Assembly: GCA_965223545.1 (NCBI GenBank)
Contig: OZ245006.1
Location: 7,328,001 to 7,392,000, forward strand
DNA length: 64,000 nt
Direction of reading: 5' to 3'
Source: Planctomycetota bacterium
Lineage (GTDB): Bacteria > Planctomycetota > UBA1135 > UBA2386
How positions within the stretch are numbered: position 1 is the first letter of the stretch; the number at the start of each line of letters is the position of its first letter. Position numbers and translations under genes: made by a program. The notes beneath the pieces were generated by a model. That model was not told where the DNA came from and made no database searches. It saw only the letters and a list, made by a program, of their open reading frames with translations. This document shows, piece by piece, positions 1-64,000 of this stretch.

Positions 1-2849
1 TCGGCTTCGCTCTCTGAAAGCAGGGCGGTGATCCCGTCGAACCCTTGCTGGGACCAGATTTCGGCGAGGGCGTTCAGGCGCAGCGCGTGTACGCGTTCTT
101 CGCGGGCGGTGAAGTCCAGCTCTTCGTCCTCGAGTTCATCAGCCGACTCCTCGACCCACTGTCTTGCGAAGAGCCATCCGTGTCTGATCACCGGATCTGA
201 GGGTTCGAGTAGTGTGTAGATGTCGCGCGCCCGATTCCTCGTGGTCGGGTCCTCAACCCGGCGACGGCCGACGCGTGTGAGTGCGTACCGCCGCACTCTC
301 TCACGCAGTGCGGCTTTGGCCCTGTCGGTCGTCTTCGTGTCGGCGGCCCAACCCTCTATCAGCTTCCACAGGGTGGTGCGGTCCTCCTTCGCTATACCGT
401 CCAGCCGTTCTACTAGATCGCCGAGGGTGTTTTCGTCGTGGCTCGACCAGGCGAGCGCGAGGTCGACGGACTTTCGCACAAACTCGTAGACCTCCCTTCG
501 CGTCCTGAAGGGCTGGCCTGCGCCAGACGCGTCGCCGCGCCAGCGCGGACGGTAGCTGTAGTTGCCCATGCGGGAGTTGGGGCTAAACTGCTCGATGCAG
601 ATCTGCCACGCGATGTCGGGAAAGCGCTTCACTAGGAGTTCGAGCGCCTTGCCCCTCTCCTCAAGAGATGCGGCGGTCTGTGGCATCCACGACCTGAAGA
701 TGGCGTCGAGGCTCCTGATCGGCTTGTTCACCCAGTTGTCGTTGATGGTGGTCCGGGAAAGCTGCGCCAGAACGGCGGTCACGCGCGCGAGGTTCTGCGG
801 CTTCCACCCGAGGCACTCGAGCGCCCAGAGCAAGCCAGTCCGGGGGCAGCTTCCGAAGACGCCCGTGCTAGCGGGTTTGAGCAGGCCTAGAACTACCGGC
901 TCGACCGTGTTCAGGTCGGCTTCGATGACGTCGAGAAACGTATCCGGCGCGGCTTCCGCGTACCGCGGAAGGTCACGCTGGTTCGACATCAGCCTGTCGA
1001 GAGTCAGCGGCGTCAGCAGTCGCTCAATCAGTGCGCCGACGTGCGCATTCACGTCGACCCCGAGCCGCTCCTTGAACAGGTTGTTTCCGTGAACAGACAG
1101 GATCACGAGCGTTTCACAGACGCCCTCGCGGAGTGCCGCAGAGTGGTCGCGGACCTTGCTGTAGATGCTGGCCGCCCAGCGGTCGTCCTCCGGCAGTTCC
1201 AGGGCCGGGTCCTCTTCCGACAGCACGTACTCGGCCAACATAAAGAACTCGTCGAGGTCTTTCTCCGTCACCACTTTGCTGACGGCGAAGATGAGGTCGA
1301 TCTTTGACGCTACGCCGCGGTAGTTACCTCCCGACCACACCGGTGGGTCGTCGAATCGCAACAGCCGCGCGACGTCCACCTCGATGTTCTCGTAGGGCCG
1401 GCTGGCCAACACCGACAGGACTTCGGTGTCGGCTTTCGCCTTCGCGTTCCACGCGCCGATCAGCATCAGGGGGATCAGCGTTCTCGCCGTGCCGGTATCC
1501 GTCGCCCAAGCGGGCGACTTGATGGCATCGACGCGCGAGAGTCGGCGACGAAGGATCGTGGGGGACATGCCGGATTCGCGGGCGAGGCGGTCAACGGCGT
1601 CGCCGGTGATCTTCATTGCGCCGAGCGCCTTCTCGAACGCGTCGTGGCGCAGAAGGTCGAGTGCGATATCGGGTTCGGAGTCCACCGCGTTGCGGGGACG
1701 AACGACGATGGAATGGTGGTTCCGGTAGATGGCAACGAGTTCGCGCTCAGCTTCTTCCGTCGTGACGATGGGAATGAAGGGCGACGACGATGGCGCGAGG
1801 GTGCGAAGCGTTTCCGGGGACTCGAAGACGGCAGCCAGGTGCTTGGAGTTCGACCCAGCGTCGGTCTGCTCGAACATGCAGGCGAGGAAGGCCAGACCCT
1901 CATCTCGCGAGTCCGTCGCGACGACAAGCGGACGGTCGCTCGCCTTCTCAAGCCATGTCGTGAACGGCTTCTTGTAGGCCGCGATTGACGGCGCGAAGAC
2001 CTCCGGCGTCATGCGCGGTTCGCTGCCGGAGGCCCAGCGCTCCCAGCATCGGTCTAGGGTCTCGTGGCCAGAGGTCGGCATGCCGAGCTTCTCGGCTAGC
2101 CATATCTGCGCGGGAATTGACTCCTCAAGCCATTGCTCAAGATCGTTGGCGTCGAAGACGCTGATGTCCTCCCATTCGTTCTGGGCGGTCTTCTTCTTGA
2201 GCCACGACTCCTTGCCTGGCCAGTGACGGGGTGTCACGAAGACGAACGTCGCGTTTGCGCGCTGTGCGGCGGGCACTGATCTGACGCGCGCCGTGTAGTC
2301 CTTGTTCGCCTTGGCCTGTGCGTCGCCGCTGACGCCGAACTCCCAGAACGACTTTCCGGCGGGAACCCATGGCGTGGCAGAATCCGCTTCGACGAGCCCG
2401 TCAGACCCCTTGCGCTCGGCGTTGTCGAAACCGGGAAAGTCGACGCAGCGCAGGTCATGAGCCGTTGAGTGGATCAGTCGCCGCAGAAGTACGGGCAGAA
2501 GCTGGCGGGCATCAAGATGGTCAGCCCATGCTTCGATCTGGCGGGCCTTGATACTGAGGAAGTTCGGCACGTAGCGGCGCACTGCCAGTGACTTCTCGGC
2601 GTCGCGCTGCTTTACCCGATGGGTGGCGGCCTGCATGTCGAGCAGCGTCTGCCGGTCCGCGCCGAAGCACTTCTCAAGGCGCGCCGCCATGTCCGGCGAC
2701 AGCGCGGCGTTGCTGTTGAGCAGGTTGGATAGGGCCGGGCGCCCGACACCAAGGCGGCTCGCCGCTTCCTTGACGGACATCCCGGTGGGGATCACGTGTT
2801 GCCGGATGTATTCGCCCACTCGAACGGCCTGGTTGGGATCCTGCCTCAT
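1..2849 (-). CDS. Large HigA/Xre-HTH fusion protein (>949 aa, runs off the window start); candidate defence protein
   Basis: Not in the ORF track; translated manually from ATG 2849. HigA-like HTH (MRQDPNQAVRVGEYIRQHVIPTGMSVKEAASRLGVGRPALSNLLNSNAALSPDMAARLEKCFG), then a PD-(D/E)xK-like segment (GSDGLV...WEFG...KANKDY), then a long helical region. The codons at the window edge (LLSESEA) are in the same frame. Confidence 0.85.
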   Translation of the reverse strand, partial: MRQDPNQAVRVGEYIRQHVIPTGMSVKEAASRLGVGRPALSNLLNSNAALSPDMAARLEKCFGADRQTLLDMQAATHRVKQRDAEKSLAVRRYVPNFLSIKARQIEAWADHLDARQLLPVLLRRLIHSTAHDLRCVDFPGFDNAERKGSDGLVEADSATPWVPAGKSFWEFGVSGDAQAKANKDYTARVRSVPAAQRANATFVFVTPRHWPGKESWLKKKTAQNEWEDISVFDANDLEQWLEESIPAQIWLAEKLGMPTSGHETLDRCWERWASGSEPRMTPEVFAPSIAAYKKPFTTWLEKASDRPLVVATDSRDEGLAFLACMFEQTDAGSNSKHLAAVFESPETLRTLAPSSSPFIPIVTTEEAERELVAIYRNHHSIVVRPRNAVDSEPDIALDLLRHDAFEKALGAMKITGDAVDRLARESGMSPTILRRRLSRVDAIKSPAWATDTGTARTLIPLMLIGAWNAKAKADTEVLSVLASRPYENIEVDVARLLRFDDPPVWSGGNYRGVASKIDLIFAVSKVVTEKDLDEFFMLAEYVLSEEDPALELPEDDRWAASIYSKVRDHSAALREGVCETLVILSVHGNNLFKERLGVDVNAHVGALIERLLTPLTLDRLMSNQRDLPRYAEAAPDTFLDVIEADLNTVEPVVLGLLKPASTGVFGSCPRTGLLWALECLGWKPQNLARVTAVLAQLSRTTINDNWVNKPIRSLDAIFRSWMPQTAASLEERGKALELLVKRFPDIAWQICIEQFSPNSRMGNYSYRPRWRGDASGAGQPFRTRREVYEFVRKSVDLALAWSSHDENTLGDLVERLDGIAKEDRTTLWKLIEGWAADTKTTDRAKAALRERVRRYALTRVGRRRVEDPTTRNRARDIYTLLEPSDPVIRHGWLFARQWVEESADELEDEELDFTAREERVHALRLNALAEIWSQQGFDGITALLSESEA

Positions 2850-2855
2850 CCGCGT

Positions 2856-2878
2856 AGTGTAGCGTGTCACGCGACACG
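2856..2878 (-). promoter_or_regulatory. Probable leaderless promoter with adjacent palindromic operator
   Basis: Minus-strand TACACT (-10-like) lies 6 nt upstream of ATG 2849. Inverted repeat CGTGTC-n4-GACACG at 2863-2878 abuts it. Confidence 0.5.
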
Positions 2879-3084
2879 AGACAGCCGAGCTGTCGTGGAA
2901 TTGGTGGGGGTGTCGCAGGAGTCGGCCGTCGCGCCGATGCCTTGGTATCGTTTCTAAGTCGCTGTCATGTGACGACATCGCCGCGTCCGGGCCGCCGGTC
3001 ACGACCCCGCTGCGGGTGGCTACGTGCGGCGTAGCGCCGAGCACATTGTTACGGTCTGCCGATCGACCGCGGGGAAGGGAGCGT

Positions 3085-3428
3085 GTCAGCGCCGCCTGCG
3101 CCTGCCAGTCGGCCTGACGCGTCAGTTCTCGTAGCTGCTTGTCCCCGAGTTCGAGATCGCCGCACAGGATCGCCTCCTGGATGTTGGGGGAGAGTAGAAC
3201 CAGGCCCATCAGGTGGGTGACGCGCGGTTGGCTGACGCCCAGCATTCGTGCGGCCTGCGAGTAGTCTGATACGAGGCCTCGATCGATCAGGCGGGCGAGG
3301 TGGTGTGCCAGGGCGAGGTTTCGTGCCGCGGGGGTGGCCGTGCCCAGTGAGGGGGCGGCCACACGGGTCTTCTTCTCTTTCTTGGGCGTAGGTGCTCGAT
3401 CGACCTGGAATCGCGCCTTGAGTTTCAC
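3085..3428 (-). CDS. Small HTH protein typically found downstream of large serine recombinases (3' end undefined; no stop codon)
   Basis: GTG 3428 overlaps the recombinase stop. Sequence ARNLALAHHLARLIDRGLVSDYSQAARMLGVSQPRVTHLMGLVLLSPNIQEAIL...DWQAQ. The frame stays open into the HigA gene. Confidence 0.7.
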
Positions 3429-4306
3429 GTGCTCGCCTCTTGTGCCTTGTCGTTCAGGGTTTCGATGCCCGATGCGCGCAGCTGCAGTTCGACATCGCAG
3501 GTGTCCGGCTGGTAGACGACGTGCTCGACAAGGAGGCGAAGTAGCCGCTCCTTCTCGCGCGGGAACAGCTCGTTCCACGTCTCGGTGAACGAGCCGAGCG
3601 CGCTGCGCACGGCCGCCTCGTCGGCGCCGTCGTCGAGGTCACGGAGCGACAGGCCGACGCGTTCGAGTTCGCCGTTGGTCTCGACGAGTTGCCTGTCGAG
3701 ATCGGAGATCCGCTCGCCAACTCGTGCTGTTGAGTTCTCCGCGGCGGTCGCGAGCAGCTCTCGGCGTGCAGCAGAGAGTTGGTCGCGCTGCTTCGTCAGC
3801 CGGTCGTGCCCCTGCGTTAGGCGCCGTCGTTCTTCGCGTGCTGCCTCCTGCATCGCCTCGGCCGTAGCGGCACGAGGTTCTCGTCCCGGCCTATCCCGCG
3901 CAGCCGGTCGGCCACGAACTGCTCGAACTGTCCGGCGGGCACGCGAGCATCTGGGCAGGCGTCTCGCCCTTCCGTGTGCGCCTTGTTGCAGACGTAGTAG
4001 CGGTAGCGTTTGGACGTCTTGTCCTTGCGGCTGCGCTTCGTGCTGAAGGTGTGAATCATTGGCGAGCCGCAGCGGCCGCATGCCACGAGACCTCGGAGGA
4101 TTGCGCCGGTCTTGTTCCTCGTGCTTGCGCCACCGCTGGTTCGATTCGCGGCTTGCCAGAGGGCCTCGTCGACGATCGGGTCGTGTTGCCCGTCGACCAC
4201 GTCCTCGCCGCAGCGCAGTTGCCCCCGGTAGATCACGTTGGTCAGCAGCGCGTGCAGCGTCGCTTTCGAGAATGGTCTGCCGCCGGACGTGCGATCGTCC
4301 TTGGTC
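3425..4306 (-). pseudogene. Large serine recombinase remnant (recombinase domain, zinc ribbon, coiled coil; catalytic N-terminus lost, frameshifted)
   Basis: GGRPFSKATLHALLTNVIYRGQ...GQHDPIVDEALW, LRGLVACGRCG and YRYYVC...C lie in one frame. The coiled coil and WNELFPREKERLLRLLVEHV lie in another (shift near 3870). Confidence 0.85.
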
Positions 4307-4387
4307 GAAGAGATCTTCGTAGCGTGTCGCCAGTTCGGCCGCGGAGAGCGTTTCGAGTTCCTGGACTTGTTGTGTGATGGAGGTCAC
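4307..4387 (-). pseudogene. 5' fragment of a DUF2924-like gene fused by deletion to the recombinase remnant
   Basis: GGAGG then GTG 4387. (V)TSITQQVQELETLSAAELATRYEDLF resembles DUF2924 N-termini and switches abruptly to recombinase sequence. Confidence 0.6.
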
Positions 4388-4542
4388 GAGCGACCTCCAC
4401 ATGGAGCCTCAGCTTGGGGCGGCTCTGCAAGGCGATTCTCAGAGCAAAGCCAGCGCAGGCAACCGATCGCGAGGATCCTGGCTAGTTCGGCGGTCCGTTC
4501 CTTGGCGGTCATCGTCGATGGGTCACGGTCGGTGCGAATCAT
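4384..4542 (-). CDS. Small hypothetical protein (52 aa) of the recombinase module
   Basis: MIRTDRDPSTMTAKERTAELARILAIGCLRWLCSENRLAEPPQAEAPCGGRS; 4-nt start/stop overlaps with both neighbours. Confidence 0.55.
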   Translation of the reverse strand: MIRTDRDPSTMTAKERTAELARILAIGCLRWLCSENRLAEPPQAEAPCGGRS

Positions 4543-5060
4543 CGGTCAAGGCCCTCCTGAATCCGACGAAGGCGGTTCTGAGGGCCCCGAACAACGTCTT
4601 CGTTCACCTCGTCGGGTAGCGATACGTATCCGCCGCGCTCCGCGTAGAGGGCGAGCTGGTGCGTGGTCTCTTCGACCGCGATCTGCCATGCCTTGGACCC
4701 GATCTTCGGTATACCTGGGGCAGGGCGGTAGGCGTGCTGGAGCATGATCTCGGCGGCCTTCCCGACTTCGCCGAGATTGCAGTAGTCGCCGAGGCCCAAC
4801 GCTGCGCAGCGCTCCTGCCCCATGCGCAATAGAGTGCGGAAAGTCTCGCGCGCCTCCGGAAGCGCATGGCTGGGGTCCGGTAGCTCACCACCGTCTTTGA
4901 TCAGTTTGGTGGCTTCCCACGCGACCCAACCTGTCGCCATGAGCCACGGCGTGGTGTTGGGCTCAGGCAGCCCCGGTTCCCAGTCGCGTTCGTGGTGAAG
5001 CGCCATCACCCGGTGGGCAAAGTGCCACGCTTCTCGAGGGAGGGGCGGTTGTTCACACAT
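4539..5060 (-). CDS. Hypothetical protein (173 aa)
   Basis: Natural-looking composition, GGAGG upstream, coupled to neighbours. Confidence 0.6.
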   Translation of the reverse strand: MCEQPPLPREAWHFAHRVMALHHERDWEPGLPEPNTTPWLMATGWVAWEATKLIKDGGELPDPSHALPEARETFRTLLRMGQERCAALGLGDYCNLGEVGKAAEIMLQHAYRPAPGIPKIGSKAWQIAVEETTHQLALYAERGGYVSLPDEVNEDVVRGPQNRLRRIQEGLDR

Positions 5061-5088
5061 GAGCCAGCTCCTCCCGATCGATCCCTAG

Positions 5089-7077
5089 CCCAACTTCCGC
5101 AGCTCGACGATTTTTGAGGCCAATTCGGAGCCTCGGCGCGGCGCCAGCCCGCTATCCACCGTCGCGGCGGCGCAGATCGGCCGTGTAGTGCCAACCCGCC
5201 CCGTTGATCGGTGTGGCAGGGAGCACGACAACTGTGTGCGAGGCGGCGGACGTGTACCTGCGACGCAAGACGGTCAGAAAGAACGGCAAGACCCACGAGT
5301 ACTGGCTCCTCGTTCGGTCGGTGCGGCACGGTCGTCGAGTGCGGCAGGAGGTGATCGCGCAGCTGGGCAAACTGGATGCGAAGGGGCGACGCCGGGCTCG
5401 TGCGCTGGCAGATCGGATGACCGGTCGCCGAATGCACCCGAGCCTGTTTGAGCCACCGGTGACAGACGACGACCCGGTCGAGTCGATTCGCTTGAAGGAG
5501 GTCAGCCTCGACCGGACACGCCGCTTCGGCGACGTTTTCGTCGGCCTGGCGCTGTGGCACGCACTGAAGTTCGACGACGCACTCTGGGAGCTCATGCCGC
5601 GGGGCCGTGAAGATGTCCCGTGGTCGACGATGGCGGCAGCGATGGTCATCTGTCGGTTGTGCATGCCCTCCAGCGAGCTGCACCTGGCTGAAGTCCTGTA
5701 CCGCCAGACCGCGCTTGACGACCTGCTTGGCCTGCCGGAAGGCAAGGTCAACGACGACCGGCTCTACCGGGCTCTCGACCAGATCCTGCCGCACAAAGAG
5801 GCGCTGGAGCAGCATCTCCGCGCACGGCTCGGCGAGTTGTTCGACGTTCAGTACGACTTGCTGCTCTACGACGTGACCTCGACCTACTTCGAAGGCCTCA
5901 TGCTGGGCAACCCCCAGGCGCAGCGTGGCTACAGCCGAGATCACCGGCCTGACTGCAAACAGGTTTGCATCGCTCTGGTCGTGACCAGACAGGGAATCCC
6001 TCTTGCGCACGAAGTGTTCGACGGCAATCGGACTGACGTCACGACGGTCCGCGAGATCGTCGAGACGATGGAGCGGCGATTCGGTGCTGCTGATCGCATC
6101 TGGGTCATGGACCGCGGAATGGTGAGCAAGCGCAACCTGAAATGGTTGAAGGAGGGAAGGCGACGGTACGTCATCGGCGCATCGCGTTCGGACCTGCGCC
6201 GCTTCGAACAGGAGATCGTCGACCGTCGAGACTGGCGCAGCATTCGTGAGGATGTCGAGGTCAAGCTCTGCCCGAGCGAGGACGGGGAGGAGACGTTCAT
6301 CCTGTGTCGCTCCCAGGCGCGCATCGAGAAGGACGCCGCAATTGTCGCGCGAGCAGCCGAACGCATTCGCGCGAGGCTTGCGTCGCTCGAACGCCGACTG
6401 GCGGCGTCGAAGAAGTCGATCGAACGGGACCGCGTCAATCAACAGATCGGACGCATCTTGGCCCAGAACTCGCGGGCCTCCACGTGCTTCTCGGTTTCGT
6501 TGATCGAAGCCCCGGATCGACCATCGGGGCTTGCCGTGGAGGCTTGTGAGAACACGAACTGGGTGGACCAGAGCGCCGGGTGCTACCTGCTCAGGTCCAA
6601 CGTGACGGGTTGGACAGATGAGGAGCTTTGGCGGACGTACATCCAGCTCACTGATGCTGAGTCCGCGTTTCGGATCCAGAAGTCCGAGCTGTCGATCCGC
6701 CCGGTGTGGCATCAACGCGAGGACCGGGTCAGGGCGCACATCCTCGTCTGCTTCCTCGCCTACGCCTTGTGGAAAACGCTCGAGCTCTGGCAGGAGAAGG
6801 CCGGACTCGGCAACAGCCCGGCCGCCATCCTCGAGGAGCTCCGTCAGGTCCAAAGCGCAGACGTGCTCCTGCCAACTACTGACGGCCGCGAACTCCGGGT
6901 CCGCTGCGTGGTCACCCCCAACGAGGCGCAGGCGCACCTGCTCGACCGGCTCGGCATCCAGCTACCCAGGAGGCTATCCGTCCCCGCGCCACTCCGTTCG
7001 ACCGCGATGTAGTGCCAACCAATCGACGTAAGTCGTTGCTTTTCAACGTGACGACCCGTCGAACTGCGGAAGTTGGG
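5089..7077 (+). mobile_element. IS1634-family insertion sequence
   Basis: IRs CCCAACTTCCGCAGCTCGACG (5089-5109) and CGTCGAACTGCGGAAGTTGGG (7057-7077), 1 mismatch. CTAG duplicated at 5085-5088 and 7078-7081. Subterminal direct repeat TGTAGTGCCAACC at 5184-5196 and 7008-7020. Confidence 0.93.
5252..7012 (+). CDS. IS1634-family DDE transposase
   Basis: YDVTSTYFEG, GYSRDHRPD, VMDRGM, YIQLTDAESAFRIQKSELSIRPVWH, RAHILVCFLAY. Likely start GTG 5252. Confidence 0.95.
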   Translation: MYLRRKTVRKNGKTHEYWLLVRSVRHGRRVRQEVIAQLGKLDAKGRRRARALADRMTGRRMHPSLFEPPVTDDDPVESIRLKEVSLDRTRRFGDVFVGLALWHALKFDDALWELMPRGREDVPWSTMAAAMVICRLCMPSSELHLAEVLYRQTALDDLLGLPEGKVNDDRLYRALDQILPHKEALEQHLRARLGELFDVQYDLLLYDVTSTYFEGLMLGNPQAQRGYSRDHRPDCKQVCIALVVTRQGIPLAHEVFDGNRTDVTTVREIVETMERRFGAADRIWVMDRGMVSKRNLKWLKEGRRRYVIGASRSDLRRFEQEIVDRRDWRSIREDVEVKLCPSEDGEETFILCRSQARIEKDAAIVARAAERIRARLASLERRLAASKKSIERDRVNQQIGRILAQNSRASTCFSVSLIEAPDRPSGLAVEACENTNWVDQSAGCYLLRSNVTGWTDEELWRTYIQLTDAESAFRIQKSELSIRPVWHQREDRVRAHILVCFLAYALWKTLELWQEKAGLGNSPAAILEELRQVQSADVLLPTTDGRELRVRCVVTPNEAQAHLLDRLGIQLPRRLSVPAPLRSTAM

Positions 7078-7324
7078 CTAGCCATGCGAAGACGGCCTTT
7101 TCGAACCGAGCGCGGGCTGAATCGTCTACATGCCAGATTCGCTCGGGCAACTTGAGCGAGGTCCGGCCATCGTGCGTTCGGTGGAGGGCGATGCCGTGAA
7201 CGAGGATCCCGCAACCGAACTCGACTGTGAGCAAGCCCTGCAGCCCGCGCGCTTGATCATGAGCGTTCGCGCAGATCATGGCGGCAACGCGCAGGCTCGA
7301 AGCCTCGAGTGAAGGCATGCTCAT
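7043..7324 (-). CDS. SpoVG-like small protein whose C-terminus is replaced by IS sequence
   Basis: GLLTVEFGCGILVHGIALHRTHDGRTSLKLP resembles the SpoVG fold. Removing the IS restores the ending FAWLGIDREELAHV*. Confidence 0.5.
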   Translation of the reverse strand: MSMPSLEASSLRVAAMICANAHDQARGLQGLLTVEFGCGILVHGIALHRTHDGRTSLKLPERIWHVDDSARARFEKAVFAWLAQLPQFDGSSR

Positions 7325-7900
7325 CTTGGATCTCCTTCCGCCTGGCCCTCTGGCGATTGCTTCGAGCCCAGTAGACCGGCTGGTTCTGCGGGCGGTCGTG
7401 GGGAGGGCAACGGACTGGTTGATGGCGGCGGCATCACCGGTGGGTTGGGAGGGTTTGGTGGGATGATCTCGTCCCGCGCAGATCTGACTCCGATGTCAAT
7501 AGCCTCGCCCGGCGCGGTTCGGAGCGATTGAGCTGAAGGTGTGGTAGCGAGGTCGCGGGGCGACGGTCCAACGGAACCCACCGAACCCACGGGGGCGGAC
7601 TGGTCGGTCGTAGAGACTCGGTCGTGGACGCGGACGACGCGCCATAGGGCTACGCCTTGCCGATCCCCGACCCGTTCGATTCTCAGGCCGCCTTCAGGCC
7701 TGCGCTGGAACTTCGAAAGGTAGTTGCCCAGCCGCTTGGCCTCTGGGTTCCCGCCCCGCCCAGGTACGACCTCCGCGAGAGCAGCCTGCAGGGCCGGGTC
7801 GAAGTCCGCCGCGTCGGGGTTTGCTCGACGGATGACCTCCGCTGCTGTGCGCGTAGCAGGACCAAGCGCGTTCTCCCAAGCAAGTAACAGGACGCGCAGG
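7321..7900 (-). pseudogene. Probable C-terminal remnant of a mobile-element primase/replication protein
   Basis: AKRLGNYLSKFQRRPEGGLRIERVGDRQGVALWRV plus VGSVGSVG and PPNPPNPP short repeats. The upstream part of the called ORF is antisense to 7954-8580. Confidence 0.4.
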
Positions 7901-7953
7901 ACGCTGAGGTTTCGAATCGGACATCGTCGTGAGGGCGATGCCGGGCCCGCGCC

Positions 7954-8580
7954 ATGCCTGAGAAGAACACAGAAGTGGGCGATGTCCGAACCGCCGCGCC
8001 CGGCGACGCCGACGCCGCCACGGAGATCGAGACCGACACGGCGACGGTCGAAATCGAGACCAAGGTGACCGGTCGCAACGGCATTTTGCGCATGTGCCGC
8101 AACTGCGCAGTCCACGCGCTGGCGCAATTCATCGGCTACAGCGGCGCGAACATCGTCACGGATCACCTGTCGCCGGAGCCCGCGCCAAGCCAGACCACGC
8201 CCGACGCGCCGTTCGACACACAGGACGAGCAGAACGAACGCGTCGCGCAGTATGAGCACGACGACGCCGAGCCGGCCGTGGTCGCCGCCACAAATGAGGG
8301 GGAGACGGGCGAGGAACCCGGCGCCGCCGCCGAGCGCGAACAAGAGCGCGAAGATGAGCTCGAGAGCGGGCTGGAGGACGAGCTGGACCGTGGTCCGACG
8401 GAAGTGCAAGAGGTCCGCTACCTCGACGACGATGACAAGGAGGTCGATCCCGACCTGATCATCCAGGTGAATCGACGCACCCGGCAGCAGGTGCGGATGG
8501 CGCGGGTGGCCGACGACTCCCCGGTCGATCCCGCCCACCCGGTGTGGGTGCCCCGACCCGTCGCCGAGTCCGGCTGGTAG
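7954..8580 (+). CDS. Acidic hypothetical protein with CxxC (208 aa)
   Basis: GC3-biased codons; D/E-rich; MCRNC motif. Confidence 0.55.
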   Translation: MPEKNTEVGDVRTAAPGDADAATEIETDTATVEIETKVTGRNGILRMCRNCAVHALAQFIGYSGANIVTDHLSPEPAPSQTTPDAPFDTQDEQNERVAQYEHDDAEPAVVAATNEGETGEEPGAAAEREQEREDELESGLEDELDRGPTEVQEVRYLDDDDKEVDPDLIIQVNRRTRQQVRMARVADDSPVDPAHPVWVPRPVAESGW

Positions 8581-8942
8581 CCGGTCCAGCCGAGGTCGCC
8601 GAGCGATGTTGAATCGTCACTCTGCCTTGGCCGATCACGGCACCGCCTGTAGCTCGAGGCGGTGCGCGAGGGCTACGCCAAGGGGAAACCGGTGTTGTTC
8701 GAGCTTCGCCTCGACCTCGACTTCATCCTCCCGCGTGGTGCGATAGCGCCGGTGCTGGGGGGGCGCCGGGGTGGTCTGCGATCGCCGGCGAGTCCTTGCG
8801 ACGACCCACGAGCGGGCCGCAAGAAAGACGAAATTTGCGTCCGCGTCGACACGCCTGGGCACTCTGTTCCGGCGAAGAGCTGCCGCCCTATCAGCGACCG
8901 GGGCGGCTTGTAGCCTTGCCGACCTCGTTCTTTACTGTTTCG

Positions 8943-11621
8943 GTGGCGAACTTCCCGACAGAACCCTGCGATCCGGAGGATGCCGATCCGGCGAGCGCAC
9001 GCTGGGGAGACAACCTGTCCGGGCAGGATGCGGCTCTGCGGCGGTTGGCTGCCTCGCTCGTGCGCGATCAAGAGATCGGTGACGTGGTGCAAGAGACCTG
9101 GGTCTCGGCGATGGAGATGCGCGCCGAGGTTCGGCTTCCCACGGTGTGGTTGGCGAGTGTGCTCCGCTACAAGGCCGCGAGGATGTACCGGTCGGATCGG
9201 CGGCGGCGAGAGGAGCTGGCGGAATGGGCGCATCGCAAGCTCAACGAGGCGCAGGGCGATGACGCGGACGATCGCGAGGGGCAGCTCTCGGCGGCGGTCG
9301 AGCAGCTGCCCGAGCGCTATCGGACACCGCTGGTGCTGCGCCATATCGAGGGTTGGTCGATCGACGAGATCGCGCGTCATCTGGGGAGGCAGCGCAACAC
9401 GGTGCGGAGCCAGCTGGTTCGGGCGGTGAAAATCCTGCGGCGGAAGCTGGCACCGAAGGCGCGACGGCGGTGGGTCGCGCTGCCGGTGTGCAGTTTGGCG
9501 CGCAAGGGTCAGCGGCGGCGCGGGCCCGGGCCGGTGTCTGCGCAGCTGCTGGCTGCAGCGGGGATGGTCCTTGCGCTGGTGGGTGCTTGGACCATCCGGT
9601 GGACGGACAGTTTGCCTCCCGAGCCGCTCGCTCTCGTCGTCGACGGAGCCGAATGCCGACGCCTTGACGAGCCCGGCGTCGAAGCTGGTTTCAACACTGA
9701 GCGGCGCGAAGTCGCACCGGTCGCCACAGTCCGCGGCCGGGTGGTGCGCGATCGGCAGGGCGTCGCCAATGCGACGATTGTGTTCCGCGACGACGGCAGT
9801 GGCCGCAGTCGGGCGATCGCGATGACCGACGGTGCCGGGTACTTCGTCTCCGACAGCGCACCGACGCGGGGTTGGGTCCGCGCGACGTTGCCCTGGGGCG
9901 GTCACACCCGTTGGGTCGCAACGCAGCCCCACCCCGGTAGGACCGTCGAGATCCGCGTTCAGGCAGGTCTCGGCGAGCTGCGGGGCAGGGTGCTGGGTGC
10001 AGCTGGAGAACCGCTCGACGGAGCGCTGGTTGGGATCCACGTTCGGTCGCGCAGTGGTCCGCGGTTTACCGACGGCGAGTGGCACTTGCCGCCGCCGCCG
10101 GTGCGCACGACGACGGACTCTTTGGGCCGGTTCTCGCTCCAGCGTCTCAGCCCGCACCGAGACGTCCTGTTGGTCATGGCGCATGGATATGCGCCCAGAG
10201 TCGTGCCCATCGCCAAACCGTTGGCGGGCGACATCCGTCTACAACGCGCAACGCAGCTGAGCGGACGGGTCGTTTCCGTCGGTGGGCGCGCCGTGGCCGG
10301 GGCGAAGATCTCCGTCGGTCTGCCCTGGCCCGCGGGATCGCGGACCACGCGCTCGGGCGCCGACGGCTGCTTCGTGCTCGATGATCTGCCGGCTGGTCGC
10401 CACTTTCTGCGGGTGACGATGGCCGGTGGCGCGGGTCTCGCCACTACAGTTCGGAGTCCGAGCCTGGCGCCGGTTGTCCTCCGCGCAACGCGCGATCAGT
10501 CGATTGTCGGCGTTGCAACCGACCCCCAAGGACGCGGGCTCGATGGATGGGTGGCGACTCTGCTCTCTGAGGCCGAACTCGAGCAAGCCGGGCGCTTCGC
10601 GCCGCTGATTGTCGAGCAGCGGGCGCGGACGCACACCAGTGCAGATGGTTCGTTCGTGTTTGCCGGGTGCGTGCCGGGCACTTACGTCGTTACGCTGAGT
10701 CGGCCGGGAGCAGCCACACCCTCGGCCTGGCGCGCGAACGTCGCGCCGGGCTCGGTGCCCTGCGAAATCGTGGTTGGTGCCGAGCCCCGAGCGGGCGTCT
10801 CGGGTCGGCTTGCCGGGATCCAGCCGGGCGACCGCGCCGAGATCCGGGTTCCGTCGGTCGGATGGTCGCAGGACATTACCATCGACCCGGCACAGCGCTT
10901 CGAGGTGCACGACGTTCCACCGGGTACATGCGAGATCTGGGTCTGGCCGCCCGCGAGTCCGCCGCGCCGCCTCCTCCGGCGCACGTTGCTCGCGGGCGAG
11001 TCTGCGGAATTGGGTGCGCTCGTCCCGCCGCGTCCCGGTCAGTTGGAGATCCAGCTCGCTGCACCGCAAGCGGAGTTGCTGGCCAATGTCTCCGTCATCT
11101 TGCGGGGGGATTACGTCCGGTTGGCCCACACACCGCATGGCACGCGCGGCATCCGCTACGACGGCAACGGGCGGGTGACCGCCAACAACCTCGTGCCCGG
11201 GACCTACGAGCTGCGGTTGCGCTGCCCCGGTTTCGTCGACCTCTACCAGAGTATCGAGATCCAATCGGGTGCGACCACGACCCTGCGCCACGAGCTCGAA
11301 CGGGGTCGAGACGTCGCTGTGCGTGTGTCCGGTCTACGGTGGCTCCTGCCTCGCGAGCCCTACACTCTGGCGGTGGTCGATCGCCGCGGTTGCGAGTTGC
11401 TGGCCGGGCGCGAGTTCTACTACGACGGCGTGGATGCGTTCTCCCTCCGTGTCTGCGTGCCGGTCTCGGCAACTGCTGTCGTGGTCCGCTCGGCGACGCG
11501 GATGGCCCGCGGTCGCATCGACGAGGCGATGGGACAACTCGCAGAGGTCAATCTCGAGCTCGAGCCGATCTTGAAGGGCGGCGGTCAGGGCACGCACAGT
11601 CGGGTGCCCGCGGCGAACTGA
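8943..11621 (+). CDS. ECF sigma-70 factor fused to a TM helix and carboxypeptidase-regulatory-like domains
   Basis: Region 2 (LRRLAASLVRDQEIGDVVQETW), region 4 (LPERYRTPLVLRHIEGWSIDEIARHLG...TVRSQLVRA), TM helix, repeated GRV..G.P..GA...TD..G.F units. Start uncertain. Confidence 0.9.
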   Translation: MANFPTEPCDPEDADPASARWGDNLSGQDAALRRLAASLVRDQEIGDVVQETWVSAMEMRAEVRLPTVWLASVLRYKAARMYRSDRRRREELAEWAHRKLNEAQGDDADDREGQLSAAVEQLPERYRTPLVLRHIEGWSIDEIARHLGRQRNTVRSQLVRAVKILRRKLAPKARRRWVALPVCSLARKGQRRRGPGPVSAQLLAAAGMVLALVGAWTIRWTDSLPPEPLALVVDGAECRRLDEPGVEAGFNTERREVAPVATVRGRVVRDRQGVANATIVFRDDGSGRSRAIAMTDGAGYFVSDSAPTRGWVRATLPWGGHTRWVATQPHPGRTVEIRVQAGLGELRGRVLGAAGEPLDGALVGIHVRSRSGPRFTDGEWHLPPPPVRTTTDSLGRFSLQRLSPHRDVLLVMAHGYAPRVVPIAKPLAGDIRLQRATQLSGRVVSVGGRAVAGAKISVGLPWPAGSRTTRSGADGCFVLDDLPAGRHFLRVTMAGGAGLATTVRSPSLAPVVLRATRDQSIVGVATDPQGRGLDGWVATLLSEAELEQAGRFAPLIVEQRARTHTSADGSFVFAGCVPGTYVVTLSRPGAATPSAWRANVAPGSVPCEIVVGAEPRAGVSGRLAGIQPGDRAEIRVPSVGWSQDITIDPAQRFEVHDVPPGTCEIWVWPPASPPRRLLRRTLLAGESAELGALVPPRPGQLEIQLAAPQAELLANVSVILRGDYVRLAHTPHGTRGIRYDGNGRVTANNLVPGTYELRLRCPGFVDLYQSIEIQSGATTTLRHELERGRDVAVRVSGLRWLLPREPYTLAVVDRRGCELLAGREFYYDGVDAFSLRVCVPVSATAVVVRSATRMARGRIDEAMGQLAEVNLELEPILKGGGQGTHSRVPAAN

Positions 11622-11668
11622 CATGGCGCCGTGGATCGATTGCGGTCATCGATTGCGGTCCCTGAGCG

Positions 11669-11764
11669 TCCGGCGCCTCGAATCGTCGAGCTGCGACAAC
11701 ATTTTCAAGGCAACGCCGCTGCCATGGCGACAACGCGGCCGCGCCGGAGGCTCGGAGAGACAGT
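11669..11764 (+). repeat. 96-bp dispersed palindromic element, copy 1 (MITE-like)
   Basis: 87/96 identical by manual alignment to the reverse complement of 27297-27392. Confidence 0.85.
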
Positions 11765-11908
11765 TCGTGACCGATTCATCTCTCGGCGTGACTCCGGGCC
11801 TTTGACGCGTGCTCGACTTGGCAAGTGATCGGGCATCGAACGCCGACCGGATTTTTTCGCGTCCGGTGTGTGCGGTTCAGGCACCTACAACCCTGACCGG
11901 AGTCGTTC

Positions 11909-12598
11909 ATGCCCTCATCGATCGCGTCCTTGTTCTTGGCCGTCCTTGGCGTCTGCAGTAGCGCCCTTCTCCCAAACTCCTTCGATGGCGGGCGGTGTAC
12001 CGCAACGCGGTCGGCCGAAGTCTCGGCGACCAGGTTGGCCGAGAGCCAACGAGGGTGGGCGCGGCAAACGCAACCCGCCCTGGCCAACATCGAGCCCTTG
12101 GTCGGCCGAAGCAGGGCGCACGAAAGGGAGTCCCGACCGCCACGTGGAGTCTCCACGTTGATTCCGCAAGCAACCGTTTGTCCGACGTCGCCCACCACCT
12201 GCCCGCTCGCGGAGACCCTGTGCCCGTTTGCGAACACGGTGTGTCCAGTCCAAACCACGGTCTGCCATCCGACTCAGTGTCCGGTGGTCACCACGGTATG
12301 CCCTGAGAGCGCGACGATTTGCGAGTTCACCGTGTGTCCGCAGTCGTCGACCAGTTGCCCGACCGTGCCCACGGTGTGCCCGATCGAGGCGACGGTCTGC
12401 GCGCCGACAACTTGCAACTTCGTCATCACGTATTGCCCGCGCAGCTACACCAGATGTCCGAAATGCACTGAAGTGGCCAGTTCCGTGCCGGTGCGCGAGC
12501 TCGCGCCTTCCGATCGACGATCGCAAATCGCAACCGTCGGCGACGCGGTGGCGGCGCTCGATGGTCTCGTGCCGGCTACATCCGACCCAACGGAATAG
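11909..12598 (+). CDS. Secreted Cys/Thr-rich T-x-C-P repeat protein 1
   Basis: Hydrophobic N-terminus; 15 T-x-C units at 12173-12466 ending CPKC. Confidence 0.85.
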   Translation: MPSSIASLFLAVLGVCSSALLPNSFDGGRCTATRSAEVSATRLAESQRGWARQTQPALANIEPLVGRSRAHERESRPPRGVSTLIPQATVCPTSPTTCPLAETLCPFANTVCPVQTTVCHPTQCPVVTTVCPESATICEFTVCPQSSTSCPTVPTVCPIEATVCAPTTCNFVITYCPRSYTRCPKCTEVASSVPVRELAPSDRRSQIATVGDAVAALDGLVPATSDPTE

Positions 12599-12618
12599 TG
12601 ACCACGAGGTCCCATCCC

Positions 12619-13371
12619 ATGAAATCTCTTTGGATCATGCCGCTTGCGGCCGCACTCTTGCTGCCCGCCGCCGATCCGAGCACGGGCCCGGACCTCGACG
12701 GCTCAGAGATCGTCTGTGGTTGTCCGCTCGCGCAACAGCTGCTCACGACCGCGACGCAGCGTTGGCTCGTCGAACGGCGGACGGAGTTGGCGTCGCCAGC
12801 CGAGGTTGGTGAACGAGTCGATCTCTCGGCGCAGTCCTCCGATTCGCACGAGACGTTCCAGGCCATGCCGGCGACCCAGGGGCCGTCGACCCAATGTCCG
12901 GTAGAGACTCAATGCCCCATAAGCTCGACGTTTTGTCCAACGCGAGTGACCTACTGCCCGCAGGCCGAGACCGTTTGTCAAGAAACCCACTGTGCAACGG
13001 TCACCACGCGCTGCCCAACGGTCCCGACGGTGTGTGAGCACACGGTGTGTCCGGTCTCGCCGACGGTTTGTCCTCAGCTGGCAACGGCATGCCCCTACGT
13101 GAGCACGAAGTGCCCTATCTCGACAACCTACTGCCCGACCCTTGCGACGCAATGCCCGCAGAGGACGACGTATTGCCCCGCGGAGGAGACACGGTGTCCG
13201 GTGATCCAGTCGCTGTGTCAATGCGAACTGGCGTCGCCGTCGGTCGACGGATCATCATCGCTCGCCTCTGACCTGTCGAAGTCCGTCGAGCGTTGGCCAC
13301 CGAGACACCCGGAATGGCGGCTTTCGGATCCAACGGAAGCCATCGAGACGATGTTCTATGTCGGTCGCTAA
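12619..13371 (+). CDS. Secreted Cys/Thr-rich T-x-C-P repeat protein 2
   Basis: GAGGT RBS; signal peptide MKSLWIMPLAAALLLPAA; 17 (T/S)-x-C units at 12889-13224 ending CQC. Confidence 0.88.
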   Translation: MKSLWIMPLAAALLLPAADPSTGPDLDGSEIVCGCPLAQQLLTTATQRWLVERRTELASPAEVGERVDLSAQSSDSHETFQAMPATQGPSTQCPVETQCPISSTFCPTRVTYCPQAETVCQETHCATVTTRCPTVPTVCEHTVCPVSPTVCPQLATACPYVSTKCPISTTYCPTLATQCPQRTTYCPAEETRCPVIQSLCQCELASPSVDGSSSLASDLSKSVERWPPRHPEWRLSDPTEAIETMFYVGR

Positions 13372-13490
13372 AGACCGCTCGAACGGCTGCACGAGGGTGC
13401 GGGTCGAGCGGTCCTCGATCGACCCGCGGCGCGCGACGCGACTCGGCTGTGCGGCTGCTCGAATCGTGCCATAACCGCGCCCGCAGAGAG

Positions 13491-15734
13491 ATGATGCTCG
13501 CCACGGCACGCGGACTTTCTCGCGCATGCTCGTGCCTGCTGACGCTGTCGTCCGCCGGCCTGTTCCACGGTTCGGTCGCCAACGCGCAGGCGCCGATTGG
13601 TCCAACGTCTTGGCCGATCCTCGGCAGCCAAACCCAGCGTTGGTCCATGGATCTGCCCGTGGCGATCCACCAGCTTCGTGGAGCCGTCCGCTTCGTCGAC
13701 GGCGGCGAGCGCGCATCGAGGAGCGAGGCTTTACGGCTGCATGTGCTTGGTTCGGCCAGTGCGCTCTACGAGGTGGTCCACTCGGCAGGCTTTCTCAGCG
13801 AGGGGTTCACCGAGTTCTATGGAATCGAGGCAGGTAGGCGGCCTTGCTACCTGCGCCGAGGGGATGAGACCAGCGGTTTGCTTTGGCTGGATGTCGCCGC
13901 GCACGAAGTGATCGAGTGGCCGACACCGCCGCTCCTGCCGTGTCGGCTGCGGCGCTTGGAGTTGCGGGGGCCCTCGGAGTTGGCGCTGAGCGGGGCAACC
14001 GTCCTACTCGAGTACGACGGCTTCGCAATTCCGCGACCATGGCTCGGCGAGCCCATCGTCCTGGAATCACCCCTCGATCAGCCAGCGACCGTGCGCGTGC
14101 GGTTGCCCGCCACCGGCGGTGGGACGGTGGCTCGATTCGGGACCACCGCAAGCGTGCTGCCGGGGCCTGAGCCCATTGTGATCGCGGTCGACGGCGGCGG
14201 CCGCTCGATCCGCCTCGGGTCGAGCCCGACGCAAAGCGCCTCGACGCCAGCCTCGATTCGTTATCGCCTGTCGATCGAACCCGTGGCGAGCGCCCTCGAA
14301 CGCATGGTCGGTGCACCCGTCCGCCTGTTGGCGGCGGTGGACCCTCTGCAGTTTCGCTCACCACCGCGTTCGCACACTTGGGTCGAGGGCGGGTCGACGA
14401 CCGATCTACGCATCGACGGCCTTGCCGCGGACAAGGCGTGGCTCGGGGTGGGGACCGACCACCGCTGCCGCGCGATGCTCTGGCGCCAGCAGCCGAAGAC
14501 GGTCACCGAGGTGCACTTGGAACCCGCGTCCATCGCCAAGGGCGCCGCCGAGCTGATGGTCTTGCCGCCGTGGATGCGCACCATCGATTTGGACTCACCC
14601 GTGGGCCCTGGTCCACGCCGTGTGATCTCTGGGGCGCCGAGTCAGCTGTGGACCGGTGGGCCTGGGTTTCGCGACGCGCGCCGCCTGCTCGGGTGGCGGA
14701 ACGGTGATGGCTTGGAGGTCGAGCTGCCCGTCGCGATCCCGGTTCTGCCGCACCCACAACTGGGTCCGGACGACGAGCTGACCGTGCGCGTGCGGGCCTT
14801 TGGCGTGGCGGTCCACCACGGCGAGCGCTTCTATTGGCGGCAGCGTGCCCCCTTCGATGGCACTTGGCCCGAGATGCCCGACGGGCTTCTCGACGCTGTG
14901 GTGCGGCGGCGGGGACGCGGCGTCAAGGTCCTGCGCGGTGTGCTGGTCGATGGTGTCCTGCTCAAGCCGTTCGCCCGCTGGCGCGACGTGGGCGCGGTGC
15001 AACCCGAGACCGAGGGCGTGACGGTCGTGGGCCCCGACGGCCGACCAGTCGTCGGCGCAACCTTGCTCGATGCCAATGGCGAGGCCGTCGGGACGACGGA
15101 CGAGGACGGGCGGTGCTCGCTATCAGCGGCGCTCCAGGGCCGCGAGCCCGGGGTCGTTGCGGTCCTGCCGCCATGGGGTGGGTTTGCGCAGCGGCACACC
15201 GTCGACGTGAACGGATCGACGCTTCATCTAGAACGCCCGGAGCCAAACCACACCTGGGAGAACCTGCAGCGCGTTCTTGGAGTCGACCTCGAGTCGGTGG
15301 GCATCCACAGTGTCAGGCTGTGGCGGATTGGCTCGGGCGAGAGTGCGAACCTGTCGATCCAGCACCCCGCCACGCTTTCCCAAGGCGAGCCCGTCGAGTT
15401 TGCGGGCAACGCGCCCGGGGTGCGGACGTGGGGTTGGTTCCGCGCGCCCTCGGCCACCGTTGGCCCGACGGTTGGCGCCGGCCGTGCGGAACTCGTCCTC
15501 GCCAACCGCTCCGCGTCGCGGTTTGTGCACGTTTCGTTGGCGCGCTGTGAGCTGCGCCTGGAGATCGGAGCGCGCCGTCAGCAGCGGTTGTCGATCAGAG
15601 CGCCGGCATCGATCTCGGTGGTCTCGGCCGTGGAGAAGAGCACGAGTTCAGAAGAGCTACTGTTGGACGAGGTCGTCCGCGCGGACCTGGCCGACAAGGA
15701 TGTTCTGGTCATTACCTTCGGCGAGAGTTGGTAG
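13491..15734 (+). CDS. Secreted hypothetical protein with one carboxypeptidase-regulatory-like unit
   Basis: Signal-like N-terminus ending ANA-Q; VTVVGPDGRPVVGATL...TTDEDGR; overlaps the next gene. Confidence 0.7.
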   Translation: MMLATARGLSRACSCLLTLSSAGLFHGSVANAQAPIGPTSWPILGSQTQRWSMDLPVAIHQLRGAVRFVDGGERASRSEALRLHVLGSASALYEVVHSAGFLSEGFTEFYGIEAGRRPCYLRRGDETSGLLWLDVAAHEVIEWPTPPLLPCRLRRLELRGPSELALSGATVLLEYDGFAIPRPWLGEPIVLESPLDQPATVRVRLPATGGGTVARFGTTASVLPGPEPIVIAVDGGGRSIRLGSSPTQSASTPASIRYRLSIEPVASALERMVGAPVRLLAAVDPLQFRSPPRSHTWVEGGSTTDLRIDGLAADKAWLGVGTDHRCRAMLWRQQPKTVTEVHLEPASIAKGAAELMVLPPWMRTIDLDSPVGPGPRRVISGAPSQLWTGGPGFRDARRLLGWRNGDGLEVELPVAIPVLPHPQLGPDDELTVRVRAFGVAVHHGERFYWRQRAPFDGTWPEMPDGLLDAVVRRRGRGVKVLRGVLVDGVLLKPFARWRDVGAVQPETEGVTVVGPDGRPVVGATLLDANGEAVGTTDEDGRCSLSAALQGREPGVVAVLPPWGGFAQRHTVDVNGSTLHLERPEPNHTWENLQRVLGVDLESVGIHSVRLWRIGSGESANLSIQHPATLSQGEPVEFAGNAPGVRTWGWFRAPSATVGPTVGAGRAELVLANRSASRFVHVSLARCELRLEIGARRQQRLSIRAPASISVVSAVEKSTSSEELLLDEVVRADLADKDVLVITFGESW

Positions 15735-18100
15735 TGTCAGCGAGGCACGAGCGGAGGGCTGGAGTTACCGCCCCCGGCCGCACTCCATCGCGGACCGCGC
15801 TCGTGGCGACGAGCGCGTTCGGCCTGCTGCTGAGCGGCGCACACGGTTGGTACCCGGCGATGCTGCAGCCGTTGCTGCTGCTGGTTGCGGGCGGCATCTC
15901 CGTTGCCAGCATCGCGGGCTCCGATCGTCGCTCGCAGCTGCTCGGATCCGTGCTGCTTATCCTGGGCGTGATCGGCAGACAACTGCTGTCCACTGATCTC
16001 GTGGCGGTGCTGGGATTGGCCGGAGCGCATGCCTTGGTGCGGCAACCGACCATTTGTCGGGGGCTGTTGGGCCTGATGATCCTGTGTCTCGTGCTGACGA
16101 CGCGCGTCGGCTACTACGCAGAGGTCGGGCTGGCGCAGTGGATCTCGATGGTCGCGGCGATCGGCTCTGGCGCCGACGTCTCGCTGGGACCGGTCTACAG
16201 CGGTGCTCGTATGGCCGTCGTGTTGATCACGATCGTGGCAATTGCAGCTCCGACTGCGCGCGGGAGGCAGGTCGGACGCATCCTGCTGCTGCTCGCAGCC
16301 GCGGTCGCCGGAGCCGTGCTGGTCTCGTGGGCGGCGAGCGTCTTGCCGCCGTTCGGATCGAGTCCGTCGGCGAGTCTACGCAGCTCGGTGGTCGCCGCGC
16401 AGCTGCCATGGGTCCATTCGGTCTGCGGTCTCGCGATCGTCACCGCGCTTGCAGCGCGGGCACGCCCGCGCCCAAACCCCCACCCGTCCCCAAGGTTCGT
16501 GGCCGCGTTGCCAGTTCTCGCTGCCGGTGCTCTGCTTCTCAGTCTTCCGCCGGTGGGCCTGCCTGCTGCGCGTCATGTCACGTTCTATCGGCCTGGGTTC
16601 TCCAACTGGGACCTGCCGCGGGCGGACCTGTCCGGCGCTGGCCCCTACAGCACCGGAATGCTCGGCTCTCTGCCGATGTTTGCGCGCGCCCTGGGCTTGC
16701 GGAGCGATCTCGTCGATGACATCGACGCAGAGGTTCTGGCGACGACACAGATCCTGGTCCTCGTCAATCAGAACGAGCCGATGACGGGCGGTTCCGATGT
16801 CGCGATCGAGGCGTGGGTCCGCGCCGGGGGGCACTTGGTGGTCGTGACGGACCACACCTTTCTCCATCCGAGTGAGGATGGCCATCGCATCCACGGCAAC
16901 GACCCGATCGCGGCCACCGGGATCCGGATCGAGAACAACTCGGCGGATCACCTGACCGCGGCCAACTTTGACGGCACCGTGGCTTTTGGATTCGCCCAAC
17001 CGCTCGACTGCGTGCCCGGCAACCCGCACATGCCGATCATCGGCGCAGGTCTTGCGCTTCGTTGGCCGGCGACGCCGCTCGTGATCGGGCGTTACGGCTA
17101 TGAAGATCTCGGCCGGATTCCCACCGCCGTCTCCGACGACGCGATTGGCGACCTGACTTGGAACCCCGGCGAGCACCTCGGCGGAGTCGTTCTGATCGCA
17201 GCTCAGCAGCTCGGCCACGGCAGGGTCAGTGTCGTTGGCGACACGACTGGCTTCCACAACATCGCCCGCACCAGCACCTGGCGCGTGGTCGGTGACTTTC
17301 TGTTGGGGCGAGCGCACGGTGGTCCTGGGCCGGCCGCAGTCGCCGCGGCGGTGCTGCTGTTGCTTGGGATCGTGATTTGGCGGCGCCGGGGACCGACCCA
17401 GAGGACGGCGATGCTCATGGCCACTGCGCTCACTGGGGTTGCGGTGCTGTCCAACGCGAGCAACGCCCCGGTGGTCGCAACCGATCCTGCGCAGCCGCTG
17501 TTGGTGCTTGACACCGCGGTGTCACCTTCGGGACCGCGCGGCGATTGGAGCCCGGAAGGACACTTGACGGTGATCTCGACCGCGCTCCGCTCGGGGTTCC
17601 TGCCGCTGTTTACGAACACCAAAGACGGCATTCCCGACGGAACTCGATGCATCATCCTGTCGCAGCCCAGGGCCGATCCCGGTCGCGAGTGGGCGGCCAA
17701 CCTGCTGCGCTGGGTCGAAGCTGGAGGACATCTGCTGATTGCGGCCGGCTACGAGGAGCAAGCGGCGATGGCGGGTCTGTTTTCCAGGATTCACTGCCGC
17801 GTCGATCCCCTGGTTGTCGCACCGAACATCGTGAATGTCCGTGATCGCGTTGGCGAGGTCGTCGACGTCCGATTGCCCGAGTCCTGGAACCTGTCGTTGG
17901 GTGAAGGCGGTTGGTCGCGCGTTCTGTTCGACGCCGAGACGACCACCATGGCGCAACGCCAACTCGGCGAGGGCCTCGTCACCGTCGTGACGGATGCGAC
18001 GTTCTTTCAGAACCGCTACCAGGAGTCAGAGGAGTTGATCGTCGAGGGCAACCTGCGCTTCACCATGTCGCTGCTGACGAACGGAGTGGAGCTGCGGTGA
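15728..18100 (+). CDS. Polytopic membrane protein with two DUF4350/GATase1-like soluble domains
   Basis: Many N-terminal TM helices; ILVLVNQ...WVRAGGHLVVVTDHT; GHGRVSVVGDT; second copy WVEAGGHLLIAAG...GEGLVTVVTD. Confidence 0.8.
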   Translation: MVVSARHERRAGVTAPGRTPSRTALVATSAFGLLLSGAHGWYPAMLQPLLLLVAGGISVASIAGSDRRSQLLGSVLLILGVIGRQLLSTDLVAVLGLAGAHALVRQPTICRGLLGLMILCLVLTTRVGYYAEVGLAQWISMVAAIGSGADVSLGPVYSGARMAVVLITIVAIAAPTARGRQVGRILLLLAAAVAGAVLVSWAASVLPPFGSSPSASLRSSVVAAQLPWVHSVCGLAIVTALAARARPRPNPHPSPRFVAALPVLAAGALLLSLPPVGLPAARHVTFYRPGFSNWDLPRADLSGAGPYSTGMLGSLPMFARALGLRSDLVDDIDAEVLATTQILVLVNQNEPMTGGSDVAIEAWVRAGGHLVVVTDHTFLHPSEDGHRIHGNDPIAATGIRIENNSADHLTAANFDGTVAFGFAQPLDCVPGNPHMPIIGAGLALRWPATPLVIGRYGYEDLGRIPTAVSDDAIGDLTWNPGEHLGGVVLIAAQQLGHGRVSVVGDTTGFHNIARTSTWRVVGDFLLGRAHGGPGPAAVAAAVLLLLGIVIWRRRGPTQRTAMLMATALTGVAVLSNASNAPVVATDPAQPLLVLDTAVSPSGPRGDWSPEGHLTVISTALRSGFLPLFTNTKDGIPDGTRCIILSQPRADPGREWAANLLRWVEAGGHLLIAAGYEEQAAMAGLFSRIHCRVDPLVVAPNIVNVRDRVGEVVDVRLPESWNLSLGEGGWSRVLFDAETTTMAQRQLGEGLVTVVTDATFFQNRYQESEELIVEGNLRFTMSLLTNGVELR

Positions 18101-20598
18101 TCGGTCGCGCGCTCGTCCTCGGACAGCTTCTCGGCATCGTGTTGGTGGCGTCGGCCTTCCGGCGCTTCTCCGATCTCGGAGACACAGTGCCAGCGATGGC
18201 ACTGTGGGTCGCCATGGCGGTGGGCTTGCTGCTGTTCGCCGCGTGTGCCCGCTCGATCGACGATGGCTTGCCGCCGGCAAAGGCTGGTGCTTGGCCGATC
18301 GCACTCGGGGCCGCGCTGGCCCTGAGCATTCCCTCACCGACGGTTGTCTGCCTGTGCGTCGGAGCGGGCGCGGTTTTCGTCGGTTCGGTGAGCAGGACCG
18401 ACTGGCTGGTCCGAACGGGTCTTCAGGCGCTGCTCTGCCTGCTCGCGGTCACCGCGGCGATACACCTGATCGACCTGTTCGCGCTGCAACGCCCCGAGCT
18501 ACCGTGGGTGGCTCGGTGGGTGGCGGGGATCGGTGAGTTGCTCGGCTGGGAGTCCGCTGCAGGAGTGGACCGGGTATTGATCGAGGGACCGCGCAGCGAG
18601 TTGGCCTTTCGCGCCTCGCCGACGACGCTGGGGTTATCGGTACACGTGGCCGTCGTCGTGACGTGGGGTGCTCTCCGGTGGGCCGGAGGGGTCTCGGCCC
18701 CGGGGTGGTTGTCTCTCGCGCTGTACCTGCCGCTCGTGTTGATTACGCGGTTGGCACTCGTCGTCGCCGCGGGCTTGGTCGGCGAGCACGTGGCGGACTA
18801 CGATGTGCCAGACTTCGATCTGTCGCCCATGTTGGACTGGCGCTACGGCCTCGTGATCGACGCGGCTGCGGCGACGGGTGTCGGCTGGCTCCTGTTCCGC
18901 ACGACTGAGTCGACGCCAGTAGCCAGATCCGCGTCATCCCTTGTACTGCTCGCGGCGTTGTGCGTTGGGGTGTCGTGGTCGACCGATCGCATTCTCGATG
19001 CGTCTCCCGACCCCAAGGCGGGACGCATCGCCATTGATGAACGACATTCGCGGTGGGAGTCGTCGGATCTTCCATTGGGACGCGCCTACTACGGGCAGGA
19101 GTCCGGCTACAACTTTCGCGGTTTGGCGGATTGGCTCGAGAGCCGCTTTGGCCAGATCCGCCGGATCTACGATCCTCTGACGGAGGATGTGCTTGGGCAG
19201 GTCGATGTCCTGATCATCAAGACCCCTACGGAGCACTACACCACGGACGAACTCGCGACGCTCGACGCGTTCGTACAACGCGGCGGGGGCCTGGTCCTCA
19301 TCGGCGACCACACCAACGTCTACGGCACCAGCGAGGTACTGAACTCCATAGCGCACCGATACGGTGTGGACTTCCAGTACGACTGCTGCTTCGACCACCG
19401 CAATCGGTTCGAGTACTGCTACTGGACCGAACCGCAGGTCCGAGGCCACCCCGTGGTTCGCGGCGTCGAGAGCCTGTTGTTCGAGGTCGGCTGCACTCTC
19501 GACCTCAACTCGCTGCGCGCCCGGCCGTTGATCGTGGGGCGCGCTCTCAAGAGTCAGGAGATCGACTACAACGTCGAGAACTTCTACCCCAGCCCGAGGG
19601 ACTCGAGTGACCAGGCATGCGGCCAGTTCGCTCTCGTCGTTGCTTGTGTGCGGGGCACCGGTCGTGTGGTAATGATTGCCGATAGCACGCTGTTCTCGAC
19701 GTTCTCGGTTTTCATGCCAGGGCGCAGGGAACTGGTCGAAGGCGCAGTCGAGTACGTCAATCACCGCGACGTTGGGGAAGGCGTGCGATCGCCGTTGTAC
19801 CGTCTGAGTTGGGTCATCACGCTGTTGCTCGGTTTGCTAGTGCGGCGCCGGGGGTTAGTGACCCTCGTTGCGGTCGGTGCGATGGCATGGGGCGCTTCGC
19901 AGGCGAGCTGTGCGGCCGCCGATCGCTGGCTGTATCCGGGCCCCGACCAGCCCCCGCACGAGCAGGTCGCCCGCAATGTGACCTTCGTTTGGGAAGACGG
20001 TTGGGTCGATTGGGGGGCTCACGGATTCCGCACAGATTTTCAACGGGCCTACGCCTTGTTCTTTCAGTTCGTGGTGCGCAGTGGCGGATTCCCCCGGCTG
20101 CTGCGCGATCGCCAGGCCGCACTCGACAGCGGCGGGCCGGTGCTGTGGTTCAATCCCGGTCCGGTGGCGCCAATTGTCGCCGAGCAAACAGCGGACTTCG
20201 TGCGCGGCGGAGGGACGCTGTTCCTGCTGGAGTCCGCGCCCAACGCGGCGGTCACGGCGATTGCGCGCGAGGCGGGAATCGAGATTTCCGCCGATCGCAA
20301 GCGCACCGGCCCACTCGACTCCGTCTACGGAGTGGTGCCGATTCCGGCAGGCACCGCCGGCTTTCGCTCGGTCACCGGCGGCGAGCCAATCCTCGTCGGC
20401 GAGGGCGATGGATCGCCTGTCCGAGTCCTGACCCGTCACGTCGTCGGCGACGGGCAACTGGTCCTTGTGACGTGCGGGGAGCTGTTCGCGGATGCCAACT
20501 ATGGGGGGCGCTACGGCGTGCTGCCAGAACCGGGACTCAGGCGCCTGTACGAGGTGCAGTTCGCAATGCTGGCTGCGGCCATCGACGGAGCCAAGTAA
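18097..20598 (+). CDS. Polytopic membrane protein with two DUF4350/GATase1-like domains (paralogous architecture)
   Basis: GTGA overlap; TM block; DVLIIKTPT...FVQRGGGLVLIGDHTN; GTGRVVMIADS; second copy FVRGGGTLFLLE...GDGQLVLV. Confidence 0.82.
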   Translation: MIGRALVLGQLLGIVLVASAFRRFSDLGDTVPAMALWVAMAVGLLLFAACARSIDDGLPPAKAGAWPIALGAALALSIPSPTVVCLCVGAGAVFVGSVSRTDWLVRTGLQALLCLLAVTAAIHLIDLFALQRPELPWVARWVAGIGELLGWESAAGVDRVLIEGPRSELAFRASPTTLGLSVHVAVVVTWGALRWAGGVSAPGWLSLALYLPLVLITRLALVVAAGLVGEHVADYDVPDFDLSPMLDWRYGLVIDAAAATGVGWLLFRTTESTPVARSASSLVLLAALCVGVSWSTDRILDASPDPKAGRIAIDERHSRWESSDLPLGRAYYGQESGYNFRGLADWLESRFGQIRRIYDPLTEDVLGQVDVLIIKTPTEHYTTDELATLDAFVQRGGGLVLIGDHTNVYGTSEVLNSIAHRYGVDFQYDCCFDHRNRFEYCYWTEPQVRGHPVVRGVESLLFEVGCTLDLNSLRARPLIVGRALKSQEIDYNVENFYPSPRDSSDQACGQFALVVACVRGTGRVVMIADSTLFSTFSVFMPGRRELVEGAVEYVNHRDVGEGVRSPLYRLSWVITLLLGLLVRRRGLVTLVAVGAMAWGASQASCAAADRWLYPGPDQPPHEQVARNVTFVWEDGWVDWGAHGFRTDFQRAYALFFQFVVRSGGFPRLLRDRQAALDSGGPVLWFNPGPVAPIVAEQTADFVRGGGTLFLLESAPNAAVTAIAREAGIEISADRKRTGPLDSVYGVVPIPAGTAGFRSVTGGEPILVGEGDGSPVRVLTRHVVGDGQLVLVTCGELFADANYGGRYGVLPEPGLRRLYEVQFAMLAAAIDGAK

Positions 20599-20729
20599 TC
20601 GAGACCCGTCGCTCGCCGGTCTTGAGCGCACGTCGTCGAGGACCCGAAGGCGGGCTTGTTTGCATCGGCGGCGCTGTCCGACCCGCGACCGCCGGATTCC
20701 GTTGTCGAGATCACGTCGACCAAGAGGCC

Positions 20730-22116
20730 TTGTCTCTCCGAGCGTACTGGAGCCAGGTCCTCGGACAGTTCGCGGTCGCCTTCGAAGCCGCGCCCACGCT
20801 CTCTGGCTCTGATCCTTACGGCTGCTTCAAAACTGCAGCCCTTCCGTGGGCCTGGCTAGCTGAGAGACGCTGACCGAGACGTAACCGGAGCCCTCTTTCG
20901 AGTCACTGGAAGTGACGCAGGGCCAACTGCGCAACGGTGCCCTTTTGGTCCCCCCCGCGTTGTGTCTCGGAGGTCGCCGATGTTCGTTCCCCCGCGTTGC
21001 CCCAACTCAGCTTGCCCGCACAACCGCAGCCCGCGGCCCGGCTTCTTCGTACGCCGTGGCTACTACTACCCCAAGTGCCGCGCCCAAGGCGTGCCGCGCT
21101 TCCGCTGCCGCCATTGCCGGCAGGGCTTCTCGCGGCAGACGTTCCGCATGGATTACCTCGACCACAAGCCCGACCGCAACGCCTGGATCGTCATGTTGCT
21201 CTGCTCTGGCCTGGGCCTGCGACAGACCGCACGCCTGGCCGGGCTCACGGCCCGCAACACCGAGATGAAGTTCCGCAAGATCGGTCGTCACGTCCGCCGC
21301 CTGAACAACAACTTACGGGGCGACCTCCCGGTCGGCTCGAGCTTGCAGTTCGACGAACTCGAGAGCTACGAGGGCCGCCGCAACACGCGGCCCCTGACGC
21401 TGCCTGTCCTGATCGAGCGCGGGAGCCGCTTCATCCTCGCAGCGCGGTCGGCCCCGATCCGCCCCGGTGGCCCCAAACCGGCTGCGCGCCGGCGAGCGAT
21501 AGAGGCCGACGCGCGGCGGTTTGGCCGGCGGCCGTCGCGGTCGCGCGCGGCAACGCGCAATGCGCTGTGCCGGGGCGCGCGCGCTTGCACTCGGTTGACC
21601 ACCGTGTTGCTCGAAACGGACGAGAAAACGACCTACTCAGGACTCGCGAGGGGCATTTTCGGCGCGCGGCTCGAGCACCGGCGAACACCAAGCACGCTGC
21701 CGCGCGAGACCTGGAACCCGCTGTTCGCGATCAACCATACCGAGGCAATGGCGCGCGACCTCAACGGTCGTCTGCGGCGCGAGTCCTGGCTGGTCAGCAA
21801 GAAGCGCTGTTTCCTCAACCTGCAGCTGCACATCTACATCGCGTACCGCAACTTCACGCGACCGCGCTTCAACTTCGACCGAGACACGCCGGCGATGCTG
21901 GTTGGCTGGCTGCCCCAGAAGTTGCGGCTGAACCAGGTGCTATCCTGGCGCCAGGACTGGGGCACGCGCAGCGGCCATCCGCTGGATCGAAACGCAAAAC
22001 CGATCGAGAACTTCCTGAAGAGCTCTGCCTGAGTTTCTTGCGGCCGTGCCGGACCACGGAAGGGCTGCAGTTCGGGCTGCTTCAGATACGACCTACACAG
22101 TTCAAGCGGACACTCT
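20730..22116 (+). mobile_element. IS1/IS1595-like element (outer ends approximate)
   Basis: Perfect 19-bp inverted repeat AACTGCAGCCCTTCCGTGG at 20831-20849 and 22054-22072 flanks the transposase. Outer TGTC-type motifs near 20731 and 22112. Confidence 0.6.
20980..22032 (+). CDS. IS1/IS1595-like transposase (Zn finger, HTH, DDE-type core)
   Basis: GGAGG RBS; CPNSAC...RFRCRHC, SGLGLRQTAR, QFDELESY, ETDE, INHTEAMARDLNGRLRRES. Confidence 0.85.
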   Translation: MFVPPRCPNSACPHNRSPRPGFFVRRGYYYPKCRAQGVPRFRCRHCRQGFSRQTFRMDYLDHKPDRNAWIVMLLCSGLGLRQTARLAGLTARNTEMKFRKIGRHVRRLNNNLRGDLPVGSSLQFDELESYEGRRNTRPLTLPVLIERGSRFILAARSAPIRPGGPKPAARRRAIEADARRFGRRPSRSRAATRNALCRGARACTRLTTVLLETDEKTTYSGLARGIFGARLEHRRTPSTLPRETWNPLFAINHTEAMARDLNGRLRRESWLVSKKRCFLNLQLHIYIAYRNFTRPRFNFDRDTPAMLVGWLPQKLRLNQVLSWRQDWGTRSGHPLDRNAKPIENFLKSSA

Positions 22117-22131
22117 ATGCCCGCGAAGTCA

Positions 22132-24930
22132 TCACCGGGCCAGCAAACGACCAGCCGAAACCACCGCCGCGACGCGTCGCGTGGCGCGGATGTCGTCGAG
22201 TGGATTGGCTTCCAGCAGCACCAGGTCGGCGCGCGCTCCGCGGCGCACGACACCCGTGTCCTCCAAGCCCAGCCACCGGGCCGGCAGCACGGTGGCCGCG
22301 CGTAGCGCCTCGAGCGGCGCCGCGCCGCCGCGCACCATGAACTCCATCTCCCAGTGTGTCGAAGGTCCGACTAAGGCGTTGCCCAGACTGCAGTCGGATC
22401 CGACCACTACCGTGACCCCTCCGCGTGCAGCGCGCGCGACGTCGCGCGCGCGCGAACGCACCAGCCGCTCGAGGTTGGCGTCGCTCATCGGTCCGACCTT
22501 CGGGCGCGCGGACCACAGCCGGAGGCTGACCGGGTCCACCGTCGCGCGAAACAGTGGCTCCTCGAACTCGGCACGCTCGCGCCGCCGCTTGACGTCGCCC
22601 GCGCCTCGCACCGACAGGGTCGGACACCACGCCACGCCGCTGTGTCGCAGGAGCTCGAGCACGTCACCGTGCAGTGCAGGCAGCTCCTCCGGCCAGTGCT
22701 CGAGACAGCCGGCTCCGTCGACGACAGCGGTGACCAGCTCACGCAACGATGAGACGTGCATCGTCGTGGAGACTTGCAGCGCACGGGCGCGAGCGAGAAC
22801 GACCCGTTGCAGGGACCGGGGCAACGTCGGGTACAGCTTCACCGTGTCGACGCCATCGCGGGCGCGGCGCTCGATGAGCGCGGTTGCCTCCTCCGGGCTC
22901 TCGATGATGTGGAACGCGTTGCCCCACGCCGGACGGGCTCCCTCGAAGATCTCCCCAGCCGAAACGTGGCGCGGGCCGAGCAGCTCACCCCGCGCGATCA
23001 GCTCGAGCTCGGTGAGCTGCCACGGCCAGACCGACCCGAGCTGGCGGACCGTCGTGACGCCCCACGCCAACATCTGCTTCCCCGACACCGCCACCTGGTG
23101 CACGTGCAGATCGAGCAAGCCCGGGATCAAGTAGAGACCACGCGCATCGATGCGCTGCACGTCGACGGCAAGGGGCTCGTCGCGATTTTCGATCGCCTCG
23201 ATGCGACCATTGGCGAGTCTCACGCGGCGATCGCGTAGCAGTTCGCCGCTCTCGACGTCGACCACGTGACATCCGTCGAGGACGAGCGGCGGTGGCGTCG
23301 CGGGAGGGTGCACCCGCGGTTTGAGCTCGAGCGTCCTGCGCGCTTCTCCCGTGTCACAGTCGAACACGTGCACCGCCAACCCGGCGGCGACCCACAGCTC
23401 CTTCGAGTCCGCGGAGAACGCCAGACTGTGCGCGCCGGTCGGCCCGACGGCGTGCAGATCATTGTCGCGCAGGGACCCCTCGCCACGCTCGGCGAGATGG
23501 GCACGGCCATCGCGCAACACGGCGAGCCACGCACCATCGCGTGACCCTACGACGAGGTGCGGTGGACGCCGAAACTCGGACAGGGCGCGAGGCTCCTCGG
23601 CAGCCGCGTTGATCGAGTAGATCTGTGGAACTCTCGTCCCGAGGCGCGCAGTCACCAGGATCTCGGTGCCGTCGCGTCCCCAGGACGGATGCGTGACCCA
23701 CGCGCCGCGCTGGCGGCGACCGCGCAGCACCGGTGTCCATTCGCTTCCGCGGGACCAGTCGGCGATCTGCGCGCCGGGGTTCGTCATGCCGATCGGATGC
23801 ACGACGCGCGCCCCGTCGGGTGCCAGCTCGAACAGGTCCACGAACTCGGTGGCGACGCGCAGGCCAAGTGCTTCGACCACCCCGCCGTCGGACTGCACTC
23901 GACACAGCTCGCCGTCCCTCGCGAAGTAGATCCACTCCCCTGCGGGGCCGAACTGTGGCATGCGATCGACCGCGGGGCCGGACGTGACGCGCACGGCCGC
24001 GCCGTCCACCGCTTGCCGCCAGACGTCACCGAGAACGGCGAAGACGACCGACTCACCTGACGGATCCGGATGGACGCGGTCGATCCCGCGCGGTGGGGCG
24101 GTGGGGTCGATTCCCCATCCGCGTCCGCGGACGGGCTTCGCGACGTCACTCGCGACCTCGACGCTCCAGTCGAGTCGCTGTGCCGCGCCGGTCTCCAGAT
24201 CCACGCGCACGATGGCGCCGGCCAGCGGAACGAACGCCGCGCGGTCCGATATCGCGGCGCGCGTGGTCCGGTCGGTCTCGCCGGTCCAGATCTGGTCGTC
24301 CAGCGATGCGAGCACGGACCCCGTCGAGAGATCGACGACGCGCACCCGCACTCGGTCGGGTTGGCGGTTCTTCCAGGGCCCACTCGTCGCGAGCACGGCC
24401 CACTGTCCGTCGGGTCCAACCCCCGCCCACTCGATGCGCTCGTCGCCTTCTGGTCGATGGTGCACGGAATAGTCCTCCCCCCGTAGGCGAACAATCGGAC
24501 GCTGGCGGTCGCGGCCATCGATGCCCAGGCGCGCACCATCACGTGCGAAGCGGAGAGTGCGGGCATGCATCGCGACATCGCCCTCGATGGTCTTCACGAC
24601 GCCGCTCGCGAGGTCCAGCTGACACAGGCGGTCTGCTCCCCCGTGACGGTCGCTCACGAACACCACGGCGTCCCCATCGCTCGCGGGGAGCGGGGCTCGG
24701 TCGTAGCCCGGTCCGCTGGTCAGGGCCCTTCCGTCACCGCCGCGCGCCGGTACCGCGACCAGATCGCCGAGCACCTGGAAGTACAGGGTTTCCCCGTCCG
24801 GCGAGATTGCCAGCGAGGGCTGGGTGACCTCGGTGACCGTGATCGTTTGGGCGGCCGTGTGCGGCGCCACTGCGGCGGCGAGCGTGGCGAGGGCGAGCGT
24901 AGACGGGAACTTGGGCATCGGCTTCTCCAT
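22132..24930 (-). CDS. Secreted amidohydrolase with TolB/PD40-like beta-propeller
   Basis: Signal peptide; SPDG and SDR repeats; metal-site motifs PGLLDLHVH, VKLY, LEH, GSD; GARADLVLLEANPL. Confidence 0.9.
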   Translation of the reverse strand: MEKPMPKFPSTLALATLAAAVAPHTAAQTITVTEVTQPSLAISPDGETLYFQVLGDLVAVPARGGDGRALTSGPGYDRAPLPASDGDAVVFVSDRHGGADRLCQLDLASGVVKTIEGDVAMHARTLRFARDGARLGIDGRDRQRPIVRLRGEDYSVHHRPEGDERIEWAGVGPDGQWAVLATSGPWKNRQPDRVRVRVVDLSTGSVLASLDDQIWTGETDRTTRAAISDRAAFVPLAGAIVRVDLETGAAQRLDWSVEVASDVAKPVRGRGWGIDPTAPPRGIDRVHPDPSGESVVFAVLGDVWRQAVDGAAVRVTSGPAVDRMPQFGPAGEWIYFARDGELCRVQSDGGVVEALGLRVATEFVDLFELAPDGARVVHPIGMTNPGAQIADWSRGSEWTPVLRGRRQRGAWVTHPSWGRDGTEILVTARLGTRVPQIYSINAAAEEPRALSEFRRPPHLVVGSRDGAWLAVLRDGRAHLAERGEGSLRDNDLHAVGPTGAHSLAFSADSKELWVAAGLAVHVFDCDTGEARRTLELKPRVHPPATPPPLVLDGCHVVDVESGELLRDRRVRLANGRIEAIENRDEPLAVDVQRIDARGLYLIPGLLDLHVHQVAVSGKQMLAWGVTTVRQLGSVWPWQLTELELIARGELLGPRHVSAGEIFEGARPAWGNAFHIIESPEEATALIERRARDGVDTVKLYPTLPRSLQRVVLARARALQVSTTMHVSSLRELVTAVVDGAGCLEHWPEELPALHGDVLELLRHSGVAWCPTLSVRGAGDVKRRRERAEFEEPLFRATVDPVSLRLWSARPKVGPMSDANLERLVRSRARDVARAARGGVTVVVGSDCSLGNALVGPSTHWEMEFMVRGGAAPLEALRAATVLPARWLGLEDTGVVRRGARADLVLLEANPLDDIRATRRVAAVVSAGRLLAR

Positions 24931-24962
24931 GCTCCGTCGTAGCCGAACTCTTTCTGGATTTG

Positions 24963-24976
24963 TTTAGTCGACTAAA
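24963..24976. promoter_or_regulatory. Probable TetR operator
   Basis: Perfect 14-bp palindrome TTTAGTCGACTAAA between divergent amidohydrolase and TetR genes. Confidence 0.75.
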
Positions 24977-24999
24977 GTTTTTGAGCGATACTGAGGCGC

Positions 25000-25695
25000 A
25001 TGGTGCCGACCCCGGCCAAGAAGCTCCCGACGAGTTGGGAGTCGCTACCCTTGCGCGCACGCAAGGCGGCCAAGACGCGCATCGGCTTGTTCGCCGCCGG
25101 GCGCGACGCGTGCGAGAAGCGCCGCTTCGCCGACATCAAGGTCGCCGAACTGTGCGAAGCCGTCGGCGTGACCGAGCCGACGTTCTACAAATACTTCCCG
25201 GAGAAGTCGGACTTGCTGGTGCTCGGCATCATGCTCTGGGGTGTCGAGACCGCGTGGAAGCTCTCGCGGCTGCCAAAGGCCAAGACTTCGCTGCAGAGAA
25301 TCGACTGGCTGTTCGCCGAATCTGCGCGCGGCTTCGTGTCGCGACCTGGCTTCACGCGCGAGATCCTCGCGCGCCAAGCCACCCGAGCCGGCCCGCCCAA
25401 GTTCCTCGAAGTGACGATCGCCGAGCGGCTGTACGCGTTCCCGGGACGCGAGGGTATCGAGCGTTTTCCCGGCTGCGGCATCGTGGCGTTGGTGACGCCG
25501 CTGGTCCGCACCGCGAAGCGTCGGGAGCTCTCGCCTTCCTCCCCGAGCGTCGACGTCCTCGTGCAGGCGCTGGTATCGATCTTTCTGGGCGTGCCGATCT
25601 TCACGTTGTGGGAGGATCCGAGCCTGGTGGGCCGCCGCTACCGTCAGCAGCTCAAGCTGCTGTGGCGCGGCGCCGGCGCCGCTCAGCACGCGTGA
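25000..25695 (+). CDS. TetR/AcrR family regulator
   Basis: FADIKVAELCEAVGVTEPTFYKYFPEKSDL. Confidence 0.93.
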   Translation: MVPTPAKKLPTSWESLPLRARKAAKTRIGLFAAGRDACEKRRFADIKVAELCEAVGVTEPTFYKYFPEKSDLLVLGIMLWGVETAWKLSRLPKAKTSLQRIDWLFAESARGFVSRPGFTREILARQATRAGPPKFLEVTIAERLYAFPGREGIERFPGCGIVALVTPLVRTAKRRELSPSSPSVDVLVQALVSIFLGVPIFTLWEDPSLVGRRYRQQLKLLWRGAGAAQHA

Positions 25696-25941
25696 GGCGA
25701 TTGTCCGTGCGCTCAGGACAAGCGGACAGCAGTGCGCGAGTCGCGGAGTTTGCCGGAAACCTCGAGACCGTGAAGGGTAGTGCGGCAACTGATACGTCGG
25801 TGGGCATTCGTCCCTGAACAGGCGGTGCCGCACGAAGATCTCGATGCCCGCGCTCCCTCCGCGGTGTAGTTGCCGTCTCACACGTCATGCCCTCTTGAGT
25901 TGGACGCCGTGCGGCGGACCAACCCTTGTCCCCTTCCCTCG

Positions 25942-27189
25942 ATGAAGACTCCCATGACCCTCCGCTGCCGACTTGGACCTCTGGCCATGCTCGCCGCTGT
26001 CGTCGTGCCGCTTGGACTGGCCCCAAGCCTCGCCGCCCAGCCGTTCCCCGCGGGATATCTCGACATGACGCTGCCGAACACCACCGGGGCAGGGTCGGTT
26101 CCGCTCGCGGTCCGAGCCTACTACCCCGCCCAATCCACGGGGGCGCAGTCGCCCCTGCGCAGTCAGGTCGGTGGCTATCCGGTGCTGGTCTTCCTCCACG
26201 GCCGCGGTTTCAACAACCGCAGCTACGAGATCGCCGGCGCCTATTTCGCCAGCCGTGGCTATGTCGTTGCACTGCCGACTTCGGGGGTATCGGCGCAACT
26301 CCAGTTCGACGACGCCATCGCAACCCATGCCGCCCTGGTCGCTGAGAACGTCCGCCCCGGCGCGTTCTTGTTCGGTGCACTCGATATGCAGCGGGTCGGG
26401 ATTTGCGGTCATTCCATGGGCGGCGGCAACGTCGTGCGCACGTTGGCATCAAACCCGGGCTTCCTCGCCGGCTGCTCGCTGGCGCCGTGGGATGTGGTGC
26501 GCAGCTACCCGCCAGCCTACTCCCACTTGGTGAAGGTGCCGCTGGCGATCGTCCACGGCGAGGGCGACCGCACCGTGGCCTGGCAAGTGAGTGCGCTCGA
26601 GTACTTCCAGCGCGCCCAAAGCCACACCGGCATCAAGTTGCTGTACCTGATGGACTCGAACTGCAACCATTTCAATTGCGCCGGCCTGAACCTGGTCAGC
26701 CAGGCCGACCGCGATGTTTGGGATCGTGCCGCCGCGCTCGCCGCTGGCTTCTTCGACCACTATCTCGGAGTCTCGAGCAGCGGTCTCGAAGACGTGCTTG
26801 GCCCGGTGCCGCAAGCCGACCCAAAGCTCAGCCAACTGATGATCGACGTCGAGGCGCCTGCGCTGTGGACCGCCGGTGCGCCGCGAATCGGCACCACCGT
26901 ATCGTTCGCCGTCGCCGCGGAGCCGGGGCCCGCGGCGTTGCTGGCCGCGGCGGGGCCCGCTGCGATATCGACGCCCTTCGGTCTGCTCGAGCTCGACCCG
27001 GCGACTCTCGCATTGGTCGCGGTCGGCGCCGCAGCGACGGCGGTGCCTCGGGACCACGTCTTCAGTGTCGCGGTTGCGATTCCAGCGTCGCCGAGCTTGA
27101 TCGGCGCCGCGGTGTCGCTCCAGGGGTTGGGTTCCGGGACCGCAGCAGTGCGACTCACGGGGTCGCTGGGAATGTTGATCGTGCCTTAG
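25942..27189 (+). CDS. Secreted alpha/beta hydrolase (dienelactone hydrolase/chlorophyllase/cutinase-like) with conserved C-terminal domain
   Basis: Signal peptide; FLHG, GHSMGGG, LAPW, HGEGD, CNH. Confidence 0.88.
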   Translation: MKTPMTLRCRLGPLAMLAAVVVPLGLAPSLAAQPFPAGYLDMTLPNTTGAGSVPLAVRAYYPAQSTGAQSPLRSQVGGYPVLVFLHGRGFNNRSYEIAGAYFASRGYVVALPTSGVSAQLQFDDAIATHAALVAENVRPGAFLFGALDMQRVGICGHSMGGGNVVRTLASNPGFLAGCSLAPWDVVRSYPPAYSHLVKVPLAIVHGEGDRTVAWQVSALEYFQRAQSHTGIKLLYLMDSNCNHFNCAGLNLVSQADRDVWDRAAALAAGFFDHYLGVSSSGLEDVLGPVPQADPKLSQLMIDVEAPALWTAGAPRIGTTVSFAVAAEPGPAALLAAAGPAAISTPFGLLELDPATLALVAVGAAATAVPRDHVFSVAVAIPASPSLIGAAVSLQGLGSGTAAVRLTGSLGMLIVP

Positions 27190-27296
27190 GGGGAGGCTCA
27201 GCGCGGCCGAGGCCGCAACCAAACACGGAGCGTTCCGCGACCCGAGCGTGGGGCGCGGGTCCCGCGGTCGCCGGCGGCCGCGCTGAGCCCGGAGGC

Positions 27297-27392
27297 ACTG
27301 TCTCTCCGAGCCTCCGGCGCCGCGGCGTTGTCGCCATGGCGGCGGCGTCGCTTCGAAAATGTTGTCGACGCTCGACGATTCGTGGCGCCGGA
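27297..27392 (-). repeat. 96-bp dispersed palindromic element, copy 2
   Basis: Inverted copy of 11669-11764. 12-bp stem GCCTCCGGCGCC (27310-27321) / GGCGCCGGAGGC (27384-27395). Confidence 0.85.
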
Positions 27393-27486
27393 GGCCCATC
27401 AGCGACAAAGAGGCAAGACGCCGTGGCGGGCGCTCTAGCCCCGCTGCCGACTGCCGTGGGGGGGCGGCGGCGTATTCTCCGGTGCC

Positions 27487-28785
27487 ATGCATGTGCTCCC
27501 GTGGCAGGACTACGACTTCACCCGCCTCGCCACCGGCAGGTTGTTCGCCTACGTGGGTGCGGGCCTGTCGCAAGCGGCGGGGCTCGTGGGTTGGAACGAC
27601 CTCGCCCGCCGCGTCGCGACGTTCCGTCGCGATTACGACGGTGCGGCCGACGACGCGGAGGCACTACCTGACGATGAGGCCGCCAACCAGCGCGTGCTAC
27701 GGGCGTTCGTCGAACAGGTGGGCCACGACGGCCACCCAATCCTCTCGTACCCCTCGACGGACCTGCGGACCTTCGGACGCACGGTTCTTCTCAACCTACT
27801 GCTGCGTCGCCGGTCACCCTCTGGCCGCCGCGCGGCCGAGGAGTTCGATGCCGGCGACCTGGACCTGCACCACTCGCTGTGGCGGGCGCGCGTTCAGGGC
27901 GTCTTCACCACCAACTACGATATGCTGCTTGAGGAGGCATTCCATCTGACGCCGCTCGCGGAGCGCGACGCGGCTTACGGGCGCCGCGCGCTCCGCACCT
28001 ATCGCTACGACGCGCGCTTCCTCCGCTTCGTGCTGAGCACGCCACGGTTCGTGCTGAAGCTGCATGGAGACGTCAACGACCTGGGCACGATGCTGTTCGA
28101 CCCCTCGGCCGCTTGGGCTCCCGGGGGCGCCCTGCACGGTGCCCGCGGCCGCGACCTCTGCCGGGCCCTCGACAGTGCCCGAAACGCTGGACACATTGTC
28201 TATGTCGGCTGTGGCGCCCGTGATCGCACGTTCCGCTCGCTGCACGCGACCCCCGCTCCGACGACGCCGCCATTCGAGCGCGTCGCCCTCGTGCCGCTCT
28301 GTGAGGCGGGACGCTTGACCGACGTGCACGGTTTGCAGGTCCTCACCTATGGTGGCGCCGAACAACCACGAGCGGAGTACGCTCGCGAGCAGCTGCGCGG
28401 TTTCCTCGGAGCGCTGGAACAGGCCACCGAAACAAGGCCGGAGAGCCCCGCGCCGGAAGCGGTGAACATCTGGACCCAGCTCAGCCAGACCACGATGCGG
28501 CGGTGGTCGGTCAGCAACCCGTGGGACCTCCGCGACCTCTCCGTCCGAGCGGACGCCTGGCACCGCGTCGAACCGCCTGAACCTGGCCACTATCTCTGGC
28601 GACGCCGCGATGGCGACCGCAGTCCCTTCCTATCCAAGGTCGCCGCCGTCGAATGCCACGAGAGGTACCTGTGTGCGGTACTCGAGGGCCGCGAGGTGCA
28701 GTGGGACTGGACGACGCAGCGAGGTGCGGACGAACCGCTGCGAGCCTACGAATGGATCGGCCCCCTCGACGCTTCGTGGGGCTGA
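27487..28785 (+). CDS. SIR2-like (SIR2_2) domain protein
   Basis: YVGAGLS, W..L, TTNYDMLLEEA, LKLHGD, YVGCGARD. Confidence 0.85.
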   Translation: MHVLPWQDYDFTRLATGRLFAYVGAGLSQAAGLVGWNDLARRVATFRRDYDGAADDAEALPDDEAANQRVLRAFVEQVGHDGHPILSYPSTDLRTFGRTVLLNLLLRRRSPSGRRAAEEFDAGDLDLHHSLWRARVQGVFTTNYDMLLEEAFHLTPLAERDAAYGRRALRTYRYDARFLRFVLSTPRFVLKLHGDVNDLGTMLFDPSAAWAPGGALHGARGRDLCRALDSARNAGHIVYVGCGARDRTFRSLHATPAPTTPPFERVALVPLCEAGRLTDVHGLQVLTYGGAEQPRAEYAREQLRGFLGALEQATETRPESPAPEAVNIWTQLSQTTMRRWSVSNPWDLRDLSVRADAWHRVEPPEPGHYLWRRRDGDRSPFLSKVAAVECHERYLCAVLEGREVQWDWTTQRGADEPLRAYEWIGPLDASWG

Positions 28786-28975
28786 TGCGCCGAGGCCATT
28801 GACGTGGCAAGGATCATCGGATCGCCCCGCCCGCCGAGCCCTCCTGGCGTCACGAGTCCTCGGAGACCGCGACGACCCCGTCTGTGCCCGACCATTCTTC
28901 TGCTGCGCTCAGGCGGCATGGTCCGATTCCCCCGCATGAGGCCGTTGTGCGGTTGGCGACTCGTGGCTCACCGGT

Positions 28976-31627
28976 TCACGGGAGCGCGACTTCCAAAGCG
29001 AGCGTCTCCCCCGCCTTCAGCTCGATGGCGAGCCGTTGCGTCTCGATGTTCGGCCCGCGTACGACGAGGCTGTGCAAACCGGTTGGAAGTAGGCGAAAGC
29101 TGACGCTTTGGCCCTCTCGCTGCCCGGTGTCGACGGTGATGCCCGCTGCGTCGACGACCTGGACTTCGAGGTCCTCGAGCTGTGTGTGGTTTGCCGGCTG
29201 GATGGCCACGACCAGGCGGGCCCCATAGCGCAGGCGTGCATCGGGAACCTGGCGGACTTCGCCGGCGACGAGGGAGAGTTCGCCGAGCTGCGCATCCAGG
29301 AAGCCAGCGAGCGATCCTCTGATCTCGTACCGACCTGCGGGCAGCGGTCCGACTTCGAAGCGACCTCTCGCGTCGGTCTCGGGCGGCGGGACCATCGGAT
29401 ACGGGTGGTTGGCCAACTGCAGGCTGACTTTGGCCGCAGAGTTGCCATCAGGCATGAGCACCCGTCCCGTGATCCTGGCGCTCGGCAGCGCTTCGCGGGG
29501 GACCTCGATGGTCAGCTCCGCCGCGCCGGGAAGCACGTGCTGCACTGTCCGTACTGCCGGCCCGACGAAGCTCGGCGGGTACACCTCGAGGGTGTACTCC
29601 CGAGCTTCGCAGTTGTTGAGGACGAACGCGCCGCCGCGGTCGGCGCGGGCGAAGGCACCGGCTGTGCCTCTCTCCGCGATCACCCAGTTCTCCAGCGGTT
29701 GGCCACGATGGTCCACGAGCTCGCCCTCGATGCGCAGTCCGGCATCGAGCCTGAAGTCGACCTCGTGTGGTCTGCCGCTAGTCAGCAGGATCGTGGGCTC
29801 CATGCTGCCGTGCTGCGGGCTGTGGATCGAGAGAGTCAGCTCTCCCGCGGGCAGGTCGTCGAAGCGATACCGACCGTCGGCGGTTGTCATGGCGACTCCC
29901 GTCTCGGCGTAATTCGCGGGGCGCAACACGTACGCGTCCTGAACGGGCTCTCCGTCTCGATTCGTGATGCGCCCGAAGAGTGCGGCTCCGCTTTGCAGTT
30001 GGACAGAGACGTGGGTCGCACCTCCCGGTGGGCAGACCGCCGTTCCCCGCCACCGGGAGTACCCTCGGGCGTAGACATACAGGGCAGTGGGACCGGACCG
30101 GAGGGACGTCGCCCTGAACTCCCCCTGCGCGTCGGTCGCGACGTGCACCGTCGGTGGGGCGTGGAAGGTGCCGCCACCGGGCAGTACCCGCCGACGCTCC
30201 CGGCTACCCCTGCCGCCGATCGTCACCCATGCGTTGGCGACCGGGTTCCCCCGCGGGTCGGAGACGCGACCGGTCATGGCTGCGGGCAAACCCGGCAGAG
30301 TCAGGCGAAGGATCACGTCGCCGCGCGAGTCGGGCACGAACTCGTCGAGCAGAGCGAAGTCCGAGGTCCCGTGGTTGCGAGTTCGGGCGCCAATCAGGTT
30401 GCCGCGACTCGGCGAGTCGACGCGGAAGCTGCCGTCGCCCGCGGTGACGGTCAGCGGGTAGGCCGACTGCGGCGGACTCAACGACGCGACGCAGAGGATC
30501 TCGGCTCCGGCCACGGGCAGGTCGTCCCGGTCGACGACGATGCCACGGATCGACAACCCGCGGGGGATCGCGAGCTCGACGGTCGTTCGCTCTCCGGCGC
30601 GGGCCTCTACCGCGTCTCCGTCTTGCCGGAAGGTGCGCACGTCGAACCTGCCGGGGTCGAGGGCGTCGAATAGTGCTTTGCCCGCCGCATCGGTTGGAGT
30701 GAGCGTCGCGGGCGCTGCAGGGTACCACGCCCCCGTGCCGGTCGCGCGGAGCCTGGTCACCGACACGCCGACGTGACCGGCTGGCTCTTGCGTTCCTTGC
30801 CAGACCACGCGCACGAGAAGACTGGCCACCTCGACTGCCGGAACCGGAGGGGCGGCCGGCACCAGAATGTGGCGGTCACCGACAGGGCTCGGTACGTCCG
30901 AAACGGGCGCATCTGCCGCAATCGGGTTCGCTGGGGAGCGTCCGGGCTCGGGCGGGATCGCGGCGGTAGGACCACTTCGGTACCAGACTCCGAGCAAACC
31001 AGCGAGCACGAGACCTGTCACGAGCAGGGCTTTGGTCTTCACCTTCATCAGGACGAACCCCCACAACGTCGGAGTGTCGACTTTCCAGAGGGCTGGCGAG
31101 GCGATCGGCGGCAGCCACCCTCGCCTTCCGTCGTACGAGTGGTCCAGCTTGGCCCGCACCAGGGCGAGGCCTCGCTTGAGCCGGGTGCGGACGGTCTCGA
31201 CCGGGACGCCGGTCCGGGCCGCGATTGCCCGACACGAGAGCCCCTTCATGAACCTCGCGAGCAGCGTGGAGCGATAGGGCTCGTGGAGATCCAGCACGGC
31301 CCGACCGGCTTCAAACTGGAGCTCTGCTTCGGCGACGACGTCCCCGGCGGCGCGCGCATGCTGTGCGGCGGGGGCGGCGTCCTCCGCCCGCTGCCGTCGT
31401 GTTTCGCGGCGACAAAAGCCGATGGCGATGTTTCGAGCAACCCGCGCCAACCACGAGCGGCGGGGGACGCCGCGTGGAGGCGGGTTGGAGAGTTCGGCCA
31501 AGACGACCTCTTGACCGAGATCCTCCGCCAGGTCGGCATCTCGGATGAGCGTGCGCGCAAACCCTCGCAGCCACTCCAGATCCAGCAAGGTCGAGTCGAG
31601 CGCCTGGCGGTCGGTGGGGTGGCTCAT
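28976..31627 (-). CDS. ECF sigma-70 factor fused to a TM helix and carboxypeptidase-regulatory-like repeats
   Basis: WLRGFARTLIRDADLAEDLGQE; LHEPYRSTLLARFMKGLSCRAIAARTGVPVETVRTRLKRG; TM helix; repeated G.V.D..G.PV.GA units. Confidence 0.92.
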   Translation of the reverse strand: MSHPTDRQALDSTLLDLEWLRGFARTLIRDADLAEDLGQEVVLAELSNPPPRGVPRRSWLARVARNIAIGFCRRETRRQRAEDAAPAAQHARAAGDVVAEAELQFEAGRAVLDLHEPYRSTLLARFMKGLSCRAIAARTGVPVETVRTRLKRGLALVRAKLDHSYDGRRGWLPPIASPALWKVDTPTLWGFVLMKVKTKALLVTGLVLAGLLGVWYRSGPTAAIPPEPGRSPANPIAADAPVSDVPSPVGDRHILVPAAPPVPAVEVASLLVRVVWQGTQEPAGHVGVSVTRLRATGTGAWYPAAPATLTPTDAAGKALFDALDPGRFDVRTFRQDGDAVEARAGERTTVELAIPRGLSIRGIVVDRDDLPVAGAEILCVASLSPPQSAYPLTVTAGDGSFRVDSPSRGNLIGARTRNHGTSDFALLDEFVPDSRGDVILRLTLPGLPAAMTGRVSDPRGNPVANAWVTIGGRGSRERRRVLPGGGTFHAPPTVHVATDAQGEFRATSLRSGPTALYVYARGYSRWRGTAVCPPGGATHVSVQLQSGAALFGRITNRDGEPVQDAYVLRPANYAETGVAMTTADGRYRFDDLPAGELTLSIHSPQHGSMEPTILLTSGRPHEVDFRLDAGLRIEGELVDHRGQPLENWVIAERGTAGAFARADRGGAFVLNNCEAREYTLEVYPPSFVGPAVRTVQHVLPGAAELTIEVPREALPSARITGRVLMPDGNSAAKVSLQLANHPYPMVPPPETDARGRFEVGPLPAGRYEIRGSLAGFLDAQLGELSLVAGEVRQVPDARLRYGARLVVAIQPANHTQLEDLEVQVVDAAGITVDTGQREGQSVSFRLLPTGLHSLVVRGPNIETQRLAIELKAGETLALEVALP

Positions 31628-32017
31628 GCTTGCGTTGGATCGCCGCGGAGCGGAATCATGGTTCGGAAAATCCGCACTCTGACCGCTCTTTCAAGCTGGT
31701 CGGGCTCGAAAGTCGACACTCGGGTCCGATGGCCTCTGGCGAGGGTGTTTTCGCCGCGGGTCACGCCGACATCGGCGCTGGCTGGGGTGCAAGTGAGGAG
31801 AGTCCGCGAACGACCGTGTAACCGGCCAGAGCGTCACTACGCGGTCGGTCCCCGGCCAGGTTGGCGCATCTTGGTCAGCGCGGGGGGAGGCGGTCAGCAG
31901 GAGCCTCCAGGTCGCGGGTTCCGTGTCGACGGCGCGCTTCACCGCACCAAGGACCTCGGGGACAAGCAGGTGCCCGAGTGCAGCTCTTCGGCCGATTGGC
32001 GAACGTTGCGCGGCTCA

Positions 32018-33250
32018 CTAGAACACTGTCTCGAGCCACAGGGCGATCGGCAGCTCGAGCAGCCACCAGTGCTGCGACGAGCCGAAGTGGTCGACGTGTG
32101 CGAACTGCTCGATCGACTGGAAGGTCACGTCCGCCGAGCTCAGCTGGGCGGGCAGCTCGTCCATGACGGAGCCGAAGCCGAGTCCGGCTTTGATGACGAG
32201 GACCTTGCCGGTGAAGGCCGCCAGGTTGTCGCCGTACTGCGGGACCACGCCGGCGAGGCCGCCGTACAGGTCGCGCAGGATGCCGATGGAGATCGAGTCG
32301 TTGAAGACGGCGACGTTGGCGAGCAAGCGCTCCTCGTCCGAGTAGACGAGCTCACCGGCCGGAACGTCGCCGACGGCGGAGATGAAGCCGGGGCGGGGTG
32401 ACGGGGCGAGTGGGTTGGGTACTGACATCACCGCGACGAACGCCTGCATGTTCGTGAGGCCGGGCGGGAAGCCGGGAACCGGCAGCGCGAAGGGATCGTT
32501 GGGCGCGATCGTCGCGAGCTGGCCGACCTGTTTGACCAGGGGCAACGACTGGTCCTCGAAGGCGATCCCCGCCGCGAGCATCGCATCGAGCTGCTGGTAG
32601 AAGCCCAATGCATGGGTTTGCACCGCGACGTCGGTCGTCGTCACCGCGCCCTCCCACGCGAGCACGCCGGCGTAGTCGTTGGGGGAGGCATCCACCACGG
32701 CGAGCCCGGTGGTCGCGCCCATCGACAGGCCGCCGACGACCGGCAGGCAGCCCGGCTGGGCCGCGGCGATCTGTGTCCGAATGTAGGCGACGTCGTCGAG
32801 CACGGTCTGCAGCGTCCAGCCGAGGGCCGCTGAGCAGTCGACGCCACCGAAGCACGCACCGGCAGCCACGTTGGCGCTGCGCGGTGAGTAGCCCCACACG
32901 TCGTAGCCGATGCGGGCGAAGAACCCGGCGAACGACCAGCTTGGGTCGCCGCTCTCGTGCACGAGGTACTGTTCGAAACGGTTGCCGAGCGGCGGCAGCA
33001 GTAGGAGCACGCCCCGCGTGCCGGCCCCGGCGCGCTGGACGCGGTGCATGGTGAAGCGGTTGAGGGGATTGGCGCCCTCTTGAACCACGGTGTCCGTCAG
33101 TTGGAGGCTGCCGAACGCCAGCGGCTGTAGCTGCGTGTTCTGGCTGACGACTGCGTACTGGGCCGTGCCCGCGTCGGCGAGCGTGAAGCACGACAGGAGG
33201 CCGGAGAGCAGCCAGGGGAAGGCGCGAGTGCGCGAGTGCGAACGGAACAT
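32018..33250 (-). CDS. Secreted alpha/beta hydrolase
   Basis: GAGG RBS then ATG 33250; signal peptide; GYDVWGYSPR, GLSMG nucleophile elbow, C-terminal HVDH. Confidence 0.8.
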   Translation of the reverse strand: MFRSHSRTRAFPWLLSGLLSCFTLADAGTAQYAVVSQNTQLQPLAFGSLQLTDTVVQEGANPLNRFTMHRVQRAGAGTRGVLLLLPPLGNRFEQYLVHESGDPSWSFAGFFARIGYDVWGYSPRSANVAAGACFGGVDCSAALGWTLQTVLDDVAYIRTQIAAAQPGCLPVVGGLSMGATTGLAVVDASPNDYAGVLAWEGAVTTTDVAVQTHALGFYQQLDAMLAAGIAFEDQSLPLVKQVGQLATIAPNDPFALPVPGFPPGLTNMQAFVAVMSVPNPLAPSPRPGFISAVGDVPAGELVYSDEERLLANVAVFNDSISIGILRDLYGGLAGVVPQYGDNLAAFTGKVLVIKAGLGFGSVMDELPAQLSSADVTFQSIEQFAHVDHFGSSQHWWLLELPIALWLETVF

Positions 33251-33439
33251 GGGTCCTCTCGGATCAAGGAGTCTGTGGTCGGGATGTCGCGAGCTGCGAT
33301 CCCAGTAGTTCGTCCACCCGCGGTCAGACGCCGCTGTCACGCGCGGTTCGAGGAATTTTGGCGACCCGAGATTCGTGCGGCATGTGGCGGATGCGTCCGC
33401 ACTGGTGCGTTGTTCGTGTGTTTCCCAAACGAGACTGTC

Positions 33440-34165
33440 ATGCAAACGCAGCAACGGGTCTCTGCATCGTTGCAAGCCAACGCCACGCAGCGGTTGCGCC
33501 ACGACGCGCCCACCTCTGGGCGACGACCGAGCACCGGCGCGGCGCCTCCGCAATTGGCACCAGAGTCGGTGGATCCGGAGGAACGTCGCGCCACCGAGCG
33601 CTACCTGGAGCGGCAGTTCGCCGTGCTGCGCCGGCGGCACAGCGCACAGAACGCGATCCTGCTGCGTGTCGTCGCCGACCACTGTGCGCACGCCGTGGCT
33701 CTGGCCAAGCGCGGGGCGTTGGCCGATGCCCGCACCCAACTGACGACCCTCGATGGGTTGGCGCCGTGCCACGATGTGGAACTCCGGGCCGTGCATGGCA
33801 TCGTGGCACTGCCGGCCTGGGCCCTCGTCGAATGGCGGGAGCAACAGCACGCCCGCGCGCAAGGGTTGCTGCGCCAAGCGATCGAGCTCTGTGGTTGGCT
33901 CGCGGGTGATCGCGGCCACGATTATCTGACGGGCAAACGGATCCACCTCGCCGCCAATACGGGTCGCGTTCTGGTCTCACAGCGACAGTTCGGGGAGGCG
34001 CGCGCATGCGTGCGCGCGCTGCGTGCGGTGTTGGCCGGGGATCGCAGCGCCTGGTGCTTCGCATCGCCGGAGAGCCTGGTCCTTCCGCTGGTAACGGGGC
34101 AGGCGACGGGGCTCGCCCGACAGCTGGACCGAGTCGCGGCGCTTTGTCGGGAGGGCGGGCGATGA
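33440..34165 (+). CDS. Helical (TPR-like) hypothetical protein coupled to the lanthipeptide synthetase
   Basis: Amphipathic A/L-rich helices; ATGA overlap with the synthetase. Start uncertain. Confidence 0.65.
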   Translation: MQTQQRVSASLQANATQRLRHDAPTSGRRPSTGAAPPQLAPESVDPEERRATERYLERQFAVLRRRHSAQNAILLRVVADHCAHAVALAKRGALADARTQLTTLDGLAPCHDVELRAVHGIVALPAWALVEWREQQHARAQGLLRQAIELCGWLAGDRGHDYLTGKRIHLAANTGRVLVSQRQFGEARACVRALRAVLAGDRSAWCFASPESLVLPLVTGQATGLARQLDRVAALCREGGR

Positions 34166-36912
34166 CCGGCGCCGACCCCGTACGGGCGGCGGCGCGCCGA
34201 CTCGCGGCTGAGGACTTCCTGCGCGGCTGGACGGTGCGTGCGCAACCCGCGTCTTCGGCTCTTCACGCCGGCGCCGCCGGCGCCGACTTCTGGACCAGCT
34301 ACAGCGCGCCGAACGCTCGGGAAGCGAGCAGCGGATTCAAGATCCACGTATCTGCCAGCATCGCGTCGGCAGCCGACGTCCTGTTGCGCGCCGCGCCCGC
34401 GTTCGGACGCATGGGCGTGCCTTTCAAGCACGCCAGCTCACTGGACCGCCTGGCGACGTTGTCCAGCGGCGCGGGTGGCGCCACCCAGGTCGGCAAGTTC
34501 TTGACCGCGTATCCGCCGGACCCGGAGACCGCGCGCCGTCTCGCCGACCGACTCCACGAGCTGACGCAGGGGTTGCCCGGTCCGCGCATCGCGTCGGAGC
34601 AGCAGTTGTGTCCCGGCAGTCTGGTGCACTACCGCTATGGTGCATTCGTCGAGCAGTGGTTGCAGCTACCGACCGGGCGGATCGCGCCGGCGCGGCTCGG
34701 GCCGCGCGGGCTCGAGCCCGACGAGCGCGGCGCTGGCCCCGGCGATGGCGCGCCGCCGAGTCCGTTCGGCGCTCCGACGGATGGCGTCGATGGCGAGACG
34801 CGCACCCTGCTGGCGGAACGCTACGTCCGCATGCGCCCCTTGCACGAGAGTCCCAAGGGCAACACTTGGCTGGGGTTCGATCAAGACTCCGCGCCTGCCG
34901 AGGACCCGGAACGCCGCGCGATGGTCGTGATCAAGGAGGCGTTCGCGTTCGTGATGGAGGCGAGCGATGGCCTCGACGCGGTGCGCCGCTTGGAGCGGGA
35001 GGCGCTGCGCATCCGCGCGCTCCAGGACAGCGGGCTGACGCCTGTGTTCGTCGACTACTGGCGTGAAGTGGACCGGGCGTTCTTGGTCTATCGACTGGTC
35101 GAGGGTCCGACTCTGGCCTCGATCATCAACTCCCTGCGCGATGAGGGACTTTCGCCACCCGCGACTCTGTTGCGCGATTGGGCCCAGCGCCTGGCGGACG
35201 CCGTCGCCGAGGTCCACGGCCGCGGCTTCGTGCTCGGCGACATCAAGCCGTCGAACATCGTGTTTGCCGATGGGGGGTTTCGTTTCATCGACCTGGAGCT
35301 CGCCGGCACACCGACCACGGCGCCGTGCGGCGGGATGGGGACACCCGGCTACTGCTCCCCGGAGCAGGCCGATCCCGACGTGGGCCGCAGCTTCCAGCAA
35401 GACGTCTACAGCATCGGCGCGACCTTGTTGGCGGCGTCGACTCTCACTGATGCATCGTCGCTGCCGGACCTCTCGGCGGTCGCCGCCGCCGAGTCGCGCC
35501 GCCACGGTGCGCCGATCCACGCGTTGATTCGGCAATGCCTGGCGCGTGACCCCGGGAGCCGGCCGGAGTCTGCCGTCGATCTCGCTGCCCGCTGTCGCGC
35601 GCTCGATGGAGTGCCGGCCGCGGTGCGCGATACCGTCGTTGACGCCCAACCGGGTGTCGACTTCGGTCAGCTGGCCGCGGACGTCGGTGACCTCCTTCTC
35701 CACGCCGCGCGGAGCGACGGGAGCTACACGTGGTGGGAGTCCGGTCACGCGACGGTGGGGCTGCGCGCGGTGCGCGATTTGTACGCAGGCTCGTGTGGGA
35801 CCGCCTTGTTCCTGTGGGAGCTCTACGAGCAGGGCGGCGACGAGCGCTACTTGGACGCGGCCCGCCGCTGCGGTGAGTGGCTGTGGCGCACCGATCCCGA
35901 GGTGCCTCGACAAGTGGAGATGCCGGGCCTGTACTTCGGCGAGGCCGGTCCCGGGCTGCTGTACCTGCGCCTTCACGAGGCGACTGACGAGCCCGTGTGG
36001 CTGACCCGCGCTCGGCGCGCGAGCGCACGCGTGGCGGCCATGCCGCACCACTCGCCGGACCTGATGACCGGTGCCGCCGGCAGCGGCCTGTTCCACCTGG
36101 CGCTGTGGAGTACTGCGGGTGATACGGATGCCCTGGACCGCGCGCGGTGGGACGCTGCTTGGCTGCTCGACCGGCGGGTCGGCGGGCGTCCCTCGTGGGC
36201 GATCCCGCCCGAGCACGAGACCTTGAGCGACACCGAGTACTTGGGCTTCGCGCACGGTTCCGCCGGGATCGGCCATTTCCTCGCCGAGTTGTGTGCGGCA
36301 GCGCCGGACCCGGCGTTGCGGCAAGCGTGCGCGGAGACCGCAGATTGGCTGCTCGAGCACGCGCAGCCGTGCCTCCCCGATCAACGCGGGTTGCGGTGGC
36401 CGAACTCGCCTGGCGACAGCGCTGGAATCGGCGTCTACTGGTGTCACGGCGCCGCTGGAGTGGCGCGCTTCCTGGCGCACGCCGGTGTGGTCCTGAACGA
36501 CGCACGGTATCTCGACGCCGCCATTGGTGCCGCACGCAGCATCGCCGCGGCGCGCTGGAGCGGCACCACGCAGTGTCACGGTTTGGCTGGCAACATCGAT
36601 GTGTTGGTCGACGTTTGGCAGTGTGTAGGCGGCCGGTGGCTGGACGTTGCGCGGAATCTCGGCCAGGACCTCTTGCTCTATCGGACCGAGCGCGGCTGGC
36701 CGTCCGAGTCGTCCCTCGTCTACAGCCCGGACCTGGTCGTCGGTCAGGCCGGCGTCGGTGCCGCGTTTGCGCGCTTGGCGGCGCCTCACCGACAACACGT
36801 CGTGACGGCAAGAGTGTCCCGCGGTTGCGGACCGGCTGAAGGTCAGTCGGTTGCGCCACCGCTCACCGCAAGAGAGTTCGCTCTCCAAAGGAGTAGCCAT
36901 GCCAAACTGTGA
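34162..36912 (+). CDS. lanL: Class IV lanthipeptide synthetase (lyase-kinase-LanC cyclase)
   Basis: Lyase: GFKIHVS, FKH, GKFLTAYP, YRYG. Kinase: IKEA, DIKPSN, IDLE, GTPGY. Cyclase: GFAHG, with Zn ligands in WCHG and QCHG. Confidence 0.92.
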   Translation: MTGADPVRAAARRLAAEDFLRGWTVRAQPASSALHAGAAGADFWTSYSAPNAREASSGFKIHVSASIASAADVLLRAAPAFGRMGVPFKHASSLDRLATLSSGAGGATQVGKFLTAYPPDPETARRLADRLHELTQGLPGPRIASEQQLCPGSLVHYRYGAFVEQWLQLPTGRIAPARLGPRGLEPDERGAGPGDGAPPSPFGAPTDGVDGETRTLLAERYVRMRPLHESPKGNTWLGFDQDSAPAEDPERRAMVVIKEAFAFVMEASDGLDAVRRLEREALRIRALQDSGLTPVFVDYWREVDRAFLVYRLVEGPTLASIINSLRDEGLSPPATLLRDWAQRLADAVAEVHGRGFVLGDIKPSNIVFADGGFRFIDLELAGTPTTAPCGGMGTPGYCSPEQADPDVGRSFQQDVYSIGATLLAASTLTDASSLPDLSAVAAAESRRHGAPIHALIRQCLARDPGSRPESAVDLAARCRALDGVPAAVRDTVVDAQPGVDFGQLAADVGDLLLHAARSDGSYTWWESGHATVGLRAVRDLYAGSCGTALFLWELYEQGGDERYLDAARRCGEWLWRTDPEVPRQVEMPGLYFGEAGPGLLYLRLHEATDEPVWLTRARRASARVAAMPHHSPDLMTGAAGSGLFHLALWSTAGDTDALDRARWDAAWLLDRRVGGRPSWAIPPEHETLSDTEYLGFAHGSAGIGHFLAELCAAAPDPALRQACAETADWLLEHAQPCLPDQRGLRWPNSPGDSAGIGVYWCHGAAGVARFLAHAGVVLNDARYLDAAIGAARSIAAARWSGTTQCHGLAGNIDVLVDVWQCVGGRWLDVARNLGQDLLLYRTERGWPSESSLVYSPDLVVGQAGVGAAFARLAAPHRQHVVTARVSRGCGPAEGQSVAPPLTAREFALQRSSHAKL

Positions 36913-37297
36913 TCCGGAAAAGCGTCCGGAAGATGATCTAGACCTCGTCGCGCGCGTCATGGAGACCGTGCACCGCCAAGTCGGTAGCTACATGACGTCG
37001 CTGCAACAGCTGCGCACCGTGCGTCGCGAGATCGAAGTCAATCCCAACCTTCGCAAACGCGTGACCTCGGGATCGAGGGAGATGGTCAAGGTGCTGGTGG
37101 AGCGTGGTGTGCCGGAGCCGTTGGCCGCCGGCATGTCCGCCGAAGACTGGCGCGACCTCGATCTCGCCGGCAGCCTGGGTCTGTGGACCTGGGACTGCTG
37201 CTGCACCGGGTGTTGTCTGACGTGCATCTGCACGCAGAACACCTCGGCCGTCGCCAATCCCGGCGAAAGCGTGATCAATCCTCAGATCGGGCGCTAG
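36899..37297 (+). CDS. Putative lanthipeptide precursor (132 aa; long leader, Cys-rich core)
   Basis: AAGGAG RBS at 36888-36893; overlaps the synthetase stop; core WTWDCCCTGCCLTCICTQNTS. Confidence 0.85.
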   Translation: MPNCDPEKRPEDDLDLVARVMETVHRQVGSYMTSLQQLRTVRREIEVNPNLRKRVTSGSREMVKVLVERGVPEPLAAGMSAEDWRDLDLAGSLGLWTWDCCCTGCCLTCICTQNTSAVANPGESVINPQIGR

Positions 37298-37300
37298 CGC

Positions 37301-37347
37301 CCGGCGGCGGTGGTGCGTGCCAGCCAGCTTGTGGCGCGCACCGCCGG
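37301..37347 (+). terminator. GC-rich hairpin after the precursor gene (terminator or mRNA stabiliser)
   Basis: GGTGCGTGCCA...TGGCGCGCACC stem, extendable by CCGGCGG/CCGCCGG; no U-tract. Confidence 0.35.
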
Positions 37348-37456
37348 CCCTGTTGCGTGATCTCGGGCTCACCCCTCGAGAAGCGGCGCTCTTCTGCCAC
37401 AATGGAGGTGTCGGGCCGCGGGCACGACGAGTCGCCCGGCGCCGCGAGGACGATGC

Positions 37457-40015
37457 ATGACGGAATCAGGGACGTGGCGCAAGAGCGTCATCGGCTTGGC
37501 GGCGACGCTTTTTGTCACCGTGGGTTGGGTTCTCGTGCGCCCGGAGGGCCCGGCTCCGGCCCGTGCACCAGCATCACCGGAAACGAACGATTCCGCGCCG
37601 GCTCGACCAGAGCGCCGTTCTGGTCCAGGCGCGAAGCGCTCGTGGCGGGGGCGTGCGCTGGAGGCTCGCCGCTGGCTGCGGGTCGTCGATGCGACCTCGG
37701 GTCGGCCGGTGCCTGGTGCCACCGTGCGCTTCGGAGTGCTGGGCGCGCTCGACGAGCTCGATCCAGACCGGTGGCGGGCGGCGCAAGAGCTGCGTCGGCG
37801 TGACGTCGAGGAGTTCTTGCGCGTTCACGGCGCATCCTCGACGGCCGACCCCGACGGGTGGCTCGTGTCTACTCGGGAGCCGGGGTGGCCGCGCACGGCC
37901 CGCCTGGGATCGCGCTACGGGGAAGCGGATCCCGACGGCTCCGGCGACATCGCGATCGCGCCGGACCGGTCGTTGCGCGTGCGCGTGCTCGATGTCGAGG
38001 GAGCTCCGGTCTCGGGGATCGACGTCGCGCTCGGTATCGATCGGTCTTCGGATGTTCCTCCCGGAGGGTTGAACGCGTCGGTGGCGGTGACAAACGAGGC
38101 GGGCGAGGCAAGCCTGCCCCACGTCGGGCTGCTCGCCGCGCGGGCGCGCGGACACGGCGTTGGCACTCTGTTGCTGGCGCCGGGGATCGCTGGCTCGGCC
38201 AGCGTGGGGCTCGGGCTGGTCATTCGCCCGCCGGCTTGGCCATCGGAGCCGGTCGTCCTGCGGCTGCCCGCCTGCCGCACGGTGATCGTGACGCTCCGCG
38301 GCCCGGATGGCACACGCTTCCCGATGTCCGGCCGCGGGGACGAGTTCGTCTCCCTGCGCGTCGAAACGACACCGCAGGGGTACGACACGGCCGACCTGGT
38401 CGGCGGAGTCGCGCGGTTTGCTCGAGTGCCCCTCGGCGTCGGGCTCACCCTGTCCGCACACGTCGCGGGGTTCGAGGCCGAGCGCCGGTTGCCGCCGTCG
38501 ACGGGCCGGGCCATGGCGGAGTACGTCGAGCTGCAGTTGCGATCTTCCGCCCCGGTCTACGCGGTCCGCGCGGTGGGGGCCGACCGTCAGCCCTTGGCGG
38601 ATCGGTTGCTCTCCGTCGCGGTGCCGGGGTTCGTGGCGAGTCTCCGGCGGAGGACCGACGCCGCGGGGAGGCTGCTTGTTCCCCTGCCGCGTGACGAGGA
38701 CAATGACTTCGAGGACGCAGTGCTGCGACTGACGACGCTGGCGTTGCGGCACGACACCAATGGCCGGGAACTCGCGCCGGAGCTCGGTACCGAGCGGGCG
38801 GCGGTGCGATTGCCCCCGGCAGCGCATGGCTCGGTCACGGAACTCGGCGACGTTGCCCTCCTACCGCTTCCGCTGCTCGCCTCCGGCGTGATCCACGCCG
38901 CGCCATCCGCGCTGGCGGACGACTGGTCGCGCCACGCGATCGCGACGGGGATCGCGGTCGATGAGCTCCGCCTCACCGAGCAGGGCCGTTCATGGCATCG
39001 GCGGGAAGACGTGGTCGTGCGCGTCGCGCCAACCGGCGCGTTCGCGGTGCACGGAAGCCGAGGCCGCGCCGCACTCCGGCTGAGAGACGTTCGCCGGCGA
39101 GTCGCTCCGTTCGCTCCGGTACCGTTTGTTCCCGGCGCCGCCGGACTCGAGTTGCAGCTCCCGACGCCCGGCAGCCTCGAGATCGACGTGGTCCCCGCCG
39201 CGCGCGACGAACTCGCGCTCCAGCTCGAGCCGCTCGATCGTTGTTGGCCGGAGCACGATTCCCGCGACCTGCGTCGAGTGCGCCCATCGTCCCGCGTCCG
39301 GCGTCCCGAGCGGCCACACCGCGACGTGCACGTGCTGCCGTGGCTGTGGCCTGGGTCGTATCGAGTCAGCGCCCATCTGCGCGGGCTCGCCGCGCCCTTG
39401 ACGATTCTGGACCGCGTCGAGATCCGCGCCGGAGAGCGCACCCGCCCGTGGCTTTCGTCGCCGTTGGATCCGGCCGCGGTCGCGCGGCGGGTGGACGTGC
39501 AGCTCGCCGACGCGAGTCGCCGTTCCTCGTCCCGGGCAACCCTCCGGTTGTGGGTGCGGGATCCGACACCCCGCGCGATCTCGTTGGCGGCAGGGAATCG
39601 GCAATGCTGGCTGCCCTTCACCGTCGATGAGGGCGTGCTCGACGTCCGCGGCCGCTGCCTCACGATCTGGCGGCCCGAGGCCCAACCCGTCGCCGTGCCT
39701 TCGCTGTTCGAGGTCGAACTGCGTCTTCCCGCGGACGTGACCAGCGCGCGGCTCGAGGTTGTTCGCGACCATCCGTTGTATTCGTGGCGGGATGTTCCGC
39801 AGCTCCGCACAGCGTTACGGCTCGACGTGGTGCGCGGCACCCAGAGAGTCCGATGCCGCGCACCAGGCCCTTGGGTGTTGACTTTGGCCCGCGGTGGCGG
39901 GCAACCGACATCCGTCGACGTCGTTCTGGCGCCCGCACACGCCGGGCGAGTTCTTGATCTGACGAGTACCGCTCCGACGCTTCGAGTATCATCGGGGCAG
40001 GTAGGAAGATCATGA
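37457..40015 (+). CDS. Membrane-anchored carboxypeptidase-regulatory-like domain protein (no sigma domain)
   Basis: N-terminal TM helix; LRVVDATSGRPVPGA, VRVLDVEGAPVSG, TDAAGR. Confidence 0.8.
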   Translation: MTESGTWRKSVIGLAATLFVTVGWVLVRPEGPAPARAPASPETNDSAPARPERRSGPGAKRSWRGRALEARRWLRVVDATSGRPVPGATVRFGVLGALDELDPDRWRAAQELRRRDVEEFLRVHGASSTADPDGWLVSTREPGWPRTARLGSRYGEADPDGSGDIAIAPDRSLRVRVLDVEGAPVSGIDVALGIDRSSDVPPGGLNASVAVTNEAGEASLPHVGLLAARARGHGVGTLLLAPGIAGSASVGLGLVIRPPAWPSEPVVLRLPACRTVIVTLRGPDGTRFPMSGRGDEFVSLRVETTPQGYDTADLVGGVARFARVPLGVGLTLSAHVAGFEAERRLPPSTGRAMAEYVELQLRSSAPVYAVRAVGADRQPLADRLLSVAVPGFVASLRRRTDAAGRLLVPLPRDEDNDFEDAVLRLTTLALRHDTNGRELAPELGTERAAVRLPPAAHGSVTELGDVALLPLPLLASGVIHAAPSALADDWSRHAIATGIAVDELRLTEQGRSWHRREDVVVRVAPTGAFAVHGSRGRAALRLRDVRRRVAPFAPVPFVPGAAGLELQLPTPGSLEIDVVPAARDELALQLEPLDRCWPEHDSRDLRRVRPSSRVRRPERPHRDVHVLPWLWPGSYRVSAHLRGLAAPLTILDRVEIRAGERTRPWLSSPLDPAAVARRVDVQLADASRRSSSRATLRLWVRDPTPRAISLAAGNRQCWLPFTVDEGVLDVRGRCLTIWRPEAQPVAVPSLFEVELRLPADVTSARLEVVRDHPLYSWRDVPQLRTALRLDVVRGTQRVRCRAPGPWVLTLARGGGQPTSVDVVLAPAHAGRVLDLTSTAPTLRVSSGQVGRS

Positions 40016-42576
40016 ATCCGAGTCGAAACTGGAGTGCGAGCAGCCTCGGCGGCCTCGCGGTTCTCTTGGTTCTCGTGCATGCCCGCGCGCAAGATCCGTT
40101 CGCGCAGCTCAGCACCCGGCCCTTGCCCTTTGGCCAGCCTGGCATCGGAGCGACGGGAGACATCGACGGCGACGGCGACCTCGATTTGCTCCTCCCTCTG
40201 CCGCGCGGTCAGGACCGGCTGTTGCTCAACGACGGCGACGGTGTCTTCACCGAAGTCACCGCCACGCACATGCCGCCCGACACGCGTGGGACGCGTTCGG
40301 CGACCTTCGTCGACGTCGATGGCGACGGCGACCTCGATCTGGCGCTGGCCGGCGATACCACGGGGTTGTTCGGCGAACAGAACCGGCTGCTGCTCAACGA
40401 CGGTGCGGGCAGCTTCACCGACGTCACCTCAGCCCAGCTGCCCGCCGACAGCGATGCGACGCCACAAATCGTCGCGTTCGACGTCGACGCCGACGGCGAC
40501 CCGGACTTGCTGTGCTGCAGCAGCGAGACCGGCATCAGTACCCCCGGCCAGAACCGGCTGTACCTCAACGACGGCGCCGGGTCGTTCACCGACGCGACCG
40601 CGACCCACTTACCCGCGGAGCCCAGCGACTGCCGTCACGCGAAGGTTGGCGACCTCGACGGTGACGGCGACCTCGATTTCGTCACCGCGACGGGGGAGTA
40701 CAACGAGCCCTTGCGCGTCCACATCAACGACGGCACGGGTCGATTCGTCGTATCTCGTGCGGGCGCACTGCCAGCGCTCACGTCTCTCGGTGCTCGCTCG
40801 TTGTTCCTGGCCGATATCGAGAGCGACGGTGACCTCGACATTCTGACGCGCGCGGGTCGGTTGACGGTGCTGGTCAATGACGGAACGGCGCGGTTTCGGG
40901 ACGAGACCGCGGCTCGGTTGCCCAGCGATGGGTCGCTCTACGTTCAGGGCGACTTCGACCGCGACGGGGACGTCGATTTCACCGCGTTCGCATACCCGTC
41001 GACCGGGGCTTTCTCGTTCCTCGAGAACGACGGTAACGGCTTCTTTCAGTTCACTGGCGCGCTTCCGACCGGCGGCGAAGTCGCGGCCGACTTCGATGGT
41101 GATGCCGATCTGGACCTACTCTGGGCGAGCTCCTTCGACATCCTCCTGAACGACGGGAGTGGCAGCTTCTTCGACCGCCGGCAGGCCGAGCGCCGGGGGC
41201 CGGATTTCGTCGGTTGGCCACGGCGGGCGGCCTTGGCGGACGTGGATGGCGATGGCGACCGTGATGCCTTCTTGACGAGTCAGACCCTCGACAGCGATCG
41301 GCTTCTGCTGAACGACGGCCGCGGCGTGTTCACCGACGCGCCGCAGCCCCTGCCGCAGAATGGTCGTTCGCACACTGTCGCGCTCGGTGATGTCGACGGG
41401 GATGGCGACGTCGATGCGGCGATTGCCGCCAATGGCGTGACCCGGCTCCTGCTGGGCGATGGTGCGGGTGGGTTTACGGAAGTCACCGCCACGCACATGC
41501 CGCCGTTGTCGACGAACACCCAGGATCTGGAGCTGGCCGACTTCGATGGGGACGGTGACCTCGACTTGGTGGAGGCCAACTGGTTCTCCTCCAGCGCGCT
41601 TCTGCTGAACGACGGCAGTGGTCGGTTCAGCCTGGGGGCCAACCTGTCGAGCACCTCCCGCCGCACACGAGCTGTGGCTTCGGTCGACATCGACGGAGAT
41701 GGCGACTTGGATTTGGTCTTCGGCAACGACTGGGATCCTGCGACCTTGTTTCGCAACGACGGTCCCGCGGGCTTCGTCGACGTAACCACAACCCAGCTCC
41801 CTGGGGCCGCGGCGAACGCGTTCGATCTCGTCGCCGCAGATGTGGATGGCGACGGTGATTCCGATCTCGTCTTCGTGGTGTTTGCCTACCAGGCGCAGAG
41901 CTCGACGCTGTTCGTCAACGACGGTGCCGGGACGTTTGTCGATGCTACGGCGGGGCGGTTGCCGGCGACGATGTCGGGTTGGCACGTGCACGCCCTGGAT
42001 TACGACGGCGACGGCGACCTCGACTTGGTGTCCGGCGGCTCCGATGGGCTGTCCGTACTCGAGAACGACGGCCAGGGCCGCTTCACAACAGCGCAGTCGC
42101 TGGCCGTGCTCACCTGGCAGAGTTTCGCGCCCGAGCTCCACCCGGTGGCCGCTGGCGACGTCGACGACGATGGCGATGCCGACCTGCTGCTCGCGATCAC
42201 GGACGGCCCCATCGACGTGGCGACCAACCTGCGCCGTCAGCTGCACTTCGCGCGGTTGGTTCGCCCGGGTCGCGTTGCCCAGCTCGACATCTACGCGGTT
42301 GGCCGGCCAGCGGTTTCGGCGATGGCGCTCCCGTTCCTGTCGGCCGGTGCCGGCCGACTGCCGCTCGCGGGCCTCGGCGTCCTCGGTCTCAACCCGATCC
42401 AGCTCTTGCCCCTGTCCGCGGCCCAGATTCCCGCGGCAAACCACGTGGGCTCGGCGGTGTTCGGTGTGCCAGCGACCTCGAGCTTGATCGGCGCGGAGGT
42501 GTTTGCCCAGGCCGTGCTGGTCGAGGGCAGTCGCATGTGGCTGACCAACACGCAAGGCCAGCGCGTGATCCAGTAG
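40012..42576 (+). CDS. FG-GAP/VCBS repeat protein with conserved C-terminal domain
   Basis: Signal peptide; many D-x-DGDGD-x-D and LNDG.G.F repeats. Confidence 0.93.
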   Translation: MNPSRNWSASSLGGLAVLLVLVHARAQDPFAQLSTRPLPFGQPGIGATGDIDGDGDLDLLLPLPRGQDRLLLNDGDGVFTEVTATHMPPDTRGTRSATFVDVDGDGDLDLALAGDTTGLFGEQNRLLLNDGAGSFTDVTSAQLPADSDATPQIVAFDVDADGDPDLLCCSSETGISTPGQNRLYLNDGAGSFTDATATHLPAEPSDCRHAKVGDLDGDGDLDFVTATGEYNEPLRVHINDGTGRFVVSRAGALPALTSLGARSLFLADIESDGDLDILTRAGRLTVLVNDGTARFRDETAARLPSDGSLYVQGDFDRDGDVDFTAFAYPSTGAFSFLENDGNGFFQFTGALPTGGEVAADFDGDADLDLLWASSFDILLNDGSGSFFDRRQAERRGPDFVGWPRRAALADVDGDGDRDAFLTSQTLDSDRLLLNDGRGVFTDAPQPLPQNGRSHTVALGDVDGDGDVDAAIAANGVTRLLLGDGAGGFTEVTATHMPPLSTNTQDLELADFDGDGDLDLVEANWFSSSALLLNDGSGRFSLGANLSSTSRRTRAVASVDIDGDGDLDLVFGNDWDPATLFRNDGPAGFVDVTTTQLPGAAANAFDLVAADVDGDGDSDLVFVVFAYQAQSSTLFVNDGAGTFVDATAGRLPATMSGWHVHALDYDGDGDLDLVSGGSDGLSVLENDGQGRFTTAQSLAVLTWQSFAPELHPVAAGDVDDDGDADLLLAITDGPIDVATNLRRQLHFARLVRPGRVAQLDIYAVGRPAVSAMALPFLSAGAGRLPLAGLGVLGLNPIQLLPLSAAQIPAANHVGSAVFGVPATSSLIGAEVFAQAVLVEGSRMWLTNTQGQRVIQ

Positions 42577-42647
42577 ACGCGCAGGTTGATCAAGCGAGCC
42601 GACCAGACCACAGCGCCGGCTGCGGGCTCACGGTGACGCCTGCTGGG

Positions 42648-43460
42648 TCACTTCCCGAATGCGTAGCACAGCTCGCGTCGAACTTCGCCGTCGTAGACCT
42701 CGGTGGAGATCGTCGTCGCCCTCAGGGACAGGCTGCGTTTGGAGTACGCTTCGCCGGCGCTCTCACTCAGCCCCGCGGCGAACGCGCGGAACGAGGTGCG
42801 CACGTCGGACCAATCCGTTGGAAAGGCAACCTGTAGGGCGGTGCCGGGCGCGCCCGCGAGAGTGACAAAGCCCTCGATCGGAAAGGGATACCCGTTCTCG
42901 CCCAGGAAGGCGGTACGTGCCGCGAGCGCTTGCTTGAAGGCTGCTTCCTCGCCGGGTCGAACGGTGTGTACCATCATGCCGGCCACTTTGAACTCGGCCG
43001 AGTTCATCGAGCTCACGGTGCTCCACGCGGTCTTTTGGCGATGGAGCGCGTGCCACTCGATGTGGTAGTCGAGAGTGGCCAACGCTTCAGGGACCTGAGA
43101 GCCGTCGTCATGGCGTGCGATCTCGTTGACGAATCCGACCAACGGGTCCGGAACTGCCGGGGCGGCGAAGCCACTCGGGGTCTCGCTGAACCACAGCAGC
43201 CAGTAGCGGGTCGGCGGCTCGAAATAGCACAGCCACTCGTGCTCCTCGGGGAGAGCGGCCGCGGTCGCGACCCGAACGCATTCGGCCATCATCGACTCGA
43301 ACGTCGTCGAGTGGGACGGCGCCACCTGGATACGGACGTGCCGCACGTGGACGCCCTCGGCGTCGTAAGCGTCGGATGCGGCGGGCGACAGAGCACACGC
43401 CGACGCGAACAACGCTCCAGTGAGAGAGGGGGCCGCCAGGCACGGGCGCGGAGCAGGCAT
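42648..43460 (-). CDS. Exported hypothetical protein (possible lipoprotein; two similar alpha+beta halves)
   Basis: LFASAC lipobox-like motif; IQVAPSHSTTFE and HTVRPGEEAAFK half-repeats; TACGAT 6 nt upstream of ATG. Confidence 0.6.
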   Translation of the reverse strand: MPAPRPCLAAPSLTGALFASACALSPAASDAYDAEGVHVRHVRIQVAPSHSTTFESMMAECVRVATAAALPEEHEWLCYFEPPTRYWLLWFSETPSGFAAPAVPDPLVGFVNEIARHDDGSQVPEALATLDYHIEWHALHRQKTAWSTVSSMNSAEFKVAGMMVHTVRPGEEAAFKQALAARTAFLGENGYPFPIEGFVTLAGAPGTALQVAFPTDWSDVRTSFRAFAAGLSESAGEAYSKRSLSLRATTISTEVYDGEVRRELCYAFGK

Positions 43461-43576
43461 CGCGCCATCGTATGCACCTGCGAGCTGGTTGCGGACCCGA
43501 TCGCGGACATCTCCTTTTGGCTTCTCCGCCTGAGCCGTGCTTGCAAGGAGAGAGCGTGCAAGCGAGCCTGAAGGGC

Positions 43577-45130
43577 ATGACATCGCAACCTCCGGACTCG
43601 GCACAGATGGCGCCGAGCGGGATCGTCGGCAAGTTTCTCGATCTGGTCGAGCGGGTGGGCAACAAGTTGCCGGATCCGGCGATGCTGTTCTTCCTGGCGT
43701 TGGTGCTGACCTGGATCGCTTCGTGGATGTTTGCGGGCGCATCGTTCGATACCGCGCAGGGCCCCCGGGAGGTGACCGACCAGCTGACCGGGGTGGCGCT
43801 GGTCGCGTTCTTGACCGGCATGGTCCACACGTTTATGGACTTCCACCCGGTGGGGGTTGTCCTGGTGGCGATGCTCGGGTTCGGCGTCGCCGAGAGAACC
43901 GGGTTCATCAACGCGGGGTTGAAGCTTCTGTTGGCGATCACGCCGGTCAAGTTGCTCACCCCCGCGTTGGCGATGGTCGCGATCGTCAGCCACACCGCGG
44001 TCGACGCGGGCTACGTGCTGGTGATCCCGATCGGCGGAGTGCTGTTCTACGCCGCCGGCCGGCACCCGATCGCCGGCATCTGTGCGGCGTTCGCGGGGGT
44101 GTCGGGCGGCTTCTCCGCGAACTTCATCCCGTCGGCGATCGACGCGATCTTGCAGGGCTTGACGCAGTCCGCGGCGCAGGTGATCGACGCCGAGTATGAA
44201 GTCGCGGTCCTGTGCAATTGGTACTTCGCCGCAGCATCGTCGCTGGTCATCGTGGCGATCATCTGGTTCTTGACCGACAAGATCGTCGAGCCGCGCCTCA
44301 ACGCGCGCTGTGCGATCGATGCGGATGCCAAGGTCGAGCCGATGGAGGCGCTGACTCCGGCCGAACGCAGGGGCTTCATCGCCGGCACCGCGGCGACGGT
44401 CTTCATGTTGGGGTTGTTGCTGTGGCTGTGCCTACCGGAAGACTCGCTGCTGCGGTCGCCGGACGGTGAGCTGGGGTCTTTCCAGGCACCGCTCATGCAG
44501 ATGATCGTCCCGTTGATCTTCCTGCTCGCGCTCGTGCCGGGCCTGGTCCACGGACTCGTGGCCGGCACGGCCAAGTCGAGCGCCGACGTGGTCGGCGGGA
44601 TGGTCGACGCGATGAAGGGCATGGGGCACTACATGGTGATCATGTTCTTCGCCGCCCAGTTCGTGTACGTGTTCAACGCCTCGAACTTGGGCGCGTGGCT
44701 GGCGATCTCCGGAGCCGACACCCTGAAGGGCTTCGGTCTGCCGGCGCCGGTGACGATCGTCGGTGCCATCTTCTTGACGGCATCGGTCAATTTGCTGCTG
44801 GGTTCGGCCTCCGCGAAGTGGGGCATGCTGTCGGTGATCCTGGTGCCGCTGCTGATGCAGCTCGGCATCTCGCCGGCGCTGACGCAGGCCGCCTACCGGG
44901 TGGGGGACTCGACCACGAACATCATCACGCCGTTGATGCCGTACTTCCCGTTGGTCGTGGTGTACTGCCAGCGCTACGTGAAGAGCACGGGCCTGGGCAC
45001 GCTGCTGTCGCTGATGCTGCCGTTCTCGTTGACCTTGCTGATCGGCTGGACCCTGTTCTTGATCCTCTACTGGCAGCTCGGAATCCCGCTCGGCATCGAG
45101 GGCGGCTACGTCTACCCGCGCGCGGGTTGA
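43577..45130 (+). CDS. abgT: AbgT family transporter
   Basis: LDLVERVGNKLPDP, GRHPIAG, GVSGGFSAN, GSASAKW, AAYRVGDSTTNIITPLMPYFPL. Confidence 0.95.
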   Translation: MTSQPPDSAQMAPSGIVGKFLDLVERVGNKLPDPAMLFFLALVLTWIASWMFAGASFDTAQGPREVTDQLTGVALVAFLTGMVHTFMDFHPVGVVLVAMLGFGVAERTGFINAGLKLLLAITPVKLLTPALAMVAIVSHTAVDAGYVLVIPIGGVLFYAAGRHPIAGICAAFAGVSGGFSANFIPSAIDAILQGLTQSAAQVIDAEYEVAVLCNWYFAAASSLVIVAIIWFLTDKIVEPRLNARCAIDADAKVEPMEALTPAERRGFIAGTAATVFMLGLLLWLCLPEDSLLRSPDGELGSFQAPLMQMIVPLIFLLALVPGLVHGLVAGTAKSSADVVGGMVDAMKGMGHYMVIMFFAAQFVYVFNASNLGAWLAISGADTLKGFGLPAPVTIVGAIFLTASVNLLLGSASAKWGMLSVILVPLLMQLGISPALTQAAYRVGDSTTNIITPLMPYFPLVVVYCQRYVKSTGLGTLLSLMLPFSLTLLIGWTLFLILYWQLGIPLGIEGGYVYPRAG

Positions 45131-45164
45131 TGGCGTCACCGCGGTTTCGTGATGCACGCCGTGC

Positions 45165-47822
45165 TTACCGGATCGCGACGTCTACCGTGGTGTTGGTGAG
45201 TCGTGGCTGGTAGGGATACGGCAGGATGAGCGCCTGCGCGTGCCCCGACAGGCCTGCGAGGGCCGGCCCGCGGGGCACCTGGAGGTCCAGCCTCGCCACT
45301 CCCGCGGCTTTGGGAATCACGACGGGAGGCAGCTGCACCATCTGCGTGGGAGCGAGGCCGAACACACCGAACGGCGGCACCGAGAACGAGGCGGTGGCCG
45401 CGGCGAAGAAAGGGACGGCAGCGTCGATCAGGCTGGGTGCGCCCCTGCGGGCATAGATGTCGAGCTGAAACGCCTGGCCGGGGCGGAGCAGGTGGGGAGT
45501 GTCGATCTGGCGGAGCAGGTTTGTGTAGAGGCGGTTGGGCGCGTCGAGATTGCCGACCACGATGTCCACGTCGCCATCGCCGTCGAAGTCGCCGAGTGCG
45601 ACGGCGTTCGTGGCATCGCGGTCGTCCGGAATGAGGGCGCCGGTCGGGTCTCGGAAGGTGCCGGTCCCATCGTTCAGCGAGATGAAGGTCTGCGCCCAGG
45701 TCGCCCGGACCAGGTCGAAGTCGCCATCGCCGTCCACATCGCCGAGCGCCACGCTCGTCGTGGCGAAGTTGGTTTGTGGGAGTGCGGTGGGACTCGCCGC
45801 CGAAAACGTGCCCGCGCCGTCGTTGAGGTAGAGGTGATCGCTGGCTGCGGCGCCGAGCGCGATGTCGAGGTCGCCGTCACCGTCGACATCTCCGAGCGCG
45901 CCGGCGTGGGTGACGAAGGCGCTGGCTGGCATCTGGGCTGCAGTCGCATCCGAGAACGTACCAGCACCGTTGTTCAGGTAGAGCCGCACGGGGCCCGGGG
46001 CAACACCGTCGGAGCCCAGAATCATGTCGAGATCGCCGTCCCGGTCCACGTCTCCCAGCACGACGAACGAGGTCTCCTCCTGGTCGACCGGCATGCGCCC
46101 CACGCTCACGTCCGCGAAGAAACCGGTTCCGCTGTTGGCGAGGAGCTGGTCTTGCTGGAAAGAGTTGCCGACGACGAGGTCGAGGTCGCCGTCACGATCG
46201 ACGTCCCCGAGAGCGACGGATCGGGTGTTGCTGCAAGTGTTGGGGAGCGCTGCCCTCCCCGCGGCCGAGAAAGCGCCGGTGCCATCATTCAACAGCAAGC
46301 CGTTTTGGCCGGTTCCGAAGCCGTAGAGGCACGACACTGCGCTGTGCCCGATCACCAGGTCGAGGTCGCCGTCGCCGTCGATGTCTCCGAGGGTCAACGC
46401 GTGCGCGGTCACCGTCGACACCACACTGTCGGTGAACGTTCCGTTGCCGTCGTTGCGGCACAGCCGGTTGCCCGGCTGGCCCCCGGCCGAGTCGTTGCCA
46501 AACAGCAAATCCAGGTCTCCGTCGCCATCGACATCGCCGGCCGCCATCGACAACGTGACGTCGGACAGGCGCTCGATGCTGTGCGCGGTTGCATCGATGA
46601 GCCCGCCGGAGCCATCGTTGATGCACAGCTGGTTTGGCCCCGGGCCGTTGGCGGCGACGAGGTCGAGGTCTCCGTCGGCGTCGACGTCGGCGAAGACCGC
46701 TGCCCGCGAATGCGCGTCGTCGAACGGCAGACCGGCCGTGTCGGCGTAGTTCCCACTGCCGTCGTTGGCGAGCAGGCGGTTCTGGCCGCTGCCACCCCCC
46801 GTGGCCCTGCCGTTCGCCATGAACAAGTCGAGGTCGCGGTCGCCGTCGACGTCGGCGAGGACGACTGCGCCGGTGAACCCAGCGCGGCCGCGGGGCAGGC
46901 GCGCCGCGGTTGCATCGCTGAAAACGCCGAGCCCGGTGTTGAGCAGCAGCATGTTCTCGCCAAAGCTCCCGACGACGACGTCGAAGTCGCCGTCCTGGTC
47001 GGCGTCTCCGACCGTGATGGAGAAGACCCAAGGCCACCACTGCGTCAGGTCGGGCGCACGCCCAGCGGTGCCATCGACGAACGTGCGATTGCCGTTGTTG
47101 AAGTACAGCCGAATCGGTCGCATGCCTCCGCCGAGCACGAGGTCGAGGTCGCCGTCGGCGTCGATGTCGGCAGCCGCCAGCGCCGGCGTGTCGTCCGACT
47201 CCGTCGGCATCCAGGTTGCCGTCGCGTCCGAGAAGCGCCCGGTGCCGTCGTTGAGGTAGAGTCTGTCCTGCCCGCGGAAGTCGTTGCCCAGCGCGATGTC
47301 TAGGTCGCCGTCTGCGTCGAAGTCCGCAGCCGTGAGGGCACGCGTCGGGTCTCGATCTGGCGGAAACTGCAGTAGGGTGGCGTCGGCGAATGCACCCGTG
47401 CCGTCATTGAGGAGCAGTCGATTCTGGCCGAAGTTGGCGAGGACGAGATCCAGGTCACCATCGGCGTCGACGTCGCACAACGCCGCCGCCGTCGTGTCGT
47501 CCGGGTGGCTGGGCAATCGGCCAGCGCTCGCGTCGGAGAACACCCCTGCGCCGTCGTTGAGGTAGAGCCGATTGGGGCTACCGACGTTCGTGACCACCAG
47601 ATCGACGTCGCCGTCGCCATCGATGTCGCCCCGCGCGACGCCGCGCGAGTTGTCGTCGTCCCGCGGCAGTCCACGTCCGGCGAGCTCGGCGAACTGGTGC
47701 TGGGCGGCAGCAGTTGCGGTGACGACGAGGGCGATGGTTGCCGCCCGGACAGCACCCACACCGATCTCTGCGCGGCCGTGGCCGCAACCAGAGATCCCGA
47801 TTGGGTTGGTCGGCGTGATCAA
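45165..47822 (-). CDS. FG-GAP/VCBS repeat protein (tandem paralog A)
   Basis: DxDGDGDLD repeats; signal ending AAA-QHQF; start uncertain. Confidence 0.93.
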   Translation of the reverse strand: MITPTNPIGISGCGHGRAEIGVGAVRAATIALVVTATAAAQHQFAELAGRGLPRDDDNSRGVARGDIDGDGDVDLVVTNVGSPNRLYLNDGAGVFSDASAGRLPSHPDDTTAAALCDVDADGDLDLVLANFGQNRLLLNDGTGAFADATLLQFPPDRDPTRALTAADFDADGDLDIALGNDFRGQDRLYLNDGTGRFSDATATWMPTESDDTPALAAADIDADGDLDLVLGGGMRPIRLYFNNGNRTFVDGTAGRAPDLTQWWPWVFSITVGDADQDGDFDVVVGSFGENMLLLNTGLGVFSDATAARLPRGRAGFTGAVVLADVDGDRDLDLFMANGRATGGGSGQNRLLANDGSGNYADTAGLPFDDAHSRAAVFADVDADGDLDLVAANGPGPNQLCINDGSGGLIDATAHSIERLSDVTLSMAAGDVDGDGDLDLLFGNDSAGGQPGNRLCRNDGNGTFTDSVVSTVTAHALTLGDIDGDGDLDLVIGHSAVSCLYGFGTGQNGLLLNDGTGAFSAAGRAALPNTCSNTRSVALGDVDRDGDLDLVVGNSFQQDQLLANSGTGFFADVSVGRMPVDQEETSFVVLGDVDRDGDLDMILGSDGVAPGPVRLYLNNGAGTFSDATAAQMPASAFVTHAGALGDVDGDGDLDIALGAAASDHLYLNDGAGTFSAASPTALPQTNFATTSVALGDVDGDGDFDLVRATWAQTFISLNDGTGTFRDPTGALIPDDRDATNAVALGDFDGDGDVDIVVGNLDAPNRLYTNLLRQIDTPHLLRPGQAFQLDIYARRGAPSLIDAAVPFFAAATASFSVPPFGVFGLAPTQMVQLPPVVIPKAAGVARLDLQVPRGPALAGLSGHAQALILPYPYQPRLTNTTVDVAIR

Positions 47823-50446
47823 CGGATCAGGACGTCGGTGGTCGCGTGGGTGAGGCGCGCTGAGTAGGGATACGGAATGATCAGCGCCTGAGCGTGACCG
47901 GACAGGCCGGTGAGCACCGGGACGTTGGGCACGCGCAGCTGCAGTGACGTCAGCCCGGCGGGTTGGGGGATCACCACCGGGGGCAGTTGCACCATCTGCG
48001 TCGGAGCGAGACCGAGCACTCCGAATGGCGGTACGGGCAACGACGCCGGCGCCGTGGCGAAGAAGGGGGCGGCGACGTCGAGCAGGTTTGGCCGGCCCTG
48101 CCGGGCGTAGAGGTCGAGCTGGAACGCGTGGCCGGGGCGCAGGAGGTAGGGAGTGTCGATCTGTCGGAGCAGGTTCGAGTAGATGCGGTTGTGGGTATTG
48201 AAATTGCCTACCGTGATGTCGAGGTCGCCATCCCCATCGAAATCACCGAGCGCAACGCCGGTCGTGCCGTCGTTGTGGTCGCCGAGGAGCGTGTCGGTCG
48301 CGTCTTGATAGACGCCAGTGCCGTCGTTCAGGTAGATGTACGTCTTCGTCCAGGTTGCCCGCACGATGTCGAGATCGCCATCGTCGTCGAGGTCACCGAG
48401 CGCCATGCTCATGGGACTTCCGCGGGCTGGTGGAAGTGCAGCGGGACCCGCCACCGAGAAAGTGCCGGCGCCGTCGTTCAAGTAGATGCGATCGGTGCGT
48501 GCGTTGCAGAGGACGATGTCGAGGTCGCCGTCACTGTCGACGTCTCCGAGTTCGCCGTCGCAGGTGAGCGATGCGATCGCTGGCATCCGGGTTGCTGTTG
48601 CATCCGAGAAGACGCCGGTGCCGTCGTTCAAGTAGAGCCGAATCGCGCGAGCGACATACCCGTTGGCGCCGAGAACCAGGTCGAGGTCGCCGTCTCGGTC
48701 GACGTCGCCGAACGTTGCGAACGATGTCTCCTGGACGTCGACCGGCATGTGCGTCGTGGTGGCATCCGTGAACGTCCCGGTGCCGTCATTGCAGAGGAGT
48801 CGGTCTTGCTCGTAGTAGTTGCCGACTACCAGATCGAGATCCCCGTCACGATCGACGTCGCCGAAAGCAACCGATCTCGTGTTATCGCAGATCGCCGGCA
48901 ACTGCCCACTGCTGGCGGGAACGAACCCGCCGGTCCCGTCGTTGAGCATCAGGCTGTTCTGTCCGTAGCTTGGGCCATACACGCAGTACCAGCCATCCTG
49001 CCCGATCGCCAAGTCGAGATCGCCATCACCGTCGACGTCCCCTGCTGCAAGCGCATGTGCATCCCCGCCGATGGCCGTCCAGTTCGTGAACACGCCGCTG
49101 CCGTCGTTAATGCAGAGACGGGTCCGCGGTAGAAGGCCCTTGTACGTGTCGTTGCCGAAGACGATGTCGAGGTCTCCATCGCCATCCATGTCGGCCGTTG
49201 CCAGCGACAAGGTGGTGTCGAATAGCCGGTCGAGTCGCGGTGCCGTCGCGTCGAAGAACCGGCCGGTGCCGTCGTTGATGTTCAGCTGGTTCAGGCCGAT
49301 GCCGTTGGCGGCCGCGAGGTCGAGGTCGCCGTCGGCATCGACGTCGGCGAAGACGGCGCTTGCCGTAGCTGCATCGTCGAACGGGAGGAGGCTGGTGCCA
49401 TCGGTGTAGCCGCTGGGTCCCTGGTTGATCAAGAGCTGGTCTTGACCACGACCCGAACTCTCAGCCGTCGCGAGGAACAGATCGAGGTCGCGGTCTCCGT
49501 CGATGTCGCCGAGGAGGACCGCGCTGGTAAGCCAAGTTCTGCCTCCCGGCAGCAGCGTTGCGGTCGCGTCAGTGAAGGTGGCCGTGCCGTTGTTCAGCAA
49601 CAGCATCGTCTGGCAGAAGCTGCCGATCACGAGATCGAGATCGGCGTCCTGGTCGACATCGCCGATCGCGAAGGAGGAGACGTAGGGCCACCATTGGCTC
49701 AGGTTCGGCACGCGCCCCGACGTCGTGTCGACAAACGTGCGATTGCCGTTGTTGATGTACAGTCGAACCGGCCGCGTGGCGCCGCCGAGCACCAGGTCCA
49801 GGTCACCGTCCGCGTCGAGATCTGCGGCGGCCACCGCAGGCGTGTCGTCCGATTCGGTCGGCATCCAAGTGGTCGTTGCGTCCGAGTATCGACCGGTGCC
49901 GTCGTTGAGATAGAGCCGGTCCTGCCGGCCTGCGTCGTTGCCGAGGGCGAGATCGAGGTCGCCGTCGCCGTCGAAGTCCGCGAGCGCGATCGCCTTGGTC
50001 TTGTCTCGATCGCCTGGCAGCCGCGCCGCGGTGACGTCCGTGAACGTGCCCGAGCCGTCGTTCACGAGGAGGCGGTTCTGACCATCGCTGGCAAACACCA
50101 CGTCGAGGTCGCCATCGGAGTCGAGGTCGCCCAGTGCCACGGCCAGGGTGGAGTGCGCGGCGACTGGCATGCGGGTAGCAGTGCCATCGGAGAAGACCCC
50201 TGCACCGTCGTTGAGGTAGAGCCGATCTTGGCTGTTGCGGTTGGCGAGGATCAGGTCGACGTCACCGTCGCCGTCGACGTCGCCCTGCGCGATGGCGGTC
50301 GATGCGTCGTCGATCGTCGGCAGCCCCCGCTTGGCCAGCTCCACGAACTGGTGCTGCGCGGCGGCGGACACGGCGATCGAGACGAGGGCGAGCAGGGCGT
50401 GCACAGCGCCCGTGCAATGAATCTCGGGGCTGGTCGGTGATGCCAT
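47819..50446 (-). CDS. FG-GAP/VCBS repeat protein (tandem paralog B)
   Basis: Colinear with paralog A; signal ending AAA-QHQF; start uncertain. Confidence 0.93.
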   Translation of the reverse strand: MASPTSPEIHCTGAVHALLALVSIAVSAAAQHQFVELAKRGLPTIDDASTAIAQGDVDGDGDVDLILANRNSQDRLYLNDGAGVFSDGTATRMPVAAHSTLAVALGDLDSDGDLDVVFASDGQNRLLVNDGSGTFTDVTAARLPGDRDKTKAIALADFDGDGDLDLALGNDAGRQDRLYLNDGTGRYSDATTTWMPTESDDTPAVAAADLDADGDLDLVLGGATRPVRLYINNGNRTFVDTTSGRVPNLSQWWPYVSSFAIGDVDQDADLDLVIGSFCQTMLLLNNGTATFTDATATLLPGGRTWLTSAVLLGDIDGDRDLDLFLATAESSGRGQDQLLINQGPSGYTDGTSLLPFDDAATASAVFADVDADGDLDLAAANGIGLNQLNINDGTGRFFDATAPRLDRLFDTTLSLATADMDGDGDLDIVFGNDTYKGLLPRTRLCINDGSGVFTNWTAIGGDAHALAAGDVDGDGDLDLAIGQDGWYCVYGPSYGQNSLMLNDGTGGFVPASSGQLPAICDNTRSVAFGDVDRDGDLDLVVGNYYEQDRLLCNDGTGTFTDATTTHMPVDVQETSFATFGDVDRDGDLDLVLGANGYVARAIRLYLNDGTGVFSDATATRMPAIASLTCDGELGDVDSDGDLDIVLCNARTDRIYLNDGAGTFSVAGPAALPPARGSPMSMALGDLDDDGDLDIVRATWTKTYIYLNDGTGVYQDATDTLLGDHNDGTTGVALGDFDGDGDLDITVGNFNTHNRIYSNLLRQIDTPYLLRPGHAFQLDLYARQGRPNLLDVAAPFFATAPASLPVPPFGVLGLAPTQMVQLPPVVIPQPAGLTSLQLRVPNVPVLTGLSGHAQALIIPYPYSARLTHATTDVLIR

Positions 50447-50785
50447 GCTTGGGGGCGGTTCCTGTACTCGATCATACGGGTTCTGGTTCCGCACTGCCCC
50501 TTGTGGCAAAGCAGCAGGCCGCCGGAAGCGCTCCAGACTCAACAGCTCTCGCGCTGCGATTGCTCGGTGACTGGCAAGGCGGAGCCATCGACGGACGTCA
50601 GCGGGTGGGACTAGGCCTTCAAACCGCTCCGGCAGAATCGGCATCTGAGTTTGGTTGCGGCCGTGGCCGCGCTGAGCGCTGTAAGTCCGAGATGCGGACG
50701 TCGAGATCGTAGTCCTCGCCGTCGGTTACGGGCACGGCGAGCGCATGACTAGCATCACCGCCTGATGGGCCGCTGGGCCCGGCGA

Positions 50786-53700
50786 TCAGAGGCCGAGCGA
50801 CGAGAGCAGCCCGTTGCTCAAGCCGAAACCGCTACTGCCGGGGGGCGGCCCGAGCACGGTCTGCCAGACGACGCGCGCGCCGCGGAGCGCTGCGATCGCG
50901 GGGATGCGAACCGGTGCGGTCCAGCGCGACTGGGCCACCGGCTGGGACAGCACGATCGCAGCCGTCGCGCCGTCGAGGTGGGTCACACAACCGCGGCCGA
51001 GGCGGCGCGCTGTGCCCGGCAGGCTCAGCAGGACGACCGCCAGCGAGCCCGGCGCGGCGCCGCTGCCGCGCAGCTGCATGGTGCTGCCCAGGACCGGATC
51101 GCTGGCCGACAACCGCGCTCCCGCACCGGCGCCGCCGCACGGTTGGCCGAGCACCTGGTTTGCGGCGCCGGGATCCAGCGTGAACGGCTCGACGCCGGCC
51201 GATGGGTCGCGCGCGCTGAAGTGCAGGCGGCCGCCGAACAGCTGGAACGTGCCGCGCTGCTGGGCGCCATAGCCGAGCACCTGGCCCGGCGTTGTCACCG
51301 GTTGCGTGCCCGCCGGTGTGCCATCGGTGCGCCACACGTCCACGGCGGTCCGGAACCAGACGAAGCGCGAGCCGGTGGCGAAGAAGTCGGTCGGATCGCT
51401 GCCGCCCGAGCCGGGGATGAGATCTCCCAACGCGATCGTGCCCGCCGCGGTCCCGTCGGACAGCCACGGCTCCTGGCCGAGACCGTCGTCGGCGGAGAAC
51501 ACCAGTCCTGCATCGATGATCGCCGCCGATGGCGTCGTGCGACCGGCGCCGCCGAACGGTCGGATGGAGGACGTTCCAGCCACCGTGCCATCCGTGCGCC
51601 ACAGGTCGCCGTCGATCGTGAAGAAGACCAGGCCGTTCGCCGACGTGACCACCGAAGTCGTCGTCGCGCCGGTGCCGGGAACCGCGTCGACCAACCGCAC
51701 GGTGCCGCCGGGAGTACCGTCGGTGACCCAAGGCTCACGCCCCACGATGCCGTCGTCGGCGAAGAAGAACACGAAGCCGTCGCCCTCGGTCAGCCACGCG
51801 ACGTCGGAGCGCGGTGCACCGGGATAGATGTCCGCCAGCTGCACCGTGCCGGCGGCGGTGCCGTCGGTGACCCAGGGCTCGCGACCGGTGCTGCCGTCGT
51901 CGGCGACAAACACCATGCGGGCACCGACCACGGCGCCATAGCGCGCCGAGCTGTCGCCGTTGGGGTTGATGTCCGCCACCAGTCCGGTTCCGACGGCGGT
52001 GCCGTCGGTCGCCCACAGCTCCGTGCCGTGCGCTGCGGTGTGGCACCGGTAGAGGATCCGATCGCCGAGCCGACCGAGCTCGAACGGTTGCGACGATGCG
52101 CCGCCGGGCATCGCGTCCAGCAGCATGCGCGTTCCCGTTGTGGTCCCGTCGGTGGCCCACAGCTCTTCACCCGCATTGGGCGTCCTTGCGGTGAACAGTG
52201 CCACATCGCCGAGCGTCGCGTCGAAGTACAACGGCACCGACGAACCACCGGGGTCGAGGTCGCCGAGGATGCGGGTGCCCGCGCCGGTGCCGTCCGACAC
52301 CCAGGGCTCGCTGCCGTTCCGGGCCGTCGTCGCGCGAAACACGACGCGATCGCCGAGCAGCCGAAAGTCGAGCGGCGACCCGCTGGCGCTGCCGGGATCG
52401 AGATCACGCACCAGACGAGTTCCCGCCGTCGTGCCGTCAGTGGCCCACAGCTCGCGTCCGGCCGATGGTTCGGCCGCGGCGAAGAAGGCCAATCCGGTGG
52501 TGCCGATCAGGCCCGTCGGATTGGAGTTGCCGGTCAACCCCGGGATGACCGGCGTCGGATCCGCGAGCAGGGTGGTACCGGCCGAAGTCCCGTCCGTCCG
52601 CCACAGCTCGTAGCCGTTGAGGGGGTCGTTGGCGGTGAACGCGGCGGCGGTGCCGAGCGCGACCGCGCGGTCGGGATTGGACCCAGTCGGTCCCGGCCAC
52701 AGGTCGGCGAGCGGTCGCGCGCTGCCCGGCGTCCCGTCGGTCCACCAAGGCTCTCTGCCGATGGCCGGCGTCGTCGCGGCGAACAGGACGCCACCGGCCA
52801 GCGCCGCCAGCGGCTCGGCAAGGCTGCCGCCGCCACCCGGTACGAGATCCTCGAGCTGCCGGGTGCCGCCACTGGTTCCGTCGGAGACCCACAGCTCGCG
52901 GCCGCTGGTACCGTCGTCCGCGCTGAAATAGACCCGGTTGTCGGCGGCGACCAGCAGATCGTCGGGCTGGCTGCCGCCGCTGGGATTCAGGTCCGCCACG
53001 CGATAGGTCCCGGCAACACTGCCGTCGCTGCGCCACAGCTCCTCGTCACTGCCCTGTGCTCCGGCGGCGAAGAACAGCGCGCTGGCGGCGACGGTCAGCG
53101 AGCTGGGGTCGAGCAACCCCGAGGCGACGAAGTCGGGGTGCACGAGCGCGGTGCCCGCGGCGGTGCCGTCACTGCGCCACAGCGAGAAGCCCCTGCCGTC
53201 GTGCGCGCGGAAGAACGCGAGCCCGCCGAACCGCACGAACTCGGTCGGCGCTGAGTTGAGGGGGCCGGCGCGCAGGTCGCCGACCAGCTGGGTACCGCTC
53301 GAGGTGCCATCGGTCCGCCACAGCTCCGAACCGATGCCGGCCGCTCTGGCGGCGATCAGCGCGATGCCGCCGAGATCCAGGATCTGCGTCCAGCGACTGT
53401 ACGAGCTCGGGCTGCCCGGGTTGATGTCCTGCACCAGCGACGTCCCCGTCGCCGTGCCGTCGCTGCGCCAGAGCTCGCTGCCGGTGGCACCGTCGTCGGC
53501 GTAGAACAGGAGCAACGAGCCGAACGCTGCCAGCGCCTTCGGCGACGAGCTGCCGCGCGCGTTGATGTCGCGCACCAAGCGCGTGCCCGCCGCCGTGCCG
53601 TCGGTGACCCAGAGTTCGAGACCGGCAGTGACGTCGTGGGCGGCGAAGAACAGCAGATTGCCGACCACCGTGAGCTGGCTCGGGAACGACGACACCGGGC

Positions 53701-53941
53701 CCGGAAAGATGTCGTCCACCAAGCGCACCGGACCGCCGGCGAGGGGGACGGCGAACAGCTCGTTGCCCTCGGCCGGAGTCGTCGCCGAGAACACGAGCTC
53801 TTGGCCGAGCACGACGCGCTCACCGGGAAACGACGATGGCGAAGGCAGCGGCTGTTGGTTGATGTCGGTGAGAAGAGTGGGCGGCTGCTGTGCCGTCAAA
53901 GAGACGGTGAGCATCGCCAGCGCGCAAAAGGAAGCGTTCAC
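50786..53941 (-). CDS. ELWxxDGT repeat protein with conserved C-terminal domain
   Basis: GAGGAG RBS; signal peptide; numerous ELW/EPW-x-x-DGT repeats. Confidence 0.95.
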   Translation of the reverse strand: MNASFCALAMLTVSLTAQQPPTLLTDINQQPLPSPSSFPGERVVLGQELVFSATTPAEGNELFAVPLAGGPVRLVDDIFPGPVSSFPSQLTVVGNLLFFAAHDVTAGLELWVTDGTAAGTRLVRDINARGSSSPKALAAFGSLLLFYADDGATGSELWRSDGTATGTSLVQDINPGSPSSYSRWTQILDLGGIALIAARAAGIGSELWRTDGTSSGTQLVGDLRAGPLNSAPTEFVRFGGLAFFRAHDGRGFSLWRSDGTAAGTALVHPDFVASGLLDPSSLTVAASALFFAAGAQGSDEELWRSDGSVAGTYRVADLNPSGGSQPDDLLVAADNRVYFSADDGTSGRELWVSDGTSGGTRQLEDLVPGGGGSLAEPLAALAGGVLFAATTPAIGREPWWTDGTPGSARPLADLWPGPTGSNPDRAVALGTAAAFTANDPLNGYELWRTDGTSAGTTLLADPTPVIPGLTGNSNPTGLIGTTGLAFFAAAEPSAGRELWATDGTTAGTRLVRDLDPGSASGSPLDFRLLGDRVVFRATTARNGSEPWVSDGTGAGTRILGDLDPGGSSVPLYFDATLGDVALFTARTPNAGEELWATDGTTTGTRMLLDAMPGGASSQPFELGRLGDRILYRCHTAAHGTELWATDGTAVGTGLVADINPNGDSSARYGAVVGARMVFVADDGSTGREPWVTDGTAAGTVQLADIYPGAPRSDVAWLTEGDGFVFFFADDGIVGREPWVTDGTPGGTVRLVDAVPGTGATTTSVVTSANGLVFFTIDGDLWRTDGTVAGTSSIRPFGGAGRTTPSAAIIDAGLVFSADDGLGQEPWLSDGTAAGTIALGDLIPGSGGSDPTDFFATGSRFVWFRTAVDVWRTDGTPAGTQPVTTPGQVLGYGAQQRGTFQLFGGRLHFSARDPSAGVEPFTLDPGAANQVLGQPCGGAGAGARLSASDPVLGSTMQLRGSGAAPGSLAVVLLSLPGTARRLGRGCVTHLDGATAAIVLSQPVAQSRWTAPVRIPAIAALRGARVVWQTVLGPPPGSSGFGLSNGLLSSLGL

Positions 53942-54110
53942 TTGGACTCCTCGGGCTTTGCTCGCGCCACTGTAGCGTCACCTTCGCCGTGCTGCGATCC
54001 GGTCCGCGGTGCGCTGCAACGAGCATCAAATGCCGGGCACGTTGCAGAGATTCTCCGTAACATCACCGCGCCGACCGCGTCGCCGCCGATTCCTGCCGCG
54101 CTGTCAAACC

Positions 54111-55760
54111 ATGACCATGAATGCCGCCGAGCTCTTCGTCCGTTGTCTCGAGGCCGAGGGCGTAGAAGTCATCTTCGGTCTCCCCGGCGAGGAGAACGCG
54201 CACTTCGCCATGGCGCTCGCCGACAGCCCGATCCGCTTCGTGCTCACGCGCCACGAGCAGGGGGCGGCGTTCATGGCCGACGTCTACGGGCGTCTGACGG
54301 GTAAGCCAGGGGTTTGTCTGGGCACGCTGGGCCCCGGCGCCACCAACCTGATCACCGGCGTCGCCAACGCCAACATGGACCGCGCTCCGCTGGTGGTGAT
54401 CACCGGGCAGGCTGCGGTGCAGCGACAGCACAAGGAGAGCCACCAGGCGATGGACGTGGTCGGCATGTTCGCACCGGTGACGAAGTGGGCGACGCCGATC
54501 CTGGATCCAGAAGTGATTCCCGAGGTGGTCGCCAAGGCCTTCAAGCTCGCCGCCGCGGAGAAGCCCGGGGCGTGCCACATCGAGCTCGCCGAGAACATCG
54601 CCGCACTGCCGGTCGACGCCGCGCCGGCGCCGAGTTCCCGCGTGCGCCGGCCCGTGCCGGACGAGCAGGTGATCGGCGAGGCCGTCGACCGGATCCGCGC
54701 GGCGCGGCGGCCGGTCATTCTCGCCGGCAACGGCTGCATCCGGCGCCGGGCGAGCGATCAGCTGCGCCGCTTGGTCGAGGCCACCGGCATCGGGGCGATG
54801 TGCACGTTCATGGGCAAGGGCTCGGTTTCGCGGGAGTCCGAGCAGTGCCTGTTCACGATCGGTCTGCAGGCCAAGGACGTCGTCGCCTGCGCGATCGACG
54901 CCGCCGATCTGGTGATCGCCATCGGCTACGACCTGGTCGAGTATCCGCCCAAGCTGTGGAACCGCGATGCCGACAAGGACATCGTGCACGTCGACTTCGC
55001 GCCGGCCGAGGTCGACCACCACTACCGGCCGTCGATCGAGGTGGTCGGCGACATCGCCCACGCGCTATGGATGCTCAACGAGCGCTGCCCGCGCCTCGAC
55101 CTCTCCGGCTTCGAGCAGCAGCACGCCGTGCGGGCGACGATGCTCGCCGAGTTCGCCGCGCACCGCGACGATGACGGCGACGGGCCGATCCGCCCGCAGA
55201 AGGCGCTCTGGGATCTACGCACCGCCCTCGGACCCGAGGACCTCCTGCTGTCGGACGTCGGCGCACACAAGATGTGGGTGGCGCGCTACTACCAATGTGA
55301 TGAGCCCAACACGTGCTTGATCCCCAACGGCTTCTGCGCCATGGGGTTCGCGGTCCCCGGCGCGATCGCCGCCAAGCTGGTCCACCCGCAGCGCCGCGTC
55401 GCCGCGGTGTGCGGCGACGGGGGCTTTCTGATGAACGTGCAGGAGCTCGAGACCGCTGTGCGGCTGGGAGTGGACCCGGTGTTCGTCGTCTGGGAAGACC
55501 ACGAGTACGGGCTGATCGCTTGGAAGCAGGACAACGAGTTCGGCCGGCACACCGACCTTTCGTTCGGCAACCCGGACTTCGTCGCCCTGGCGGAGGCGTT
55601 CGGCTGTCTCGGGCTGCGCGTCGAACGGCCCGCCGAGCTGGCCCCGGCACTGGAGACCGCGTTCGCCGCCGGGCGGCCGGCGGTCGTCGTCGTACCCATC
55701 GATTACCGGGAGAACGCTCTCCTCACCGCTCGCCTCGGCGAGATCGCTTGCCCCATCTGA
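54111..55760 (+). CDS. ThDP-dependent enzyme of the acetolactate synthase large-subunit family (2-oxoglutarate decarboxylase-like)
   Basis: FGLPGEEN, RHEQGAAFMA, GPGATN, SDVGAHKMW, GDGGF. Confidence 0.93.
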   Translation: MTMNAAELFVRCLEAEGVEVIFGLPGEENAHFAMALADSPIRFVLTRHEQGAAFMADVYGRLTGKPGVCLGTLGPGATNLITGVANANMDRAPLVVITGQAAVQRQHKESHQAMDVVGMFAPVTKWATPILDPEVIPEVVAKAFKLAAAEKPGACHIELAENIAALPVDAAPAPSSRVRRPVPDEQVIGEAVDRIRAARRPVILAGNGCIRRRASDQLRRLVEATGIGAMCTFMGKGSVSRESEQCLFTIGLQAKDVVACAIDAADLVIAIGYDLVEYPPKLWNRDADKDIVHVDFAPAEVDHHYRPSIEVVGDIAHALWMLNERCPRLDLSGFEQQHAVRATMLAEFAAHRDDDGDGPIRPQKALWDLRTALGPEDLLLSDVGAHKMWVARYYQCDEPNTCLIPNGFCAMGFAVPGAIAAKLVHPQRRVAAVCGDGGFLMNVQELETAVRLGVDPVFVVWEDHEYGLIAWKQDNEFGRHTDLSFGNPDFVALAEAFGCLGLRVERPAELAPALETAFAAGRPAVVVVPIDYRENALLTARLGEIACPI

Positions 55761-55763
55761 GCC

Positions 55764-57197
55764 GTGTTGCAGTCCCGCTATCCGTACTATCTCGCCAACC
55801 GCGCCCACACTCCCAACACCGATCTGGAGGTGACCGACAAGTTCTCCGGCGAGGTGGCAACCCGCGCGGCGATGGCCGACGGCGCGGCGATCGACGCGGC
55901 CATCGCCGCTGCAGTCGACGCCGCCGCGGCGATGCGCAGGATGAAGCCGTACGAGCGGCAAGCCGTGCTCGAGCACTGCGTCGAGCGGTTCGTGGAGCGC
56001 CGGGAAGAGCTGGCGTCGGCGTTGTGTGTCGAGGCCGGCAAGCCGATCCGCGACGCCCGCGGCGAAGTCGCCCGGCTGATCGACACGTTCAAAGTCGCCG
56101 CCGGCGAGTCGGTGCGCGAGACCGGTGAGGTCATGACCCTCGAGATCTCGGCCCGCGCCCGGGGCTACCGCGGAATGTGGAAGCGCGTGCCGATCGGGCC
56201 GTGCTCGTTCATCAGCCCGTTCAACTTTCCACTCAACCTGGTGGCGCACAAGGTGGCGCCGGCGCTGGCAGTCGGCTGTCCCTTCGTGCTCAAGCCGGCC
56301 AGTCTGACGCCGGTGGGAGCGCTGATCATCGGCGAGGTGTTGGCCGAGACCGATCTACCCGAGGGCGCGTTCTCGATCTTGCCGTGCCGGCGAGACGCGG
56401 CGGCGCCATTCACCGAGGACCCGCGACTCAAGCTGCTCAGCTTCACCGGATCGCCACAGGTCGGCTGGGACCTGAAGGCGCGCGCCGGCAAGAAGAAGGT
56501 CGTGCTCGAGCTGGGTGGCAACGCCGCCTGCGTCGTCGACCGGGACGCCGACCTCGAGGACGCGGTCGAGCGCTTGGTGGTCGGCGCCTTCTACCAATCT
56601 GGGCAGAGCTGCATCGGTGTACAGCGAATCCTCGCGCACGAGGAGATCTACGACGAGCTCGAGGAACGGCTGGTGTCCGCCACCCGAGAGCTGGTCGCCG
56701 GGGATCCAAAGGACGAGGCGACGTTTCTGGGGCCGATGATCAGCGAGAAGGAAGCAGAACGGTTGGCGGGATGGATCGCGGAGGCGGTGGACCGCGGCGC
56801 GACCCTGCTGTGCGGTGGCGGACGGGACGGCGCCATGTTGGAGGCGACCTTGCTGCGCGACGTTCCGGCGGAGCTCGACGTGGTGTGCAAGGAGGCGTTC
56901 GGCCCGGTGGCCGTGCTGTCGCGCTTCACCGACTTCGATGCTGCTCTGGCGCAGGTCAACGACAGTGCGTTCGGCCTGCAAGCCGGCGTGTTCACCCGCG
57001 ACTTGTACAAGATGCACCGGGCCTGGGACGAGCTGGAGGTCGGCGGCGTGATCGTCGGCGACGTGCCGTCGTGGCGGGTCGACAACATGCCGTACGGAGG
57101 CGTCAAGGACAGTGGCCTGGGGCGCGAGGGCGTGCGCTTTGCCATGGACGACATGACCGAGCCGCGGCTGTTGGTCGTGCGCGAGCCGGGCGGGTAG
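55764..57197 (+). CDS. Aldehyde dehydrogenase (ALDH21-like)
   Basis: PFNFP, FTGS, LELGGNA, QSGQSC, EAFGP, PYGGVKDSGLGREG. Confidence 0.95.
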   Translation: MLQSRYPYYLANRAHTPNTDLEVTDKFSGEVATRAAMADGAAIDAAIAAAVDAAAAMRRMKPYERQAVLEHCVERFVERREELASALCVEAGKPIRDARGEVARLIDTFKVAAGESVRETGEVMTLEISARARGYRGMWKRVPIGPCSFISPFNFPLNLVAHKVAPALAVGCPFVLKPASLTPVGALIIGEVLAETDLPEGAFSILPCRRDAAAPFTEDPRLKLLSFTGSPQVGWDLKARAGKKKVVLELGGNAACVVDRDADLEDAVERLVVGAFYQSGQSCIGVQRILAHEEIYDELEERLVSATRELVAGDPKDEATFLGPMISEKEAERLAGWIAEAVDRGATLLCGGGRDGAMLEATLLRDVPAELDVVCKEAFGPVAVLSRFTDFDAALAQVNDSAFGLQAGVFTRDLYKMHRAWDELEVGGVIVGDVPSWRVDNMPYGGVKDSGLGREGVRFAMDDMTEPRLLVVREPGG

Positions 57198-57216
57198 ATC
57201 CCGCTGCTACGGCGCG

Positions 57217-58611
57217 TCAGCGTTGCCGCGGGTCGAGAAACCACGCCTGCACGGCGGGCGACTCGGCGTCGATGAAGGCGTAGCGCTCTTCGAACCACGC
57301 CGCGATCTCGGGACGGGCGCGGGTGAGGGCGTCGCGGGCCGTCGCCGTCATGCAGAGGCGCATGCCGCGCTCCTCGAGAAAGCCGAGAGTTGCGATCAAT
57401 CGCGCCTCGACCTCGGCGTTGGTCGTCACCGACTGCGTCACCTGGTGCATGTTGAACACCGGCACGTGCGGTGCGGTGCGAATCAAGTCGTCGCACTCCG
57501 CCGCGCTGCCGATGGCGAACAGGGTCGGTCGGTCGCCGGCGAGCTCGAGGAAGACCGAGGCCGGGATCTCCTCGTCCCGATGGTCGTGTTGCCAGATCAG
57601 CCCCAGCCCGAGCACGAAGCCGACGGCCGCCAGGGCGGCCAGGGCGCGGGGCCGCAGCGCCTCGGTTGCGAGCAGGGCCAGCGGCAACGCCAACGGCAAG
57701 ATGTACGTGCCGCGCTCCCAGAGGGCGGGCAGCAGGATGTAGGACAGGGTGACGTAGCCGAGCGCCAGCGCGTTGACGGCCAGCGCGTTGACGCGGTGTC
57801 GCGCGTCGCCGAGCAGCCAGAGGACGAGTAGCGACGCCGGCGCGTAGGGCAGCAGATACTCCCGCGCCGCGCACACGAACGCGATCCACCAAGGCGCGAA
57901 GTTGAAGGCGAGCACTGCCGCCGCCGAATCGCTCGGGCTGGGCGTCAGCGCGGGTCCGAGCTGCAGCTTGGTGACGGCGAAGGCGATCCCGTGACCGGCG
58001 GCGAACGCCGCGCAGTGGAGCGTGCGCTTTTCTGTGAAGCGGGGCCACCAGGTGAGGATCAACACCGGCACGCAGAGGTGGCCGGTGGAGTGCACCATCG
58101 CACCGATGGCGGTGCACACGCCCGCGCCGCTGCTCTTCCAAAGGGCGGGTCGGACCGAACAGGAGGCCAGCGCCCAGAACGCGAACCCCGTGCAGCCGAG
58201 CAGCAGGGCCGGTGCCTCGACGACGGTGGCAAAGAACAGCACGGCCGGAGTCGCCGCGAGCAGCGCCGCGCCGGCGAGGCAGCGCCCTCGCCCGAGCGCG
58301 CGGGCGCTCAGGCCGGCGTGGAAGCACCAGGCCGCGATGGCGGTCGCCACTGCCGATCCGGCCTCGAGGCTCTTGAACCACGACGCACCGAGCCAGCGCG
58401 CGGGCGCCCCCAGCGCAACCGCAAGATCGGCATACCACGGGTGCAGGACCGACGCGACGTCGCCGCGCGCGCTGTTCTGCACGAAGGCCCGCGCGTCCTC
58501 GTTGACGAAGCTCTCCTGCAGCAAGAGCAAGTAGGCGATCAGTGCGATGGCACTGAGCAGGATCCCGTCGAGCCAGGAGCGGCGCGCGGCGACGGCGGCA
58601 GGAGTCGGCAT
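57217..58611 (-). CDS. Polytopic membrane protein, GT-C (ArnT/PMT-like) glycosyltransferase candidate
   Basis: First-loop acidic motif NED, HP, ATVVE, ER; about 10 TM helices; soluble C-terminus. Confidence 0.6.
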   Translation of the reverse strand: MPTPAAVAARRSWLDGILLSAIALIAYLLLLQESFVNEDARAFVQNSARGDVASVLHPWYADLAVALGAPARWLGASWFKSLEAGSAVATAIAAWCFHAGLSARALGRGRCLAGAALLAATPAVLFFATVVEAPALLLGCTGFAFWALASCSVRPALWKSSGAGVCTAIGAMVHSTGHLCVPVLILTWWPRFTEKRTLHCAAFAAGHGIAFAVTKLQLGPALTPSPSDSAAAVLAFNFAPWWIAFVCAAREYLLPYAPASLLVLWLLGDARHRVNALAVNALALGYVTLSYILLPALWERGTYILPLALPLALLATEALRPRALAALAAVGFVLGLGLIWQHDHRDEEIPASVFLELAGDRPTLFAIGSAAECDDLIRTAPHVPVFNMHQVTQSVTTNAEVEARLIATLGFLEERGMRLCMTATARDALTRARPEIAAWFEERYAFIDAESPAVQAWFLDPRQR

Positions 58612-58723
58612 GCGTGGCCGGCAGAGGATAGCAGCACGCCGGGTCGCAACGATCCGTGGTTTCCGCGTAACACCGTGGTGGCAAACGCGCCCATAAGGCC
58701 TGAGACCTCATGTGGAGCGCGCC

Positions 58724-59890
58724 ATGAGAACTGCTAGCCAAGTTCGTCAGATGCCACTTGCCCTGGTTCTCGCCAGTGCGCCCGTGGTGGCCCAGCAGAC
58801 TTGGGTCGTCGACGCGGCGGGCGGGCCGGGGGCCAACTTCACGGATGTCCCGCCGGCGGTGGCCGCGGCCGCGCCGGGGGACACGCTGCTGATTCGCAGC
58901 GGCACCTATACGCCCCCGATCGCCATCTCCAAGGGACTCACGCTTTCGCCCGAGAGCAGCGGTGATGTCGCGGTGTTCTCGCCGGCGACGCTCGACATCG
59001 CGGGCTTGCCGATGGGGCAGCGGTGCGCGCTCAAGTCGCTGCACGGCGTGGGCGGAAACCCGCTTCTGTTGCGCTGTGCAGACAATCTCGGTTCAGTACA
59101 CGTTGAAGACTTGCGGTGGTTCCGGCCGTGGATCAATCGCTGCAGTCAGGTGACGCTGGCCTCCTGCCGCGGTCCGACGGGCTACATCAAGGACAGCGTC
59201 GTGTCGATCAGCACCAGCGAGTTCATCGGTGGTGTGGGTGTCTACGGAATGGGAGCTAGCCCTGGGCTCTACATCGAGAATTCGCGCCTCACTCTGCAGG
59301 AGACGGATGCGCAGGGCGAAGACTGCATTTCCTACTGCTACTCCTACTGCTGCAGGGCCGCCCCGGGAGTGTTCCTGCGAAACAGCGAGGTCCTGCTCAT
59401 CGGGGGAGTCCTGCGCGGCGGAACCGCCTACCATCTTTTCTATGGTTCGTTTCGTACTTGGTCTGCAAACGGAACTGGCACGCTGACGAACTCCGGCGGT
59501 GCGTTGCCGGACGGGACCCTTGGCGTCCAGTTGCGCGCCGCGAGCGTTGCCAGTCTGAGTGCGCGCGTGGGGCGTCCGGCCGGCACCTTGACCACGACCT
59601 TGGCCGTTGCTCCGAACGCACCGGTCGCGTTGTTGGCGAGCTTGCCGCGCGCTGGAGGACCGATCCCGTTCGGGGCGGTGTCGGGGTGGCCCGGCGTCTG
59701 GATCGATGAGCTGGCTTTCCTCGTGCTGTTTCAGGGCATGGCGCCATCAGCTGGCCCGCTGACCCGAACGTATTCACTGTCGAAGCCACCGGAGATCTAC
59801 AACATCCCGCTCATGCTGCAGGCCGTCTACCTGGACCCCGGGGTGCAGCTCTCCAACGGAGTCGCGGTCGTGCTGGCGCCGGCGTCGTAG
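58724..59890 (+). CDS. Secreted protein, beta-helix-like N-terminus with conserved C-terminal domain
   Basis: Signal peptide; WVVDAAGGPGANFTDVPPAVAAAAPGDTLLIRSGTY. Confidence 0.8.
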   Translation: MRTASQVRQMPLALVLASAPVVAQQTWVVDAAGGPGANFTDVPPAVAAAAPGDTLLIRSGTYTPPIAISKGLTLSPESSGDVAVFSPATLDIAGLPMGQRCALKSLHGVGGNPLLLRCADNLGSVHVEDLRWFRPWINRCSQVTLASCRGPTGYIKDSVVSISTSEFIGGVGVYGMGASPGLYIENSRLTLQETDAQGEDCISYCYSYCCRAAPGVFLRNSEVLLIGGVLRGGTAYHLFYGSFRTWSANGTGTLTNSGGALPDGTLGVQLRAASVASLSARVGRPAGTLTTTLAVAPNAPVALLASLPRAGGPIPFGAVSGWPGVWIDELAFLVLFQGMAPSAGPLTRTYSLSKPPEIYNIPLMLQAVYLDPGVQLSNGVAVVLAPAS

Positions 59891-59921
59891 CGTGCAGAAG
59901 CGACCCTGCGCGCCCCGCGAA

Positions 59922-62090
59922 TCAGCTCATGCGCCAGTGGTGCAGGAAGTTGAGCAGGCTGCGCGTCGCCCACTCGCCCAGCGTCTCCGACGAGGCCGGA
60001 ATCCGCACGGTCGCGGTGAGGCCGCTGCCGACGTGCTCGAGCGGGGCATCGTCGGCGATCAAGAAGACGTGGAGGTAGGGCTGGGTTGCTTCGATCTCGC
60101 TGCCATCGGCGCGGGCGATGATCTCGCCGCCACCGGCCACGGTCAGCTCGATCGGCACGTGCCGGCGCGAGGCGGAGCGGCGGATCTCGCAGACCACCGC
60201 GCGCGTTGCGCGTCCCGGCGCACAGGTCCAGCGCAGCTGCACCTCGCTGCCGATGTCGAGCCGCGTGCGCGTGATCTGTTGGTCGGTGAGCACGATGCGC
60301 ACGAACCGGTGCTCGGAGTGCAGCTGCAGCAGCTCGTCGCCGCGGCGGACGAACTGTCCGGGCCGCAGACCGCGGCTGCCGACCACGGTGCCGTCGTCCG
60401 GCACGGTGACGCTCAACGCCGCCGCCTGGGCGTCCAGCTCGGCGACGCGTTTGCGCAGATAGTCGATGCGTGCCGCCGCCGAGGCCGCCAGGGTGGGCTC
60501 GGTCAGCTCGGTGGCGTCGAACTGCGCCTGCAGGGCGTCGAGCTCGCTCTGCGTGGTGATACGGCGCTCCTCGATGAGCGGGTCGCGCAGCTGACACACG
60601 ACGGCACCGCGGTCGACGTGGTCGCCATCGCGCACGTGCAGCGTCTCCAGATACGAGCTGTTGGGGGCGCGGATCGAACGCCGGACACCGGGGTCGAGCA
60701 CGCCTGGGGCGAACACCGCCCGCGACACCGGCGCCAGCGTCGCGGCCAGCAGGGCGACGACGACCGCGCCGACGGCGACGCAGCGCGCCCTCAGGCGCAC
60801 CGTCGCGGAGCGCTCGCCGCGCCATAGATAGGCAAACAGCCGCCACAGCGGCTGGCCGATCAGCAACCAGCCGAACGCGAGCCCGAGCATGACCCCGACC
60901 GCCGGCCATTGGGTCAGCATCAGGCCGGTGATCCAGAATGCGAGCAGGATGCGGTACGCCAGCGCGGCGGGGGCGTACAGCCAGATCAGCACGCGCTCGC
61001 TGCGCGTGTGCTCATCATCGGGCCGCGGCAGGCCGAGGAAGATCCACTCGGCGAGGCCGCGCAAGTAACGGGTCGCGCGTTCTTGCAGATTGACGGCGCC
61101 GAGCAGGTCGGACAGCACGTAGTAGCCGTCGAACTTGATCAGCGGATTGATGTTGATCAACACCGTGGTGGCGGTCGCCAGCACGACGACGTTGTGCGCG
61201 AACTCGTGCAGCAGGCCGTCGCCGGTGCCGGCCCAGATCAGCGCGAAGACCGCGGCCACCATCGACTCGACGTACATGCCGCCCATGCCGACCACGACGC
61301 GCGGCCAACGGCCGCTGAAGGTCCACGACGCGTTCGCGTCGACGTAGGCGCACGGCGTCAGCATGATGAACACCACGCCGAAGTCGGGCACCGTGCCGCC
61401 GTAGCGCTTGATGGCGTAGCCGTGGCCGAGCTCGTGCAGCGCCTTCAGACCGACCAGGGCGCACCACAGCAGGGGCAGGTTGTGCAGCGCCAGCAGGCCG
61501 GCGGCGTCGCCGTACAGCTCGCCGAGCCGTCCTCCGCACTGCCACAAGGCGGCCGCCAGCAGCGCCACCCACAGCAGGAAGCCAGAGCGCGTGAACAACC
61601 AGCGCACGAACGGCAGCGTGCGCTCGAGCCAGCGGTCCGGATCTCCCAGCGGCACCCGCCAGCTCAGCAGCGCGCGCAGCCGCGGGCCGCGGCGGGCCTG
61701 TTGCCGCTCCAGGTGCCGGGCCCAGATGCCGTCGACCGGCATGCCCGGCACGATGAGCAGCCCCATGCCGTGCAGGTTGGCGACGAAGCGGTAGTAGTCC
61801 TCGGTGTCGTCGGCGTCGAGCGTGCCGTTGGCGACCAACCGCTCCAGCAGCTCGCCGAGCGTCTGGTGGCTGACGATGCTGCACAAAATGCGATACTCGA
61901 GCGGCGACAGGATGTGGTTGCGAAAGCCGACCGGGTCGTGCAAGACGTAGCGCGGGCTCTGCCGGACGAACTGCCGGGTGACGACGAGATCGCGGCGCAC
62001 GCCGACGCGGACGTCGGCGAGCCGGCTCTCCAGGCTGTCGGCCCGCGGCGAGGGCGCGGGCCTCGCGGTCGTGTCGTTCGTGCCGGTCAC
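59922..62090 (-). CDS. Site-2 protease (M50)/HlyD-type adaptor fusion
   Basis: GTG 62090 overlaps the upstream stop; HELGH and NPLIKFDGY motifs; lipoyl-like and coiled-coil adaptor region. Confidence 0.9.
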   Translation of the reverse strand: MTGTNDTTARPAPSPRADSLESRLADVRVGVRRDLVVTRQFVRQSPRYVLHDPVGFRNHILSPLEYRILCSIVSHQTLGELLERLVANGTLDADDTEDYYRFVANLHGMGLLIVPGMPVDGIWARHLERQQARRGPRLRALLSWRVPLGDPDRWLERTLPFVRWLFTRSGFLLWVALLAAALWQCGGRLGELYGDAAGLLALHNLPLLWCALVGLKALHELGHGYAIKRYGGTVPDFGVVFIMLTPCAYVDANASWTFSGRWPRVVVGMGGMYVESMVAAVFALIWAGTGDGLLHEFAHNVVVLATATTVLININPLIKFDGYYVLSDLLGAVNLQERATRYLRGLAEWIFLGLPRPDDEHTRSERVLIWLYAPAALAYRILLAFWITGLMLTQWPAVGVMLGLAFGWLLIGQPLWRLFAYLWRGERSATVRLRARCVAVGAVVVALLAATLAPVSRAVFAPGVLDPGVRRSIRAPNSSYLETLHVRDGDHVDRGAVVCQLRDPLIEERRITTQSELDALQAQFDATELTEPTLAASAAARIDYLRKRVAELDAQAAALSVTVPDDGTVVGSRGLRPGQFVRRGDELLQLHSEHRFVRIVLTDQQITRTRLDIGSEVQLRWTCAPGRATRAVVCEIRRSASRRHVPIELTVAGGGEIIARADGSEIEATQPYLHVFLIADDAPLEHVGSGLTATVRIPASSETLGEWATRSLLNFLHHWRMS

Positions 62091-63922
62091 AGCCAGAAGT
62101 TGAGCCGAAGCCAATCGAGCAACCGGTGGCCCAGCACCCAGCCGGCGGCGCGGGGGCCGACCTCGAGAATGGCGAACCCCTCGAGGCCCGGTGGCAGGTC
62201 GGCGAGCGAACGGCTGGCCTCCGCCTCGCCCAAGAACACGTTCTTGCCGTCGTGCACCGAGCTCGCGGGTGCCAAGCGCAGTCCCTCGAGGTCGTGGACG
62301 ACATCGGGGGCGGCGGCGGCGACGAAGCTCGCGGCGCTGGCGCGGCGGGCGTCGATGACGACGCGTTCCGGCACGCGCAGCTCGATCCGGGCGCCGTCGA
62401 AGCGCGCGATCTCGAACAGCGCATCGCCCATCGCCAGCCGAGCGCCGAGCTTCTCGCGCAGCTCGCCGGAGACCACGATGCCGTCGCCGGTGGCGCGCAC
62501 CCGGGCTTGCTCGATGCGCCGCGCGACGATCTGCATCCGCGCCAGTACACCGCGCCGCTGCGCCTCCAGGACCTTGAGCGCGCCACTGTCGTGTTCGCCC
62601 AACGCCTGGTCGACCTGCGCCTGGAGGGAGGCGGCCTCGGCCTCGAGCTCGGCCAGGGCGAGCTGGTCGTCGTGACTGTCGAGCTCGGCCAAGAGTTGGC
62701 CCGAGTGCACCTGATCGCCGGGCCGGACGTAGAGCTCGGCGAGGATGCCGTCGCGCGGCGCCGACACGACGCGCACGCCGGCGGGGGCGACGGTCCCCGG
62801 CACGGTGACGCGGTATGTCATGGTGCCGAAGATCAGCCAGAGCAGGGTGGCAACCACGAGCGCCAGGCCGAGTGCGGTACGCTGCAGCCGGCTGCCGAGG
62901 CGAGCGAACGTCGCGTCGACCGAGTCCATGGCGTGGCGCCGGAGGCTGCGGGTCGCCAGCCGGGAGACCGGCAACAAGGAGGCGTACACCGAGATCTCCT
63001 GGGCGATCGCCGCCAGCAGCTGATCGCGCAGCCCGTCGGCCTCGGCGCTGGCGACGGCGACCACCGCGACGGTGCTGCCCTCGACCTCGAGCGGCACGGT
63101 GGCCACCGTGCCGCAGCCACGATGCCGGAGCCACGCGGCGTGCAGCCGGAACTCCTCGCTCGGCTTGCTGCCGCCGAGGCGGATCGGCTCGCCGAGGTCC
63201 AGGCACTCGGTCATCGCGTCGCGCAGCACGCGCACGCCGGGGTTGGAAGCGCGCAGATCGAGCTCGCCGTTGACCAGTGCGACCCGGACGCGGTGCTCCT
63301 CGACGACTCCGACCGCAACCTGTTCGAGGTGGTAGCGGCTGCTGACGTCGGCGACCAGCTGGAGCAGCAGGCGGAGGGGGTCGCCCATCGCGTTGTCGAG
63401 ACCGGTTGCGAGCGGCTGGATGCGACGGCTGCGCTCGGTGATCAGCAGCGCCAAGAAGCCGACCAGCGCCTCGACCTGCACCAACACCTCGTACGCATGC
63501 GCGCGCGAGCAGTCGCGGAACACGAAACCGGCGCAGCCGACCTGGTCGGCGTTGTCGCCGTAGATCACCGCCGCGACGACGGCGAAGTCGCCGACCTCGC
63601 CGGTCAGCCGAACGCACTGCGCCATGTCCGAAGCGCCGGCCTCGATCATCGCCCGGTTGACCTGGTCGCGGAGCGTCTCGCTCAAGTTGAGGTCGCGCCG
63701 GCACCATTCCTCCGACAGGGGCTGGGGGCCGCACCGCGCGTGCGTGACGACGTAGTCTGCCTCGAGCAGCGCGCCGATCTCTTCGAGGCTCTGCGCCAGG
63801 GCCCGGTGCAGAGGCTTGGCGACGAACAAGCTGCGCAGCTGGCACTGGAGCGCGGCCACGCTCACCCAGCGGGGTGGCGGCTCGTCCAGCACGAACAGTT
63901 CGTCGTCGCGCGTTTCCAGCAT
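62087..63922 (-). CDS. GAF-domain HlyD-family periplasmic adaptor
   Basis: GAF-like region (VATVPL...VAVV), TM helix, VSAPRDGILAELYVRPGDQVHSGQLL, GDALFEIA. Confidence 0.88.
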   Translation of the reverse strand: MLETRDDELFVLDEPPPRWVSVAALQCQLRSLFVAKPLHRALAQSLEEIGALLEADYVVTHARCGPQPLSEEWCRRDLNLSETLRDQVNRAMIEAGASDMAQCVRLTGEVGDFAVVAAVIYGDNADQVGCAGFVFRDCSRAHAYEVLVQVEALVGFLALLITERSRRIQPLATGLDNAMGDPLRLLLQLVADVSSRYHLEQVAVGVVEEHRVRVALVNGELDLRASNPGVRVLRDAMTECLDLGEPIRLGGSKPSEEFRLHAAWLRHRGCGTVATVPLEVEGSTVAVVAVASAEADGLRDQLLAAIAQEISVYASLLPVSRLATRSLRRHAMDSVDATFARLGSRLQRTALGLALVVATLLWLIFGTMTYRVTVPGTVAPAGVRVVSAPRDGILAELYVRPGDQVHSGQLLAELDSHDDQLALAELEAEAASLQAQVDQALGEHDSGALKVLEAQRRGVLARMQIVARRIEQARVRATGDGIVVSGELREKLGARLAMGDALFEIARFDGARIELRVPERVVIDARRASAASFVAAAAPDVVHDLEGLRLAPASSVHDGKNVFLGEAEASRSLADLPPGLEGFAILEVGPRAAGWVLGHRLLDWLRLNFWL

Positions 63923-63927
63923 CGCGC

Positions 63928-64000
63928 TCAGTCGGTGTCCGTCTCCGGTCGGCTGGACAGGAAGTAGAACCTGCCCTCGTAGTCGTCTTCGCTCAGCATC
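63928..64000 (-). CDS. 3' end of an upstream gene in the same operon (partial)
   Basis: ...MLSEDDYEGRFYFLSSRPETDTD* stops 5 nt before the next ATG. Confidence 0.4.
   Translation of the reverse strand, partial: MLSEDDYEGRFYFLSSRPETDTD

Follow-up and report, generated by a model that had tools for sequence, protein, structure and literature searches.

A putative class IV-type lanthipeptide cassette with a conserved, predicted folded-leader precursor and a TPR-like accessory protein

Three overlapping genes on the plus strand of a 64-kb window (the whole stretch of DNA analyzed here) encode a TPR-like helical protein, a LanL, and a 132-amino-acid precursor. We consider it probable that this cassette is a class IV system of a separate lineage that makes a densely bridged peptide, with the TPR-like protein acting as a partner of the enzyme. 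What the sequences contribute to this reading is the enzyme architecture, the catalytic residues, the linkage of the genes, and a leader that is conserved and predicted to fold.

The first-pass annotation had described a helical protein, a LanL, and a 132-amino-acid peptide in three overlapping genes, and the open reading frames agree with that description. All features given below are on the plus strand. The TPR-like, all-helical accessory protein is encoded at positions 33440 to 34165 (241 amino acids from ATG), the class IV-type lanthionine synthetase (LanL) at 34162 to 36912 (916 amino acids), and the precursor at 36899 to 37297, where the cassette ends, and not at 37347 as the annotation had it. 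The helical gene overlaps lanL by 4 nucleotides (ATGA) and lanL overlaps the precursor gene by 14, with a Shine-Dalgarno-like AAAGGAG of the precursor gene lying within the 3′ end of lanL (36887 to 36893). Where the helical gene starts is not certain: a GTG at position 33569 offers an alternative, and homologs are conserved and align from about residue 40. No match to a sigma-70-type promoter or a terminator was obtained. Contigs from all three runs of one study, possibly the source, covered positions 32800 to 38000 with 0 differences. The bare Cys pattern is frequent in off-frames of the host genome (70% GC); the precursor is not a chance reading frame, because the whole protein aligns with 14 homologs (45 to 63% identity) that have the same neighbors.

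The synthetase has the class IV architecture on a single chain, namely, a phospho-Thr/Ser lyase domain at residues 41 to 190 (positions 34282 to 34731; RamC_N, PF25816; E value of 1.6e-35), a Ser/Thr kinase domain at about residues 214 to 480 (34801 to 35601, boundaries approximate; Pkinase, PF00069; E value of 1.4e-12), and a Zn-dependent LanC-like cyclase at residues 539 to 879 (35776 to 36798; LANC_like, PF05147; E value of 1.2e-43). Kinase residues K258, E280, D360, K362, N365, and D377 were invariant in 40 of 40 clade sequences, and the cyclase Zn ligands C761, C805, and H806, together with catalytic H698 and D633, were kept in 39 to 40 of the 40. Their SgbL equivalents are, in this order, C769, C814, H815, H710, and D642 (PMC9292228). 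The Zn ligands and the catalytic Asp and His set the enzyme in class IV, apart from class III.

The LanL motifs had been called intact, which holds for the kinase, the Zn ligands, and most lyase residues but not for two lyase positions. Residues K60, H62, K89, K112, and R158 correspond at identical spacing to VenL K51, H53, K80, K103, and R149; the roles of the VenL residues are those described in PMC8341899 and were matched here by spacing. The position of VenL Asp137 is held by Glu146 (Glu in 34 and Asp in 5 of 39 clade members) and that of VenL Trp50 by Phe59. None of the 35 clade matches with the motif had the Trp, compared with 79 of 80 other LanL matches. In PMC8341899, Trp50 is described as conserved in class III/IV, and its exchange for Asp abolished the lyase activity of VenL; the residue bears on activity and does not define the class. 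Against the NCBIfam LanL model (NF038150), the window enzyme scored 527.2 bits, under the curated cutoff of 650, versus 305 bits against LanKC. The clade is set off by a score gap (570 to 405 bits) and by an SH-aLRT support of 100 in a quick tree. Judged by domain matches, score gap, and tree, these LanLs are a clade of their own within class IV-type enzymes, and the window enzyme is a class IV-type synthetase of that separate clade and not a member of the NF038150 equivalog. A second LanC-like gene of the host genome, which stands alone, likely has a signal peptide, and has no lanthipeptide context, was set aside.

Of 14 other precursor loci, 13 had a related LanL next to the precursor, and the contig of the 14th ends within the precursor. 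Linkage and homologs uphold the proposal that the cassette is of class IV type and has a conserved precursor family of its own, and where linkage could be assessed, precursors unlinked to Lan enzymes, which the annotation had named as contrary evidence, were not found. Two chance matches to unrelated frames (L003 and L015) were removed before this count, which contains near-duplicate loci (L004/L009 and L011/L014; L009 is a truncated chimera). Unlinked or differently linked homologs are possible, since five distant homologs could not be placed in a genome. The hosts were Acidobacteriota and Actinomycetota metagenome-assembled genomes, one Rhodococcus plasmid, and metagenomes; 400 other genomes of the host's own phylum had no copy of the cassette. 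Among 72,556 plasmids, the precursor and the TPR-like protein each matched one record, the same one, which was also the best LanL match, while the distant homologs P0037 and P0031 matched none. The cultured carrier is Rhodococcus oxybenzonivorans S2-17, on plasmid pRB98. A search of 50,697 phage records returned no precursor relative, and 46 pattern stretches in viral contigs included 0 confirmed relatives. The precursor was single copy in the three carrier genomes searched. By these searches, the cassette is rare yet conserved. A DNA search of 20 relatives, whose listed matches were mostly repeat genes, was not used for the cassette.

None of the five widely covered loci was flanked by a conserved transporter or protease. 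An S8 peptidase upstream at L019, a POT transporter and an S8 gene at L005, and a BTAD regulator at L006 were not conserved across loci. The one C39 transporter of the host genome lies 4.5 Mb from the cassette, and the same genome has five M1 peptidase matches.

The model of the helical protein (AlphaFold pLDDT of 92.9) has TPR-type stacked helical hairpins, and its top structural matches were TPR proteins (Z scores of 15.5, 13.5, and 13.1). Pfam matches to TPR families were weak, with TPR_14 found in 8 of 14 family members and below the cutoff in the window's own protein. The gene was directly 5′ of that for LanL in all 10 informative loci, and the junction between the two was kept in both of the gene orders seen. 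In L001 they are fused, the only such fusion among 119 LanL matches. The constant position of the TPR-like gene next to the lyase-encoding end of lanL, and the single fusion with it, suggest that its product is a partner of the enzyme. Neither this conserved, fusible partner nor the loss of the lyase Trp had appeared in the first-pass annotation.

The leader of about 95 residues is predicted to form a small folded helical domain (pLDDT of about 89 to 96 over residues 11 to 80). It begins with a family-specific N-terminal helix (residues 10 to 31; positions 36926 to 36991) that lies outside the Nif11-like alignment and continues with a remotely Nif11-like helical part (residues 32 to 80; 36992 to 37138); residues L14, T23, Q27, and Y31 are invariant among close homologs. 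A likeness to NHLP/Nif11-type leaders had been proposed; a remote resemblance does exist, and it favors Nif11 over NHLP. hhalign gave the Nif11 profile a probability of 81 to 84% over 49 columns, reversed controls gave ≤1%, and none of 60 column shuffles or 60 block shuffles scored as high. With close homologs only, the probabilities were 81% for Nif11 and 19% for NHLP; the NHLP value rose to 67% when distant rows were included, and its observed score of 22.1 compares with a block-shuffle maximum of 21.7. PF07862 and TIGR03798 matched 2 and 3 of 37 family members (best E values of 0.005 and 0.026), the window's own precursor not among them, and TIGR03793 (NHLP) matched 1 of 37 (E value of 0.099); none of the 37 passed a Nif11 or NHLP cutoff. 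A fold search of 48,161 chains gave no match with a Z score of ≥5, and those below 5 are weak; the first three ranks were LigA (4.6), DesB (4.2), and SonA (4.0; 52 of 52 residues). With Foldseek, neither the leader nor the TPR model was matched at an E value of 0.001, and reexamination of 10 chains gave nothing more.

The predicted core comprises residues 96 to 116 (positions 37184 to 37246), with 7 Cys, 5 Thr, and 1 Ser; its boundary with the leader is a putative one. As the annotation had counted, seven Cys fall within 12 residues (100 to 111), and its tail of about 20 residues corresponds to the 21 that follow the last Cys. The C-terminal tail (residues 117 to 132; 37247 to 37294) varies in length and sequence, with 6 to 40 residues after the last Cys among close homologs. 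The core is fixed and not hypervariable: T97, C100 to C102, C105, C106, and T108 are invariant or nearly so, and the smallest conserved motif has 5 Cys and 3 Thr. An excess of Cys over nearby Thr had been taken to suggest a mixed topology; the seven Cys are there, but the excess is slight, since six Thr/Ser (residues 97 to 116) flank them, and the argument is weaker than it had been put. A mixed disulfide/metal-binding topology is possible. In many close homologs Ser/Thr equal or outnumber Cys, so that few Cys need remain free; five distant homologs have about 5 Cys and 3 to 4 Thr/Ser. A PDB sequence match to nitrile hydratase alpha (E value of 0.012) traced to a chain in which a segment is duplicated, and neither of the two stretches was significant. 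A nitrile hydratase CxxCSC site was considered for the Cys cluster and rejected because the spacing differs. The top ESM Atlas match, to cinnamycin-type precursors (score of 0.81), was treated as a lead only.

On our preferred reading, that of a class IV system making a bridged peptide, the leader, with its long N-terminal helix and Nif11-like bundle, would fold and dock on the synthetase, and the TPR-like protein would hold or position the substrate, possibly offsetting the lost lyase Trp. Thr97, Thr103, and Thr108 would be phosphorylated by the kinase, with Thr112, Thr115, and Ser116 as probable further targets, and the lyase would convert all of these to dehydro residues. The Zn cyclase would then add Cys thiols, so that 20 residues would carry about 3 to 6 overlapping (methyl)lanthionine rings, in some of which the Cys precedes its acceptor; one or two Cys may be left unbridged. 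Leader and tail would be trimmed by unlinked general peptidases, as proposed for other class III/IV systems, whose clusters are described as usually lacking a peptidase (PMC8341899). This reading is supported by the domain set, the Zn ligands, the linkage, the L001 fusion, the clade, and the invariant core Thr and Cys. The leader model, the peptidase-poor class III/IV clusters, and the M1 matches also agree with it, as does a correlation between leader identity and enzyme identity (rho of 0.45 over 7 loci; 205 of 5,040 permutations as high). Against it count the score of 527 bits versus 650, the lost Trp50, and the lack of a conserved transporter or protease at the five loci; moreover, class IV leaders have been proposed to be sensitive to proteolysis, which is hard to square with a tightly folded domain.

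It is rather unlikely that the leader is retained and that the product is a thioether-cross-linked small protein whose helical domain is functional and whose Cys cluster, partly free, binds metal or senses redox state or electrophiles inside the cell. The leader is conserved like the enzyme (mean local identity of 0.50 versus 0.47 at 7 loci), but enzyme recognition can account for this, and folded enzyme-binding leaders are known (NHLP, Nif11, and the borosin BBD). The single-copy precursor with its fixed core, a Gly-Gly present in 18 of 32 precursors and absent from that of the window, and the lack of a linked exporter or protease would all suit a retained leader, as would distant homologs, richer in Cys than in Thr, that stop just past the Cys cluster; one copper-binding lanthipeptide is described in PMC10206099. 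The Ser/Thr content of the close homologs argues the other way. With a similarly low probability, the cassette could be a two-component synthetase in which an obligatory TPR subunit completes the Trp50-less lyase and recognizes a folded, Nif11-derived leader, yielding an intact intracellular protein with a methyllanthionine knot and free Cys for metal or redox sensing or defense. If true, such a retained, TPR-dependent modified protein would take lanthionine synthetases beyond peptide natural products and into conserved protein modification.

A weak or selective lyase, with few Thr eliminated or phosphates kept and most Cys in disulfides or bound to metal in a mixed topology, appears quite improbable. 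The two lyase exchanges and the five-to-three ratio of Cys to Thr in the minimal motif point that way, as do the adjacent pairs C102-T103 and T108-C109, which presumably cannot bridge mutually. The remaining lyase, kinase, and cyclase residues, however, are invariant in some 40 divergent enzymes, and this speaks for full activity. Disulfides are unlikely in the cytoplasm without export, and neither an oxidase nor an exporter is linked. We likewise hold it very doubtful that the cassette, whatever its chemistry, is an intracellular antiphage module like the transporter-poor class I "lanthiphage" clusters, which are described as lacking ABC transporters and acting inside the cell (bioRxiv 2024.06.26.600839). 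Its patchy spread, the missing exporter, the plasmid copy amid IS elements, the L006 copy near a tRNA gene, a SIR2_2 gene located about 4.7 kb 5′ of the cassette in the window, and, 3′ of the cassette in L019, a candidate gene by PADLOC (PDC-S02) would fit such a role. Yet defense-like neighbors occur at only two of the five widely covered loci, a figure that has no background count, the SIR2 protein is a weak ThsA match, PADLOC matches neither the precursor nor the TPR-like protein and LanL only through its generic kinase domain, and lanthiphages are characterized by class I enzymes (LanB/LanC) and by enrichment near defense genes, whereas the window enzyme is of class IV type. TPR grooves bind peptides, and PlcR-PapR is among the top structural matches (Z score of 13.1), but there is little chance that the TPR-like protein, instead of being an enzyme partner, serves as receptor for the finished peptide or in immunity to it, in the manner of RNPP-type sensors. 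The matches are to generic TPR (several within about 1 Z unit of PlcR), its Pfam matches include no helix-turn-helix family, and it keeps its place beside the enzyme, not beside the precursor, whichever the gene order, forming one chain with the enzyme in L001.

A search by title and abstract in the openly searchable literature returned no paper describing a cassette of TPR, LanL, and folded leader, and the available portion of the RODEO precursor table held 0 matches for the core motifs. As described, the RODEO survey discarded open reading frames of >120 amino acids; of the 29 full-length precursors counted here, 26 are longer, which creates a blind spot for such clusters, and because the enzyme falls under the NCBI LanL cutoff, they are annotated as kinases or hypothetical proteins. 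Few class IV lanthipeptides have been characterized, and most share one ring pattern according to PMC8341899, so that class IV chemistry would be broadened by a conserved family in which 20 residues could hold as many as six rings. The way in which folded leaders engage modifying enzymes is under active study, in the sources consulted for LanM, halogenases, and a hydroxylase; with its three genes, a fusion that occurs naturally, and a carrier in culture, the cassette would allow the question to be put to a kinase-lyase enzyme.

Among known systems, Nif11 leaders (PF07862 and TIGR03798) resemble the cassette leader in the profile of residues 32 to 80, in the helical bundle, and in the length of leader before a Cys/Thr-rich C terminus. 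The cassette leader differs in scoring below the cutoffs and in its extra conserved N-terminal helix of about 30 residues. Nif11/NHLP hallmarks are a Gly-Gly cleavage motif that ends conservation, a hypervariable core, and a linked C39 transporter (PMC2887384), whereas here Gly-Gly is not invariant, the core is conserved and single copy, and the C39 transporter is distant; the enzyme is a LanL in place of the LanM, TOMM, or hydroxylase enzymes reported for Nif11 leaders. Likeness to NHLP/proteusin leaders (TIGR03793) is weak and confined to one short stretch (residues about 38 to 76), with proteusin precursor 8TB1 at a Z score of 3.2, and the leader model lacks the β-hairpin that is said to mark NHLPs against Nif11 leaders, as well as a Gly-Gly rule. 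The borosin-binding domain (SonA) and LigA-type bundles, whose structural kinship with DesB is stated in PMC8429565, head the fold search at Z scores of 4.0 to 4.6, all below 5, with no sequence similarity shown, and borosin chemistry is N-methylation. Closest are the class IV systems (VenL, SgbL, and SflL; NF038150), with the same lyase-kinase-cyclase order, Zn Cys/Cys/His, catalytic Asp/His, most lyase residues at exact VenL spacing, no dedicated protease, and a Thr/Cys-rich core. CuvL (PDB 8CAR) is another class IV LanL. From these the cassette is distinguished by enzymes of a separate clade below the cutoff that have lost Trp50, by a conserved TPR partner, by precursors of 118 to 149 amino acids versus mostly about 35 to 60 in the RODEO class IV list as available, by a core motif unrelated to the venezuelin type, and by hosts that include nonactinobacteria.

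The three overlapping genes of the first-pass annotation were recovered as plus-strand open reading frames (ORFs): a helical, TPR-like gene (33440 to 34165; 241 amino acids [aa]), lanL (34162 to 36912; 916 aa), and the precursor gene (36899 to 37297; 132 aa). Overlaps are 4 nt between the helical gene and lanL and 14 nt between lanL and the precursor gene, a good ribosome-binding site lies 5′ of the precursor gene, and the GC content of the region (68 to 71%) is like that of its flanks. Contigs from all three public runs compared, which belong to a single study that may itself be the source, span the cassette region without changes. The flanks (28976 to 31627 [minus strand], 37457 to 40015 [plus], 40012 to 42576 [plus], and 45165 to 50644 [minus]) encode several FG-GAP repeat proteins and an ECF sigma factor to which carboxypeptidase-regulatory-like repeats are fused; genes of this style are known from Planctomycetota. 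A stand-alone SIR2_2 protein (27487 to 28785, plus strand; E = 5e-8) with weak ThsA similarity is encoded 4.7 kb upstream of the cassette and is a possible defense gene.

LanL combines lyase (RamC_N), kinase, and LanC-like domains in one protein. Its bit score was 527 with NF038150, the model for class IV (cut-off, 650), versus 305 with that for class III; its closest solved structure was PDB 8CAR (E = 7.6e-49), which we take to be CuvL. Among the best 120 of 8,000 scored candidates, the 39 best LanL matches had 570 to 1,029 bits and 41 to 56% identity, and the next had 405 bits and 34% identity. Clade sequences (21 of 48 rows) grouped together in one tree; in a second, a quick, midpoint-rooted tree without a class III outgroup, 14 of 30 rows formed one group (SH-aLRT 100; stem, 1.1). 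Streptomyces stelliscabiei is a named carrier of a related LanL (single gene).

Catalytic roles were taken from those described for VenL (PMC8341899) and SgbL (PMC9292228) and matched by spacing. Kinase and cyclase residues were retained in 39 to 40 of 40 clade sequences, and lyase residues K51, H53, K80, K103, and R149 (VenL numbering) in every clade sequence covering them. The motifs described earlier as intact are kept at these catalytic residues; two other lyase positions set the clade apart. Glu mostly replaces VenL Asp137, and none of the 35 clade matches showing the motif has Trp50, which is present in 79 of 80 other LanL matches. Since a VenL W50D variant is described as having no lyase activity (PMC8341899), the exchange of Trp50 implies either a remodeled site or compensation, and the loss may be tied to the TPR partner.

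Of 100 candidates from a search of 5.8 billion proteins, 14 were precursor homologues other than the query, and profile searching against 1.84 billion representatives returned 21 matches (E ≤ 0.001); Bradyrhizobium sp. B117 is a named carrier (single gene). Conservation was counted in 32 close precursors, with five distant rows excluded. Core residues T97, C100, and C101 were each present in 32/32, C102 and T108 each in 31/32, and C105 and C106 each in 31/31 sequences; leader residues T23, Q27, and Y31 were each present in 31/31 and E82 in 32/32. The leader is as fixed as the core residues, and the tail is free to vary. The five distant homologues, known as proteins only, retain both leader and Cys cluster, and in four of them the chain stops ≤6 residues after the last Cys. 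One of the five, P0038, carries a Tat signal peptide ahead of its leader, which is more NHLP-like, and of the Cys cluster; this suggests an exported form of the precursor. Residues 97 to 116 of the window's precursor hold 7 Cys and 6 Thr/Ser, and a 24-residue window holds 5 to 8 Cys and 3 to 8 Thr/Ser family-wide; thus, the proposed Cys excess is small among the close members and stands out more clearly only among the distant ones.

Three loci came from the genome scan and 12 from the metagenome scan, and a plasmid search added pRB98 of Rhodococcus oxybenzonivorans (L019); L003 and L015 were chance matches and were removed before linkage was counted. A related LanL adjoins the precursor in 13 of 14 loci, the contig of the 14th (L013) stopping within the precursor; the refuting case named in the first-pass annotation, a precursor homologue unlinked to Lan enzymes, was not seen in the loci that could show it. 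In each of the 10 loci with enough sequence to judge, the helical gene lies directly 5′ of LanL. The precursor is 3′ of LanL in the window, L001, L004 to L007, and L009 and 5′ of the helical gene in L002, L008, L010 to L012, L014, and L019. Near-duplicates (L004/L009 and L011/L014) and the truncation of L009 reduce the independent loci to about 10 or 11. In L009 (581 to 1597), the leader passes into histidine-kinase-like sequence past about residue 80, the core is absent, and the rest matches L004; this contig is probably chimeric. In a search of 72,556 plasmids, pRB98 was the sole match for the precursor and likewise for the helical protein, and its LanL was also the best plasmid LanL match (44% identity versus ≤32% for 13 others). 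A search for the precursor in 400 other genomes from the phylum of the window gave no match, so the cassette is rare, and horizontal transfer is probable.

Surroundings differed among loci. Just 5′ of the L006 cassette, on the same strand, are a tRNA-Arg gene (3341 to 3416) and a BTAD (SARP-type) regulator gene (3647 to 4501), a possible integration site and pathway regulator, respectively; neither was seen in other loci. Upstream of the Rhodococcus cassette (L019, 8262 to 11360) are paired genes for an S8 peptidase and an alpha/beta hydrolase; downstream of it (17228 to 18325) is a gene for a DUF1016/PDDEXK nuclease, the PADLOC candidate PDC-S02. All of these lie among IS5 and IS30 elements. 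Two ORFs upstream in L011 (3 to 1021), without Pfam or PADLOC matches at E = 0.001, look by eye like a caspase-type domain and a SLOG-type protein. Elsewhere in the window's genome, a second, stand-alone LanC-like gene with a likely signal peptide (L018; 2292449 to 2293498) has sugar-modification genes on one side and two genes for ABC transporters on the other, with no lanthipeptide precursor seen there.

The AlphaFold model of the helical protein was all-helical (pLDDT, 92.9) and matched TPR proteins (Z = 15.5, 13.5, and 13.1, the last being PlcR-PapR), matches that, for this predicted structure, are generic for the fold. Pfam TPR matches were weak, ESM Atlas neighbors were unnamed or TPR, and four sequence homologues were found among 4,790 candidates. 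In L001, from a Thermoanaerobaculia MAG, the helical domain and LanL are fused in one frame, the sole TPR-LanL fusion among the 119 LanL matches listed. Position and this fusion link the protein to the lyase end of LanL as a putative partner.

The precursor model (mean pLDDT, 80.4) was most confident in residues 11 to 80 (about 89 to 96) and less so in core and tail. The first-pass annotation had likened the leader to NHLP/Nif11 types. Family HMMs matched only below threshold (Nif11 in 2 to 3 and NHLP in 1 of 37 precursors), but the leader profile matched Nif11 remotely over 49 columns (residues 32 to 80) with a probability of 84% (all rows) or 81% (close rows); for NHLP, the values were 67% and 19%, leaving the Nif11 half of the likeness the firmer. 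Reference alignments came from family searches in the window's phylum (NHLP, 17 of 17 NHLP-like loci, 5 above cut-off; Nif11, 26 of 30 loci, four dropped before the test). Reversed-leader and TPR controls gave ≤1%, and NHLP versus Nif11 gave 95%. In each of four runs, all 60 shuffles scored below the observed match, with a narrow margin for NHLP. The structures ranked first in a wide fold search had Z values too low to place the fold (LigA, 4.6; DesB, 4.2; borosin precursor SonA, 4.0), and proteusin precursor 8TB1 gave 3.2; the SonA leader has been connected to dioxygenase capping domains (PMC8429565). By eye, the first leader helix resembles the start of venezuelin-type leaders in the part of the RODEO table available. 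Across 7 loci (local alignments), mean identity was 0.50 for leader versus 0.47 for LanL, and the two correlated (rho = 0.45; 205 of 5,040 permutations were as high). The defining marks of the Nif11 and NHLP families are described as a leader ending in Gly-Gly, a hypervariable core, and a linked transporter (PMC2887384), whereas here GG occurs in only 18 of 32 precursors, the core is fixed, and the genome's single C39 transporter is far away. The remote profile match and sub-threshold HMMs point to a leader that would work like a folded Nif11-type leader outside the family proper. Just downstream of a 63-aa Gly-Gly-type precursor-like ORF whose tail contains PQPEPP (L022, 1210 to 1401; about 2871944 to 2872135 in the genome) lies that sole C39 peptidase-ABC transporter, apparently a separate RiPP or bacteriocin locus.

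We favor, with some reserve, a mechanism in which LanL and its TPR partner bind the folded leader, core Thr residues are phosphorylated and then eliminated, and several overlapping rings are formed by the zinc cyclase. Because T112 and T115 come after the last core Cys, a ring at either position would place the Cys on the N-terminal side of its acceptor. The core may be freed by general peptidases, as proposed for class III/IV leader removal (PMC8341899); the genome has 5 M1 peptidase matches. No recurrent transporter, protease, or tailoring gene was found beside the loci. The main rival, that the leader is retained and the product is a modified protein inside the cell, is unlikely. Three further readings, not mutually exclusive, are each improbable: incomplete modification, with Cys in disulfides or bound to metal; an anti-phage role like that of the transporter-poor lanthiphages (bioRxiv 2024.06.26.600839), defense-like neighbors being present in 2 of 5 loci; and the TPR protein as a receptor.

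The cassette chemistry is class IV, and the core chemistry is known. A 2025 review places class IV so far only in Actinobacteria and Firmicutes (PMC12328550). The RODEO survey associates NHLP and Nif11 leaders with class II families and excluded ORFs of >120 aa (bioRxiv 2020.03.13.990614, PMC7268733); 26 of the 29 full-length precursors counted here exceed 120 aa, and the part of its precursor table that was covered contained no match to the core motifs. No description of the cassette was found in the open-access literature searched, and it is apparently an undescribed variant, real and conserved, of class IV lanthipeptide biosynthesis. Published relatives include folded-leader studies with LanM (PMC12537861) and with a hydroxylase (bioRxiv 2026.10.04.756588), one on an NHLP precursor and a LanM/class III hybrid (PMC10676384), and a copper-binding lanthipeptide (PMC10206099); the unusual traits here are three, a predicted protein-sized folded leader, a putative TPR partner, and an altered lyase site.
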